A DNA stretch of 53,166 nucleotides from Candidatus Parvarchaeota archaeon (GTDB lineage Archaea > Nanobdellota > Nanobdellia > JAFCGN01): positions 1 through 53,166 of the forward strand of contig JAFCGN010000007.1 in the NCBI GenBank assembly GCA_017608045.1, in the 5' to 3' direction. Of the stretch, positions 1 to 53,166 are shown in pieces. The position numbers and the translations under genes were made by a program. The first letter of the stretch is position 1, and the number at the start of each line of letters is the position of its first letter. The notes below the pieces were generated by a model. That model made no database searches. It was not told where the DNA came from and saw only the letters and a program-made list of their open reading frames with translations.

Positions 1-366
1 ATTATTAGGAAACCTGGTAGGGCGTGGCACTTACCCGGAGGGCATCCCGAGGACGGAGAGTCCTTGATACAAACTATTAAGAGAGAAGTGATGGAAGAAG
101 CGAGCGTTGAATTAAGCGATTGTCACTTAATTGGTTACTCAGAAGTCTTCTACCCTGAAAATCCTGACGAGATTGAAGGAGAGCATTATTATCAAGCGCG
201 CTTAGCCTGCAAGATCAAGAAGATTAATAAATTAAGAACAGATCCAGCAACAGGAATTCTTTTTGAACGAAAACTCGTAACACCACAAGAATTCCTTGAA
301 CTAATTAAATGGCCTGACGCTAAATTTTTACTAGAGAAAAGCCTTAAGAAAATAAAGGAAAATTAA
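1..366 (+). CDS. NUDIX hydrolase (5'-truncated by window edge)
   Basis: Frame 1 is open from base 1: IIRKPGRAWHLPGGHPEDGESLIQTIKREVMEEAS matches the Nudix box GX5EX7REUXEE. The ORF-track start at 64 lies inside this motif. Confidence 0.9.
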   Translation: MIRKPGRAWHLPGGHPEDGESLIQTIKREVMEEASVELSDCHLIGYSEVFYPENPDEIEGEHYYQARLACKIKKINKLRTDPATGILFERKLVTPQEFLELIKWPDAKFLLEKSLKKIKEN

Positions 367-470
367 AGCGAAGTTCATTAAAATCAGACTAAAATAGTAT
401 TGAAATATTGGATTGTGTGTTGTTTGCCTTCATTACTTCAAGGATTAAACTTAGATTAATTTAGTGTTTG

Positions 471-642
471 AATTTTTTTTTTGAGAGAGTTAAGGATGGG
501 GTTGCTTTTGAAAGATTAAAAAAGTTAATAAACATGATTTTATTAAAGTATAATTAAATTTTTTTTTTGAGAGAGTTAAGGATGGGGTTGCTTTTGAAAG
601 ATTAAAAAAGTTAATAAACATGATTTTATTAAAGTATAATTA
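471..642. repeat. Exact 86-bp tandem duplication (471-556, 557-642)
   Basis: AATTTTTTTTTTGAGAGAGTTAAGGATGGGG...AAAGTATAATTA occurs twice head-to-tail, ending 2 bp before the ATG at 644. Confidence 0.95.
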
Positions 643-643
643 T

Positions 644-3304
644 ATGAATAAGGGTTTAATGTTTTTTTTCATTGCCTTGTTTTTAGTTTTCTCTCTTTCA
701 ACGAGTTTAGCTCAAGAAACAAATGAGACTCTGTCAAATACTTCAACAAACAATTCAAATACTGTTTCAGATAACACTAATGCGAGCACTCATCAAAAGA
801 GTTTAATCACGAGTAATCAACAAGTAAATGAAGGAGAGAATATGATTCTTGAGAATGCTTCAACAAGAACACGAGAAAACATTCAAGCAAATAATAATGT
901 TTTTGAAAAAAAATTTGAAGAAAGGTTTTCGTGTGAAATTCTTTCAGGCAGTGAAAGGGATTCTTGTTATTTCGGGGAAGCAATGAATAAAGGTGATGTG
1001 AGTTATTGTGATGAGATTAAGAATGTTGCGGAAAAAGAGAATTGCGTAAAAGCGTTAATACGGTTTAAAGAAAAAAATAAAGCAGAAGTGAAAGGGATTG
1101 TGAAATCCGGAGAAGAGTACTTAAAAGATGAGGACAAGGATGGTGTTCCTGACATAAAAGATGAATGCTCGCACACTCCTGAAGGAGTGAGTGTTGATGA
1201 AAGAGGGTGTAAGATTATAAATCCAGAAACACTTGAAGGTTGTTTAGAAGTTTCTCAAAGAGATGATTGTTATTTAAGGTTTGCTTTAAAGAATAAGGAT
1301 AAAGAGCTTTGTGATAAAATTGAGGATGGCATTAAAAAAGATTCTTGCTTAGCAACTGTTGGAGGTGGCTTTGAAAAAACACTTCAAGAGAGGTACGAGG
1401 AAGGAGGAACAGAGTGCGAAGTAAGTGGTTCACCAAGAACTCCCGATGATTGCAAGAAACTCGCTAAGTGCAAAGGAGTTGATGGAACACCCATTCTTGA
1501 TACTCAAACAAAAATTGATGAATGCATTTTTCACATAGCATGGGAGAATAATAATATTAGTTTTTGTGATGAGATTTCTAATCCCTCAAAAAAAGAGGAT
1601 TGTAAGAAAGCATTAAGCAATGATTTTGAAGGAAGACATCCTAAAGCAAGAATGCCAACAAGCATTCCAGCACCAATACTTGAAGCAGGAGCAGAACAAG
1701 AATTCATACAATTTTTTTGCAAGAGTGTTAGGTCAGAGATTGAAGGGCAAATGATGACAGCTGTTTCTGCAATGATTGATTATTATAAAGAAATGAATGA
1801 GGATCCTGACTTAAACCTGGGTTTTGATTATTCTGAAATTGAGAAAAAAAGAGAGGATATTGAGAACGCTGTTAACAAGGTTTGTGCGAGTAATAAGGAT
1901 ACTTTTTCTATTGCTGCTGAAGAATTAAGCAATCTCATTGAAGGAGAGAATGGCATGGAAGAATTAATGGATGAAACAATGCGTTCCTTCCAGAATAAGA
2001 TAAGAGAAAGAATTAATTCCTTAAAAGAAGTAGCGTACGCTGAATCACAAAATAATTTTTTAGGACCTGAAAAGAGTTCTTCTAATGAGAAGGACTTCCA
2101 TGAATTAATTGAGGAAGTTAAGCAAGAGTACTTAAGCAAATTCACTATTAACGGACAAAATGTTGCTGGAATACCACTTGATGAATTAAATAATTGGCTT
2201 ACTCCTAACATGCAATTAGAAGGAGGAACGAGGGAAGAACTTGAACAAGCAATACAACAAGTAATGAATTACGAGCAACAATTAAGGAATGAAGAAAAAC
2301 AAAAAGCGAGTCAAGATTTCAAGCAAGCAGAAAAGAAAGGCGCTGAATTAGAGAGGTTCACAACAAAATTAGATACTATGATGACTGATTTAAGAAATAA
2401 GATGATGGCTCTTGAGAGAAAACAGAAGTCCACGCTTATTACATACTCAATAGAAAGATTTGAAGGGATGAGGAATCTTATTCAAAAAGTTGTTGATTAT
2501 AAAATAAGTAAAGCAGAAGAAAAGAAAGAAGAATTAAAAGCAGAAGGCATTAACACGCAATTATTTGAGGATGCTATAAAGGATATTAAAGATAAGATGA
2601 ATGAACTTGATAAAAAAATAGAGGATTACAAAAAAGAAGTGAGAAAAGCAGGAGACGAGCAAGAAGTTTGGGTTTTAGAAGGTAATATGACGAAAGAGAT
2701 AAACAATTTCATGAATGAATTAAATGATGTTTGGAAGGAAAAACAAGAAGAATTAAATGCTCGACTTAAGAAGGACTTGCAGAAAAAACAAGCAGAGAAG
2801 TTTTTTGAGAAATTGCAGGAATTCAAAGAGAATTACGAAAATCAAGTTAATTCAACAGGAATTAATACAACAAGAATGCAAGCAATTTACAATGACTTGT
2901 TAGTAGCGGAAGATAATGCAAAAAACGCTTATGAAGCAGGCAATTATGATGCTTGCATGATTTTCCTTGCTACAATAAAAGGCAAGTACGAATTATTAGA
3001 TGAAGCATGGAATGAAGCAAAAAAACAAGAAACAATAACCATGTTTTTAGATAAGGTAATGTCATTTCAAGAAAAAATAAGTCAAGGAATTAAGAAAGCG
3101 CAGAAACTAGGACTTAATACTACAACTTTAGAAGGATTAAATAATGAACTCAATACTCAAGTAAATAATGCGAGGGATAATTTTAACTCAGGAAGTGTTG
3201 AGGAAGCGTATGAATACGTTAAACAAGCAAGAGAGACTCTTAAACAAATCAAACTCGAATGGGATGCTTTAAATAAACTTGCTGTAAGCGGTGAATCAAA
3301 ATGA
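644..3304 (+). CDS. Large secreted/surface protein with Cys-rich repeats, a thrombospondin type 3-like motif and coiled-coil repeats
   Basis: Signal peptide MNKGLMFFFIALFLVFSLSTSLA; Asn/Ser/Thr-rich linker; three D.C[YI]...A.......CD.I.....K..C repeats; DEDKDGVPDIKDECSHTPEGVSVDERGC; three C-terminal G[IL]NT helical repeats. ATG 644 is preferred over 620. Confidence 0.75.
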   Translation: MNKGLMFFFIALFLVFSLSTSLAQETNETLSNTSTNNSNTVSDNTNASTHQKSLITSNQQVNEGENMILENASTRTRENIQANNNVFEKKFEERFSCEILSGSERDSCYFGEAMNKGDVSYCDEIKNVAEKENCVKALIRFKEKNKAEVKGIVKSGEEYLKDEDKDGVPDIKDECSHTPEGVSVDERGCKIINPETLEGCLEVSQRDDCYLRFALKNKDKELCDKIEDGIKKDSCLATVGGGFEKTLQERYEEGGTECEVSGSPRTPDDCKKLAKCKGVDGTPILDTQTKIDECIFHIAWENNNISFCDEISNPSKKEDCKKALSNDFEGRHPKARMPTSIPAPILEAGAEQEFIQFFCKSVRSEIEGQMMTAVSAMIDYYKEMNEDPDLNLGFDYSEIEKKREDIENAVNKVCASNKDTFSIAAEELSNLIEGENGMEELMDETMRSFQNKIRERINSLKEVAYAESQNNFLGPEKSSSNEKDFHELIEEVKQEYLSKFTINGQNVAGIPLDELNNWLTPNMQLEGGTREELEQAIQQVMNYEQQLRNEEKQKASQDFKQAEKKGAELERFTTKLDTMMTDLRNKMMALERKQKSTLITYSIERFEGMRNLIQKVVDYKISKAEEKKEELKAEGINTQLFEDAIKDIKDKMNELDKKIEDYKKEVRKAGDEQEVWVLEGNMTKEINNFMNELNDVWKEKQEELNARLKKDLQKKQAEKFFEKLQEFKENYENQVNSTGINTTRMQAIYNDLLVAEDNAKNAYEAGNYDACMIFLATIKGKYELLDEAWNEAKKQETITMFLDKVMSFQEKISQGIKKAQKLGLNTTTLEGLNNELNTQVNNARDNFNSGSVEEAYEYVKQARETLKQIKLEWDALNKLAVSGESK

Positions 3305-3657
3305 AGAAAATAATAATGTTGTTTTTAATCGGGGTTTGTTTATTTTCAATGGCTTGCGTATCCACTAATTCATTGAACAAAACGTTAAAGCCTTCGAGTT
3401 ATACAACAGAAGAAGATTGCGTTAACGCTGGTTTTTATTGGTGCGATGATGATAATGATGATGTTTATGCTTGTCAAAAAAATGAGTGCATTGGTTTAGG
3501 AAGTTTAAGTGATTTGCCTGACACTGAAGAAGAATTAACGAGTGATGAGGCATTAAGTGATTTAGATACGAGTGTTAATGATATTGGTTTAGGGGAGTTA
3601 GGGGATTTAGGCTTAAACATTTTTAACGGAACAGATGTTACTGGTGGATTAATTTAA
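3301..3657 (+). CDS. Putative acidic lipoprotein/secreted protein
   Basis: MKKIIMLFLIGVCLFSMAC lipobox-like leader, EEDCVNAGFYWC Cys motif, Asp/Glu-rich tail; overlaps the upstream stop. Confidence 0.65.
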   Translation: MKKIIMLFLIGVCLFSMACVSTNSLNKTLKPSSYTTEEDCVNAGFYWCDDDNDDVYACQKNECIGLGSLSDLPDTEEELTSDEALSDLDTSVNDIGLGELGDLGLNIFNGTDVTGGLI

Positions 3658-3762
3658 GAAAAGGATTAAGCGTTTTTTTATCTTACTCATTTTTTTTAGG
3701 ATTTGCATGATAAAATCGTTTTTTCAAAAGTTTTAAAAGATGTTATTAACTCAATATATTCT

Positions 3763-5250
3763 ATGAATAAGGAAGTTGAATTACAATCCTTTATTTTGAA
3801 GAACGGGTTTATATGGGGTCCTGAGCCAGAAATTTATGGAGGTGTTTCAGGATTCTATACTTACGGTCCTTTAGGAAAACTTCTTAAAAATAATGTTGAA
3901 AACGAATTAAGAAAGCATTTAATCTTAAACAAGTTTTATGAAGTTGAGTGCCCAACAATTCTTCCAAAAATTGTGTGGGAAGCAAGCGGGCATTACAATG
4001 GGTTTAATGATTTAATAATAAAATGCAGTAAGTGCAAAAAAGTTTTCAGGCCTGACAAATTAATTGAAGAAAATAAAGGAAAACCTGAAGGAATGACTAA
4101 GAAAGAAATGCTTGAATTCATTCAAGAACACAAGATTACTTGTCCTTCTTGCAAAGGAAGGTTTCAACAAAGAATTGAAGAAGCAACACTCATGATGAAA
4201 ACAATAATTGGTGTGGATGAAGAAGCTTACTGCAGGCCTGAAACAGCAACCACGACTTACTTACCCTTCCAAAGGTATTATGATTTCTTCAGAAAAAAAA
4301 CACCCATGCGTGTTTTTCAAATAGGAAAAGCATACAGGAATGAAATAAGTCCAAGACAAAATGTTCTAAGAGGAAGGGAATTCACTCAAGCAGAAGCTCA
4401 AATATTCTTAACTCAAGAAGAAAAAATTGATTTCAAAGAATACGAAGAAGTAAAGGATTTAAAACTCCCATTATGGCCTTATAAACAACAGAAAAAAGGA
4501 AAGCCAAAGAAAATGAGTTTAAAAAACGCTTTAAACAAGGAATACTTACGAAATAAAGCATACGCTTGGTGTCTTGGAATCACTTATACTTCTTTAATAA
4601 ATCTTGGGATTCCTGAAAACAAGATAAGGTTCAGGCAGCACTATCCAAAAGAAAGAGCGCATTACGCTCTTGATGCATGGGATGTGGAGGTTCTAACACC
4701 AACTTATGGTTGGATTGAAGTTTGCGGGGTTCATGACAGAGGGGATTATGACTTAACGCAGCATTCAAAAATGTCAGGAAAAAAACTTGTTTTTGAAGGC
4801 AAGAAAAAACCTCATGTTCTTGAAATCGCTTACGGTTCTGATAGAATCGTGCTCTCATTAATTGATATTTTCTTGGAAAAAGAAGAAGAAAGAATTGTTT
4901 TAAGACTGCCATCACATATCTCACCCATTAAGGTTAGCATAATGCCTTTAGTAAGAAAAGACGGGCTTCCTATTATTGCTAAAAACATATACAATGATTT
5001 AAGAAAAGAGTTTATTATTAATTATGATGAAACGGGTAGTGTAGGAAGAATGTATCGTAGGATGGATGAGAAAGGAACGCCTTACTGCATAACAATAGAT
5101 TATGATACAAAAAAAGATAATAGCGTGACAATTCGAGAAAGAGATTCAATGAAACAAGTGAGGATTAAAATAAAAGATTTAAAAGAAACATTAAAGAAAT
5201 TAATAAATCAAGAAATTGAATTCAAGAAAGCAGGAAAGAAATTCAATTAA
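3763..5250 (+). CDS. glyS: Glycine--tRNA ligase (archaeal/eukaryotic alpha2 type)
   Basis: EIYGG..GFYTYGPLG, WEASGH, RPETA, FQIGKAYRNEISPRQ, REFTQAE and C-terminal anticodon-binding domain. ATG 3763 is the likely start (ORF track: 3703). Confidence 0.97.
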   Translation: MNKEVELQSFILKNGFIWGPEPEIYGGVSGFYTYGPLGKLLKNNVENELRKHLILNKFYEVECPTILPKIVWEASGHYNGFNDLIIKCSKCKKVFRPDKLIEENKGKPEGMTKKEMLEFIQEHKITCPSCKGRFQQRIEEATLMMKTIIGVDEEAYCRPETATTTYLPFQRYYDFFRKKTPMRVFQIGKAYRNEISPRQNVLRGREFTQAEAQIFLTQEEKIDFKEYEEVKDLKLPLWPYKQQKKGKPKKMSLKNALNKEYLRNKAYAWCLGITYTSLINLGIPENKIRFRQHYPKERAHYALDAWDVEVLTPTYGWIEVCGVHDRGDYDLTQHSKMSGKKLVFEGKKKPHVLEIAYGSDRIVLSLIDIFLEKEEERIVLRLPSHISPIKVSIMPLVRKDGLPIIAKNIYNDLRKEFIINYDETGSVGRMYRRMDEKGTPYCITIDYDTKKDNSVTIRERDSMKQVRIKIKDLKETLKKLINQEIEFKKAGKKFN

Positions 5251-5305
5251 CATTAAGCACGAGAATAGAAATTATTTAATAATAAAAAAGAATTAATTCA
5301 TTCTT

Positions 5306-5701
5306 ATGAAGGACTGCATTTTTTGTAAGATTGTTAAAGGAGAAATTCCTTGTCATAAAGTGTATGAAGATGATTATGTTTTAAGTTTCCTTGATATAAC
5401 ACCAAGAACAGAAGGCCACACTCTTGTTATTCCAAAAAAACATTATGAAAATATTTACGAACTCCCTGATGAAGAAATAGGAAATTATTTCAAAGGATTA
5501 AAGAAAACAGCAATGATTCTTAAAAAAAAATTGAATGCGAAAGGCATGAATATTTTAAACAATAATGGTGAAGTAGCAGGACAATTCGTTTTTCACCTTC
5601 ATTTTCACTTACTGCCTAAATACGAAAAAGGAAAAGAATTATGGCCTGAAGAAGGATTTAAAGGAAGTTTAGAAGAGACCATGAAGAAATTGAAATCCTA
5701 A
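5306..5701 (+). CDS. HIT family (histidine triad) hydrolase
   Basis: DCIFCKIV, GHTLVIPKKH, HLHFHLLP triad. Confidence 0.95.
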   Translation: MKDCIFCKIVKGEIPCHKVYEDDYVLSFLDITPRTEGHTLVIPKKHYENIYELPDEEIGNYFKGLKKTAMILKKKLNAKGMNILNNNGEVAGQFVFHLHFHLLPKYEKGKELWPEEGFKGSLEETMKKLKS

Positions 5702-5710
5702 GATTAATAA

Positions 5711-6180
5711 ACTTCTAAAAAGATTATACTTGATTCTGTTATTGTTTCAGGATTTGTTAGCATTCTTTTCGGGAGGAATAGGAGTTCAGAAGACATTGAT
5801 CTTCTTTTAAAAAAATTAGATTATGCCTCATTTCAAAAGTTATGGAAGAAAATAAATAAGAAATTTGTTTGCATAAACGTGCAAGATGTGAAAAGCGCTT
5901 TTCACGATTATTTAGCAAAAAACATTGCTTTGCGTTTTTCAAAAAAAAATTCTTTTATCCCAAACATGGAATTAAGGTTTGTTAAATCAGATTTAGAAGA
6001 ATGAGTGCTTAATCAATTGAATTACAGATTTCATTTAAATTATTGCTTGGAAGCAAAAAAGATATTGAAGATGCAAAATTTTTGTATGACTTATTTAGGG
6101 AAAATTTGGACATGAATTTATTAAAAGAATTTAATAAAAAACTTAAAGTAGAGAAAAAGTTTAAGAAGTATGTGATGTGA
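5711..6180 (+). pseudogene. Disrupted archaeal nucleotidyltransferase-like gene
   Basis: VIVSGFVSILFGRNRSSEDIDLL (G...R..EDxD NTase motif) runs to an in-frame TGA at 6002-6004. After a frameshift it continues IELQISFKLLLGSKKDIEDAKFLY to TGA 6180. No start codon is visible. Confidence 0.75.
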
Positions 6181-6350
6181 GTCAAAGAAAAAAGGTTAAA
6201 CTCCCGAGAATAAATCTTGATGAAATAAAAAAGGATATTGAAAGGAATTTTAAGCAGAGATTAGAATTCATCGAGGAGTATGTTGAATGGCTTAAGAAAA
6301 CAAATAATGTTGTGTGGAGCGAGCAACAAAAAAAGATAATAAAAAAATAA
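6177..6350 (+). CDS. Small 57-aa helical protein, probable partner of the NTase (not in ORF track)
   Basis: GTG overlaps the NTase TGA (GTGA); MSQRKKVKLPRINLDEIKKDIERNFKQRLEFIEEYVEWLKKTNNVVWSEQQKKIIKK*. Confidence 0.7.
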   Translation: MSQRKKVKLPRINLDEIKKDIERNFKQRLEFIEEYVEWLKKTNNVVWSEQQKKIIKK

Positions 6351-7040
6351 TTATTTCTTTTTGAATCTCGTGAGACTAAGCAAAGCATAAGCAATCATGC
6401 TTATTAATCTATAAGCCCCCCATAATCCACTGAGCATGAAAGCATATCTTAAACTCAACATTGAATACGCGAGAGCGCGCAAATTCACTCCCTCACTAAT
6501 CACTTCAACACGCCCAGTAAGATTGAACTTCTCGCACAACCTCCTTGCTTTCAAAAGATTACCCCTGCATAAAACAATGATCTTATTATTCTTCACTCCA
6601 AGAGCATTAATGAATCTCTTAATCTCAGTGTGATTCAAAGGGTGAAGCACGACAACCTCAAAGAACACACTCAATTCCTCAGTGATGACTTCTCCAGCAA
6701 CGACAAGAGTGTTGTTCTTCAATAAGTCCACCAAGAAATTAATCCTATTCCTACTCAAATTACTTGCATTATCAATAAGGATTACGAACTCACCCATAAC
6801 TAATTTCCTTAATAATTCCTTCTTCCTGCCATCACCAAAATATTTTTGCAAATCACTCAAACAAAAATTAAAACTATCAAAAAATAAAGCATTAGGGAAT
6901 TCCTCGCGAACTCTTTCAAGCAAAACAGTTTTACCACTACCCAAATCACCCTTAACAAAAACACTCACATTATTCCTCACAAAGAAAACAATCCTCTCAA
7001 ACTCCTCCCTCCTAACCCAAGAAAAAAAATTAGTTCTCAT
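6351..7040 (-). CDS. Small AAA+/P-loop ATPase with hydrophobic C-terminus
   Basis: Walker A GDLGSGKT, Walker B-like VILIDNA, CRGN helical-lid motif, two hydrophobic C-terminal segments. Confidence 0.8.
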   Translation of the reverse strand: MRTNFFSWVRREEFERIVFFVRNNVSVFVKGDLGSGKTVLLERVREEFPNALFFDSFNFCLSDLQKYFGDGRKKELLRKLVMGEFVILIDNASNLSRNRINFLVDLLKNNTLVVAGEVITEELSVFFEVVVLHPLNHTEIKRFINALGVKNNKIIVLCRGNLLKARRLCEKFNLTGRVEVISEGVNLRALAYSMLSLRYAFMLSGLWGAYRLISMIAYALLSLTRFKKK

Positions 7041-7087
7041 ACTAAAACAAACTATTTAAATAAAATCTACTAATTAGTAGATTAATA

Positions 7088-7651
7088 ATGAAAAATGAAA
7101 AAACAATAAGAATTTATCAATATGTTTTAGGTAATTCAGGGAGTAATTTTAATCAAAAAGAGATAAGCAAGAAATTAGGAGTAAGTCCTCAACTTGTGAA
7201 TAAAGTCTTTAAAAAATTAAAAGAAGAAAAAATTTTGAATAAAGAATCAAAAAATTCTCATATTCTCGTGGATAAAATCAGGCTTTTAACAAAATATGTT
7301 TTAGCAAGGAGTTTTAAAGAAATAAATTATTTTGTTTTTGGTTCAAATTTTTATGATATAAGAGATTATTTTGAAAATCAAAAAATTTCTTATGCTTTTA
7401 CGCTTGATTCTGTCATTGAATTAAATCCTTCTAAAATTTATGCTTATGTTTTGCATAAGGATTTAAAAAAACTTGATTTAATCAAAACAAATTTTTCAAA
7501 AGCAAATCTTGTTTTATTCCCTGTTAAAGTGCTTCCTTTCAGAGAATTTACAGGAGAGTTTTGGAGAGTTAAGGATTTCGAACTACTTGCAGACATGTTT
7601 TATTTTAAAGAATACAAAAATATTTTGAAATTTTTTTTGCAAATTATTTAA
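7088..7651 (+). CDS. wHTH protein with AbiEi-like C-terminal domain
   Basis: NQKEISKKLGVSPQLVNKVFKKL HTH. The SYAFT...IYAYV...ANLVL...ELLADM pattern resembles type IV TA AbiEi antitoxins. Confidence 0.6.
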   Translation: MKNEKTIRIYQYVLGNSGSNFNQKEISKKLGVSPQLVNKVFKKLKEEKILNKESKNSHILVDKIRLLTKYVLARSFKEINYFVFGSNFYDIRDYFENQKISYAFTLDSVIELNPSKIYAYVLHKDLKKLDLIKTNFSKANLVLFPVKVLPFREFTGEFWRVKDFELLADMFYFKEYKNILKFFLQII

Positions 7652-8430
7652 AATATGTTTTTGTTTTTTCTACTTGCACCAAATAAGAATACTATCAAAA
7701 ATATAAAAAATAAAGGGTATTTAAAGGGTTCAAGCATTTGTCTTATTTTTGTTTTCCTTTTTTGGTTTAATTCTTCTGCAAGAATATCATCTAAACTTTT
7801 GTTTGAATAAAAATAATGGTTTTGAAACTCTTTGTTTAAAAAAAGAGTTCTTATTTCAACATTAGACACATTTTCACATATAATATAAGCATTTCCTTCT
7901 TCAAAATATTTTGTGCAATTATTATCATAGGGTTTTATCCAAAAAAGGCTTTTATTTAATTCATAATCACTATCTATTTTTGCATTTAATTCTTTTATTT
8001 TTGTGTTCTTGTCATAGTCTTGTTTTATAATGTTGATTTCAGTAATTGTTATATTATTTCCTTTAATTACTCCTGGAATTAAAAAATAATTATATGTTAT
8101 GTTAATGCTTTTATTGCATACAGGGTTTTGGAAGTAATATGATAAGGTTTTATGATTTTCAAAATCATTGCTTTCAAAAGTTCCATTTTCTCCGATTGCA
8201 CTTAAACCCCACAAGGTTATGTTTTCTTTTTTTGGAATTTTAATCTCTGTTTTGTTAAAACAAGTTTTGGAAGAATACATTATTGTTTTTGAATAATGCA
8301 CAATCCCGCTTTGACTTATGAAAATATTTTCCCAAACATATGGTGTTTCTTTATTTTTTTCAATACTTGATGCTTGTGCAATAGGTATGATGAGAAGGAT
8401 AATCATGATTGAAAAAAATTTGTATTTCAT
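7648..8430 (-). CDS. Secreted membrane-anchored protein (DUF2207-like)
   Basis: N-terminal signal peptide, beta-rich ectodomain with NxS/T sites, C-terminal TM helix. Confidence 0.6.
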   Translation of the reverse strand: MKYKFFSIMIILLIIPIAQASSIEKNKETPYVWENIFISQSGIVHYSKTIMYSSKTCFNKTEIKIPKKENITLWGLSAIGENGTFESNDFENHKTLSYYFQNPVCNKSINITYNYFLIPGVIKGNNITITEINIIKQDYDKNTKIKELNAKIDSDYELNKSLFWIKPYDNNCTKYFEEGNAYIICENVSNVEIRTLFLNKEFQNHYFYSNKSLDDILAEELNQKRKTKIRQMLEPFKYPLFFIFLIVFLFGASRKNKNIF

Positions 8431-8449
8431 GATTTCTTAAACTTTTTTT

Positions 8450-9031
8450 TTACTTATTTAGTTTTTTAATTACTTCAAAATCTTTCATTAAAATTGTTTT
8501 CTTATCAGGGTAATAAACAGCAAAAGCAGGGTGGAATAATGGGATTATTTTTAAGATTCCATTCAAAGTTGGTATTCTAAAAACTCTGCCATGCACTTCG
8601 CTTATTTTTTTTGAATCCAACCCATATTTTTTAAAAATGAAATTCATTGCATAACTCCCAAGAGGGCAAATAATTTTTGGATTAATTAAAGAGATTTGTT
8701 TATTCAAGAATTCACTGCAATATTTAATTTCCTGTGGTAAGGGTTTTCTATTGTTTGGAGGCCTGCATTTCAATAAACTCGTGATATAAACATTTTCTCT
8801 TTTAAGATTTATGTGTTTTAATAATTCATTAAGAACGCGTCCTGCTTTTCCAACAAAAGGTTTTCCTTGCATGTCTTCATTAAATCCTGGTGCTTCTCCA
8901 ATAAACATTATTTTTGCATTTAAATTACCTTCTCCAACAACAACATTGTTTCTTGTTTTGAATAACGCACACTTTCTGCAGTTTTCAATTTCTTTGCTCA
9001 AAATTTTCATTTTTTCTTCTTTTTCTTTCAT
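8450..9031 (-). CDS. udg: Uracil-DNA glycosylase family 4
   Basis: CRKCAL FeS cysteines, IGEAPG, PFVGKAG, KCRPPNNR, HPA. Confidence 0.95.
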   Translation of the reverse strand: MKEKEEKMKILSKEIENCRKCALFKTRNNVVVGEGNLNAKIMFIGEAPGFNEDMQGKPFVGKAGRVLNELLKHINLKRENVYITSLLKCRPPNNRKPLPQEIKYCSEFLNKQISLINPKIICPLGSYAMNFIFKKYGLDSKKISEVHGRVFRIPTLNGILKIIPLFHPAFAVYYPDKKTILMKDFEVIKKLNK

Positions 9032-9214
9032 TTTTCTTGCTATTTAATATATTCATTTGTTTTTTTAAACAATTGCTCGCAATTAACCAAACATTTTTAA
9101 ATTATTTTTTTCTTTTTTTACACATGTTGGTGTTGCCGTTCCGGTTCAAATAATCATGTGGTTTAGAAATTCTTTTAGTTATGACAAGATTAAAAAAAGA
9201 TTAACTTGTAAGAG

Positions 9215-10732
9215 ATGAATAATATGGAAACAGAATTAAGCGCAATTGAAAGAAAGACACTTTCTTTAATCAAGAATTTGAAGAGCTTTCAATCTGTTGA
9301 AGTTCTTGCTGAAAAAACAGGAATGAAAAAGGATTCTTTAATTAAAGCATTAAGTATTCTTGAAGAGAAGGGCTTTGTTGATAAAAAAGAGAAGGTTTTG
9401 GAGGAGGTATCTTTAACAAAAACAGGAATAAGTGTTGTGAAAAAAGGGTTTCCTGAAAAAATATTTTTGAATGGTCTTAAAAAACCTGTAGGCATTAAGG
9501 ATTACAAAAAAAAGAGTAAATTGAAAGAACAAGAATTTAACATAAGCATGGGTTTGTTAAAAAGAAATGATTGTATAAAAATTGAGAAAGGATTAATATG
9601 CAAAAAAAATAATGAAAAATTTTTGAAAGAATTAAATCAAAAAGAGGAACTCATAAACAAAATCAATAAGAAAAAACCCTTTTATTTAAAGAAAGAAGAT
9701 GAAAAATATGTGGAGGAGTTTTTGAAAAGAGGGCTTGTTGTCAAGAAAATAAGAGTTGTTAGGCAATATAGGATTAATGAAAATGGTAAAAAAATTTTGA
9801 AAAATTTAAAAGAAGATTTAATAGAAAAACTCACACCAAAAATGATTTTAGATGGAACTTGGAAGAATAAAAAGTTTCGCTCTTATAATCTTAGAACAAA
9901 GTATCCAAGTTCTTTTGGGAAAAAGCATTTTCTTAAAGAAATGACAGGATTAATTAAACAAATTTTTATTGAGATGGGCTTTAAAGAAATGAAGAGTGAT
10001 TATGTTGAAACTTGTTTTTGGAATTTTGACAATTGTTTTATGAGGCAGGATCATCCTAATAGGGAGATAATGGACACTTATTTTTTAAAATACCCTTCTA
10101 AAGGAAGGATTCCTGAGGATTTAAGCAAAATAATTAAGAGTGTTCATGAGGACGGGTGGAAAACAGGTAGTAAGGGGTGGGGTGGTGAATGGAGTAAAAA
10201 AGAAGCAGAAAAACTTATTTTGAGAACTCATACAACAGCAACAACTTTTAGAATGCTTTCAAAATGTTTTAAACCACCGTATAAATTTTTTAGTGTTGAT
10301 AGAATTTTCAGAAATGAAACGCTTGATTTTAAACATCTTCACGAGTTTCATCAAGTAGAAGGAGTTATTGTAGCAGATAAACCTTTAAGTCTTGCAAATC
10401 TAATAGCAGTACTTAAAGAATTTTATAAGAAGATGGGTGTGAAAAAATTAAGATTTAAACCAACATATAATCCTTATACAGAACCAAGTATGGAGATTTT
10501 TGCTTATTTACCTAAACTAAAAAAATGGGTTGAACTCGGAAATTCCGGTGTTTTTAGACCAGAAGTATTGCTTCCTCATGGAATAACAAAACCTGTAATC
10601 GCATGGGGGCTTGGGCTTGAAAGATTAGCAATGCTTTGTTATGGTATTGATGACATAAGACAAGTTTATGGGCATTTTGTTGATGTTGAAAATATAAAGA
10701 AAACAAAACCAATATTTAAGGTGAGTGAATAA
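9215..10732 (+). CDS. pheS: Phenylalanine--tRNA ligase alpha subunit
   Basis: FWNFD..F..QDHP.R, LRTHTT, FRNETLD..H..EFHQVEG, YNPYTEPS, WGLGLERLAM; archaeal N-terminal wHTH extension. Confidence 0.97.
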   Translation: MNNMETELSAIERKTLSLIKNLKSFQSVEVLAEKTGMKKDSLIKALSILEEKGFVDKKEKVLEEVSLTKTGISVVKKGFPEKIFLNGLKKPVGIKDYKKKSKLKEQEFNISMGLLKRNDCIKIEKGLICKKNNEKFLKELNQKEELINKINKKKPFYLKKEDEKYVEEFLKRGLVVKKIRVVRQYRINENGKKILKNLKEDLIEKLTPKMILDGTWKNKKFRSYNLRTKYPSSFGKKHFLKEMTGLIKQIFIEMGFKEMKSDYVETCFWNFDNCFMRQDHPNREIMDTYFLKYPSKGRIPEDLSKIIKSVHEDGWKTGSKGWGGEWSKKEAEKLILRTHTTATTFRMLSKCFKPPYKFFSVDRIFRNETLDFKHLHEFHQVEGVIVADKPLSLANLIAVLKEFYKKMGVKKLRFKPTYNPYTEPSMEIFAYLPKLKKWVELGNSGVFRPEVLLPHGITKPVIAWGLGLERLAMLCYGIDDIRQVYGHFVDVENIKKTKPIFKVSE

Positions 10733-12387
10733 TGGTAACATTAAATACTTCTTTTAAAAGATTAAAAAAATTGTTAGGAGCAAGAATAACTCTTGAAGAG
10801 CTTGAAGAAAAATTATTTCAATATGGAATGGAACTTGATGGCGTTAATGGGGATGAATTAATTATTGACATTACTCCTGATAGAGCAGATATGGTGTCCC
10901 CGCAAGGATTAGCAAGAGCATTAAAACCATTTCTTGGTTTGGACTCAATAAAATATAAAGTGAAGGAAACAAAAAACAAGTTCATAATTGCAAAAGAGCT
11001 TGCATCAATACGTCCTTTTGCTGTTGGTGCAATTGTTAAGAATGTTAATTTTACAGATGACTTAATAAAAGAAATTATTTGGGTGCAGGAAAAACTTCAT
11101 GCAACTTATTGCAGGAATAGAAGGAAAGCAGCAATAGGCATTTACCCATTAGATAACATTAAATTTCCTGTTTATTTTAAGGCGAAATCTCCAAAAGAAA
11201 TAAAGTTCATTCCTCTTGATTTCAATGAAGAGCTTACTGGAGATGAAATTTTGAAAAAGCATCCTACTGGGATAAAATACGCTCACCTTATTAATAAATT
11301 CAGTAAATATCCAGTGCTTGAAGATAGTGAAGGAAAAATTTTGTCCATGCCTCCAATAATAAATTCAGAAATAATGGGCAAGGTGACAAAAAATACAAAA
11401 GATGTTTTTATTGAAGTTACAGGAACAAATCTTGAAACAGTAAATCAAATACTTACTTTAATGGCAACAGTTATTGCACATGAAACAGGAATAATTGAGA
11501 AATTAATTACTGTGCTACCAAATAAAGAAATTAAAACCCCTCTTCTTGAAGGAGAAAAAATGAGTGTTGTTTTTAATAATGTTAAGGAATTAATTGGAGT
11601 AGAACTCACGAGCGGTCAAATTAAGAGATTACTTAAAATGATGGATTATGAAATTTTAAGCGAAACAGAAAATGATATTATTGTAAAAACTCCTTTTTAT
11701 AGAACAGATATCCTTCATGAAGTGGATGTGATTGATGATATTGCAAGAGCATATGGATTTGAAAACATTGTTCCTAAAATGCCTTCTGTAAGCACAACAG
11801 GTGGTCTGCGAGACGAAACTCTTTTTATTGAAAAATTAAGGGATTTTATGATAGGAAATGGTTATCTTGAGGAATATACTTTTGCATTAACAACAGAAGA
11901 AGAACAGTATAAAAAAATGAATGTAAGAATACAACCTCCTCATGCAACAGTAATTGAAGCAAAAAGTCCTTACTATTCGCTTAGAACATGGGTTTTACCT
12001 GAATTGCTTAAATGCGTTGAACAAAACTTGCATAGAGATTTCCCCATGAAATTATTTGATATTGGGGATGTAATAATTCCTCATGAAAAATATGAAGTAA
12101 AAGCAAAGAATGAACTGCATTTAGGAGTAATTAATGTTTCTGATAAAGCAGGGTATGAAAGTATTAAAAAAGTTTTTGACGCTTTAGTTGAAACATTTGA
12201 TTTCAAGTTTGAATTAAAAAAGAGTAATCATGATTCTTTTATTCAAGGAAGATCAGCAGACATTTATTACAAGAATAAAAGGATAGGCGTGATGGGGGAG
12301 TTGCACCCGAAAGTTATCACGAATTTTGGTATTAAACTGCCTGTAGTAGCAATGGAAATAAGTTTTGAAGATTTAAATATTTATTAA
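10732..12387 (+). CDS. pheT: Phenylalanine--tRNA ligase beta subunit
   Basis: TPDRADM, QEKLH, SMPPIINS, RTDILHEVDVIDDIARAYG, GELHP; overlaps the pheS stop. Confidence 0.97.
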   Translation: MVTLNTSFKRLKKLLGARITLEELEEKLFQYGMELDGVNGDELIIDITPDRADMVSPQGLARALKPFLGLDSIKYKVKETKNKFIIAKELASIRPFAVGAIVKNVNFTDDLIKEIIWVQEKLHATYCRNRRKAAIGIYPLDNIKFPVYFKAKSPKEIKFIPLDFNEELTGDEILKKHPTGIKYAHLINKFSKYPVLEDSEGKILSMPPIINSEIMGKVTKNTKDVFIEVTGTNLETVNQILTLMATVIAHETGIIEKLITVLPNKEIKTPLLEGEKMSVVFNNVKELIGVELTSGQIKRLLKMMDYEILSETENDIIVKTPFYRTDILHEVDVIDDIARAYGFENIVPKMPSVSTTGGLRDETLFIEKLRDFMIGNGYLEEYTFALTTEEEQYKKMNVRIQPPHATVIEAKSPYYSLRTWVLPELLKCVEQNLHRDFPMKLFDIGDVIIPHEKYEVKAKNELHLGVINVSDKAGYESIKKVFDALVETFDFKFELKKSNHDSFIQGRSADIYYKNKRIGVMGELHPKVITNFGIKLPVVAMEISFEDLNIY

Positions 12388-12426
12388 ATATTTATAAAGT
12401 ATAATTTATTATAAGCAGATTATTAG

Positions 12427-13002
12427 GTGATTAAAAAAATGTTCAGCACTAAAAGATTAAGGTTTAGGGAAGTAAGAACAGAGGATGTTCAAGAAATAAT
12501 GAAGAATTGGAATAATTACAATATAAGAAGAAATCTTGGCCAAGTTTTGTTCCCAACATCAAAAGAACAAGAAGAGGAGTGGGTGAAGGAAACTTGGAGT
12601 GATGCTAAAAAAGGAAGTGCTTTCACTTTCGCAATTGAGATAAAAAAAACAAAAGAATTAATCGGCACAATCTCTCTTTTTAAAATAAACAAGGTTTCAA
12701 GACATGCTGAACTCGGGATTGCGATTTATTCAAGCAAGCATCATGGGAAGGGTTATGGCACTGAAGCAATGAAATTCATTTTACAATACGGTTTTCAAGT
12801 ATTAAATCTTGAAACAATTCATTTAGGAGTTTGTGAGTTTAATAAACCAGCAAGACATGTTTATGAAAAAGTTGGGTTCAAAAAACAAGGAAGAAAAAGG
12901 AATTTTGTTTTCAGAGAAGGGAAATCATATGATTTACTCTTATATGACATAACAAAAAAAGAATGGAGTGAATTAAATCAAGAAGTTATTTCAGAATTCT
13001 AA
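12427..13002 (+). CDS. GNAT acetyltransferase, RimJ/RimL family
   Basis: TKRLRFR, AELGIAI, HGKGYGTEA, N..A..VYEKVGF..QG. The start may be ATG 12439. Confidence 0.9.
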   Translation: MIKKMFSTKRLRFREVRTEDVQEIMKNWNNYNIRRNLGQVLFPTSKEQEEEWVKETWSDAKKGSAFTFAIEIKKTKELIGTISLFKINKVSRHAELGIAIYSSKHHGKGYGTEAMKFILQYGFQVLNLETIHLGVCEFNKPARHVYEKVGFKKQGRKRNFVFREGKSYDLLLYDITKKEWSELNQEVISEF

Positions 13003-13035
13003 GCAGAAAACAATGATTCAAAAAATGAGTTCTAA

Positions 13036-13719
13036 TTATTTCTTAACTAACACTGCTTTATTTATGACAACATTTCCTGAGTATTCATTCTCCATTCTTA
13101 TTTCATATTCTAATATCTTAACTTTTTTTTTGAAAAAAGGAGCATCAAAAACAAAGGTTTCTAATTCACCACCCTCCCCTGCTAAACTAAAATAACATTT
13201 TTTTTGAAGCTCTTTCAATTTTTTTAATAGTTCAAAATCATATTCCCTCCCGAGAAACCTTTTTTCCAAAGGATAACTTGCAATCCTGCTTATAATAAAC
13301 TTAATCCCGGATTTAATTGCATAATTAACTTCCTCTTCTTCATTCATCTGCCACAAAGGATTAAAACATTTTAATTTTAATTTATCGCAAATTTTTTGAA
13401 TTCTTGAAGATTGATAAACAGATTTTATTGCTCCTGTTATTATTCCCTTTATTTTATACTCACTCTTTGCTTCCCTTATTGCTTCCTCAAGTTCTTTTAA
13501 CTCTTTTTCCTTTTCCCCTCTTGTTGTTTTTTGAATTAATGGCAATTCCATTGCTCTTGCTTGCAATTCAACTAAATTAATGTTTGGAGTGTGAAACATG
13601 AAACTATCAGGATTCTTGCTTATAATACTGATTAAGCATACAACATCATGCTTTTTTAACACTTCATTCATTGCTAAACAAGAATCCTTACCGCCACTAA
13701 ATAAGACGCCAACACGCAT
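13036..13719 (-). CDS. dph6: Diphthine--ammonia ligase (Dph6/DUF71 PP-loop ATPase)
   Basis: LFSGGKDS PP-loop, SFMFH, GAI.S.YQ, PLW, GEGGELETFV.DAP.F; start taken at MRVGV. Confidence 0.9.
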   Translation of the reverse strand: MRVGVLFSGGKDSCLAMNEVLKKHDVVCLISIISKNPDSFMFHTPNINLVELQARAMELPLIQKTTRGEKEKELKELEEAIREAKSEYKIKGIITGAIKSVYQSSRIQKICDKLKLKCFNPLWQMNEEEEVNYAIKSGIKFIISRIASYPLEKRFLGREYDFELLKKLKELQKKCYFSLAGEGGELETFVFDAPFFKKKVKILEYEIRMENEYSGNVVINKAVLVKK

Positions 13720-13861
13720 ATTTCTTTTTCCAATTACTTTTATTAAAAATGTTTTCATTTCTTGTTAATCACAGATTTTTTAAGAAATTTTAACAACAAC
13801 TTGCGTGGTTGCATATAATTATATATAATAAATTTAATACTACTTCTTGGTGATAATAAAA

Positions 13862-14209
13862 ATGTCTTTGGATGAAGTTGTTGATTTGCCATCAGTTAAA
13901 ATGAGGGAAATGAATCAAGAGAAGGGTTTGATTAGAACTCTTTTAGAAGATAAAAGAGGTTATTTTCCACCACCAATTAGAAAACCAAAGAAAAAAGTCT
14001 CATATCTTGACAAAATTATAGGTCTTGTGAATGGTATTGGCCTTGGTCTTACATCCGCTGCTATTGCTAAATGTGCAGTAGATCTTGGAGAACCTGCAAG
14101 TCATGTGCTTTATCCTCTTTCAGCAATGTTTGCAGGTCTTGCTTTTATGGTTCCAATTGCTTACCTAACTGGTGCAGTGGGAAGAACATATAGAACAGAT
14201 GAGGAGTAA
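13862..14209 (+). CDS. Hypothetical membrane protein (2 TM)
   Basis: GGTGAT RBS-like motif upstream of ATG 13862; two hydrophobic Gly/Ala-rich segments. Confidence 0.65.
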   Translation: MSLDEVVDLPSVKMREMNQEKGLIRTLLEDKRGYFPPPIRKPKKKVSYLDKIIGLVNGIGLGLTSAAIAKCAVDLGEPASHVLYPLSAMFAGLAFMVPIAYLTGAVGRTYRTDEE

Positions 14210-14250
14210 GGATGTAACAAACTTATTTAAATCTTTTTTATTTTTTTTTA

Positions 14251-14943
14251 TTATTTCCATGCTAATTCAAATAATTTTCTCATTAATTTTGCAAAATTTT
14301 TATCACGAATAATAATTGTTTCATTTGATTCAATTAATGCTATCCAAACTAATTTGTCATCAATTATTGAACCTGCAATATTATCAAATTCAAATTTTTT
14401 TATTTTCAATTCTGGGAAATTTTTTTTCCATTTTTTTATATTTTCTTTAGTGTTCTCATCGTATTTTGCAAGTATTTTTAGTTTTACGCCTCTTTCAATA
14501 TTCTCTTTTGTTTTTTTGACAAAAAAAGGATTCCATTCTGAAGAAAATTTAAAAGAATATTGATATTTTTTTGCTGCAGGAATTCCTTTTATTATTTTGT
14601 AAAAGTTTCTTTGCCCTTTCACAATTTCAACAGGTTCTGTTAAGGTTTCACTATAAATTTTTTTTGCTTTTTCTAACTCTTTTTTTATTTCTTGAAGTTC
14701 TTTTTCTTTTTTTTTCAAAGATTCAAGAAGCACATCAGGTGTTGCAGGCACGAATTTTTTAATTTTTTCTGGAATTATTTTAATTAAGTTTTTGCTTACT
14801 AAACTATTTAATACATCATAAATTCTCCCATATGGAACACCAGAGCTTTCACTTATCTTATATGCAGTTGCTTTGCCAAGTTTAACAAGAGTTTCATAAC
14901 AATCTGACTCATACTTATTAAGGCCTAAAATTTTTAAATCCAT
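14251..14943 (-). CDS. TrmB family transcriptional regulator
   Basis: LGLNKYESDCY..L, ISESSGVPYGRIYDVLNSL..K; C-terminal effector domain (RGVKLKIL, IIDDK). Confidence 0.92.
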   Translation of the reverse strand: MDLKILGLNKYESDCYETLVKLGKATAYKISESSGVPYGRIYDVLNSLVSKNLIKIIPEKIKKFVPATPDVLLESLKKKEKELQEIKKELEKAKKIYSETLTEPVEIVKGQRNFYKIIKGIPAAKKYQYSFKFSSEWNPFFVKKTKENIERGVKLKILAKYDENTKENIKKWKKNFPELKIKKFEFDNIAGSIIDDKLVWIALIESNETIIIRDKNFAKLMRKLFELAWK

Positions 14944-15080
14944 ACAACAACTATGGTTGTTATTAAATATTAATTTTGTTATTTAATAAATTGAAAAATT
15001 TTTTAAAAATATTTTGTGGTTAATTATTATTTTAAATAAAGTTTATTTAAGTTTAAATTTCATTAATTTAGGCGATAACC

Positions 15081-16004
15081 ATGATAACAATTTATAAGAA
15101 AGTTAAGGGTGGAGAATTAAGACAGCAGAAGAGATTAAGTAAGGGTTGTTGGATTGATGTGGTTGAGCCAACAGAAAGTGAAGTGGAAGATTTTGTAAAT
15201 TTTCTTAAAATACCTCCTGATTTTATAACAAGTGCTCTTGATGAAGAGGAAAGACCAAGGTATGAAGTTGAGGGAGGGAATAAACTTTTTATTTTTAGTG
15301 TTCCATTTGAAGAAAATAATAATTTGCGCACATTTCCTCTTGCTATTATCATAACAAAAAATTATTTTCTTACAATTCATAAAAAACAATTTAATTTTTT
15401 AAAAGATTTTATTGAAGATAAGGTGAAATCTTTTTCAACAACAATGAAGATAAGGTTTTTACTTCAAATATTGTTAAGAATTAACAATCAATTTATGAAA
15501 TACATTCATGAATTGGAAAAATCAATAAACAAAATTGAAGCAAAACTCGTGACTTCTTTAAACAACAAAGAAATTGTTAGACTCTTAACAATTCAGAAAA
15601 CCTTAACTTATTTTCATAATGCGGGCATATCTAATCACAGGGTTTTTAATACAATCTTGAATAGTAATATTGTAAAATTATTTGAAGAAGATGTTGATGT
15701 GCTTGAGGATGTAATAATTGAAAACAAGCAGTATATAGAAATGATTTCAAATTATAATAATATTGTTTCTGGAATGTTAGATGCTTATGCTTCCATTGTT
15801 TCAAACAATTTGAATATTGTAATGAAGGTTCTTGCAGTTATAACAATTATTTTATCAATTCCAACAATAATAACCAGTTTTTATGGCATGAATGTAGTTC
15901 TTCCATTGCAAAATAATTCAAACGCTTACTTGTTTGTAATACTCTTGTCCTTTTTTTCAATGTTTTTGCTTACTTTTATTTTTAAGAAGATGAATTGGTT
16001 ATAG
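15081..16004 (+). CDS. corA: CorA family Mg2+ transporter
   Basis: WIDVVEPT, ALDEEERPR, NNLNIVMKVL, YGMNV signature with two C-terminal TMs. Confidence 0.95.
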   Translation: MITIYKKVKGGELRQQKRLSKGCWIDVVEPTESEVEDFVNFLKIPPDFITSALDEEERPRYEVEGGNKLFIFSVPFEENNNLRTFPLAIIITKNYFLTIHKKQFNFLKDFIEDKVKSFSTTMKIRFLLQILLRINNQFMKYIHELEKSINKIEAKLVTSLNNKEIVRLLTIQKTLTYFHNAGISNHRVFNTILNSNIVKLFEEDVDVLEDVIIENKQYIEMISNYNNIVSGMLDAYASIVSNNLNIVMKVLAVITIILSIPTIITSFYGMNVVLPLQNNSNAYLFVILLSFFSMFLLTFIFKKMNWL

Positions 16005-16021
16005 ATGTATTAACTAATTTT

Positions 16022-16633
16022 TTAATTTTTTTTTGAAATAAATCTTATCATTGATTCGCAATTGTTTTTTTCAATAATTTTGAAGCCAACGCTTTCAAAT
16101 AATTGGAAAATTTCTTTTTCTTCAAACAAATAATAGTATCTTTTTCCTTTATTTTTCCAACCAATTAATTTTTCTTTTTCTTTTTCTCTTTTGAATCTTT
16201 TATTATTTTTGTTCCAGACCATTACAAGAAGTTCAGCATTTGGTTTTAAAACCCGGAACATTTCTTTAATTGCTTTTAAATGCTTTTCTTTTTTCAAGCA
16301 ATGCAATGCTGAAATGCAGATTCCGCCATCAAAGAAATTATCTTTATATGGAAGACAAGTCATGTCAGCAACACAGAATTCTGCTTTAATTTTTTTCTTT
16401 TCAGCATTTTTTTTAGCAAGTTCAATCATTTTTTCTGAAAAATCAACTAAATACATTTTACCATTTTTGATTTTTTTTAAATGCCTTCCAGAACCTGCAC
16501 CAATATCTATTATTTTTCCTGATTGTTTTGAAAGGAATTTCTCTGATAATTTTGAACTCTTTTTTTTGAATTCATTCCATTCAGGAGCAATGGTGTTCCA
16601 AACTTTTTTTTGTTCTTTAATTAAGTTTTTCAT
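16022..16633 (-). CDS. Class I SAM-dependent methyltransferase
   Basis: IIDIGAGSGR, VDFSEKMI, ADM..LPY.D..FD, ISALH, RVLKP; RYYYLF is reminiscent of Trm9/ALKBH8-type enzymes. Confidence 0.9.
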   Translation of the reverse strand: MKNLIKEQKKVWNTIAPEWNEFKKKSSKLSEKFLSKQSGKIIDIGAGSGRHLKKIKNGKMYLVDFSEKMIELAKKNAEKKKIKAEFCVADMTCLPYKDNFFDGGICISALHCLKKEKHLKAIKEMFRVLKPNAELLVMVWNKNNKRFKREKEKEKLIGWKNKGKRYYYLFEEKEIFQLFESVGFKIIEKNNCESMIRFISKKN

Positions 16634-16746
16634 TAATAAATAACAAGAAAAAGGAATTATTAAAAACTTAACTTATAAAGAATAATATTTTAAATTTTTT
16701 AAAAAATTAACAAAGTAAATAAAGGTAATGTGCATAATATTTTCTT

Positions 16747-17064
16747 ATGGTAAGGAAAACAAAGCAAAACAAGACAATGAAAGCAAAAGTAATTAAGAGT
16801 GAAGTAGAGGATTACAAGGATAAAGTGATCTTGATTTCAGGGATTTTCGTTTTTTCTATGATGTTCTTATCGTTTGTCGTTGAATCAAGCATTCTAACAA
16901 TATTAATAACTCTTTTAATAGTTGGGTCAGATATTTATTGCGTAGTAGCAGGCATTAAACTTTTGAAACTCAAATACAGGTTAGCACCTTATATATTAAC
17001 AGTTTACGGCATTTACCTTTTATACTTTATACTTTCATTCCTGTATTTATCAACTATTGGTTAA
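16747..17064 (+). CDS. Hypothetical membrane protein (3 TM)
   Basis: ORF with three hydrophobic segments. Confidence 0.65.
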   Translation: MVRKTKQNKTMKAKVIKSEVEDYKDKVILISGIFVFSMMFLSFVVESSILTILITLLIVGSDIYCVVAGIKLLKLKYRLAPYILTVYGIYLLYFILSFLYLSTIG

Positions 17065-17140
17065 ATTCTTATTCTTATTTTTTTTTAATTAATAATCTTT
17101 AACACTAAATTTATTATTGTAATTTGATTTTCAAAAAAAT

Positions 17141-17494
17141 ATGAAGAGAAAAGGCACGAATGCTGAAAGAGAATTAATGCATAAATTATGGAATCAAGGA
17201 TTTGCAGTTGTAAGAGCAGCAGGAAGCGGTTCAACAACTCTTCCAAACCCTGATTTGTTTGCTTCTTTTGAAGGTAAGAATTATGCTATTGAATGCAAGT
17301 GCACTAAAAATAAATTTATAAGAATAAGGAGGGAACAGCTTGAAAACTTGAAGATTTTTTCAAGAAGAGCAGGTGCAAAGCCAATTATTGCTGTGAAATT
17401 TATAAATAATGGATGGAGGTTCTATGAAGCAAATAAATTGGTTTTGAAATATGAAGAAGGTGTTAGGAGTTTTTATCAAAAGAAACTTTTTTAG
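17141..17494 (+). CDS. hjc: Archaeal Holliday junction resolvase
   Basis: KG..AEREL...L...GFAVVRAAGSG, PDL, AIECK. Confidence 0.95.
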   Translation: MKRKGTNAERELMHKLWNQGFAVVRAAGSGSTTLPNPDLFASFEGKNYAIECKCTKNKFIRIRREQLENLKIFSRRAGAKPIIAVKFINNGWRFYEANKLVLKYEEGVRSFYQKKLF

Positions 17495-17794
17495 AAGTCT
17501 TTTTAATAAAATATTTTTTATTGATTATACTCATTCAAGGTTTTTTTAATGAATTAAAAAAATTGAATGAAGAATTATGCTTAAATCTTCTGTAAATAAA
17601 AGAAGTATGTTTGTTTTTAGTGAAGAGAGAATTTGACAAAGAAAGAGTAAAAATGATGGGTGGGGATGAGAAATTAGTGAAAAAAGAAAAAAATCTTTTG
17701 AATTTGCTTGTTGATTATGCGTTAGATGAATTTATTTTGAATATTGTAAAGAATATAATAAATATTTAAAAAAAGCAATTTTTGTGAATATTTT

Positions 17795-18154
17795 ATGAGA
17801 TTATACAGGGTTAAAAACGAGGAATTAATGAGTCATGCAATTGATTGGCAGAATGAAATTTTTAATTTAGTGTCTCTTTTAAGGGAAGTTGATGAAAATG
17901 ACAAACAAGTGAATTCTTTTTTAATAAACTTATTGGATGGTTTTAATGCCTTTCTTTATTGGAAATGGCCAAACAAGCATTCAGAGGAGGAATTAAAAAT
18001 TATTGAAGAAAAAGGAAATTTTGTAAAAGAGTATTTTCAAAAAAAAGCAAAAGAAAGCGAATTGCCTGGGAATTCAAAATACTATAAGAAGATGGCGAGC
18101 ATAACAAAAGAAACCATAAATTATATTTTGAATTCTCAATATAAATTGCAGTAA
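17795..18154 (+). CDS. Hypothetical protein
   Basis: 119-aa ORF with genome-typical composition; no motif recognised. Confidence 0.6.
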   Translation: MRLYRVKNEELMSHAIDWQNEIFNLVSLLREVDENDKQVNSFLINLLDGFNAFLYWKWPNKHSEEELKIIEEKGNFVKEYFQKKAKESELPGNSKYYKKMASITKETINYILNSQYKLQ

Positions 18155-18237
18155 GCCCTTGGTGAGATTCGAACTCACGACCCCTGCCTTTCTTGTAGGA
18201 TTACGAGGGCAGTGCTCTACCACTGAGCTACAAGGGC
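18154..18237 (-). tRNA. tRNA-Thr(CGT) with 12-nt intron at 37/38 (intron 18190-18201)
   Basis: Minus strand: GCCCTTG TAGCTCAGTGGTAGAGC A CTGCC CTCGTA[ATCCTACAAGAA]A GGCAG GGGTC GTGAG TTCGAAT CTCAC CAAGGGC T; all stems pair. Confidence 0.93.
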
Positions 18238-18284
18238 GCTTGTTTGACTATCTTTATTAATTAAATTTGTTTATTAATTTGCAT

Positions 18285-18839
18285 ATGTTTGATATAAATT
18301 TATTGTTTAATTTTGATTTAGAAGCAATTAAGTTTTTTTTAGTAACTGTTTTAATTAATGCAAAAGATATATTTTTAGCGCCTTTAGGTGATTTTGATGT
18401 TTTTTGGACGCTTCTTCCTGTTTATGTTTCATGGATACAAGCAGAATTTTTTGTTGAAAGAGAAAAAACAAGTTATGCAAACGCATTTACTAATGGTTTT
18501 GCTATGATTTGGGCAAGTGCTAATTGGCTTAAATATTTAATAGATACTCCCTCGCAAGCAAATGATTTTAAACTCTTTGTTTCTGTTTTATTCATAATTT
18601 ATGGGATTTCTGTATGGATTAATGCATATCTTGGTAAAAAAATTGCAGTTTTAATTGGAAAACAAGTTTTGATAAGTTTCTTCATTATTGTTTTCTCACC
18701 ATATATTTTTGGAATTGTTGATTTGAATTTAAGTAATTTCACAAGCATGTTGCTTGTTTTTTTCTTTATATGGTTTGTTTTTTCTATTCTTAAGAGGGTT
18801 CTTCCAGAACCTAAGGGGATTGTAGAAGATGGGAATTAA
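18285..18839 (+). CDS. Hypothetical integral membrane protein
   Basis: About 5 TM segments; W.LLPVY..W...E and SYANAFTNG..M.W motifs look conserved. Confidence 0.75.
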   Translation: MFDINLLFNFDLEAIKFFLVTVLINAKDIFLAPLGDFDVFWTLLPVYVSWIQAEFFVEREKTSYANAFTNGFAMIWASANWLKYLIDTPSQANDFKLFVSVLFIIYGISVWINAYLGKKIAVLIGKQVLISFFIIVFSPYIFGIVDLNLSNFTSMLLVFFFIWFVFSILKRVLPEPKGIVEDGN

Positions 18840-18881
18840 AAATAATAAAATAATAAATAATTGTGTAGAATAAAATATATT

Positions 18882-19352
18882 ATGCCTTATAAAGAATTTA
18901 AACCAAAAAAAAGAGTTATTCTGGTTTGGTTTTATGAAAAAGCAATGTTTTTTAGCTTGCTCATGCTTTTTATTTTCACATTTCTTTTAACACTTGTTGC
19001 ATTTTCAAACGTTAATGTTGTTGAATTTTACAGACCGTTTCTCTTTGCTTTTTTTGTTGCATTCAATTTCACGCTTTTTCTTGTTTTAATTTATGAATGG
19101 TTGCAGAAAAAATATTTTGTTCTTCCAATAAATGTTTATGTTAGGCAAGGTAAAAAAATAAAGAAAATCTCTATTGTTGATATAAAAGAAATAAAAATAA
19201 CACAAAATAAATTAGAGAGATTATTGAAAATTGGAAAAGTGAGAATTAAAACACAAGAAGGAGAAATAATTTTAGAAGGAGTGCATTATCCTGAGAAATT
19301 AGAAATTGATTTGCTTAAAAAAGCGCACGCATTGAGAAAAGAAAGAATTTAA
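18882..19352 (+). CDS. Membrane protein with bacterial PH domain (bPH_2-like)
   Basis: Two TMs followed by I.EI.ITQ..LERLLKIGKVRIKT...L.GV..P. Confidence 0.75.
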   Translation: MPYKEFKPKKRVILVWFYEKAMFFSLLMLFIFTFLLTLVAFSNVNVVEFYRPFLFAFFVAFNFTLFLVLIYEWLQKKYFVLPINVYVRQGKKIKKISIVDIKEIKITQNKLERLLKIGKVRIKTQEGEIILEGVHYPEKLEIDLLKKAHALRKERI

Positions 19353-19804
19353 TCTTTAATTCTTCTATTTTTTGCAAGCATATTTAATATGATGTTTCCT
19401 GTAAATTTTCCGCTTCCATAGAAATCTTTTTTGTTTTTTATTAATACATACCCTTTTGTTAGGTTTATTGAATTAAACTCTAATATGTTTTTCCCGTGAA
19501 TCCATTTGTTCAAATTTTCTTCATCTAATTCAACAAAATTCTTTTTTGCAAAAGGCCCGATTAATTGACATGCTTCAACGCTTAATCTAAAATATTTATC
19601 ATCATAGCTTCCGAAATAGGAGCCGACAAACTCGATTCGCATCTTGTCAAGATTTATTTTATTAAATTCAGGAGGGATTATCCATACTTTTTCTTTTCCG
19701 CTCCGCAAGAAATCAAAATTAAATTTAAAGTCTTCAAGAGAGTATCTTTCTTTTAAATAATTTATTAATTCTTTTTTTTCATTTCTGGATATGATTATTG
19801 CCAT
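19349..19804 (-). CDS. PUA/NIP7-like partner of m5C methyltransferase (RsmF C-terminal-like)
   Basis: G.YFG......RLS.E..QLIG.....N.VEL....W..G, GYVLIK....YGSGK; directly downstream of the NOP2/RsmF gene. Confidence 0.75.
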   Translation of the reverse strand: MAIIISRNEKKELINYLKERYSLEDFKFNFDFLRSGKEKVWIIPPEFNKINLDKMRIEFVGSYFGSYDDKYFRLSVEACQLIGPFAKKNFVELDEENLNKWIHGKNILEFNSINLTKGYVLIKNKKDFYGSGKFTGNIILNMLAKNRRIKD

Positions 19805-19805
19805 T

Positions 19806-20741
19806 TTATTCCACTCTTTTTATTTTACATACAAAAAAACCTTCACTATCATTATCTTGCGGGAGTATTCTTAATGCGTTTTTAATGCTTTTATGAAATT
19901 CGTTTTCTTTCCATTCAAGTATTGGTTCATGTTTTTTTAATTTTAGATTTATTTTTTCAATTTTTGCAGTTCCCCTTTTTTCTAATAAGAAATCAATCAC
20001 TTCTTCGTTTTCTTCAACAGTAACAGAACAAGTGCTGTATACAAGAGTTCCGTTCTGTTCCAAACTATCAAAACTGCTTAGAATTAATTGTTTTTGAAGC
20101 TTGCTTAGTTTTTCAACTGCTTTTAAACTCCACATTTTAGGTATATGCAAGTTTCTTCTTACAGTTCCGCTTGCACTGCAAGGAGCATCTAAAAGAACAT
20201 AGTTAAATTTTTGAGGTATTTTGCGAAAACTCCTTCCATCCATTCGGGTTATGATAGTATTAATAACTCCCATTCTTTGGATATTGCTTCTTAATACTCT
20301 AAGTCTGTTCATTTCAGGTTCATTAGCAACAATGATTCCAGTGTTTTTCATTATTTGAGCGATAGAGGTTGTTTTGCTCCCTGGTGCTGCTGCAATATCA
20401 AGAACAATTGAGTGTTTTTCAGGATTTAAAACAATAGGAGGTATCATGCTTGCGCTTTCCTGCACATAAAAGTATCCTAAAAGGTGTTCAAGCGATTTCC
20501 CTATGGGATTCGGTTTTTCTATTACTTTATAACCATTCGGAACAAAACTAATTTTATTGAATACCCATCCTTTTTTTTCTAATCTTTCAATAATTTCTTT
20601 TTCATTTATTTTTAATGTGTTAATCCTTATACATGAGTTTAATGGTTTTAAACTCCATTCAAAGAATTCTTTCGCTTCTTTTTGAAGTAATTCTTTGAAA
20701 TAATCCTTGAATTGTTTTGATAAAATATTTTTTTTATTCAT
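19806..20741 (-). CDS. RsmB/NOP2/Sun family RNA m5C methyltransferase
   Basis: IRINTLK, YVQESASM.P, LDIAAAPGSKT, LLDAPCS.SG, VYSTCS...EENE, EGFF. Confidence 0.95.
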   Translation of the reverse strand: MNKKNILSKQFKDYFKELLQKEAKEFFEWSLKPLNSCIRINTLKINEKEIIERLEKKGWVFNKISFVPNGYKVIEKPNPIGKSLEHLLGYFYVQESASMIPPIVLNPEKHSIVLDIAAAPGSKTTSIAQIMKNTGIIVANEPEMNRLRVLRSNIQRMGVINTIITRMDGRSFRKIPQKFNYVLLDAPCSASGTVRRNLHIPKMWSLKAVEKLSKLQKQLILSSFDSLEQNGTLVYSTCSVTVEENEEVIDFLLEKRGTAKIEKINLKLKKHEPILEWKENEFHKSIKNALRILPQDNDSEGFFVCKIKRVE

Positions 20742-20750
20742 TTTTTTCCC

Positions 20751-21182
20751 TCAGAAAATCTTTAACATGCAAATTCCAACTAAAATCCCGTAGATTGCTC
20801 CACCAACAACATCAATTAAATCATGAACACCTAACTTAATTCTTGAATATGCTATGAAAAAAGCAAATGGTAAGATAAAAAAGCCAAGAAGCGGGGTCCA
20901 ATAACCCATAATTATTGTTAATAGAAAAATGCTGCTTGTATGACTGCTTGGGAACGCGTAATCTTTTGAATGTTTTGTTTTAATTTTTCTCTTTTTTTTT
21001 ACAATTTTTTTAATCAATTTTATGCTAAGAATACTGAATAATTCTCCAATAATTATTTGCAAGCTGATTTTTTTTATATCAAGATTTAAACTCCAAAAAA
21101 CAAGTAGGATTAATAAAACCATGATGAATAGTCCTAACTTTGCTTTTGAATCAATTAAATCAAAAATTTTTTTTGTTTTCAA
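20751..21182 (-). CDS. PAP2 family phosphatase
   Basis: K...K..R, FPSSH, SRI.LGVH...DV..G motifs in a hydrophobic protein; TTG start. Confidence 0.88.
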   Translation of the reverse strand: MKTKKIFDLIDSKAKLGLFIMVLLILLVFWSLNLDIKKISLQIIIGELFSILSIKLIKKIVKKKRKIKTKHSKDYAFPSSHTSSIFLLTIIMGYWTPLLGFFILPFAFFIAYSRIKLGVHDLIDVVGGAIYGILVGICMLKIF

Positions 21183-21284
21183 TAAAAGACACCTTAATAC
21201 TCATAAATTTTTTATTTTTTAAGTATTTTGAGGCTCTCAATAAAAATAATTATTTATTTATAATAAAAAATACTATGAACGAAT

Positions 21285-21812
21285 ATGTCTGTGAGAGTAT
21301 ATGAAGGAATAACTTTAGTAATTATTCCTGTTGAACAATATTTTAAAAAAAATATTTCTTTAATAAGTAATTTTTCAAAAAAAGGTTATGAAATTATTTA
21401 TGTAACTTCTAACAAGCCTTTTAAAATATTGAATGAAGTTTTTAAGAAAAAAAAGATAGAGAACGTGTTTGTTATAGATATGATAACTAAAACAGCTGTT
21501 AATGCTCCTAAAAAAGAAAAAAATGTTTTATTTACAAATTCTCCAACATCTTTAACAGAAGTTTCAATAAGCATTAACCAATTGCTTAATAAGTTGAAAA
21601 ACAAAAAAAGAATGTTATTCTTTGATTCTTTGACTGCATTAAGAATTTATAATGATGAATCTCGCGTTGAAAAATTCACGCATTTTTTAACAAATAAGCT
21701 GCGCTTTGCAGAAGTAAAAGCAATTTTTATTAGTGTGGAAGAGGAAACTGACAAACTTTTAATACAAAAACTTTCTTTATTAGTTGATAATGTGGTGAAA
21801 TTAAATGATTAA
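21285..21812 (+). CDS. Degenerate KaiC/RecA-fold domain protein (no Walker A)
   Basis: IYVTSNKP, FVIDMIT, SPTSLTE, LFFDSLTAL..YN: the archaeal inactivated KaiC-like pattern. Confidence 0.75.
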   Translation: MSVRVYEGITLVIIPVEQYFKKNISLISNFSKKGYEIIYVTSNKPFKILNEVFKKKKIENVFVIDMITKTAVNAPKKEKNVLFTNSPTSLTEVSISINQLLNKLKNKKRMLFFDSLTALRIYNDESRVEKFTHFLTNKLRFAEVKAIFISVEEETDKLLIQKLSLLVDNVVKLND

Positions 21813-22587
21813 TATGCTTTTCATTTTGCAATTAATTGATTTTTTGGTTGTAGGAGGATTAATAATTAATTTTTTTCTTATGATGTTAGCATATTTTGGG
21901 TTTGAAAAAGGAGAAACAAAAAATCTTATGAAAAGCAATATTTCTTTACAATTCTTTGTTTCATTGCTTATTATTTCTTTAGTTATTTCTCAAGTAAGAA
22001 GTGGGTATGCTGGTTTGGAAGATATTAACTATTATATTCAAAGAGTTTTATTCTTGATTGTGCTTATTGTAGAAAGCAGGTTTGTTCTTAAATTGAATGT
22101 TTTTTCAGCAAATTTTGGATTTAAAACAAGTTATGAAGGCATCTTATCATTATTTAATTTAAAACCTGAAAAAGAGATTACAAACAGTCAAAGAAGAGAA
22201 CATTTATCATTTTTAATCCTTGTTTCAGTAATGTTTTTTGCAACAATTTTTTTAATAAAAAGTTATCTTCCTCAAAACGACCTTGAAGTTTTTTCTGACG
22301 GCATAATAGGTCTTTTATACATTATTGCTTTTGGATTTAATTTTATTGCCTTTAAATTCACTAATAATAAGAAGGTATTTTGTATTTCAGCAAGTTTTTT
22401 CGGACTTGCTATAATTCGTCTTTTTGAAATTGGTTTTCAAGGATTAGATTATATTGCGCCTGCAAGCACTCATTATTTTGCAAAAATGCTTATTGAATTG
22501 TTTAGGATGTTATTTATTATTTTCCTCTTATATTTTATGTTTGGATTAATAAAAAATAACAAAAAAACAGGTGATGTTCTTGATTAA
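21805..22587 (+). CDS. Multi-pass membrane protein, possible sensor
   Basis: About 7 hydrophobic segments; translationally coupled to both neighbours. Confidence 0.7.
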   Translation: MINMLFILQLIDFLVVGGLIINFFLMMLAYFGFEKGETKNLMKSNISLQFFVSLLIISLVISQVRSGYAGLEDINYYIQRVLFLIVLIVESRFVLKLNVFSANFGFKTSYEGILSLFNLKPEKEITNSQRREHLSFLILVSVMFFATIFLIKSYLPQNDLEVFSDGIIGLLYIIAFGFNFIAFKFTNNKKVFCISASFFGLAIIRLFEIGFQGLDYIAPASTHYFAKMLIELFRMLFIIFLLYFMFGLIKNNKKTGDVLD

Positions 22588-22846
22588 TGTATATGCAATT
22601 TTGTCTATTGTAATTAATTTTATTTTATCAATTATATTTGGTTTTTCTTGTCTTATTTTGTTGGAAAATTTTAGGAAAAAAAATTACTCTTATTTAATAA
22701 TTGGTTTAGCCATTTTTAGTATTGTTTATTTGTTGAAAGGTGTTTTTAGTTTTTTAGTATTGTTTAATACTCCTTATTGGATTTTTGTTAATCTTCTTGA
22801 ATCCTTGGGCATGATTTTTGTTATATTGTCAATAATTGCTTATTGA
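22571..22846 (+). CDS. Small membrane protein (3 TM)
   Basis: Hydrophobic 91-aa ORF overlapping the upstream stop. Confidence 0.65.
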   Translation: MMFLINVYAILSIVINFILSIIFGFSCLILLENFRKKNYSYLIIGLAIFSIVYLLKGVFSFLVLFNTPYWIFVNLLESLGMIFVILSIIAY

Positions 22847-22903
22847 GAATGTTCAAATTTTAATGAATAATTTAAAATAGTTAGTTTTTGTATATTCATA
22901 TAT

Positions 22904-25333
22904 ATGAAAAATGATAATAAGGAACTTTTTTCTAAAAAAGATTTTAATAACTTAATAAGATTGTTTGGAAAAGCCATAATAAAACTTGATTTAAAAACTG
23001 GTAAGTATGATTTCGTTTTAGGGAATATAGAGAAGTATGGATATTCAAAAGAGAATTTTCAGAAAAAATTTTTTATTAAGGACATAATGCATCCAGAAGA
23101 TGTTAAAAACATACTGTTGAGAGACATAAAATTAATGAATGAAGGTAAAACACCTCCATTGAGGGAAAATTTTAGAATAAAAAACCCAAAAGGAGGGTAT
23201 TATTTTGTTGAACAAAGAAATCATTGGATAAAAGATAAGGAAGGAAATTTTACACACTTAATGGCTGTTTTAGAGGATAAAACTAAAGAAAAAACGCTTG
23301 AAGAAAAGTTAAAAAAAAATGAGGAACTTTATGAAACACTTGTTGAAAGGGCTAATGATGGAATCTTATTAATACATAATAAAAAAATAATTTTTGTAAA
23401 TAAAAAGATTACAAAAATGTTTGGTTATTCAAAAAACGAGATTTTAAATACTGATTTTACAAAATATGTAAGCAAAAAAGAGATTCCTAAATTGCTTAAA
23501 CTTTATGTTAATCGTTTTCTCGGAAAAAAAGTGCCGACAATTTATGAAACAATTCTGATTAATAAAAATGGAGAAGAAGTTATTGTGGAAGTGAATGGTG
23601 GTTTAGTGGATTATGAGGGTAAAAAATGTGATTTAGTGTTTATTAGGGATATAACTGAGAGAAAAAAGACAGCTGAAAAAATAATTGAAAGTGAAGAAAA
23701 ATTCAGAACTTTGTTTGATAACCTGAATGATGGTGTAGTAATTTATGATTATGTTGAGAATCAAAATGATTTTGTTTTTGTTGACTTAAATAAAGCAGTA
23801 GAGAAAATGGAGGGTGTAAGAAGAAAACATGTAATTGGGAAAAGAGTTACAAAAGTTTTTCCTATTGTAAAAAAAACAGGTTTATTTGATGTTTTTCAAA
23901 GGGTTTTTAAAACAGGAACACCAGAATTCAAAACAATTGTTTTTCGTGATAAAAAAAATAAAATTTATGCTTATAGAAAAAATTATGTTTTTAAACTTCC
24001 TGATAATCATTTAGTAGTAATTTATAAAGATTTAACAAAAGAAAAAGTAGCTGAACAAAAAATAATTGAAAGTGAAGAAAAATTCAGAACACTTTTTGAA
24101 ACAGCAAACATTGGTATTTCTTTGATGAAAAAAGAGGTTTTTACTGATTGTAATCAAAAATTTCTCGAATTATTTGGGCTTAATTCAAAAAAACAAATAA
24201 TTGGTAAAACAATATATGATTTTTTTCCGCAAAAACAAACACATGGAAAGGATTCAAAAACAAAAGCAAAACAATTATTTAATAAAACATTAAAAGGGCA
24301 AGCGCAATTCCTTGAATGGAAATTTAAAAAACTTAATAACACTGTGTTTGATGCAGAAGTAACATTGTCAAGATTAATAATTAAAAACGAGCCATATATT
24401 CTTATTTTTGTCAAAGACATTACAGAAAGAAAAAAAATAGAGCAAAAATTGGTGATTGCACAAAAGAAATTGAAAGAATACTCCTTAAATCTTGAAAAGA
24501 AAGTTAAGGAAAGAACAAAAGAGTTGAAGAAAACAATAAAGGCACTTAAACTAAAAGAAAAAAGATTAATTAATTCAAAAAAAGCTTTAATAAATCTTAC
24601 AGGAGAACTTAATAGTGCTTTAAAAGAATTGAAAAAATTAGATGAGATGAAAACGCGTTTTTTAAGCACAATAAGCCATGAATTAAGAACACCCATGACT
24701 CCTATGAAAGCACAATTGCAAATGCTTTTAAAAAAATATTTTGGAGAGTTGAATGATGAACAAGAAGAAAGTCTTAGAATTGTGCTTAATAATACTGAAA
24801 GACTTGATTCCCTTATAGCTGATTTACTTGATGTTTCAAGAATACAAGCAAAAGCACTTAAACTCTTTCTTAAAAAAAATAGTTTAAATGAGGTGATAAA
24901 AGAAACTCTTAAATTGCTTGAACCAAAAATAAAGAAAAAAGGTCTTGACATAAGCATAAGATTAACACCGCTTCCTAAATTTTATTTTGACAAGAACAGG
25001 ATAACGCAGGTGATGATTAATTTATTAGATAATGCAGTTAAATTTACTCCAAAAGGAAAAATAAGCGTGTTTTCCAAAAAATCTAGAAAAAAAGCAATCG
25101 TGGTTATAAAAGACACGGGAGTTGGAATTTCAAAAGAAATTCAATCAAAATTGTTTCACCCATTTATTCAAGAGGATACTTCTAAAACAAGAAATTTTGG
25201 AGGTACAGGTCTTGGATTAAGCATTTGTAAAGGAATAATAGATGCACATAATGGGAGAATATGGTTTGAAAGTAAGAAAAACAAAGGAAGCACGTTTTAT
25301 TTTGAGTTGCCAATTAAAGAAAGTTTGAAATAG
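22904..25333 (+). CDS. Soluble multi-PAS sensor histidine kinase
   Basis: Four PAS/PAC-like units (MHPED, RDITERK, KDITERK); H box FLSTISHELRTP, N box NLLDNAVKFT, G boxes DTGVGI and GGTGLGL. Confidence 0.96.
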   Translation: MKNDNKELFSKKDFNNLIRLFGKAIIKLDLKTGKYDFVLGNIEKYGYSKENFQKKFFIKDIMHPEDVKNILLRDIKLMNEGKTPPLRENFRIKNPKGGYYFVEQRNHWIKDKEGNFTHLMAVLEDKTKEKTLEEKLKKNEELYETLVERANDGILLIHNKKIIFVNKKITKMFGYSKNEILNTDFTKYVSKKEIPKLLKLYVNRFLGKKVPTIYETILINKNGEEVIVEVNGGLVDYEGKKCDLVFIRDITERKKTAEKIIESEEKFRTLFDNLNDGVVIYDYVENQNDFVFVDLNKAVEKMEGVRRKHVIGKRVTKVFPIVKKTGLFDVFQRVFKTGTPEFKTIVFRDKKNKIYAYRKNYVFKLPDNHLVVIYKDLTKEKVAEQKIIESEEKFRTLFETANIGISLMKKEVFTDCNQKFLELFGLNSKKQIIGKTIYDFFPQKQTHGKDSKTKAKQLFNKTLKGQAQFLEWKFKKLNNTVFDAEVTLSRLIIKNEPYILIFVKDITERKKIEQKLVIAQKKLKEYSLNLEKKVKERTKELKKTIKALKLKEKRLINSKKALINLTGELNSALKELKKLDEMKTRFLSTISHELRTPMTPMKAQLQMLLKKYFGELNDEQEESLRIVLNNTERLDSLIADLLDVSRIQAKALKLFLKKNSLNEVIKETLKLLEPKIKKKGLDISIRLTPLPKFYFDKNRITQVMINLLDNAVKFTPKGKISVFSKKSRKKAIVVIKDTGVGISKEIQSKLFHPFIQEDTSKTRNFGGTGLGLSICKGIIDAHNGRIWFESKKNKGSTFYFELPIKESLK

Positions 25334-25403
25334 TAATATTGCGTTCTAATATATAGTTTTGTGTATTCATTAAAAAAGGAGTTTTAATGAATGGAGGTAT
25401 TTA

Positions 25404-25769
25404 ATGAAAAAGAAGATTCTTGTTATAGATGATGACAAAGATACATTAGAAACCATAAAAAAAATCTTGGTAAAAAATAACTATGAAGTTAAGATTCTTG
25501 AAGAACCAAAAAAATGCATAGAATTTATAAAAAAAACAAGACCAGATCTTGTGCTCTTAGATATTTTAATGCCTGAAATTTTAGGCACGGATTTGTCTGA
25601 GATAATAAAAACAGAATTTTGTAATTTACCTGTTGTTTTTTTGACAATAGTTCCAAAAGAAGAAATTGATGTTAAAAGAGTAGATGGTTATATAAGAAAA
25701 CCCTTTTACATAAAAGATCTTTTGAAACTTGTGAAAAAAGTGCTTAACAAAAAATCAGCAAACAGATAA
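25404..25769 (+). CDS. Stand-alone response regulator receiver
   Basis: ILVIDDD, PDLVLLDILMP, VFLT, RKPF; GGAGGT RBS. Confidence 0.95.
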   Translation: MKKKILVIDDDKDTLETIKKILVKNNYEVKILEEPKKCIEFIKKTRPDLVLLDILMPEILGTDLSEIIKTEFCNLPVVFLTIVPKEEIDVKRVDGYIRKPFYIKDLLKLVKKVLNKKSANR

Positions 25770-25810
25770 CAAAATATTAATTTAATCATGGATTATTAAA
25801 AAAAAGAGGT

Positions 25811-26188
25811 GTGTTAATGAAAAAAAAGATAATTATTGTTGATGATGAAAGAGATATAAGAAGAACTGTGAAACAAATTCTTGAAAAAGAAAATTATGAA
25901 ATTTTTACAGCAGTGAATGGTGAAGACCTTTTTAAAAAACTTGAAAGAATAACTCCAGATTTGATTCTTCTTGATATAATGATGCCTGGAATGACCACTT
26001 CTCAGATAATAGAAAAATTAAGAGACAATAAAAAAACGAGAAATATTCGGATTATTTATTTAACTGTTGTGCAAGTAAGTGAAATGGAAAAAATAAAAAT
26101 ATTGAAATCAAAAAATATTGAGGATTACATTCAAAAACCGTTTGATATTAATGATTTAAAGAAAAGAATTAGAAAAGCACTAAGATAA
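25811..26188 (+). CDS. Stand-alone response regulator receiver
   Basis: IIIVDDE, PDLILLDIMMP, YLT, QKPF. Confidence 0.95.
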   Translation: MLMKKKIIIVDDERDIRRTVKQILEKENYEIFTAVNGEDLFKKLERITPDLILLDIMMPGMTTSQIIEKLRDNKKTRNIRIIYLTVVQVSEMEKIKILKSKNIEDYIQKPFDINDLKKRIRKALR

Positions 26189-26202
26189 GAGAGGCGAATT
26201 AA

Positions 26203-26736
26203 TTGGAAAATTTAGGAGAAGTATTAGAAGTTAATGATGTAATTTTAGTAAAAATAAAATCCGATGTTTATACAAAAAATATAAAAGAAATAGCAAAAAT
26301 ATTGAGCAGTAAAAATAAATTATTGTTCATAACATTGAATAAGAGTTCTGATTCTTTAATTTCTTCTTTTAAAAAATACAAAATAAATGTTGGTAATATT
26401 TATTTTTTAGATGCTATAACAAGAACATTTACTAAACCAAGAAGAATAAAGAATTCTACTTTTGTGAGATCACCGCAAGCATTGACAGAAATTGGGATTG
26501 AATTTACAAAAATTATCAAAAAATTTAAACCAGATTGCATAGTCTTTGACTCTTTAAGCACTTTAATAATTTATGAAGATGATATAAGAACTGGTTTGAA
26601 CAGGTTTATTACATCAATAATTAATAAAGCATTAAGAAATAATTTGAAAATAATTTTTTTCTGCTTAAAAAGCGATGAAAACAGCAGATTAATTAAGAAC
26701 ATAAGCATTGTTGCTGAAAAAATAATTAATATTTAA
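26203..26736 (+). CDS. Degenerate KaiC/RecA-fold domain protein (paralog of 21285..21812)
   Basis: FITLNKS, YFLDAIT, SPQALTE, VFDSLSTL..Y; no P-loop. Confidence 0.75.
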   Translation: MENLGEVLEVNDVILVKIKSDVYTKNIKEIAKILSSKNKLLFITLNKSSDSLISSFKKYKINVGNIYFLDAITRTFTKPRRIKNSTFVRSPQALTEIGIEFTKIIKKFKPDCIVFDSLSTLIIYEDDIRTGLNRFITSIINKALRNNLKIIFFCLKSDENSRLIKNISIVAEKIINI

Positions 26737-27600
26737 TTAAACTTCTGTAAAGACTTCTTCTTCTGAATAAATTGTTATTCCACCTTTTTCAATATGGAAA
26801 GGCATTATTCTTTCTGTATGTGTTGTTCCCCTCATTTTTAAAATAGCGAGCATTCTTTCATACACATTTCCTGTTTTTACGTGGTATAATAAAATAACTC
26901 CATCTGCTGCGTATTCTTCAAGACTGAAAGTATTTTCACTTTCTAAATTAAAATCACTTGTAATGATGCTTGTAATTTTTAATCTTTTAAGCAGGTTTGC
27001 CATATCAATTAATGCTTTTCTAACTTCTATTTTTGTCTCAAAAAATAAACTTATTAAAGACCCTGGGTCAATGACAATTCGTTTGGCATTAATTAATTCA
27101 ATGGAATCCGTAATATTTTGCATTAAGGCGTCCATCTTATACAATGTATTCTTTACAATAAGAAGTTTTTTATTTTTGATTAATGGTTTAACTTTAAAAC
27201 CCATTTTTTCATAGTTCTCAATTATTCTTTCAGGTTCTTCTTCGAGAGAGATAAAAACACCGGGTTCCCCAAATTTTTTTGCACCCTCATACAAATATTG
27301 AAAGCCTAATGTAGTTTTTCCGCTGCCAGGACCGCCTGCAACAATAACAAAATTCCCTTTTGGGATTCCGCCATTCAAGGATTCATCAAGACCTGAAATC
27401 CCTGTTTTGCTTCTGATGTCTTTTTGGTTTGTTGTTTTTATTTTTTTAATAGCTTTAATATGTTTATCATATTGTTTTTTCTTTTTTGGAATTTTAGAAA
27501 TATTTTTTCGTAATTCCCCAATTTTTTTTTCAAAAACAACTTTTTCAGGCACAATATTTTTTCGTAATTCCTTAATTTTTTTATTAAATGACTTATTCAT
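26737..27600 (-). CDS. Single-domain KaiC/RAD55 family ATPase
   Basis: TGISGLD..L.GG.P, GGPGSGKT, SLEE, RIVID, EEYAADGVI, KMRG; Lys-rich N-terminal extension with duplicated KKI.ELRKNI. Confidence 0.93.
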   Translation of the reverse strand: MNKSFNKKIKELRKNIVPEKVVFEKKIGELRKNISKIPKKKKQYDKHIKAIKKIKTTNQKDIRSKTGISGLDESLNGGIPKGNFVIVAGGPGSGKTTLGFQYLYEGAKKFGEPGVFISLEEEPERIIENYEKMGFKVKPLIKNKKLLIVKNTLYKMDALMQNITDSIELINAKRIVIDPGSLISLFFETKIEVRKALIDMANLLKRLKITSIITSDFNLESENTFSLEEYAADGVILLYHVKTGNVYERMLAILKMRGTTHTERIMPFHIEKGGITIYSEEEVFTEV

Positions 27601-27700
27601 TATTTTATATAAAATAACAAATGATTATAAAGGTTTTTTCATAAACCCTTTAATGCTTTAATACCAAATACTTAATAATTTGCGGTTCATACTTATTCTT

Positions 27701-29917
27701 ATGCATAAAGCACAAGCTGCACTTGAATACTTAATGTTAATAAGCTTCATTATCTTGATTATAGTGCCATTAGCGTATTATGCAAAATCAAAAACTATTG
27801 AAACATCTACATTAAAAGAAACAGAAACTGCATTAAATAAAATAAAAACAACTATTGACACTGTTTATGCAATGGGTTATCCAGCAAGAAAAAGCATTTT
27901 GATTTACTTACCTGAAAATATTGCAAATAGCAGTATAATCAATAATACAATTATATACTATATGGCTTCAGGAACTTCTGTTTGGGAAAGCATAAGCACT
28001 TGTATTGAAGGAGAAGGGCTTCCTACAAAACAAGGATATCATTTTTTAAATATTAATGCAAGGCCAAATGGTTGTGTAATGTTAAAACAAAAAAGCCTTT
28101 ACTACGTTCCTGATGAAATAAGCACGTACGTTCCGCACGATTTTTCAAAAACATTTTATTTGAACATTACTAATTTATTAAGCACAAGCGTAAATCTTAA
28201 TTTGACTTCTTATGGAAGCATGAATTCGTATATTGATTTGGATTTATCAACTCCTGGAAGGCAGACTTATTATGATTTAGGGTCTTTCAATGCTGGAGAG
28301 ACAAAAAATATCTTAATAGAATTGTTTGGTGATTCAATAGGTTCTTATAGTGGAAACATAACCATACAAGGTTTAAGTGAGGAAGCAGTTTTAGTGGATT
28401 TCACAACAACTATTGGTGTTTTGGATTTAGAGCCTGAATACCAAAAAGTTGATGTTGCTTATGGAGCTTATAAAGATGTTAGTTTAACAATAAATAACAG
28501 TGGTTTAACTGATTTATTGTTTGTAAATTTAAGTGTTGATACTGGTTTTGAAGATTTTGTTGATTTAATTCCTGGTGGTTCCAAAGATGCTTTTAGGGAT
28601 ATTGGGAATCTTAGTAGTGGAGAGCATTATTTTACAATAAGGGTTTTTGGAAATCAAACAGGGAATATTACAGGAAAAATAATTGCAAAAGCATATGATA
28701 ATTCTGATGATAACATTACAATTGAACTGAATTCCACAACAGATACAATACCTCCTGAAATAGTTTTTGTAAGCCCTACGCCAAATAATAATCAAGTAAT
28801 AACAGATGCTTTTGTTTATGTAAATATAACTGGAAATGAAGAATTAAATTCAGCACAGCTTGAATGGCAAGGAGTTAATGAGAGCATGACTTGTTCAAGC
28901 AATAATTGTTATATTAATAAAACAGGTTTAACAAAAGGAGATTATACTTATAGGGTGTGGGCAGAGGATTTAAGCAATAATGGTAATTGGACAGAAACGA
29001 TGGTTGTTAAAATATGCAAACCTCCAAGAAGATACGTTGTTACTCTTGGAAATGAAAATATTAATGAAGGCTTGAGTGTAAGCGGGGATTACAATAGCAC
29101 TAATAATAATGATGGTGTTTACAGGATTGTAAATGAAACATCAACACAAGTAATTCAAACATTTTTTTATGATGATTTTGAAAGCAATAGTTTAATTAAT
29201 TGGACTGAAACAGGAGGAGGTGATTGGAGAACAAGTTCAGCAAATCCAGCAAATGGGACGTATTCAGCAATAGCAGACAATAGTGATCCTCCGCAAGGCT
29301 CTCAAATGTACACAACACAATATGTTGATTTAACAACAAAGAATTGTGATAATGTTTTGTTAAGTTATTATTGGTGGATTGATAGGGGTCTTGATAGTGG
29401 CGAATATTTAGCACTTGATTTGTATGATGGTTCTTGGCATTATGATGTTTTAAGATTAAATGGGAATGTTGATGCTGAAAACACATGGCATGGTGTTGAT
29501 TATAATGTAAGTGAAAATCTTAATACAAATACAAATTCTTTTAGAATACAATATGATACATTAGAAAATTTGGCTAACGAAGACGTTTATGTTGATACAA
29601 TATCCTTAATAAGTGATTGCCAAAGCATTCCATTAAATATTACTTATTTAATAAATGATATTGATACTACTTATGATTATTATAATTTAAGTGTGAAAGC
29701 AAGCAGTTCTAATGAAAACTTTACAGTAGATGCTGATGGTGTAACCATTGATTATGTGGATTCAAGTGTAGATGAATTGGTTATTTACAATGCAACAAGC
29801 ATAGCAAAAGACGGACAAGTTTTGATTACTTTTTATGACACAGATAAGTTTAATGACACGAGTATTGATTCACTTAATATAGATTTCTTGGAGGTTTATG
29901 CATGGGATGTGGAGTAA
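27701..29917 (+). CDS. Large pilin-anchored adhesin (class III signal peptide)
   Basis: MHKAQ/AALEY + hydrophobic helix; Ig-like beta domains, DTIPP.I..VSPTP, YTYRVWAED..NN, and an FYDDFES jelly-roll-like domain. Confidence 0.85.
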   Translation: MHKAQAALEYLMLISFIILIIVPLAYYAKSKTIETSTLKETETALNKIKTTIDTVYAMGYPARKSILIYLPENIANSSIINNTIIYYMASGTSVWESISTCIEGEGLPTKQGYHFLNINARPNGCVMLKQKSLYYVPDEISTYVPHDFSKTFYLNITNLLSTSVNLNLTSYGSMNSYIDLDLSTPGRQTYYDLGSFNAGETKNILIELFGDSIGSYSGNITIQGLSEEAVLVDFTTTIGVLDLEPEYQKVDVAYGAYKDVSLTINNSGLTDLLFVNLSVDTGFEDFVDLIPGGSKDAFRDIGNLSSGEHYFTIRVFGNQTGNITGKIIAKAYDNSDDNITIELNSTTDTIPPEIVFVSPTPNNNQVITDAFVYVNITGNEELNSAQLEWQGVNESMTCSSNNCYINKTGLTKGDYTYRVWAEDLSNNGNWTETMVVKICKPPRRYVVTLGNENINEGLSVSGDYNSTNNNDGVYRIVNETSTQVIQTFFYDDFESNSLINWTETGGGDWRTSSANPANGTYSAIADNSDPPQGSQMYTTQYVDLTTKNCDNVLLSYYWWIDRGLDSGEYLALDLYDGSWHYDVLRLNGNVDAENTWHGVDYNVSENLNTNTNSFRIQYDTLENLANEDVYVDTISLISDCQSIPLNITYLINDIDTTYDYYNLSVKASSSNENFTVDADGVTIDYVDSSVDELVIYNATSIAKDGQVLITFYDTDKFNDTSIDSLNIDFLEVYAWDVE

Positions 29918-30327
29918 AAGCACAAATAAGTGTTGAAGCAATATTTGTTATTAGTTTTTTGTTGCTTGTTTTCGGTTTTTTAATGGTTGATTACAATTTC
30001 AGGTTAAAAGTGTTAAATAATGAGGAAATAATTGTTTCAGAGGAGAATCTTTGCAAAGGATTAGCACAAAGGATAGCAAATGTGTTATTGAGTAATAACA
30101 CTAAAACAACAATTATTTTGCCAAAAAAAATAAATGGTGTTAATTATGCAATAAATATTAATGGTTCTGAAAAAGTAATAATTCTTAGTGATGATAAAAA
30201 CAATAATATTTTTTGTGGAATAATTACAACAGAAGTTTATGATTCAACAAATAATAATGGGTTTCTTATTCCAAAAACTACTATTAATTTAATAAATATT
30301 GATTCAAAGGTGGTTTTTTTATGGTAA
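29902..30327 (+). CDS. Type IV pilin-like protein
   Basis: KAQISVE + hydrophobic helix (class III signal peptide). Confidence 0.85.
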   Translation: MGCGVKAQISVEAIFVISFLLLVFGFLMVDYNFRLKVLNNEEIIVSEENLCKGLAQRIANVLLSNNTKTTIILPKKINGVNYAININGSEKVIILSDDKNNNIFCGIITTEVYDSTNNNGFLIPKTTINLINIDSKVVFLW

Positions 30328-30827
30328 AAAAGGCACAAATATTTTCTGCAGATTTAACTATATCTTTTGTGATTTTTCTTGCGTTTATGCTTATAGGGAT
30401 TAATAAATGGAATGCAAAGCTGAATGAGTTGGATGAATTAAGAAACACTGAAAAACTATGGTTTGAAGGAGGAATACTGATGGAAACCTTATTTACTCAA
30501 GGCAATCCAGAAAATTGGACTTTAAATGCAATAAAAACAATTGGTTTAACAAACAAACCAAACTATCTTGATAAACACAAGTTAGAATTATTCATAAATT
30601 ATTCAAAAACAAATTATGATACAATAAAAAAAGAAATTGGCATTAATGAATATGAATATAATCTTAAAGTAGCATATCTTAATGGAACACTTATTTATGA
30701 CCAAGAGAACAATTTTAATCAAGGCAGTGAAGTTATTAGATTAACAAGAACCGCATTTCTTGACAAACATGAATTTAAGCCAAATTATGAAGAAGTTATT
30801 GTTGAGTTAATAGTTTGGAGGGTATAA
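30321..30827 (+). CDS. Type IV pilin-like protein
   Basis: KKAQIFSAD + hydrophobic helix; G.PENW......IGL motif typical of archaeal minor pilins. Confidence 0.85.
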   Translation: MVKKAQIFSADLTISFVIFLAFMLIGINKWNAKLNELDELRNTEKLWFEGGILMETLFTQGNPENWTLNAIKTIGLTNKPNYLDKHKLELFINYSKTNYDTIKKEIGINEYEYNLKVAYLNGTLIYDQENNFNQGSEVIRLTRTAFLDKHEFKPNYEEVIVELIVWRV

Positions 30828-30830
30828 CAG

Positions 30831-31250
30831 ATGCTAAATAAAAGAGGGGTTGTTTTATCAATAGATATAGTTCTTGCATCACTACTTTTAGTTTATTTTT
30901 TAACAAGTTTTTCTAAAATTTCTCATAATTTTGATTTTAATAGAAAAGTAATAAATGATGAGGCAAGAAATATTGTTGTTGTTTTAGAAGATGAGCTTAA
31001 AACCATGAATCTCACATTAATCAATGATACCATAAATGAATTAAAAAAAGAAGATTATGATTATTCTTTGAACATAACTTATTATGACAAGAATTTAAAT
31101 ACAATAAGTTCTACAACACTTGGAACTTCATTTAATGACCTTTCAAATGATTTTAGCGTATATAATAGTAAAGGAGTAATAATTGATAGAGGTAATATAA
31201 CAACGTATTATTTTGTTCAGCTAAGATTGTGGAGGAAAAACAATGAATAG
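30831..31250 (+). CDS. Type IV pilin-like protein
   Basis: NKRGVVLSID + hydrophobic helix. Confidence 0.8.
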   Translation: MLNKRGVVLSIDIVLASLLLVYFLTSFSKISHNFDFNRKVINDEARNIVVVLEDELKTMNLTLINDTINELKKEDYDYSLNITYYDKNLNTISSTTLGTSFNDLSNDFSVYNSKGVIIDRGNITTYYFVQLRLWRKNNE

Positions 31251-32061
31251 AAATGCTGTTATTTATACAATATATCTTTATTTTTTATTTTCCTTAATTG
31301 CTTCTTTAGTAACATTGGTTTTTATTAAATCAACAAACTTTTGGGACATGATGAACGACAATTCTTTTGCAGAAAACCTTGTTAATGAAAAAAACAATAT
31401 TTATTCTCTTTTAGAGGATAGTCTTAATTCAATAACGCATATTCAAACTGATAATCAGAATGTTAATATAACAATTCAATCGAGTTTAAATCCTAATATT
31501 AACATAAGTGAAAACTTGATGCAAACTGAAAAATTTATTAATATGTATAAGGACTTTTATGGAGCAAACATAAATATAAATTTTTCATTGTTAAAAAATG
31601 AGTTAAATAATGTTACAAGGATTATTGAACCTCAAAAGGTTTTTATTATACATGATTATGATAACAAAATAATTTATTTGAACAATACTTCTCAATTAAA
31701 AGGCACATATATTTTCATAGACCATAATGTAACAACATTTTCAACGCAGTGGATACCCACGCCATCTGGAGATTATCCTGTTGTTATAAAAACACCAGAT
31801 TCTGAAACAAGTGTTAATTTAACAAGGACTTCTTCTTATGTTTATACAATTAGGTTGAGGCAAGGTTTTGTTTCTGAGAGGATACGTATTTTTTTTAATT
31901 TAGATGTTGGTGAAATTCTTGTTGATTACTCAGATCTTAGTGTTATAACAAATGTGACAATTTATTTCAAGAATGAATTAAGTGCGGGCCAAACACTTAT
32001 TGATTTTAATCAAAAAAATATTGTTAATCTTAGTTTAGGAAATTATGAGACAAGCATTTAA
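31243..32061 (+). CDS. Pilin-like/N-terminally anchored protein
   Basis: MNRNAVIY + hydrophobic helix; last gene of the coupled pilin operon. Confidence 0.65.
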   Translation: MNRNAVIYTIYLYFLFSLIASLVTLVFIKSTNFWDMMNDNSFAENLVNEKNNIYSLLEDSLNSITHIQTDNQNVNITIQSSLNPNINISENLMQTEKFINMYKDFYGANININFSLLKNELNNVTRIIEPQKVFIIHDYDNKIIYLNNTSQLKGTYIFIDHNVTTFSTQWIPTPSGDYPVVIKTPDSETSVNLTRTSSYVYTIRLRQGFVSERIRIFFNLDVGEILVDYSDLSVITNVTIYFKNELSAGQTLIDFNQKNIVNLSLGNYETSI

Positions 32062-32677
32062 ACATTATGTATTAAATGTGAGTATAATTCTTCTAAGTTT
32101 TCTCCTGTTTTAGCGCTTAAAGGAATAATTTTTTGTTCAGGAAAAACACTTTTTATTAAATCAACATTTGATTGAACGGAATTTTTTGAACTTCAAGATT
32201 TGTGATTAATGGAACATTTAAATCTTTAGACGGATTTTTAGTGCTGTCAATAATTACAATAACTGCATTCATTTTTTTTAATTCTGTTATGCTTTCAATA
32301 ATTCCTTCAATGGCTTCATAGCTTCTAATTTTTGCTTTTGTTCCTCTTATACCATATTTCCTGAAAATTTTGTAATCAACATCAGAAGCTAATCCAGGAG
32401 TATCAATTAAATCAAAATACATCCTCCCATATTTGCTTTTTAAACAAATACTTTTTAATTCCTGTATTTTGCGAGTTTCATGAGGTATTTTACTTACTTT
32501 GCCAAATGTTCTGTTTGCCAAGTCTTTTGAAATTAGATTGGCAAGAGTTGTTTTTCCTGCATTTGGGCTTCCGTAAATTGCAATTTTTAATTTTTTTCTT
32601 AAAATAAAATTTCTGAAAAAAAATTTTAATCTTAAGCTAAAATCTTTACTAAATTTTTTTGAGCTACTCTCATCCAT
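32058..32677 (-). pseudogene. Era-like small GTPase, frameshifted with G4 (NKxD) missing
   Basis: G1 GSPNAGKT, G2 PHETR and G3 DTPG are present. The frame ends ...KIPFNQMLI* at 32156; a second frame continues SNVDLIKSVFPEQKIIPLSAKTGENLEELY...* to 32058 (G5 SAK). Confidence 0.85.
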
Positions 32678-32794
32678 ATTAATATTTTAAAAATCAATAC
32701 TATTAAATGATTTTGTTAAACATTATTTTTAAAATATTAGTTAATTAATCTTTTTTTGAAAGAATTTAAATATATTCTATGAATAAAAAAGAAT

Positions 32795-33517
32795 ATGGTT
32801 ATGAGTAGGGCAAAAAAGATTTTTAGTTCAAAAAAAAAGCATTCAAGAAAAAAACTGAAAACAAAAAAGAAACAAAACAATAATGTAAAAGCATTGCAGG
32901 AAAAAATAAAAAAGACGTTTAAAAAAATTGATAATAAAGAAATAAAGCCTTCAAATGCGCAAAAAGTTTTGTTGAAACTTGCTTTAGAAACTCAGAACTT
33001 GATTAATAAAGATTCAAAAAAGACAAATATTCTTACAAAAGCGTGGACAGATTCTTTGGATGAGACTTTTAAGAATTATTCAGAAAATGAAAAACTTGAA
33101 TGGTTGTTAAGTCCTGATTTTTGGAAGAAAATTTATGAAGTAGCACCTTTTTTGAAAATGGAAAAAAATCCAGAAAGAACAAAAAAAATAATGAAACAAG
33201 CAGTAAAAGAGTTTTCTAAAGTAAAAAAAAGAAAGCCTTTTAGTAAGAAATTAAAAGAATTTTTTGGATTAAAAAAAAGGAAACCAGATATAATTATCTG
33301 GACTCCTGGAAAATTTGATACAAAAATTGACCTTTTACTAAAAATTTTGGAAAAAAAGAAAAAATTAAGGCTTGGAAAATTAAGCGAGTTGCTTAAACAA
33401 GATTACGAACTTGTTGAAGAATGGGCAACAATACTTGATGAAAAAGGCGTAATTCAATTGAAGTATCCTCTCATAGGAGATGCTTATGTAGTGAAGAGGG
33501 ATAAAAAACATGGTTAA
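32795..33517 (+). CDS. Basic protein with C-terminal winged-helix-like domain, coupled to pilus ATPase
   Basis: TKIDLLLKIL.....L..LSELL......VEEWATILDEKGVIQLKYP; overlaps the ATPase start. Confidence 0.7.
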   Translation: MVMSRAKKIFSSKKKHSRKKLKTKKKQNNNVKALQEKIKKTFKKIDNKEIKPSNAQKVLLKLALETQNLINKDSKKTNILTKAWTDSLDETFKNYSENEKLEWLLSPDFWKKIYEVAPFLKMEKNPERTKKIMKQAVKEFSKVKKRKPFSKKLKEFFGLKKRKPDIIIWTPGKFDTKIDLLLKILEKKKKLRLGKLSELLKQDYELVEEWATILDEKGVIQLKYPLIGDAYVVKRDKKHG

Positions 33518-35018
33518 GGAAAAAATATTGAAAGAGTATAAATTTAAATCAAATGGGTTGCCTATAAAAGTAAGGATATTGATGAAAAAAGGAAACATTT
33601 CTCCAGTGTATGACATTAAGTTACCTGCATTAAAGTCTGGGACAAAAATTATGCTTAACCATGTTATAGAAGAAATAGTTGAAGAATTGAAATTGAATTC
33701 TAAAGAATTAACAAATCAAAAAGAAACTTCTAAAATTAAAGAATCAATAGAACAAGAAATAAAACGGAAATTAAGAATTTTGTTTCCTCAAGAAACCGAA
33801 GAAAAAATAAATTTTTTGACAGGTGCAATAATGCCAAAGACCATGGGTCTTGGACCTATTGAACATTTAATAAATGATAATCTTTTGGAAGAAATTGTTA
33901 TCCGAAGCAATAAACCTTTGTGGGTATATCATAGAGAGTTTGGTTGGTTAAGAACTAACATAATTATTTCAGAACAAAAGATTTATGATTATGCTGCATT
34001 AATTGCAAGACAGGTTGGAAGACAAATAAGCACTCTTGACCCTTTGCTTGACGCTCACATGTTAAATGGAGATAGAATAAATGCTGTGTTGAGTCCTGTA
34101 AGTTCTTTTGGCAATACAATAACAATTCGCAAGTTCAGGCGCACTCCTTGGACAATAACTGAATTAATAAGCAATAATACTATACCAATTAATCTTGCAG
34201 CACAATTATGGTTGTTAATTCAATATGAAATGAGTATAATTGTAAGTGGGGGGACTGCAAGTGGTAAAACAACAATGTTAAACACACTGCTTTCTTTTGC
34301 ACCGCCAAACCAAAGAATACTTAGCATAGAAGAAACAAGAGAGTTGCAATTACCAGAGTATTTGTTTTGGGATTCTTTGGTTGTAAAGGAGCCAAACCCT
34401 GAGGGAAAAGGAGAAGTGAGTATGCAAGACCTTTTAGTTAATTCTTTGCGTATGAGGCCTGACAGGATTGTTGTAGGCGAAGTAAGACGAAGCGAAGAAG
34501 CAAGAACTCTGTTTGAGGCATTGCATACAGGACATAGCGTTTATTCTACAATACACGCAGACACGAGCGAACAAACATTAAATAGATTAATGAGTGAGCC
34601 AATTAACATTCCTGAAAGCATGGTTTCAGGAGTGCCTATAATTTTGGTAATGATAAGGGATAGGAGAAAAGGTATAAGAAGGGTTTTTGAATTCAGTGAG
34701 GTTGTGCCAACAGCAATTGGTGGAAAAAGTGGTGTGAGATCAAATATATTGTGGCGTTGGAGACCAAGAAAAGACATTTTTAAGGAAGAAGGCATCAGTC
34801 AAAGAGTATACGATGATTTAAAATTACATACTGGTTTAAGTGATGAAGAAATAAAAAAGGATTTGCAAGAGAAAGAAGTAATTCTTGAATGGATGGTTCG
34901 CAATAAAATTTTTGATAATAGAAGGGTTGGAAACATTTTTAAGGAATATTATGAAAATAAAGAAGAATTATTGGTGCAAATTAAAAACAATTCTAAAAAG
35001 TTATTAAAGGGGTTTTAA
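33510..35018 (+). CDS. Type IV pilus/Tad secretion ATPase (VirB11/CpaF family)
   Basis: GGTASGKTT, SIEETREL, LRMRPDRIVVGEVR, TGH...STIHA. Confidence 0.95.
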   Translation: MVKEKILKEYKFKSNGLPIKVRILMKKGNISPVYDIKLPALKSGTKIMLNHVIEEIVEELKLNSKELTNQKETSKIKESIEQEIKRKLRILFPQETEEKINFLTGAIMPKTMGLGPIEHLINDNLLEEIVIRSNKPLWVYHREFGWLRTNIIISEQKIYDYAALIARQVGRQISTLDPLLDAHMLNGDRINAVLSPVSSFGNTITIRKFRRTPWTITELISNNTIPINLAAQLWLLIQYEMSIIVSGGTASGKTTMLNTLLSFAPPNQRILSIEETRELQLPEYLFWDSLVVKEPNPEGKGEVSMQDLLVNSLRMRPDRIVVGEVRRSEEARTLFEALHTGHSVYSTIHADTSEQTLNRLMSEPINIPESMVSGVPIILVMIRDRRKGIRRVFEFSEVVPTAIGGKSGVRSNILWRWRPRKDIFKEEGISQRVYDDLKLHTGLSDEEIKKDLQEKEVILEWMVRNKIFDNRRVGNIFKEYYENKEELLVQIKNNSKKLLKGF

Positions 35019-35878
35019 TGAAAAAATTTTCAAGATTTTCAAAAAAGTTTAAAAGCATATCAAAGATAATTGTGAAATTTTATCCGAGTTTAAAAAATGA
35101 TTTGGAACTTATTCAAAACAACAAAACACCTGAAGAGTTTTTAAGCAGTAATTTGGTAATTTCATTAATTGTTAGCTTGTTCTTCTTTTTTTTCATTTCA
35201 GTTTATTTTTATTTACATGAAGGTGTTTTGTTTTTTGAAAAAATATTCTTGTTGTTATTTTATTCTATTGCAATTCAAATTTTTTTATTTTTTATTTTAA
35301 ACTTAAGACCAAGAATTGAATCTAATAAAAAAATGAAACTTTTTGAGAGGAATCTTCCAGTTTTCATAAGGCAATTATATGTGAGAGTTACTGCAGGGAT
35401 GTCTTTGTATGCAAGCATAGAGAACATAAGTGAAAAAGATTATGGAGGAGCAAGTTCATTAGCAAGAAGAATTGTTGCTCATGTTAGAGGTGGTTTGAAT
35501 GAAGTTGAGGCATTGGAAGCTGTTTCTAAAGAAATACCATTAGAGAAATTGAATAAACTTTTTTGGCAGATAATTAATTCAGTTAAGTCCGGGGCAAATA
35601 TATCTGAGACACTTAATTCAATGGTTATTGATTTAGAAAAAGAACAAGGGATAATGATTGAAGAATTTGGTTCTAAACTAACTCCACTAACAATGATGTA
35701 TTTATTGTTAACTATTATCTTTCCTTCTTTAGGAACTGCATTTGTTATAATTATTTCTTCATTATTTGGTACAATAATGAATGAAAAAATTTTGTGGATG
35801 TTTCCTATTTATATCATAATTATTAATTTCATATTTTTTAATTTAGTAAAAAGGATTAAGCCAAATGTTGAAATGTGA
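35018..35878 (+). CDS. Type II secretion system F family (TadB-like) platform protein
   Basis: ERNLP.F.R.L......G.SL...I, QIINSVKSG, TM segments. Confidence 0.9.
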   Translation: MKKFSRFSKKFKSISKIIVKFYPSLKNDLELIQNNKTPEEFLSSNLVISLIVSLFFFFFISVYFYLHEGVLFFEKIFLLLFYSIAIQIFLFFILNLRPRIESNKKMKLFERNLPVFIRQLYVRVTAGMSLYASIENISEKDYGGASSLARRIVAHVRGGLNEVEALEAVSKEIPLEKLNKLFWQIINSVKSGANISETLNSMVIDLEKEQGIMIEEFGSKLTPLTMMYLLLTIIFPSLGTAFVIIISSLFGTIMNEKILWMFPIYIIIINFIFFNLVKRIKPNVEM

Positions 35879-35884
35879 TTAAAA

Positions 35885-36880
35885 GTGAAAAATAGAATTT
35901 ACAAAAAAGTAACAGCTTTAATGCCTAAAAGATATGTTAATAAAGTAAAAGAAAGACTTTATTTTGCAGGAATAAAAGTAAAAACAGAAGAGTGGATAGG
36001 TTTTTTGACACTATTTCCAACAACATTAGGTTTGCTTTCAATATTTTTGCTTTATTTTTTTTACGGTGTTAGGAATCCTCTTTCTTTTATAGGAAGTTTC
36101 GTGTTAATAACCTTAATAGTCTTCTTTACAATAAATGCTATTTTGGTTTTAATTAAAGACAGGCGCGCTATTTTTGTAAATAAAATACTGCCTGATGTGT
36201 TAATGCTCATATCAAGTAATCTTCGTTCTGGCATGACAGTTGAACAAGCAATACTTAATGCGAGCAGGCCGGAGTTTAAATCATTTGCAATTGAATTAGG
36301 AAATGCAAGCAAAAAAACTTTAATGGGAGAAAATTTTGTTAAAGCATCAGAAAGTATTACAAAGCATATTGATAGCAAGGATTTAAAATATGTTGTTGAG
36401 TTAATAAACGAGGGCCAAAAAAGTGGGGGTAACTTGGCAAATTTATTAAGTACAGTAAGTTATGATTTAAGAGCTAAACAAAGACTTTTGCAAAAAACAA
36501 ACGCAAGCACTATAACTTATGTTATCATGTTTTTTATTGCAACAATTTTAGGCGCTCCTTTATTGTTTTCCCTAAGCACTTTTTTGGTTAGCACAATGGA
36601 GGGTTTAATAACTGTGAATGTTCCTTTAAGTTTTGAATCCCAAGTTAGTAGAACATTAAGGATTAAAGCCCCAATAATAACTGAAAATTATTTAAATTAT
36701 TTATCAATCAGCATGATTTTGCTTAATGCATTGTTTGTTTCATTCATGTTAGGATATATTCAAAAAGGAAGAGCAAATAATGGAATAAAATGGATTCCAA
36801 TATTAATGCCATTAAGCGTCTTTTTTTTCTTTTTATTTAAAAATATAATAAACAGTGTTTTTACAGGATTCTTCTTTTAA
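35885..36880 (+). CDS. Type II secretion system F family (TadC-like) platform protein
   Basis: LPD.L.LISSNLRSGMT.E.A.....RPEF, SGGNLA.LL, TM segments. Confidence 0.9.
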   Translation: MKNRIYKKVTALMPKRYVNKVKERLYFAGIKVKTEEWIGFLTLFPTTLGLLSIFLLYFFYGVRNPLSFIGSFVLITLIVFFTINAILVLIKDRRAIFVNKILPDVLMLISSNLRSGMTVEQAILNASRPEFKSFAIELGNASKKTLMGENFVKASESITKHIDSKDLKYVVELINEGQKSGGNLANLLSTVSYDLRAKQRLLQKTNASTITYVIMFFIATILGAPLLFSLSTFLVSTMEGLITVNVPLSFESQVSRTLRIKAPIITENYLNYLSISMILLNALFVSFMLGYIQKGRANNGIKWIPILMPLSVFFFFLFKNIINSVFTGFFF

Positions 36881-36886
36881 TTTTTT

Positions 36887-37561
36887 TTAATATATTCTTG
36901 TGCCTCTAAAATCTTTTCCATTTAAATATTTTTGAAGTTCATTTAATTTTTTCCCATTTATTATTATTACTTCTATTCTATTTTTCTGTGCAAAAATGCT
37001 TGCTCTTGGGTCAAAAGGCAAATTTAAGCCAGGCTTCCATTTAAATTTAGAAATAATCTTAAGCATATCATCCCACATCATATTTTTTATAGGTTTTGCA
37101 TTTTGATATTTATTCGGGTCCTTATCATATACGTAGTCTATATTTGTCAAATTAATTACTCTATGCACATTCTGTTTTTTTGCAGCAATAACAGCATCAT
37201 AATCAGTGCTCCACCCAGGTTTCCAACCAGAACATATTATTATTTTTTTAGAAGTTATTATTTTTTCAGGATTTGAAACAACTTTTGGAAAAGCATGTTT
37301 TCCTAAAGAAGTTCTTATTAATTCTGCATTTAATTGCGTGACTTTTATTCCTATTATATCTAATTTTTTATTTTCTTTTACGCCAATTTTTTTTGCTGAT
37401 TTAATGTATTCTCTTGCTAAACTCCCTCCGCCAACAAAAGCAATTATGTCATAATTTTTTTTTAGTTCAACAAGTTTTTTAACAAGAGATTTGACAAAAG
37501 CATGGTCTATTCCATCTTTTTTACTTATTAAGGACCCTCCAACAGAAAGAATTAATTTCAT
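36887..37561 (-). CDS. pyrH: Uridylate kinase
   Basis: SVGGSLI, VGGGSLAREY, PGWSTD.DA, TNIDYVYDKDP, PFDP; ATG 37561 forms an ATGA overlap with the minD stop. Confidence 0.95.
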   Translation of the reverse strand: MKLILSVGGSLISKKDGIDHAFVKSLVKKLVELKKNYDIIAFVGGGSLAREYIKSAKKIGVKENKKLDIIGIKVTQLNAELIRTSLGKHAFPKVVSNPEKIITSKKIIICSGWKPGWSTDYDAVIAAKKQNVHRVINLTNIDYVYDKDPNKYQNAKPIKNMMWDDMLKIISKFKWKPGLNLPFDPRASIFAQKNRIEVIIINGKKLNELQKYLNGKDFRGTRIY

Positions 37562-38328
37562 GATTTGAACCAATCTAAAATTTTTTTAAAAATGCTTTTG
37601 CGTTCTTTAAACCTTTCATACTTTTCTCCAATAATCTCAGCTGCAATTTTTTTGTATTGCGTGCTTGCCTCGCATTCAGGATACTTAAAAACAACAGGTT
37701 CATGCTCTCTTAAACTTTTTTTTACAAAACGCGATTCCGGAACAATACCAATAAGTTCCATTCCAAGAAATTCTCTTATATTCTCAATAGGAAGTTCCTC
37801 TTCTGTTCCTTCGTATCTTGTTATAATAAAACCTATTACTCTAACGCCATATTCTTTTGCAAGCAAACTTGCTTTAAGAGCATCAGTAACACTTGGAAGA
37901 TTTGGGTTAACAACAATAAGCACTTCTGTTGCAGCAGCAATCGCGCTCTCAGCATTATTATCCAAACCTGCTGGACTATCAATTAAAATTATGTCTGCTT
38001 CTCCAACTAAATCAATAATCTCATCTCTCAAACTTTTTTTAAACTTCTTTTTTAATTCGCTGAAACTTATTCCAGAAGGAAGAACTTTAATCCCGCTTTC
38101 ATCAGTATATAATGCTTCTTTAATTGATATTTTACCGCGCAGAACATCATTCAGAGAGTATTTTGTTTTCGGCAGTCCAAGATGAATATTTAAATTAGGA
38201 GTTGTTATATTTCCATCTACTAATATTACTTTTCTACCAAAATCTGTTAAAGCAGCGCCAATATTGCTTACACTTGTTGTTTTACCAACCCCTCCTTTTC
38301 CGCTTATTACAGCAATAATTCGCGTCAT
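37558..38328 (-). CDS. minD: MinD/ParA family ATPase
   Basis: SGKGGVGKTT deviant Walker A, IDSPAG, C-terminal amphipathic helix SIFKKILDWFKS. Confidence 0.92.
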   Translation of the reverse strand: MTRIIAVISGKGGVGKTTSVSNIGAALTDFGRKVILVDGNITTPNLNIHLGLPKTKYSLNDVLRGKISIKEALYTDESGIKVLPSGISFSELKKKFKKSLRDEIIDLVGEADIILIDSPAGLDNNAESAIAAATEVLIVVNPNLPSVTDALKASLLAKEYGVRVIGFIITRYEGTEEELPIENIREFLGMELIGIVPESRFVKKSLREHEPVVFKYPECEASTQYKKIAAEIIGEKYERFKERKSIFKKILDWFKS

Positions 38329-38473
38329 AACTATATTATATGAATATCTTATTTAATTAACTTATGATTTTTTAAAAATTCATAAGAATTTCAAGAAACT
38401 ATTTTAACTAAAAATTGTAATTACTTTTTAGAGATAAAAAAATTTATAAGATAAAATTTGTGCTTTTAATTTT

Positions 38474-38977
38474 ATGAAAACAAAACTTTTGCAATCTAAA
38501 AACAAAACTGATATCATTATTTCAGATTTTGTTAAAGATGTTCTTGGCAGTAATTGTCTTGAAATCTTATTAAATGATAATCCTTTGCTTAAAGAAAAAG
38601 TAGATATTTCATGTAGGAAAAATATGCGTGATTTTAATTGTTATGGGTTTGTGCTTTTTTATCTTGGATTATCTGAAAAGCTTTTTTATATGGATGAAAC
38701 AAATTTTATGGAAGAAATAAAAATTTTAGAAAAAACAAATGATTTTGAACAAGGAAACATTTTTTTAATAAGCACTAAATACATGGGGTTTTTTAATCCT
38801 ATTCATGCAGGCGTGTGCGTGGATGAAAAAAATAGAATTGTTTTTTCCAAAAGAGGATTAAATAATTTTTTTGTTGAATCCTTAAAAAGAGAAGAGCTTC
38901 ATTACCTATATCTTATGAATTCTGTTTATAGATTGGATAATGATTCAAAAATTGAATTTTATAAATTAAAAAAATGA
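38474..38977 (+). CDS. Hypothetical protein with possible papain/NlpC-like Cys-His dyad
   Basis: FNCYGFV ... PIHAGV ... FSKRG. Confidence 0.6.
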   Translation: MKTKLLQSKNKTDIIISDFVKDVLGSNCLEILLNDNPLLKEKVDISCRKNMRDFNCYGFVLFYLGLSEKLFYMDETNFMEEIKILEKTNDFEQGNIFLISTKYMGFFNPIHAGVCVDEKNRIVFSKRGLNNFFVESLKREELHYLYLMNSVYRLDNDSKIEFYKLKK

Positions 38978-38982
38978 TTAAA

Positions 38983-39054
38983 TGGGGTTGCTGGGACTCG
39001 AACCCAGGACATCACGGTCTTCAGCCGTGCACTCTCCCACTGAGTTACAACCCC
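38983..39054 (-). tRNA. tRNA-Phe(GAA)
   Basis: Minus strand: GGGGTTG TAACTCAGTGGGAGAGT G CACGG CTGAAGA CCGTG ATGTC CTGGG TTCGAGT CCCAG CAACCCC A. Confidence 0.96.
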
Positions 39055-39127
39055 TTTGATAAAATTCAAGGAATAATCACTTTTAAAATTTATGCATAAT
39101 TTGTTGATTTAACATTTTTCCAAAAAA

Positions 39128-39583
39128 TTATTCAAAAGCAAGCAATTTTGATTGTTTTTTTTCTGGGTAAATTATTCTAAAAGAGTGTTTACGAATTAAT
39201 GAATTAATTCTGTCTATGTACGCGTCTATTAATTTTTCATCAACGCCTTTTTCAAATAAGATTTTTTTTGCTGCTTTTTCTCCTTCTGCATAATTATTAT
39301 ATGAATAATAACTCCAATTAAAGTCTTTTAAGAGCTCACCTATTTTTTTGTTATAAGGGAGTATTCCTTTTTTCATTAAAAAGCATAAACCTTCAGAACC
39401 AATATACCCTTTTCTAATGCTTTCCTCGTCTTCAATGCATATGCCGTTTTGCTCTCTATTAAAAAAAACATTTACTCCATTTATTATGGCACTATCAGAT
39501 GTAAGTGTTTTTACATGATTTCTGCTTTGAAGTGATAGTGCTTCAAGAATTTTAATTCTTGGTGGTTGATTCCATACTCTCAT
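39128..39583 (-). CDS. Conserved hypothetical protein
   Basis: W..PP.IK..EAL and GYIG....FLM.KG.L.Y pattern, which I recall from DPANN/CPR hypotheticals; function unknown. Confidence 0.7.
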   Translation of the reverse strand: MRVWNQPPRIKILEALSLQSRNHVKTLTSDSAIINGVNVFFNREQNGICIEDEESIRKGYIGSEGLCFLMKKGILPYNKKIGELLKDFNWSYYSYNNYAEGEKAAKKILFEKGVDEKLIDAYIDRINSLIRKHSFRIIYPEKKQSKLLAFE

Positions 39584-39668
39584 TGCTTTTGTTGATTATA
39601 TCTTGGATTTAAATATGCATTATTGCTTCCTGTAATAGAAAAGGATATTAAAAACAATTGTGTATGTA

Positions 39669-41603
39669 TTATGCTTTTCTCAAGGTTTTTTTTGATTTAA
39701 GCATTTTTTTGAACTCTAATAAGGCTTTTGAATAATTAAATTTATTATTTTCAAGACATTTATCAAATTCTTTTTTTAAAGAAATAATTTCTTTTAATTC
39801 ATCTTTATCTTTCAAAGCATTATTGATTATTTTCTTTTTTTTACTTAATATTTTTATTATATTCCTTATTTCTGAAATGCTTTTTCCTTGAAGAAGAGAT
39901 TGCCTGTTTATTATATTTGAATTCTTTAATTCTTGTGTAAAAACAAGCTCATCTTTAATTGGGTCGTATTTCATTAATTCTATTAATCCTTTTTCTTTAA
40001 AAGGATCATTTTGCCATTCTTTTCTTATTTCTGTTATACTAATTACTCTTCTTATTTTTTTTCCATTCCTATTAAGGTTTGCGCAGGAAATAACAATATC
40101 TGCTGCTTTAAAGCTTGTGCTTGGCACGCCTAAATCATTTACAATTCTATCCCATGTGTCATAAGCAGTATTTCCATGGATTGTTCCTAAAACAACATTG
40201 CCAGTGGCTCCTACACGCATTGCCTCAAAAAGTGTTTTTGCTTCTTTACCTCTTACTTCTCCTATTACTAATACACTCTCTCCTAATCTTAAAGCAGTTC
40301 TTAGTGCTTGTTCTGGACTGAATTCATAGCCTTTTTCAGGATTTGTTTTTATGTGCTGTATTCTAAACCCATTTTCTCTTAATTTATCTACTAAAATTTC
40401 ATTTGTATCTTCTATTATTATGAATCTATTATTATTCTTAATTTCTGTTAACAAAGCACCGAGCAAGCTTGTTTTTCCACTTCCTCTTGGCCCTGTTATT
40501 AAAATTGATGAATTAGAATTGAGTAAGAATTCTAATAAGCCTGCGGCATCATAATTAATCATGCGATTGTCTATAAATTTTATTAGGTTCCAGGGGTTTG
40601 TTCTATGTTTTCTAAATGCAAAACCAATCCCATTAAATGTTAAAGGGTCTTTAATACCGCAAACCCTTAAATCATATTCTTCTATTGTTGTGTCAATAAC
40701 AGGATGTGCTTCATCAAAAGGTCTTCCGCTCAAACTTCTTAATTTTGTTGAAATTTTTTCTAAATCTTTCTTGCTTAAAATTATGTTTGTTGTTATAATC
40801 CCATACTTTGCGTGATTAACATAAATTTCTTTATTAGAAGGAGAATCAATAAAAATATCTTCAAGATTTGGGTCTTTAAATAAATGTTCTATAACACCAT
40901 ACCCTATGCTATACATGAGCAAAATATTGATTAATTTTTCATCAATATTTTTGAATTCTTTTTTAATCATATTTTTTATTTTAGACATTGTTCTCTTTCT
41001 TTCATTCTTGTATTCCATGTCAAATTCTTTTTTACTTATTATGTCAAAAGCTTTAACTAATGTTTTTACTTCATCAACATGCAAGGAATATTCTTCAGGA
41101 TAAATTGTGTAAAAATAGCCATCACTGTTTTTAAGAATCTCAATTTTCACATTGTCTATGTAATAAGATTCAATTCTTTCGCCTTTAAATGTTTTAAGTT
41201 TAGAATGAACAAAATCTGGCAGGACTTTTGGAACAAAGAGTGTATTATATATATCTACTTCTTTTACTTTTTTTTCTTTTCTTTTTATTTTTTCTATTTC
41301 TTTGAAAAGCGCAGTTTTTTTAACAATTTCATCATCTTGTCTTATAATGCAATAACGCACAGGATTTTCAAAAGCATTTTTATTGTCAATTTTGCTTACA
41401 AAATCATTAAGCAGGTCTACATTTTTTTCAAAAATTAAATTGAATTCTGTTTCAATTATTATTTCATTAACTTTTTCTTCAGAAAGTCTTTCACATACTT
41501 CTGTTAATATCATTGGATTGTTTAAGTTTTTGTTTAGAATACTTTTAGCATTAATAACTAATCGTTTGCTTCCCACGTCGTTTTCAAAGAAGCTTTTTAT
41601 CAT
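39669..41603 (-). CDS. Second type II/IV secretion ATPase (VirB11-like)
   Basis: GPRGSGKT, IIEDT.E, ALRLGESVLVIGEVRG.EA, GTIHG, SGRPFDE..P. Confidence 0.92.
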   Translation of the reverse strand: MIKSFFENDVGSKRLVINAKSILNKNLNNPMILTEVCERLSEEKVNEIIIETEFNLIFEKNVDLLNDFVSKIDNKNAFENPVRYCIIRQDDEIVKKTALFKEIEKIKRKEKKVKEVDIYNTLFVPKVLPDFVHSKLKTFKGERIESYYIDNVKIEILKNSDGYFYTIYPEEYSLHVDEVKTLVKAFDIISKKEFDMEYKNERKRTMSKIKNMIKKEFKNIDEKLINILLMYSIGYGVIEHLFKDPNLEDIFIDSPSNKEIYVNHAKYGIITTNIILSKKDLEKISTKLRSLSGRPFDEAHPVIDTTIEEYDLRVCGIKDPLTFNGIGFAFRKHRTNPWNLIKFIDNRMINYDAAGLLEFLLNSNSSILITGPRGSGKTSLLGALLTEIKNNNRFIIIEDTNEILVDKLRENGFRIQHIKTNPEKGYEFSPEQALRTALRLGESVLVIGEVRGKEAKTLFEAMRVGATGNVVLGTIHGNTAYDTWDRIVNDLGVPSTSFKAADIVISCANLNRNGKKIRRVISITEIRKEWQNDPFKEKGLIELMKYDPIKDELVFTQELKNSNIINRQSLLQGKSISEIRNIIKILSKKKKIINNALKDKDELKEIISLKKEFDKCLENNKFNYSKALLEFKKMLKSKKTLRKA

Positions 41604-41645
41604 TTGATAAACCTTATAACATTTGCATATTTAATAATTAACTAT

Positions 41646-42335
41646 ATGCTTAACAAAAAATCTTACATTATAACTCCTTTGTTAATCTTAGCTTTTGTTA
41701 TCATAACTGTGAGTTTCTCTTTTTTTATTAATAAAGATGTTAATAATAATAAAATTTCTCTTGAACTTTTAATTAATAGATTGAGGTTTGAAAACGAGAT
41801 TGAACAGCAAGTTTTTCTTGGAAATCTAACAGGAATAATATTGAATTTATCTCAAAGTTCCTTTAATACCTCTAATTTAAAACAAAGAACTACTGAAGTT
41901 CTGCTCTTGAAGTATGGGAATGACTTCGGAATTAGTTTGGATGAAATAAACGGAACTATTTTATTAAAAGCAAATTTTACTCAAAAAAATAATAAATGGA
42001 AAAGTGTGAATATTCCTGAACAAACTCGTTATATCTCAAAATCCTTGTTTTTTCCATTTTCAAGCCTTGTAAATGCATCTAATAGTTTTGATTTAAATTT
42101 TTTTAAAAATTGCCTAAAACCGTGTAATATCAGCAATTATGAAGATAAAATAAATTATTGTTTAACGGAACTTGAAACGGAAAAAATACTTTACAAGTAT
42201 TCTTTTTCAGACAAACCTTTTGATTCAGGTATTATTAATTTAAGTATTGCTGTTTATTTTAAGGATGATAATTTAACAAGGTTGTTCCCTCATCAAATTC
42301 AAGAGGACAAATGGACTCTTATTAATTGCAGTTAA
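41646..42335 (+). CDS. N-terminally anchored pilin-like protein
   Basis: MLNKKSYIITPLLILAFVII: basic tip + hydrophobic helix; divergent from the second ATPase. Confidence 0.6.
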   Translation: MLNKKSYIITPLLILAFVIITVSFSFFINKDVNNNKISLELLINRLRFENEIEQQVFLGNLTGIILNLSQSSFNTSNLKQRTTEVLLLKYGNDFGISLDEINGTILLKANFTQKNNKWKSVNIPEQTRYISKSLFFPFSSLVNASNSFDLNFFKNCLKPCNISNYEDKINYCLTELETEKILYKYSFSDKPFDSGIINLSIAVYFKDDNLTRLFPHQIQEDKWTLINCS

Positions 42336-42396
42336 TCTTCTGATTCTGTGAAACAAGGAAAAATCCTTATATATTTGAAATTTATCTTATTCTTAT

Positions 42397-42975
42397 ATGT
42401 TAAAGAGATTTTTAGGAATTAGAAATTTAGAAAAAAAAATTTTGGAATTAAACAAAGCATTGTCAAACAATTGGTCGCATACAACAAACCTTTATAACTT
42501 AAATGCTGTTTCTTTTGAAAAAATAAAAGAAATTGAGAAAAAATTAGATGAGAGAACTAAACACATAATGTATGTTCTTGATAAAGTTGTGAAGCAAATA
42601 GATGAATCAAACAAAAAGCTTTTATCAAAAGATGTTGAAAAAACTGTAAATAATTCGTACAAGGAAGTTAGACAACCTGTTTCTCAACGTACTTCTCAAG
42701 CTGTTTTTCAATTATCTAAGAACGATGATTTAATTTTAAAAATTCTTCATGAAAATGCTGCTTTGAGTGAGGATTTTGCTATTCCAACAAAAACAATTTA
42801 TGGAAATTTACCTTTTTCAATAACAGAAAGAGGTTTAAGGAAAAAACTTTCAAGTTTGCAAAACATGGGTCTTGTTGATTCAATCAAAAAAGGGAATGAA
42901 AGAAATTGGTTTATTAGAACAGGCAGCATAATGAAAGTGAAAGAAATAATAAAAAAAAGAAATAAAATTCTTTAA
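42397..42975 (+). CDS. Coiled-coil protein with C-terminal winged-helix domain
   Basis: N-terminal heptads, low-complexity linker, LSKND..ILKIL...ITERGLRKKLSSL..MGLV...K.G....W. Confidence 0.75.
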   Translation: MLKRFLGIRNLEKKILELNKALSNNWSHTTNLYNLNAVSFEKIKEIEKKLDERTKHIMYVLDKVVKQIDESNKKLLSKDVEKTVNNSYKEVRQPVSQRTSQAVFQLSKNDDLILKILHENAALSEDFAIPTKTIYGNLPFSITERGLRKKLSSLQNMGLVDSIKKGNERNWFIRTGSIMKVKEIIKKRNKIL

Positions 42976-43430
42976 TTTTTTTTAACATTCTTTAAACTTG
43001 ATTTATTGTAGAGTTTTTCAATTTTTTTGGAACTAAATCCAGCATTTACAAGAATATTAATTATTTCTTTTTTTCTTAATCCTTCTTTTTTTAAACTATT
43101 TATGATTGAAATAAGAACTATTTCTTCCTTTTTTGTTCCAAAAATAACTTCTTTCTTTTTTGCTTTAATTCCAAATATTGTTGTTATTCCTCTAACAATG
43201 ATTACTAAAAGAAAACTTATGAGAAAATAAAGGAAACTGAAAAAAAATGATGAAATTCCTTTATAAATTATAATATGGTCTAAAATGATTACATATGATG
43301 TAAAAAACAAGAGCCAATCAATTATGTACTGAAATCTTGATTCCATAATCCCAAAAATAGAATTTGAAAAATATTCACCAATGTAAATTCCAATAATAAG
43401 AGAAATAAAAGCTATTAATTGAAATAACAT
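42972..43430 (-). CDS. Hypothetical membrane protein (3 TM + small helical tail)
   Basis: Hydrophobic N-terminus; K.G....EI..IL..AGF tail. Confidence 0.7.
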   Translation of the reverse strand: MLFQLIAFISLIIGIYIGEYFSNSIFGIMESRFQYIIDWLLFFTSYVIILDHIIIYKGISSFFFSFLYFLISFLLVIIVRGITTIFGIKAKKKEVIFGTKKEEIVLISIINSLKKEGLRKKEIINILVNAGFSSKKIEKLYNKSSLKNVKKN

Positions 43431-43445
43431 ATTTATTAAACAACT

Positions 43446-44183
43446 TTACACTTTTATGTAATTTTTGTTTAAGGATTCAAGCAATTCTTTTATCTTCCTA
43501 TATTGTTCTCCTTTCAACCCTTTTTTGTAAATAATTGCGCCTGTTGGTTTTGGAACTGTTTTTTGAAACATTTGCTCAATCATTTTAGAAGTTAAATTAT
43601 CAGCATTATATTTTGGACAAATATGTCCTATAAGTAAGTCATCATTTAAAACTAATTTCGTAAATTTTTCTGCATGATGCATTCCGCCAAACCCAACGTA
43701 GCATTCTTGTTTGAATTTTTTTTGCTTTAAAACATGCTTAATGCTTTTTGCTACTAATTCACACGCCTTTAAATCCTCCCATTCTTCTTTAGTTGAACCA
43801 ACTTCTGCATAAACTAACGGAACTTTAAAATGAGTTGGTCCATGATGCGTTACCTCCATTTTAATATCATAAGGTAGTTCTTTTATATTTTCTGAAAGGA
43901 AAATTAAACCATTTTTTATCATGTTTGCATCAATTATCCCAAGTTCAAAAGCATTTCCTCCAACGGAACAATCGGAACTAAAGTTCCCTGTTCCATGGAA
44001 CGTTAGGAACTTTTTCTTAGATTTTGAACTATGTCTGCTTGCACAGATGTACGCATTTGATTTTGGCAATGATTTAACAAAAACACTTTCTATTTCAATT
44101 TTATGCGTTGGTGTTTTCATTTTGTTAAGGAAATAACTTATATTTTTTCCAGCAATATCTTTGGTTGAATAATATATTAACAT
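43446..44183 (-). CDS. dtdA: D-aminoacyl-tRNA deacylase (archaeal DtdA/DTD2)
   Basis: S..D.AG.NI, ASRHSS, T.H..GN, EVTHHGPT, EVGST.EEW, GFGG.H.A, GHICPKY; start at ATG 44183. Confidence 0.92.
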   Translation of the reverse strand: MLIYYSTKDIAGKNISYFLNKMKTPTHKIEIESVFVKSLPKSNAYICASRHSSKSKKKFLTFHGTGNFSSDCSVGGNAFELGIIDANMIKNGLIFLSENIKELPYDIKMEVTHHGPTHFKVPLVYAEVGSTKEEWEDLKACELVAKSIKHVLKQKKFKQECYVGFGGMHHAEKFTKLVLNDDLLIGHICPKYNADNLTSKMIEQMFQKTVPKPTGAIIYKKGLKGEQYRKIKELLESLNKNYIKV

Positions 44184-44224
44184 AATAAATTTTATAATTG
44201 GATGTAATATAAAAACTTGTGTGT

Positions 44225-44297
44225 AGCCTCGTGGTGTAGTGGTCAAGCATAAGAGGTTCTGGCCCTCTTGACCCAGGTTCGAATCCTGGCGAGGCTA
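44225..44297 (+). tRNA. tRNA-Gln(CTG)
   Basis: AGCCTCG TG GTGT AGTGGTCAA GCAT A AGAGG TTCTGGC CCTCT TGAC CCAGG TTCGAAT CCTGG CGAGGCT A; A1-U72 pair typical of archaeal tRNA-Gln. Confidence 0.96.
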
Positions 44298-44354
44298 ATC
44301 TTTAATAAATAAGTTTAAATAAATAAATTAATAAAAATTAAATGAGGTGTTGTT

Positions 44355-44816
44355 ATGCCAATCATTGGAACAAACTTTTTAAAAATGCAATATGAGAGGA
44401 AACCTGTAGATTTAACTAAGGTTAAATTAGGAAAGATAGAAAGGAATTTTAGGATTGTTGATGTAACAGAGAGAAAAATAAATCTTAAAACATCTGAAAA
44501 AGCAATTGTATTTAAGTTTAATTTCAAAGTAAATTATTTTTTAGCAGAACCAAAAGATGGAGAATTAGGCACAATTGATCTGCTGAGTGAAATAATCTTT
44601 CTTCCATCAGATGATAAAGAAAGAAAAGACATAATAAAATCATGGGATAAAAAGAAAGACATACCTACAAATATTTTAAAAATGATTTTAGCAGCAGGAA
44701 TGGATATGACACAAACAGAAGCAATGTACAATGCTCGAAAAATCATGTTGCCACCACCAATTCCTTTACCACAAATAAAAATTGAGGGAATAGGTTCAGA
44801 GAAAAACAAAAAATAA
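44355..44816 (+). CDS. Conserved archaeal hypothetical protein (possibly SecB-like fold)
   Basis: GAGGTG RBS; MPIIG.NF.K...ER, F.F.F.V.Y, W......P, LPPPIPLP tail. Confidence 0.75.
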   Translation: MPIIGTNFLKMQYERKPVDLTKVKLGKIERNFRIVDVTERKINLKTSEKAIVFKFNFKVNYFLAEPKDGELGTIDLLSEIIFLPSDDKERKDIIKSWDKKKDIPTNILKMILAAGMDMTQTEAMYNARKIMLPPPIPLPQIKIEGIGSEKNKK

Positions 44817-44824
44817 GAAAATTG

Positions 44825-45709
44825 TTAAAATTCTTTTTCTTTTTCCCATAATAACTTTCTTTTAGCTTCTAATAGAACATTCGGTCTTCCAACAAATTCT
44901 GCTGCAGTCAACACTTTTTTTCCAAGACTATCAGCAATTTTGTAAATGTTGCTTAATTTATCTTTAAAATCTAAACTTCTAACAGAACTATGATCTAAAA
45001 TTATTGTTTTGACTTTACTCTCTTTTAAAATTCGTATAACATTTTGTTCTGCTTTTTCAAATTTTATAGTAGAATAATTAACGCTTTTTTCTTCAACTAT
45101 TGGGCCGTCAAGAATAAGAAAATCAGGGTCAAACTTAATTATGTATTCTGTATTTGTTTCATCAAGCGGACCTCTTGTGTCAGGACAATGAAGGAACTTT
45201 TTATTGTTCCATTTAATTCCTGTAAAAAGAACATAACCTTCAAGGGAACCCGAAGTTCCGTGCCACATTGGAGGTGAAAAACGGAACTTTATTCCGTTCC
45301 GTTCCATTTCTTTACCATCGCAGAATATTAGTTCTTTTGCTAATTGACGAACATCTAATTCAAATTTTTTACCACGTTTTCTTTGGTCAAAATTACATTT
45401 TGAACGCCTATCTTTACATAAAATTATTTTATTTCTGTATATCTTTGAATAATCCTGTTCAAATGAAGGATAATAATGATCATAATGGTAATGAGAAACT
45501 ACAATAAAATCAATTTCTTTTGAAACACTCACTATTTTATTTTTTAAAACATCCAAAACTCTTAATTCTGTTCCTGATGGAGGGAGATTTTCTCTTCTTG
45601 GAGTTACCATTATTCCAGGGTCTATTAATATGTTTTTATCTCCAACACTCACTAATGTGCACATACTTCTAACTCCAAATGAGTCAAATGCTAATGGTAA
45701 AATCTTCAT
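44825..45709 (-). CDS. Metallo-beta-lactamase fold hydrolase (UPF0282-like)
   Basis: PLAFDS.GVRSM.T, IDPG, SHYHYDH, HG, D..GP, ILDGP, ILDH, TAAEF. Confidence 0.9.
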   Translation of the reverse strand: MKILPLAFDSFGVRSMCTLVSVGDKNILIDPGIMVTPRRENLPPSGTELRVLDVLKNKIVSVSKEIDFIVVSHYHYDHYYPSFEQDYSKIYRNKIILCKDRRSKCNFDQRKRGKKFELDVRQLAKELIFCDGKEMERNGIKFRFSPPMWHGTSGSLEGYVLFTGIKWNNKKFLHCPDTRGPLDETNTEYIIKFDPDFLILDGPIVEEKSVNYSTIKFEKAEQNVIRILKESKVKTIILDHSSVRSLDFKDKLSNIYKIADSLGKKVLTAAEFVGRPNVLLEAKRKLLWEKEKEF

Positions 45710-45772
45710 AAATAATGAATGTTGTTCATCCTATATAAGCTATTCTATTCATTTGAATTGCGTTTTAAGGCA

Positions 45773-46068
45773 ATTTACTCAATTCTCACTTTTTAGTTTC
45801 TTCTTTTTATTTTTTTGAAATTTCTCATTTTTTTCTTTATTTGTTTTTCTCACTTTTTTATTACATTTTTTTTAATTATAAACTCCCACATATTTCTCAT
45901 TCATTCATAGAATTTATTTAGAATCTACAACTCTCACTTTTTTTTAAAATTCAATTTTTTTCTATTATTTTAATCCAAGAATATATATTCTTTCACTAAT
46001 AATTATTATTTACTTTTAAATGGCTTTGTTTTGCTATTTTTAATCATTTTTAACAACTCTCACTTTTT
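45773..46068. repeat. Dispersed direct repeats (T/C)TCTCA(C/T)TTTTT in pyrimidine-rich spacer
   Basis: Copies near 45783, 45821, 45847, 45893, 45931 and 46056; ACAACTCTCACTTTTT occurs twice exactly. Confidence 0.75.
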
Positions 46069-46161
46069 CTTATTTGGAAAATTTTTGTTAAAATATATTC
46101 TTTAAAATATATTATGGATAACCATATTTGATTATTTACTATAGTAAAAAATTGGAAAGTT

Positions 46162-46268
46162 ATGTGTTGGAACAAGTGTTGGAACTGTTGGAACAAGTGT
46201 TGAATGTGTTGGAACAAGTGTTGGAACTGTTGGAACACAACTCTTTTAAGTGTTGGATGTGTTGGAAC
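46162..46268. repeat. Iteron-like array of TGTTGGAAC
   Basis: Perfect copies at 46165, 46177, 46186, 46207, 46219, 46228 and 46260; degenerate copies at 46198 and 46251; 42-bp higher-order period (46162/46204). Confidence 0.95.
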
Positions 46269-46286
46269 ACATAGAAAGTGCTTAAA

Positions 46287-46889
46287 ATGGCAATTTGGGA
46301 TGTTTTTAAGAGAAAAAAACAAAAAACAAAAACAGGGCAAAGAGCTAAGTCTCGCTCTAAAACCCAACACAAGAAAAAAAGAAACTTAACACAAAAAAGT
46401 AAAAAAATATTTGAAAAAAAGCCTTTTTCAGATTTGAAGTTTACTGAAAATGAAATTGAGAATTGGAAACAAATTGTTAAAGTTGTGCAAGATCATCCTT
46501 TAAGTCAGGCAAGAGTAATTAATGATCAACTGTTGGGACAATTGTCTAAAGTGTTGGAACAAATGAATTCTAAACTTGATACATTAGTAAAATTAGACTA
46601 CATAATTTCCCTTTTAGAACAATCAAAAAAAGACATGGAAGGTAGGGGTGTTGAAACAAAAAGCATTGATTTGGCAATAAAAGAATTAAAGGCACTTTCA
46701 CTTAAAGACCAGGAAGCATATGAGGTGTTAAAGAAAGAGGGGGCATTAACAACTGAAGAGTTTGCGCAAAAAATAGGCATATCAAGAAGTACCGCAAGTA
46801 CAAGATTGAATAAAATGTATCAGTTGGGGTTGCTTGATAAGAAAACAATTGATAAAAAAGTGTTATTTGAAGTAAAAAAACACGATTAA
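46287..46889 (+). CDS. Coiled-coil protein with C-terminal winged-helix DNA-binding domain
   Basis: Basic N-terminus, heptad region, LTTEEFAQKIGISRSTASTRLNKMYQLGLLDK; start ATG 46287 (or GTG 46278). Confidence 0.88.
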   Translation: MAIWDVFKRKKQKTKTGQRAKSRSKTQHKKKRNLTQKSKKIFEKKPFSDLKFTENEIENWKQIVKVVQDHPLSQARVINDQLLGQLSKVLEQMNSKLDTLVKLDYIISLLEQSKKDMEGRGVETKSIDLAIKELKALSLKDQEAYEVLKKEGALTTEEFAQKIGISRSTASTRLNKMYQLGLLDKKTIDKKVLFEVKKHD

Positions 46890-47329
46890 AACATTTAATT
46901 TTTAATTAAAACTTTTATTACTAAATTTATGCGATTTAAAGAGCCTTTTTTGATTAAAAATTTGCTAAAAATGTGTTCTAAAAAAGTATATATTCTTAGG
47001 TGAAAACAGGACAAGTTAGAAGCAAAACTAAACTACTCAACGTTATAAAATTAACTCAGGTTTTATTTGTTTGTATCCAATAATAGGGATTATGTTGCGC
47101 AAAAGCCCAAATACACTCAACGTTGTGAAACAGGTTTTCTTTGTTTTTTTGGTTAAAAATCTCATTTATTTACTACGTTGTGATTTTGTTTCTTTTTGTT
47201 TGTAATCATGATGTGGTTGGAAAAAAGTGTTCGTAATCCTGTTTTTTACGCGTTAAAATCGCGTTCTGCGGAATATATATTCTGAGCTGAAAATACGCTT
47301 ATTTAGAAGCATTATTTTTTGGCATTTTT

Positions 47330-47382
47330 GATTAAAACTTTTAATCGAAAACAACAATAAAAAAGATTAAAACTTTTAATCG
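47330..47382. promoter_or_regulatory. Paired perfect palindromes GATTAAAA-C-TTTTAATC (candidate protein-binding sites)
   Basis: Identical 18-mers GATTAAAACTTTTAATCG at 47330 and 47365; degenerate copies at 46884 and 46904. Confidence 0.65.
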
Positions 47383-47785
47383 GTTTTTTGTGTTTTTTAT
47401 TAAAAACTAAAAGCAAATTTTTTGTTCTTAAGGTGATTTAAGGAGTTTTTAATATTTTGTTTTGCAGGGGTTTGAGGTAATAAGAAAGAACAAATTGTTG
47501 TGATCAATATTTCAAAATTATTTTTCTTAATCAAAAACACTTGCAAGCACTACTAAAATAATTACTTCTAAAAGAGTTAAACCAACAAAAATTAGAGAAG
47601 TTGTTTTTCATAGGCATCCTATTAAAAGTAGAACGCTCCCTCTAAAATATACCTTTGCAATGCTGTTTCTTTTCAGGAGCATTGACATTAGCTAATTTAA
47701 CCATAAATTTGATGATTAAATTTGTTCAATACAGATTCATAATTTTTTCGGTAGATTTATATATATCTTAATTATTTTAAGTAAT

Positions 47786-48853
47786 ATGGACAAGAGGACA
47801 AAAAAAGACAAAATTCTTCAGGATATTTCTTCTGCACTTAAGAAAAAACCCATGACTATAAATGAACTTGCAGAAACAATAGATCTTAATTGGACAACTG
47901 TAAGAGACAACTTGAAGATTTTGGAGAATTTAGGTCTTGTAAATTTCGAACATGAAAAAAGTAAAAAAATTTACTTTGTAAAGGAAGACCTTACTATTAA
48001 AGTAAAGAGAAGTAACACTTTTTTTGGATTACCTATATCTTCTGAACAAGAAAAAATTTTCAATACACTATTTAGTAAAACAAGAGAATTATGGGTTAAA
48101 GTAACTGGAAAAGAACCTGGAAAAACAAAGGTTTATAAAACAGCAGTTGAAGCAATCAAAGAATTAGGTTTAGAAGTACCTTATGGTTGGTATAAATTTG
48201 GAGAAGTATGTTTAATGACTTATGAACCAGAAAAAGAATACGTGCCTGAAATACAAATACCAAAAATTGATAGTGTAATAGAAAGAATTATAGAAAAATT
48301 TAAGACAATGAACACACTCGAGTTAGAAATTTATTGTTATTCAAAAAATTCTCTATATAAATCAAGTTTAGAAATAAGAAAAAAGTTAATAGAATGTGGG
48401 GGAAATATTAAAAATCTGGAAGGGTTACAAAAAGATCTTTATACTTTTCTCTTTTCAATGAAAAAAGGGGTATATGATGAAGAAACATTTGACTTAGTAA
48501 GAGATTTTGTGATTATTACTTCATTTTTAGTAAATAGCAAAAAAAATGCTCTGCCTCAAATAATACTTGCTTTTGAAACGATTTGGTCATTAATTGCAAT
48601 TTTTAATTTTATGTATTCTCTTGAAAAAGAATTTGGTTACAGTAGAAAAATGTTAGAAGAATATATGAAAGATAAAATACTTTCAGCTAAAGAAGAATGT
48701 AATTGTATATTATCGGATTTAAGTGAATTAATGAAAGAGAGTTTGTCTTCGAATGAAAAAGGATTTTCTCAAGGAAAATTAAAAGGTAAACTAAAAGAAA
48801 TTGATAGAGAAGAAGTGTTTGAAGAGTTTGCAGAAAAAATTTCTAAACATTAA
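47786..48853 (+). CDS. wHTH protein with SocA/Panacea(DUF4065)-like middle domain
   Basis: MTINELAETIDLNWTTVRDNLKILENLGLV HTH; KTKVYK...GWYKFG...T.ELE..Y pattern; helical C-terminus. The antitoxin-domain call is tentative. Confidence 0.65.
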   Translation: MDKRTKKDKILQDISSALKKKPMTINELAETIDLNWTTVRDNLKILENLGLVNFEHEKSKKIYFVKEDLTIKVKRSNTFFGLPISSEQEKIFNTLFSKTRELWVKVTGKEPGKTKVYKTAVEAIKELGLEVPYGWYKFGEVCLMTYEPEKEYVPEIQIPKIDSVIERIIEKFKTMNTLELEIYCYSKNSLYKSSLEIRKKLIECGGNIKNLEGLQKDLYTFLFSMKKGVYDEETFDLVRDFVIITSFLVNSKKNALPQIILAFETIWSLIAIFNFMYSLEKEFGYSRKMLEEYMKDKILSAKEECNCILSDLSELMKESLSSNEKGFSQGKLKGKLKEIDREEVFEEFAEKISKH

Positions 48854-49283
48854 GGAAATCAGATGGAAATAAGATTTCAATTTTATCTATGAAAATACTA
48901 AAGTGTTCTATGTTCCCTGTAACTAAAAAATCTGTCTTGGCTTTTATGGCTAAGACTGCATGTAGGGCATCTGCATAATGCGTTTCATTAGTGCTTCTGC
49001 ATATTTTTCTAGTTTTTTCTATGTCTTCTTTACTGGTCTTTACTTCTTCTGTTTTTAGGTTAAATTCATGAATAATTTTCTCAAAATTTTCCGAAGAAAT
49101 ACCTATTTTTTTACATTCTTCTTTTAACCAATCTGAAACAATAAGGATGAATTGTTCATCTCTAATTTTTTTGAATGTTTCAAATGCAAAGTATGAATGA
49201 GGGATAATTGTGTTCTCCCCTGATAAATAGTTCTTGAAGACATTAGTATCTAAATAAACTCTTTTTTGTTTGTTATTACCCAT
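48843..49283 (-). CDS. PIN domain (VapC-like) nuclease
   Basis: VYLDTNVF, E, YADALHAVLA, LVTGNIEHF. Confidence 0.92.
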   Translation of the reverse strand: MGNNKQKRVYLDTNVFKNYLSGENTIIPHSYFAFETFKKIRDEQFILIVSDWLKEECKKIGISSENFEKIIHEFNLKTEEVKTSKEDIEKTRKICRSTNETHYADALHAVLAIKAKTDFLVTGNIEHFSIFIDKIEILFPSDFLNV

Positions 49284-49490
49284 AAAATCAATACTTGAAC
49301 ATATTTTGTAAATAAATAATTTATTTTTAGTTTATGATAGTAATCTTAAGGAAAACAAGATGTATGCTTTATAATCATAAAAACTTTATAATTAAATAAT
49401 CCTAACAATACTTAGTAATTCATAAACATTAACAAGATTTATGAGTAATGAAGATGATAAGTATTAATTAATTATTTCTCTTACACTTTG

Positions 49491-49528
49491 CTCTCGCCTG
49501 TTCTTTCAGAGAAAAGAACGGGCGGGAG
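49491..49528 (+). other. GC-rich 16-bp stem-loop with G-U pairs
   Basis: CTCTCGCCTGTTCTTT-CAGAGA-AAAGAACGGGCGGGAG pairs fully on the + strand with two G-U wobbles. Confidence 0.7.
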
Positions 49529-49600
49529 TTTAGTATTTAGTAGCGGAAAAAAGTAATATTTATAAGTATGTGTAACTATTTGCTTATTTGAGGAATGAAA

Positions 49601-49753
49601 ATGACATCAAAGAACATAACACTCAAAGTAAATGCTAAGCTTTATAATAAATTTAGAAAACTCTGTAAGGAGGAAGGATGGATAGTATCTCGTCAATTTG
49701 AGAAATGTATGGAAGCAGAGTTAAAAAAGAGAGGACAAGAAAATGGAAGTTGA
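49601..49753 (+). CDS. Small ribbon-helix-helix-like regulator (not in ORF track)
   Basis: GAGGA RBS; MTSKNITLKVNAKLYNKFRKLCKEEGWIVSRQFEKCMEAELKKRGQENGS*; overlaps the next gene's start by 11 nt. Confidence 0.8.
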   Translation: MTSKNITLKVNAKLYNKFRKLCKEEGWIVSRQFEKCMEAELKKRGQENGS

Positions 49754-51830
49754 AACATTATTACGCGATATAGAAAACAAGGATTTAGTTCTGCCTGAAT
49801 TTCAGAGAGAGTTTGTATGGAAAGAACAGGATGTAAAGACATTTATTCAATCTTTGTATAAAGGATACCCTACAGGTTCTTTACTTATTTGGAAAACTCT
49901 TAACCCACCAAAAATAAGGGGAGAAAAAAAAGATGCTGAGGGGGTTTATACTCGTGTTCTTCTTGACGGACAGCAAAGATTAACTACACTTTACTTATTC
50001 ATTAAAGGTAGATCCCCTCCATATTACCCCGATATGAAGAAGCGATTTAATCTTTATTTTAATGTAGAAACTGAAGAGTTCAGATATTTTCAAAAAACTT
50101 TAATGGAAGGTAAGAAAGAATGGATTTCTCTTTTAGATTTTTTTAAAGCTGGAAGTGCTGCTACATTTATAAATAACAGCGAAGACAAGGAGTTTTATTT
50201 TAAACATTTAGATCAATTAACAAAACTTGAAAATATAAAGACATATGATTATTTTGTTGATGAAGAAAAGCTTGGAAAATTAACTGAAATAAAAGAAGTT
50301 GTAAGAATATTTAACTTAGTTAATAAACAAGGACGAACATTATTAGAGGAAGATTTGGCGTTGGCTCATGTTTGTGTTTTTTGGCCTGAAATTAAAGAGA
50401 TTTTTAGAAAAGAATTGGAATTATTAGAAAAAAGCGGTTTTGAATTTGATTTTAATTTTTTGATTTTATGTTTAAACTGTGTTGCAACAGGTCATGCTAA
50501 ATTTGATAGTTTTTATAATGTTTCTGAAGATAAAATAAGAGATGCATGGACAAAAGTAAAGAGAAGTTTGGAATATTTGATTAATATACTTCACGACAAA
50601 GCTTATGTTAGTTCGACTAAATCTTATGAATTAAAATCTAATGCTTTGTTAGTACCGATGATTGTTTACTTATCCAATAACAGGTTTGAATTTAAAGATG
50701 AGAAAACATTAAACAAATTCTTATATTGGTTTTATAATGCAATGATGTGGGGAAGATATACAAGAAGAGGAAAATCATCGCCATTAGAACAAGATGTTGT
50801 AACAATCACAAGAGAAAATTCACCAGAATCATTAATCCATAATTTTAAAAGAGAAGTTCCATATTTTGAAGTCAAGCCTGAAAATATTAAAGGTGCTCCT
50901 GTTACAAGCCCGTTTTTTAATATGATGTTTATTATAGCTAAATCAGAAGGTGCAGTGGATTGGTTTAATGGTCAAGTTTTACATTCAAAATTGATTGGAA
51001 GTTCTTATAGGTTGCACAAACATCATATCTTTCCAAGGAGTATATTAAAGAAATATGGTTATTATAATGAAATTGAAAAGAAAAAAATGGTCAATGAAAT
51101 TGCTAATAGAGCATTCCTAACAGAGAGAGCTAATATTCAAATAAGAAATTCAAAACCTGAGAAGTATTTACCTAAAGTATTGAAAAAATACCCTAGTGCA
51201 TTAAAGTCTCAATTTGTTTCTGAGAAAGAAGATCTTTGGAAAATTGAAAATTTTGAAGACTTTTTAAGAGATAGAAGAAAAAGGATTGCAGAACAAATTA
51301 ACAAATTTATGAAAAATTTAGTGGATAGTGATTTGCCTAAACTAGATATTCGTGAATTAATTAAACAGGAAGAAAGCTACAATCTTGAATTTAAATCAAC
51401 ATTCTCTTGGAATCTAAAAGAAGAAAAAGTAGATAAAGATATAAAATATTCAGTTTTGAAAACAATTGTTGGGTTTATGAATGCAAACGGTGGGACTCTT
51501 CTTATTGGGGTTAGCGATGACAAAAAGATAATTGGCTTGGAATATGACTATAAAGCAAATTGGAAAGGAAACAAAGACGGTTTCTTGCTAGATTTTAGAA
51601 ATTTTATTGAAAAACAGATAGGTATAACAAATTATAATCGTTATATCACCCTAAATTTTATGGAAATTAATAATAAAGAGATTTTAATGGTTCAAGTTGA
51701 AAAAAGTTTAGATCCAATCTTTGTCAAAGCGAACGGTAAGAAAATTATGTATGTTAGATTAGATAACAAAACTGAACCTATAGATGACCCAGAAGAAATA
51801 AATAAGTATATTGAAGATAATTGGAAATGA
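49743..51830 (+). CDS. GmrSD-like (DUF262 + DUF1524/HNH) protein fused to Schlafen/AlbA_2 domain
   Basis: DUF262: LPEFQREFVW, GYPTGSLL.W, LDGQQRLTT, IFNLVN..G. HNH-like: HHIFP...IANRAFL...AN. AlbA_2: EESYNLEFKST, IVGFMNANGGTLLIGVSDD, YVR. Confidence 0.9.
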   Translation: MEVETLLRDIENKDLVLPEFQREFVWKEQDVKTFIQSLYKGYPTGSLLIWKTLNPPKIRGEKKDAEGVYTRVLLDGQQRLTTLYLFIKGRSPPYYPDMKKRFNLYFNVETEEFRYFQKTLMEGKKEWISLLDFFKAGSAATFINNSEDKEFYFKHLDQLTKLENIKTYDYFVDEEKLGKLTEIKEVVRIFNLVNKQGRTLLEEDLALAHVCVFWPEIKEIFRKELELLEKSGFEFDFNFLILCLNCVATGHAKFDSFYNVSEDKIRDAWTKVKRSLEYLINILHDKAYVSSTKSYELKSNALLVPMIVYLSNNRFEFKDEKTLNKFLYWFYNAMMWGRYTRRGKSSPLEQDVVTITRENSPESLIHNFKREVPYFEVKPENIKGAPVTSPFFNMMFIIAKSEGAVDWFNGQVLHSKLIGSSYRLHKHHIFPRSILKKYGYYNEIEKKKMVNEIANRAFLTERANIQIRNSKPEKYLPKVLKKYPSALKSQFVSEKEDLWKIENFEDFLRDRRKRIAEQINKFMKNLVDSDLPKLDIRELIKQEESYNLEFKSTFSWNLKEEKVDKDIKYSVLKTIVGFMNANGGTLLIGVSDDKKIIGLEYDYKANWKGNKDGFLLDFRNFIEKQIGITNYNRYITLNFMEINNKEILMVQVEKSLDPIFVKANGKKIMYVRLDNKTEPIDDPEEINKYIEDNWK

Positions 51831-51835
51831 TAGCA

Positions 51836-52551
51836 ATGAGCAATAAAAAAGTAGAGATTACAAAAGGGTTGAAGTGAGCATAAAACTTTCATTAAAACAT
51901 ACTCCTGCAAAAGATATATCTTGAGTGTTATTAAAGTTAGTCTTTTAGCCGTACTTGTTATTGGTGGGTCAATTTCCTCATTAATTGAAGATTATATTCC
52001 AAGAAAGAAAGAGGAGCGTCTTCTTAGTTTCATAAAAGGATTAACTATCAAACTTGAAGAATATGTCCAGATTGATGTAAAATATATCAAAACAGAAGAT
52101 TTTGCATACTTATTTGAAGAATGTATGAAAGGAGTTTTATCAAACTACCAAGAACAAAAATTATTTTATTTTAAAGGCATTATTATTATAAATTCTTTAA
52201 GGCGAGATATAAAGAACAAAAAGATATTATTTACATCTTGTTAATAGTCTAACAGATTTACATTTAAGAATTTTAGTAACCTCTAATAATCCAAAAGCTT
52301 ATTTTGATAGTTATAATTTAGATGCAAATTTAATTCAGGGAATGTCATTTGGAAAGGTTTTTGAAGTTGCTTTAATAGGAATAGAATCTGAAATGATTAG
52401 GTCAGCATATGGAGACTTATTCTAGATATATTTATTGAATACTGATAAAAGCATTTTTGGAACATTGATAACAGGAACAGGTTTTAATATTGTAAAAGGA
52501 AGAGTTATTAATTTTGGAAGATCTTTTATTGACTTCTGTACAAATTATTGA
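51836..52551 (+). pseudogene. Disrupted Abi-alpha/DUF4393-like gene
   Basis: Fragments MSNKKVEITKGLK*, V..IGGSISSLIEDYIP...KL..F..I.INS and YYLHLVNSLTDLHLRIL...YGDLF*...FGRSFIDFC*; contains frameshifts and an internal TAG. Confidence 0.65.
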
Positions 52552-52604
52552 TTAAATTTTCTTGTCTCCCCTCTAATAAATTTCTTTTACGCAGTAGAAG
52601 ATTA

Positions 52605-52775
52605 TCTGTCCGAGGACTGAACTTCACTCTTTTGTCTTAATGAACGTATTGTCTGCTTCGCAGTTATTGATATCAAAGTAAGTAAAAACTACGGCACCTA
52701 TCCGATTTTCGGCAGTAAGGAAACTCTCTCCGTTCCTTTTATTCCGAGCCACGCTGCTTTCTCATCCTTCAGGTT
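52605..52775. other. GC-richer structured non-coding element
   Basis: Hairpins CTGC-TTC-GCAG (52653-63), CCGA-TTT-TCGG (52702-12) and AAGGAA..TTCCTT (52717-38); no ORF in the track. Confidence 0.45.
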
Positions 52776-52955
52776 TAATTATAATAACAGATTTAACTGG
52801 AAATTCCTTGCAAGAAGTGTAGAAAATTTGGGAAAATCGCTTTGGAAACTTCATTAAATCACATATGTTAATTGTAATTATTTTTAAGGACTAAAAGTAA
52901 AAGAAACAGTTCATGAAAAGAAAGATTTATTAATTAATGGGTATATCTCGGTAAT

Positions 52956-53166
52956 ATGGAAGATCCAATCATTTCTTTTAAAGGACGAAACGGAAAAATT
53001 GAGTTGTATAAAGATTTTGTAAGATTGGATAGAAGAACAGTGATGGGAGTTTTAATGCAAGGATTAAAAGGTAAAAAGGATATTTTTTTTCACAATATAA
53101 CTTCCATTCAAATAAAAAAGCCTGGATTGACCGTAGGTTATCTTCAATTTTCAATTCCAGGGGGTA
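52956..53166 (+). CDS. DUF4429-like (PH-fold) protein, 3'-truncated by window edge
   Basis: MEDPIISFKGRNGKIELYKDFVRLDR....QGLKGKKDI...NITSIQIKKPG.TVGYLQFSIPGG. Confidence 0.75.
   Translation, partial: MEDPIISFKGRNGKIELYKDFVRLDRRTVMGVLMQGLKGKKDIFFHNITSIQIKKPGLTVGYLQFSIPGG

Follow-up and report, generated by a model that had tools for sequence, protein, structure and literature searches.

A conserved single-copy winged-helix gene embedded in multiple DNA motif families: a candidate centromere-like module in an archaeal chromosome of the Nanobdellota type

The window (the whole stretch of 53,166 nt analysed here) carries a plus-strand gene for a 200-aa winged-helix protein, the start codon of which, an ATG at 46287, is backed by the family alignment. 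As reported in the first-pass annotation, this gene is set between long gene-free stretches of 577 nt upstream (45710–46286) and 896 nt downstream (46890–47785), the latter ranking fourth by length among the 48 ORF-free gaps of at least 300 nt in the 775-kb genome. Its neighbors are a divergent MBL-fold gene and, 896 nt downstream, a second winged-helix gene. The several motif families previously seen around the gene were re-found, now with genome-wide copy counts, and the A+T-rich tracts proved to have a GC content of 0.17–0.19, compared with 0.26 in typical intergenic DNA (Table 1). The observation behind that annotation is confirmed and is stronger than first reported. The described switch from a G-poor to a G-rich strand near 46150 is also real, but it is not a replication-type skew signal, because the coding strand changes at that point and other strand switches of the contig show a flip of the same kind.

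Table 1. Features of the locus and of its surroundings (positions in the window).
Feature	Positions	Strand	Evidence or remark
Archaeal MinD-type ATPase, candidate partner only	37558–38328	-	TIGR01969
Conserved 153-aa neighbor, SecB-like predicted fold	44355–44816	+	Upstream of the module in 11 of 11 relatives examined
Five dispersed CTCACTTTT-type boxes, one orientation; class-wide consensus tAAcTCTCACTTTTt	45784–46068	+	
A+T palindrome GAATATATATTCT, first copy	45979–45991		
A+T-rich spacer, GC 0.17, with ATATATTCT at 46093	46069–46164		
Nine TGTYGRAW units (seven exact TGTTGGAAC)	46165–46268	+	Motif search, TRF, related loci
Gene of the 200-aa protein: N-terminal peptide, basic linker, helices, C-terminal winged helix	46287–46889	+	
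Three more unit-like words within the coding sequence at 12- and 9-nt spacing, exact TGTTGGAAC at 46552	46528–46562	+	
TTAAAAnTTTTAA-type palindromic words, beginning at the stop codon	46885–46963		
38-nt direct repeat starting TATATATTCT, copy one	46987–47024	+	
Three CAACGTTG-type palindromic boxes at 47035, 47115, and 47172 (degenerate), 80 and ~57 nt apart	47035–47183		
A+T palindrome GAATATATATTCT, second copy	47271–47283		
Two exact 17-nt palindromes GATTAAAACTTTTAATC at 47330 and 47365	47330–47381		2 of 2 genome copies

The units of the upstream array start at 46165, 46177, 46186, 46198, 46207, 46219, 46228, 46251, and 46260, that is, with start-to-start spacings of 12, 9, 12, 9, 12, 9, 23, and 9 nt, and the last of them lies 27 nt before the ATG. 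TRF scored the array as a 21-nt period with 3.5 copies and 88% matches, and inspection by eye placed a TATA-like CTCTTTTAAG within the 23-nt gap, at approximately 46241–46250. Eight of the 24 genome copies of TGTTGGAAC map to positions 46165–46552, while only about four would be expected genome-wide from composition. In one family group, units fall within the linker-coding part of the gene, where they are read as V-G-T codons, a placement that would argue for selection at the DNA level. Further upstream, boxes start at 45784, 45823, 45848, 45932, and 46058; the second is the variant TCTCATTTTTT, and the remaining four account for four of the six genome copies of TCTCACTTTTT. The consensus tAAcTCTCACTTTTt was built from 83 boxes at 19 loci. 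Enrichment of ATATATTCT is weaker (5 of 42 genome copies at the locus), and ATATAT-bearing A+T-rich stretches were recognized by eye at the equivalent place in related loci. The 13-mer GAATATATATTCT has just two copies in the genome, both of them listed in Table 1.

On the downstream side, most related loci show TAAAACTTTTA-like words after the stop codon, as judged by eye. The second copy of the 38-nt repeat spans 47274–47311 with 79% identity, and both genome copies of ACTCAACGTT reside here, at 47035 and 47115. Three ACAACGTTGT boxes spaced by 55–81 nt are likewise present downstream of the gene at loci L010, L011, and L019. An RNA gene between the CAACGTTG boxes was considered and rejected, as RNAalifold, run on the segments of four loci, predicted pairing between the palindromic boxes alone and the interiors are not conserved. 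Rfam yielded zero matches in the flanks at gathering thresholds and, at E-values up to 10, a single chance-level one (STnc230, 22 bits versus a cut-off of 50). A scan for bacterial promoters and terminators, whose model does not extend to archaeal promoters, returned the same counts as shuffled sequences. A dif/XerA reading of the A+T palindromes was also discarded, the sole tyrosine-recombinase match in the genome being sub-threshold and located on contig C4.

Both the array-unit cluster and the box cluster occur just once in the 775-kb genome of the window, and likewise in 956 kb of the relative G051 and in 727 kb of the relative G037. Outside the locus, 108 of 109 TGTTGGAA words are in coding DNA and one is intergenic; this near-absence from intergenic DNA gives no sign of a regulon. 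Full-length homologues of the protein were identified in 29 of the 60 nearest relatives and in 2 of 250 genomes sampled phylum-wide, with one gene copy per genome. At 17 of 18 related loci, an array of at least three units occupies the gene strand no farther than 400 nt from the start, against none of 18 on the opposite strand. All 18 have at least two boxes in the orientation of the gene, and of the boxes counted 77 point this way and 0 the opposite way. Five genomes that lack the gene, four of them single-contig assemblies, yielded no box cluster. Gene, array, and boxes co-occur. The tandem units, 7 to 24 per locus, are spaced by 9 nt in 92 and by 12 nt in 40 of 175 intervals, and the last unit is within 60 nt of the start codon at 18 of 19 loci. 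The homologues are indeed flanked by repeat arrays, as anticipated, but these are not lineage-specific: the same motifs are kept across families. A metagenome scan recovered one locus of ~99.5% identity, which differs by 29 substitutions and one one-base insertion over ~6 kb, with zero changes in the array or the five boxes, and which is too close for footprinting. Collectively, the anatomy of the locus, the genome uniqueness of its clusters, and their conservation in relatives bear out the proposal of a dedicated protein with a multi-motif DNA module rather than chance repeats.

The protein begins with a conserved peptide (M-G-hydrophobic-hydrophobic-[DS]-[RK]-hydrophobic), followed by a disordered, low-complexity basic linker (residues 13–52), two coiled-coil-like helices (48–68 and 72–119) with an invariant HPLSQ motif, and a C-terminal winged helix (137–196) with the recognition helix SRSTASTRLN. 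Residues 137–191 match MarR_2 (27.2 bits, cut-off 27), which places them in the ArsR/MarR/TrmB type, and HTH_24 (25.0 bits, cut-off 21.9). The AF2 model shows a helix-turn-helix and two strands at 139–196 with pLDDT values of 87–93, and Foldseek matched it to CadC, SmtB, MarR, and CodY domains with E-values from 2.5e-4. Profiles and model thus point to a generic ArsR/MarR-type winged helix joined to a coiled coil, an assignment of domain class alone. When position 7 of the recognition helix is F or L (6 loci), A occupies position 6 in 75 of 96 units, compared with 26 of 96 when it is S or T (13 loci), a covariation that reflects only two to three lineage events.

Searches for more specific likenesses were negative. 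Pfam at E-values up to 0.1 revealed no AAA+ family, and Rep_3 is absent among the 24 families matched at this threshold; the only ParB-type match, HTH_ParB (E 0.0087, 16.6 bits), fell below its cut-off of 22.6, and the ParBc domain is absent. No ribbon-helix-helix family, the type of the centromere binders SegB, ParG, and HpaB, was matched, and the model has no N-terminal beta-ribbon. The double winged helix of WhiP/Cdt1 is also absent from the model, which has a single C-terminal one, the rest being disordered or long helices, and no Cdt1-type chain is among the Foldseek matches listed (ranks 1–49). RTP is neither in the best 60 of 84 PDB sequence matches (E up to 1) nor among the Foldseek matches listed, and the same sets contain no specific match to TubR or ParB. 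PADLOC and PHROGs returned weak winged-helix-domain matches only, and the ESM Atlas no usable match to residues 1–135. An ESCRT-III/PspA likeness of the N-terminal half was rejected: the CHMP1B match (E 0.042, PDB profile search) is not significant, probably a coiled-coil composition effect, and Snf7 was not matched in Pfam. Just 9 of 29 members have a hydrophobic moment of residues 2–12 that exceeds 90% of shuffles, and with so weak an amphipathic character a membrane-targeting helix in the N-terminal peptide is a possibility only.

To the left of the module, genes for MinD, a secretion-type ATPase, D-aminoacyl-tRNA deacylase, and tRNAs are kept in 11 relatives from several families. The MinD/ParA gene noted 8 kb upstream was assigned to archaeal MinD (TIGR01969, 248 bits versus a cut-off of 201.75). 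Of the 29 gene-bearing relatives, 11 have an ortholog at a distance of 5–13 kb from the module, and good orthologs (~190–230 bits) are also found in about 14 relatives without the gene, so that the MinD linkage may be plain synteny. Two further ParA/MinD paralogues are present. Complex prediction for a MinD dimer with ATP and residues 1–70 of the protein gave a score of 0.00 (mark, 0.32), which weighs neither for nor against binding. On the other side, the defence-like island was recovered as a PIN gene and a GmrSD–Schlafen fusion, and this right flank differs between families.

The reading that we prefer, with a rough probability of 35%, is that of an autoregulated, centromere-like nucleoprotein module that is single-copy, lineage-specific, and chromosomal. 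The protein would dimerise via its long helix, and its winged helix would read the TGTYGRAW units, for which the covariation provides partial support. A register of 9 + 12 = 21 nt would align the units along the same side of the double helix and favor cooperative coating of the array. Since the array covers and surrounds the promoter of the gene itself, the same complex would set the protein level by autorepression, and since the motif is at no promoter elsewhere, the complex would work in cis at this single place. As a centromere-like handle, it might conceivably be tied through the N-terminal peptide and the flexible linker to the MinD-type ATPase of the conserved left-hand block or to the membrane. 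Further putative binding sites of the module would be the CTCACTTTT boxes and both sets of palindromes, the A+T type and those downstream, with the 153-aa neighbor and the downstream winged-helix genes as candidate readers. The single target, the conservation, the co-occurrence of gene and boxes, the helix–unit covariation, the units within the coding sequence, the placement of the array at the promoter, the architecture of the protein, and the MinD linkage speak for this reading; the lack of an NTPase gene in an operon with the protein, MinD being 8 kb off and on the opposite strand, speaks against it, as do the MinD orthologs of relatives without the gene, the weak amphipathic character of the N-terminal peptide, and the generic domain class. 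There are precedents for two of its elements: in the available text of the sources, the parC centromere of plasmid R1 is made up of direct repeats that flank a promoter (Dam and Gerdes 1994), and ParA-like ATPase adaptors often use an N-terminal helix (PMC13722703). The module went undetected in about half of the nearest relatives and in 248 of the 250 genomes sampled phylum-wide, and therefore cannot be a general segregation device. In broader terms, we put at somewhat under even odds that the locus is an undescribed chromosome-maintenance element of a group of DPANN (Nanobdellota-type) archaea, serving as a centromere-like handle or perhaps as a second origin. Such an element would be defined by a non-Orc1, non-ParB winged helix, by 9/12-nt units arrayed in helical phase and in one direction, and by four or more additional dedicated motifs, and would work without an adjacent NTPase gene, possibly through archaeal MinD or the membrane.

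The most serious competitor of the centromere-like reading, although in our judgment a rather unlikely one, is a plain autoregulated transcription factor. The array would then be an oversized operator for a sharp autorepression switch that has no structural role in the chromosome and perhaps also controls the variable genes on the right. This would agree with the generic type of the winged helix, with units that overlap or abut the core promoter at 18 of 19 loci, and with the sources naming relatives, which call them ArsR-family regulators. However, tandem units in the numbers given above far exceed what autorepression needs, and by eye the array lies upstream, around, or downstream of the TATA-like box depending on the family. 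Moreover, the motif is on no other promoter of the genome, and a regulator of itself only has no output. Four more conserved motif families and gene-free flanks of 400–900 nt would also be left unexplained.

Multi-origin layouts occur in archaea, one of them with the non-Orc1 initiator WhiP, and the first-pass annotation had envisaged a new initiator-origin. It was right that the protein is not Orc1, as its 200 aa include no AAA+ domain. The origin itself is unsupported or weakened: a canonical Orc1-adjacent one was located on contig C12, with three ORBs, inverted mini-ORBs (C12:51849–52253), and an A+T block, and the protein has none of the initiator features tested. TIGR02928 exceeds its cut-off only at C12:50675–51772 and C20:35544–36551, and a search of the window with the ORB consensus of this genome, allowing 3 mismatches, gave 0 matches. 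The cumulative GC-skew minimum of G037 (contig C5) is at orc1, at ~120 kb, and not at the module, which at 279 kb is at a local maximum. G051 (contig C1, 956 kb) shows no clean V, and its residual skew is monotonic after removal of the coding-strand effect; GC skew alone cannot settle secondary origins in these genomes. Scored for a plus-to-minus switch of gene orientation, the module comes 7th of 304 windows in G037 and 24th of 419 in G051, a convergence that is the opposite of what is expected of an origin and thus argues against one. The module is not the main replication origin.

A secondary, iteron-type origin, at which a Rep-like protein would bind the 21-nt iterons and the adjacent A+T tract would melt, with a host factor on the boxes and firing under the control of the downstream repeats, is in turn unlikely. 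The order of elements, that is, boxes, A+T-rich tract (GC 0.17), direct repeats over the promoter, gene, and more repeats, is that of the iteron replicons P1, F, and pSC101, and the repeat period is 21 nt. Furthermore, archaea with several origins are known, including the non-Orc1 case of WhiP (available text of PMC4010727). Such an origin is nevertheless opposed by the Orc1/ORB origin on C12 together with an ORB-free window, by the G037 skew and by gene orientation converging instead of diverging at the module in G037 and G051, by a protein with a single winged helix that lacks an AAA+ domain and resembles neither Rep_3 nor Cdt1, by genomes of merely 0.5–1.3 Mb, and by the lack of relatives in the viral contigs, plasmids (72,556 records by tblastn), and phages searched.

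More doubtful still is a polar chromosome landmark, namely an RTP/Ter-like fork barrier or domain boundary made of one-way sites beside the gene of their binder. The gene for RTP, a winged-helix protein, lies next to the Ter sites, and in the module every unit and all 77 boxes have the same direction. The module also sits at the edge of a conserved synteny block and is co-oriented with orc1-1 in G037, G051, and G053, such that the fork from the origin would meet boxes, array, and gene. The strong convergent orientation switch fits this picture, but it was seen in the two genomes examined, G037 and G051, and orientation switches are frequent; the residual skew, freed of the coding-strand effect, shows no switch at the module. 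Instead of being opposite to orc1, the module lies 161–210 kb from it in these two relatives with long contigs and at 13–19% of genome length (63 of ~500 kb, 161 of ~1000 kb, and 210 of ~1100 kb), and RTP is missing from the PDB matches described above. Finally, a remnant replicon or partition site of a mobile element integrated at the edge of the defence island, the other proposal of the annotation, is highly improbable, for although the right flank, with its PIN and GmrSD–Schlafen genes, is variable and the gene is only a few kb from the end of many draft contigs, a syntenic block of housekeeping genes makes up the left flank, the gene is single-copy, no integrase lies near the locus, the only weak Phage_integrase match being on C4, and the viral contigs, plasmids, and phages searched have no homologue. 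The earlier interpretation is therefore supported in part: the module and the gene of its putative binder stand, whereas the new initiator-origin and the integrated replicon are unsupported or weakened.

To our knowledge, chromosome organisation and segregation in archaea with tiny genomes and tiny cells, most of them uncultured, are not understood, and archaeal MinD proteins are still without a clear role in DNA handling. A description of the module was not found in the literature searched, supplementary tables being outside that search, and in its accessible part a Nanobdellota preprint (10.64898/2026.05.13.725050) only rotates genomes to ORC1. The locus offers a concrete handle, with one protein, one array, and one place per genome in a layout conserved in at least 18 species-level genomes, and the small protein and short sites make tests of binding, spreading, and partners simple in vitro. 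If centromere-like, it would be an archaeal system that is chromosomal and has no kinship with ParB, SegB, or AspA; if a secondary origin, it would provide archaea with a second non-Orc1 initiator. Even a mere autoregulator would be unusual, with putative binding sites in its own coding sequence and five motif families kept together.

Among known systems, RTP/Ter of Bacillus subtilis resembles the module in having a winged helix with a dimerising helix, predicted as such in the module protein, encoded just downstream of polar sites, and the RTP gene is autoregulated. Its sites are, however, paired 16-nt half sites, as opposed to tandem units of 9–12 nt, and the module has no sequence match to RTP and is not opposite the origin. 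SegAB, the AspA–ParB–ParA system of pNOB8, and HpaAB of Haloferax likewise place a site-specific DNA binder, predicted as such in our case, beside its sites. SegB and HpaB have the ribbon-helix-helix fold, while AspA, a PadR-type winged helix, acts on a palindrome. The genes of all three lie next to that of the ATPase, unlike the gene of the module protein, and fold class, site type (here a long one-way array), and gene order all differ. For HpaB, contact of the N-terminal part with a ParA/MinD-type ATPase has been proposed (available text of PMC13722703). Orc1/Cdc6–ORB origins and oriC3 of Sulfolobus, served by WhiP, share with the module gene-free repeated sites and an A+T tract with a winged-helix gene adjacent. 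Cdt1 and WhiP have two tandem winged-helix domains, whereas the module protein has one and lacks an AAA+ domain, and its surroundings lack ORBs, the true ORB origin being elsewhere.

Iteron replicons (RepA/RepE/pi) present the same arrangement of boxes, A+T tract, promoter-overlapping repeats, gene, and downstream repeats, and the module has their direct-repeat register of ~21 nt beside an A+T tract, over the promoter of the gene. In contrast to iteron Reps, which have two winged helices, its protein has a single one and did not match Rep_3, and in contrast to those replicons it is chromosomal with vertically kept synteny, with orientation and skew data that oppose origin activity. On the other hand, TubR/tubC of the pBtoxis type and ParR/parC of R1 resemble the module in their tandem direct repeats at the promoter of the binder gene and their single site per replicon, two features of plasmid-type centromeres, those of the omega type included, found here, while a third, a cognate NTPase (ParM, ParA, or TubZ) in the same operon, is not. 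TubR and ParR are small dimeric, autoregulated DNA-binding proteins with repeats of about one helical turn flanking their own promoter, and TubR is a winged helix. Unlike these systems, the module is chromosomal and archaeal and has no TubZ or ParM in an operon; its protein gave no specific match in sequence or fold and carries in addition a coiled coil, an N-terminal peptide, and a low-complexity linker, and at least four additional conserved motif families surround its gene.

The window is the complete contig C11 of a genome of 774,884 bases in 20 contigs, with ~29% G+C and an estimated completeness of 92.5%; genome size, composition and the taxonomy of similar proteins suggest an archaeon of the DPANN/Nanobdellota type. 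Typical chromosomal genes lie on the contig: those for aminoacyl-tRNA synthetases, Hjc, RsmB, diphthamide synthase, KaiC-like proteins, two-component systems and pilus-type ATPases, and three tRNAs. On it, the winged-helix gene of the module is flanked by ORF-free stretches of 577 nt and 896 nt, the latter ranking fourth in length among the 48 gaps of ≥300 nt that lack an ORF genome-wide. The five motif families that the first-pass annotation had described at this locus were all found in their places. The module holds 8 of the 24 genome copies of TGTTGGAAC (~4 expected genome-wide), four of the six of TCTCACTTTTT, and both copies of ACTCAACGTT, of the 17-nt palindrome and of the 13-mer GAATATATATTCT, while enrichment of ATATATTCT is mild (5 of 42 copies). 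With variants counted, the array upstream of the gene comprises nine TGTYGRAW units at start-to-start spacings of 12, 9, 12, 9, 12, 9, 23 and 9 nt, with 27 nt left between its end and the ATG; a three-unit word also lies inside the gene itself. No further clusters of these units, or of the CTCACTT-type boxes dispersed upstream of the array, occur elsewhere in this genome. The local switch from G-poor to G-rich plus strand, also noted in the first pass, is real but tracks the change of coding strand, as it does elsewhere on the contig.

Coordinates and properties of features in the window and, where so labeled, on contig C3 of the same genome or in L022, a locus fetched from a related genome
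Feature	Coordinates	Strand	Remarks
86-nt tandem duplication	471-642		2.0 copies, 100% identity; reaches into start of 894-aa ORF at 620
tRNA	18154-18237	-	Rfam 63.7 bits, absent from ARAGORN output; may have an intron or unusual structure
Signaling gene cluster	22904-27600		PAS-rich histidine kinase, two single-domain response regulators, KaiC-like ATPases
153-aa protein	44355-44816	+	SecB-like predicted fold, TM 0.65-0.69 to SecB clusters; no family match
Winged-helix gene of the module	46287-46889	+	200 aa
Three-unit word	46528-46562		Within the winged-helix gene
Right-flank genes	47786-51830		(i) 355-aa protein with N-terminal HVO_A0114/ArsR-type winged helix (second winged-helix gene); (ii) PIN-domain gene on other strand; (iii) 52-aa ORF, RepB-regulator-like (RHH-type); (iv) 695-aa GmrSD N+C fusion with Schlafen AlbA_2, PADLOC HEC-05, E 7.5e-39
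Lone full ORB, C12-origin type	C3:36362-36385		~200 nt upstream of ftsZ
ftsZ	C3:35044-36177	-	
Boxes within opposite-strand ORF	L022:~581-1237		ORF of 245-250 aa, boxes ~100-120 nt apart; same in locus L015 (G024, G038; one family)

Full-length homologues of the gene were identified, one per genome, in 29 of 60 related genomes (E 1e-16 to 1e-45, 34-50% identity), four more of the 60 yielding weak winged-helix matches only. The gene is present in only 2 of 250 other genomes sampled evenly across the phylum and is therefore a property of a sub-lineage. Searching 1.84 billion representatives with a profile retrieved 70 proteins at E ≤1e-10; relatives, where the sources name them at all, are called ArsR-family regulators. 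The gene lies no more than a few kb from a contig end in many drafts (for example, base 2 in G030, 713 in G029, 1526 in G034, 1642 in G059 and 1665 in G038), and no copy was seen in G001, a genome of the same genus. Assemblies probably break here at the repeats or in the variable right flank, rendering absences in draft genomes unreliable.

We examined 19 loci fetched from these relatives, excluding from upstream counts the one that begins within the gene (L020). The prediction that homologues are flanked by repeat arrays was borne out, with the same motifs shared across families instead of lineage-specific ones. In 17 of 18 loci, the 400 nt next to the start contain at least three units on the gene strand (at least five in 14), and all 18 have at least two boxes on that strand within 900 nt. 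Three units on the opposite strand were found in none, and the boxes total 77 on the gene strand against 0 on the other, their density elsewhere in the same loci being ~0.13 per kb per strand; their consensus is tAAcTCTCACTTTTt. Intervals between units (n=175) are 9 nt in 92 cases and 12 nt in 40, frequently alternating, so that two units span 21 nt, that is, two helical turns. In 18 of 19 loci, no more than 60 nt separate the last unit from the start codon, and four loci of one family carry two arrays with 20-24 units altogether. The position of TATA-like boxes, located by eye, varies with the family: they lie before, within or after the array. In two loci, L022 and L015, CTCACTT-type boxes lie within an opposite-strand ORF, whose translation reads as suggestive of a HAD-like protein; there, the motif seems superimposed on coding sequence. 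Between boxes and array, related loci contain A+T-rich stretches with ATATAT words. In the interval −600 to −150 relative to the start codon, A/T tracts pooled from the 19 loci recur with a period of 10.5 nt (z 6.5 versus mononucleotide shuffles only), which suggests that DNA of the box region is intrinsically curved. Most loci have TAAAACTTTTA-like palindromic words after the stop codon; a set of three ACAACGTTGT palindromes spaced by 55-81 nt is present in L010, L011 and L019, with a degenerate form in the window and L023, and their interiors revealed neither conservation nor a common fold. The upstream gap is mostly 400-700 nt and the downstream gap often 350-900 nt.

Alignment of the 29 family members uncovered a conserved N-terminal peptide, M-G-[LIF]-[LF]-[DS]-[RK]-[LFI], followed by a low-complexity linker that varies in length (net basic in 23 members, acidic in 6); next come an invariant W, the HPLSQ motif and an N, and then a long helix and the winged helix, with SRSTASxRLN as recognition helix. 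The AlphaFold2 model (mean pLDDT 68) shows disorder from residue 13 to 52 and places helices at 48-68 and 72-119; the winged helix (137-196) reaches pLDDT 87-93. The Foldseek and PDB profile matches listed are all generic (ArsR/SmtB, MarR, CodY and Lrs14-type domains), consistently with Pfam, NCBIfam, PADLOC and PHROGs; Orc1, Cdt1, ParB, TubR, RTP and Rep are not among the listed matches. When recognition-helix position 7 is S/T, unit position 6 is A in 26 of 96; when it is F/L, in 75 of 96, a covariation that amounts to 2-3 lineage events. One family group has extra units within the linker-coding region, where TGTTGGAAC is translated as V-G-T. This covariation and the units in coding DNA tie the predicted DNA-binding protein to the array.

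In two gene-bearing relatives, G051 (956 kb covered) and G037 (727 kb covered), the array and box clusters at the gene are the only ones. Five gene-less genomes, four of them single-contig, contain no box cluster; the 0-14 scattered copies per genome do not exceed the reversed-pattern control. In the window's own genome, 108 of 109 TGTTGGAA words outside the locus fall in coding DNA, and their distribution makes no regulon visible. What has to be explained is a putative DNA binder with an apparently single genomic target adjoining its own gene; a long phased array running one way over what would be its own promoter; a flexible tail ending in a conserved peptide; several further dedicated motifs, all parts strictly co-occurring; and vertical inheritance of the module in the sub-lineage. 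A plain autorepressor ranks second among the explanations and is possible, if doubtful: a regulator of itself alone would have no output, and a cis-acting role of the module at its place is therefore more likely.

Origin activity would be one such role. Orc1/Cdc6 genes of this genome reside on contigs C12 (445 bits) and C20 (218 bits). Directly upstream of the former lie three 24-nt origin-recognition elements (ORBs) of the TTTCCATAGGAAATAAAGGGGTGT type and inverted mini-ORBs, with a pure A+T block in between, the arrangement of a textbook archaeal oriC. No ORB was detected in the window with three mismatches allowed; the lone ORB on C3 may bind Orc1 at the promoter of a cell-division gene. 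The module lies 161 kb (G037), 210 kb (G051) and 63 kb (G053) from the main orc1 gene (orc1-1), both on the same strand, and the second paralogue is likewise distant. Cumulative GC skew along contig C5 of G037 reaches its minimum at ~120 kb, coinciding with orc1-1, and the module sits at 279 kb on a local maximum; the skew of G051 is uninformative. By a score for plus-to-minus switches in gene orientation, the module comes 7th among 304 windows (G037) and 24th among 419 (G051), and the orc1-1 loci are negative, indicating that genes run towards each other at the module and away from each other at orc1. This is weak evidence against origin activity, because it comes from two genomes only and such switches are common. 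Together with the canonical ORB origin on C12, the lack of an ORB in the window and the G037 skew minimum at orc1-1, it speaks against the new initiator-origin first proposed. An iteron-type secondary origin is unlikely: the layout matches iteron replicons about as well as plasmid centromeres, but convergence, G037 skew and distance from orc1 go against it. A polar barrier or domain boundary is less probable still.

To the left, a synteny block is kept in 11 relatives of several families: an amino-acid kinase, archaeal MinD (TIGR01969), a 644-aa secretion-type ATPase and two small proteins, and further on D-aminoacyl-tRNA deacylase, the 153-aa protein, in some cases an MBL-fold gene, and finally the module. 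Each of the 11 relatives examined has the 153-aa gene just ahead of the module. Because this block is kept, 11 of the 29 gene-bearing relatives have a MinD ortholog at a distance of 5-13 kb from the gene; in the remainder it is on another contig or, in G029 and G053, no MinD match was found, and good orthologs also occur in ~14 gene-less relatives. The right flank differs from family to family, and the defence-like island recognized there corresponds to a small defence-type set (PIN, GmrSD-Schlafen) in this non-syntenic part. The syntenic left flank, the lack of an integrase near the module and of homologues in IMG/VR contigs, PLSDB plasmids and phage records speak against the replicon of an integrated element, and a mobile-element remnant is very improbable.

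We tentatively favor, at a probability of about 0.35, an autoregulated centromere-like or anchoring complex, on the grounds of its likely one-target role in cis, its plasmid-centromere analogues and the origin tests against the iteron reading; what probability all these readings together leave goes to something else. No description of such a module was found in the literature, supplementary tables being outside the search. The closest working analogues of this putative centromere-like or anchoring complex are the plasmid centromeres parC/ParR, tubC/TubR and omega sites.
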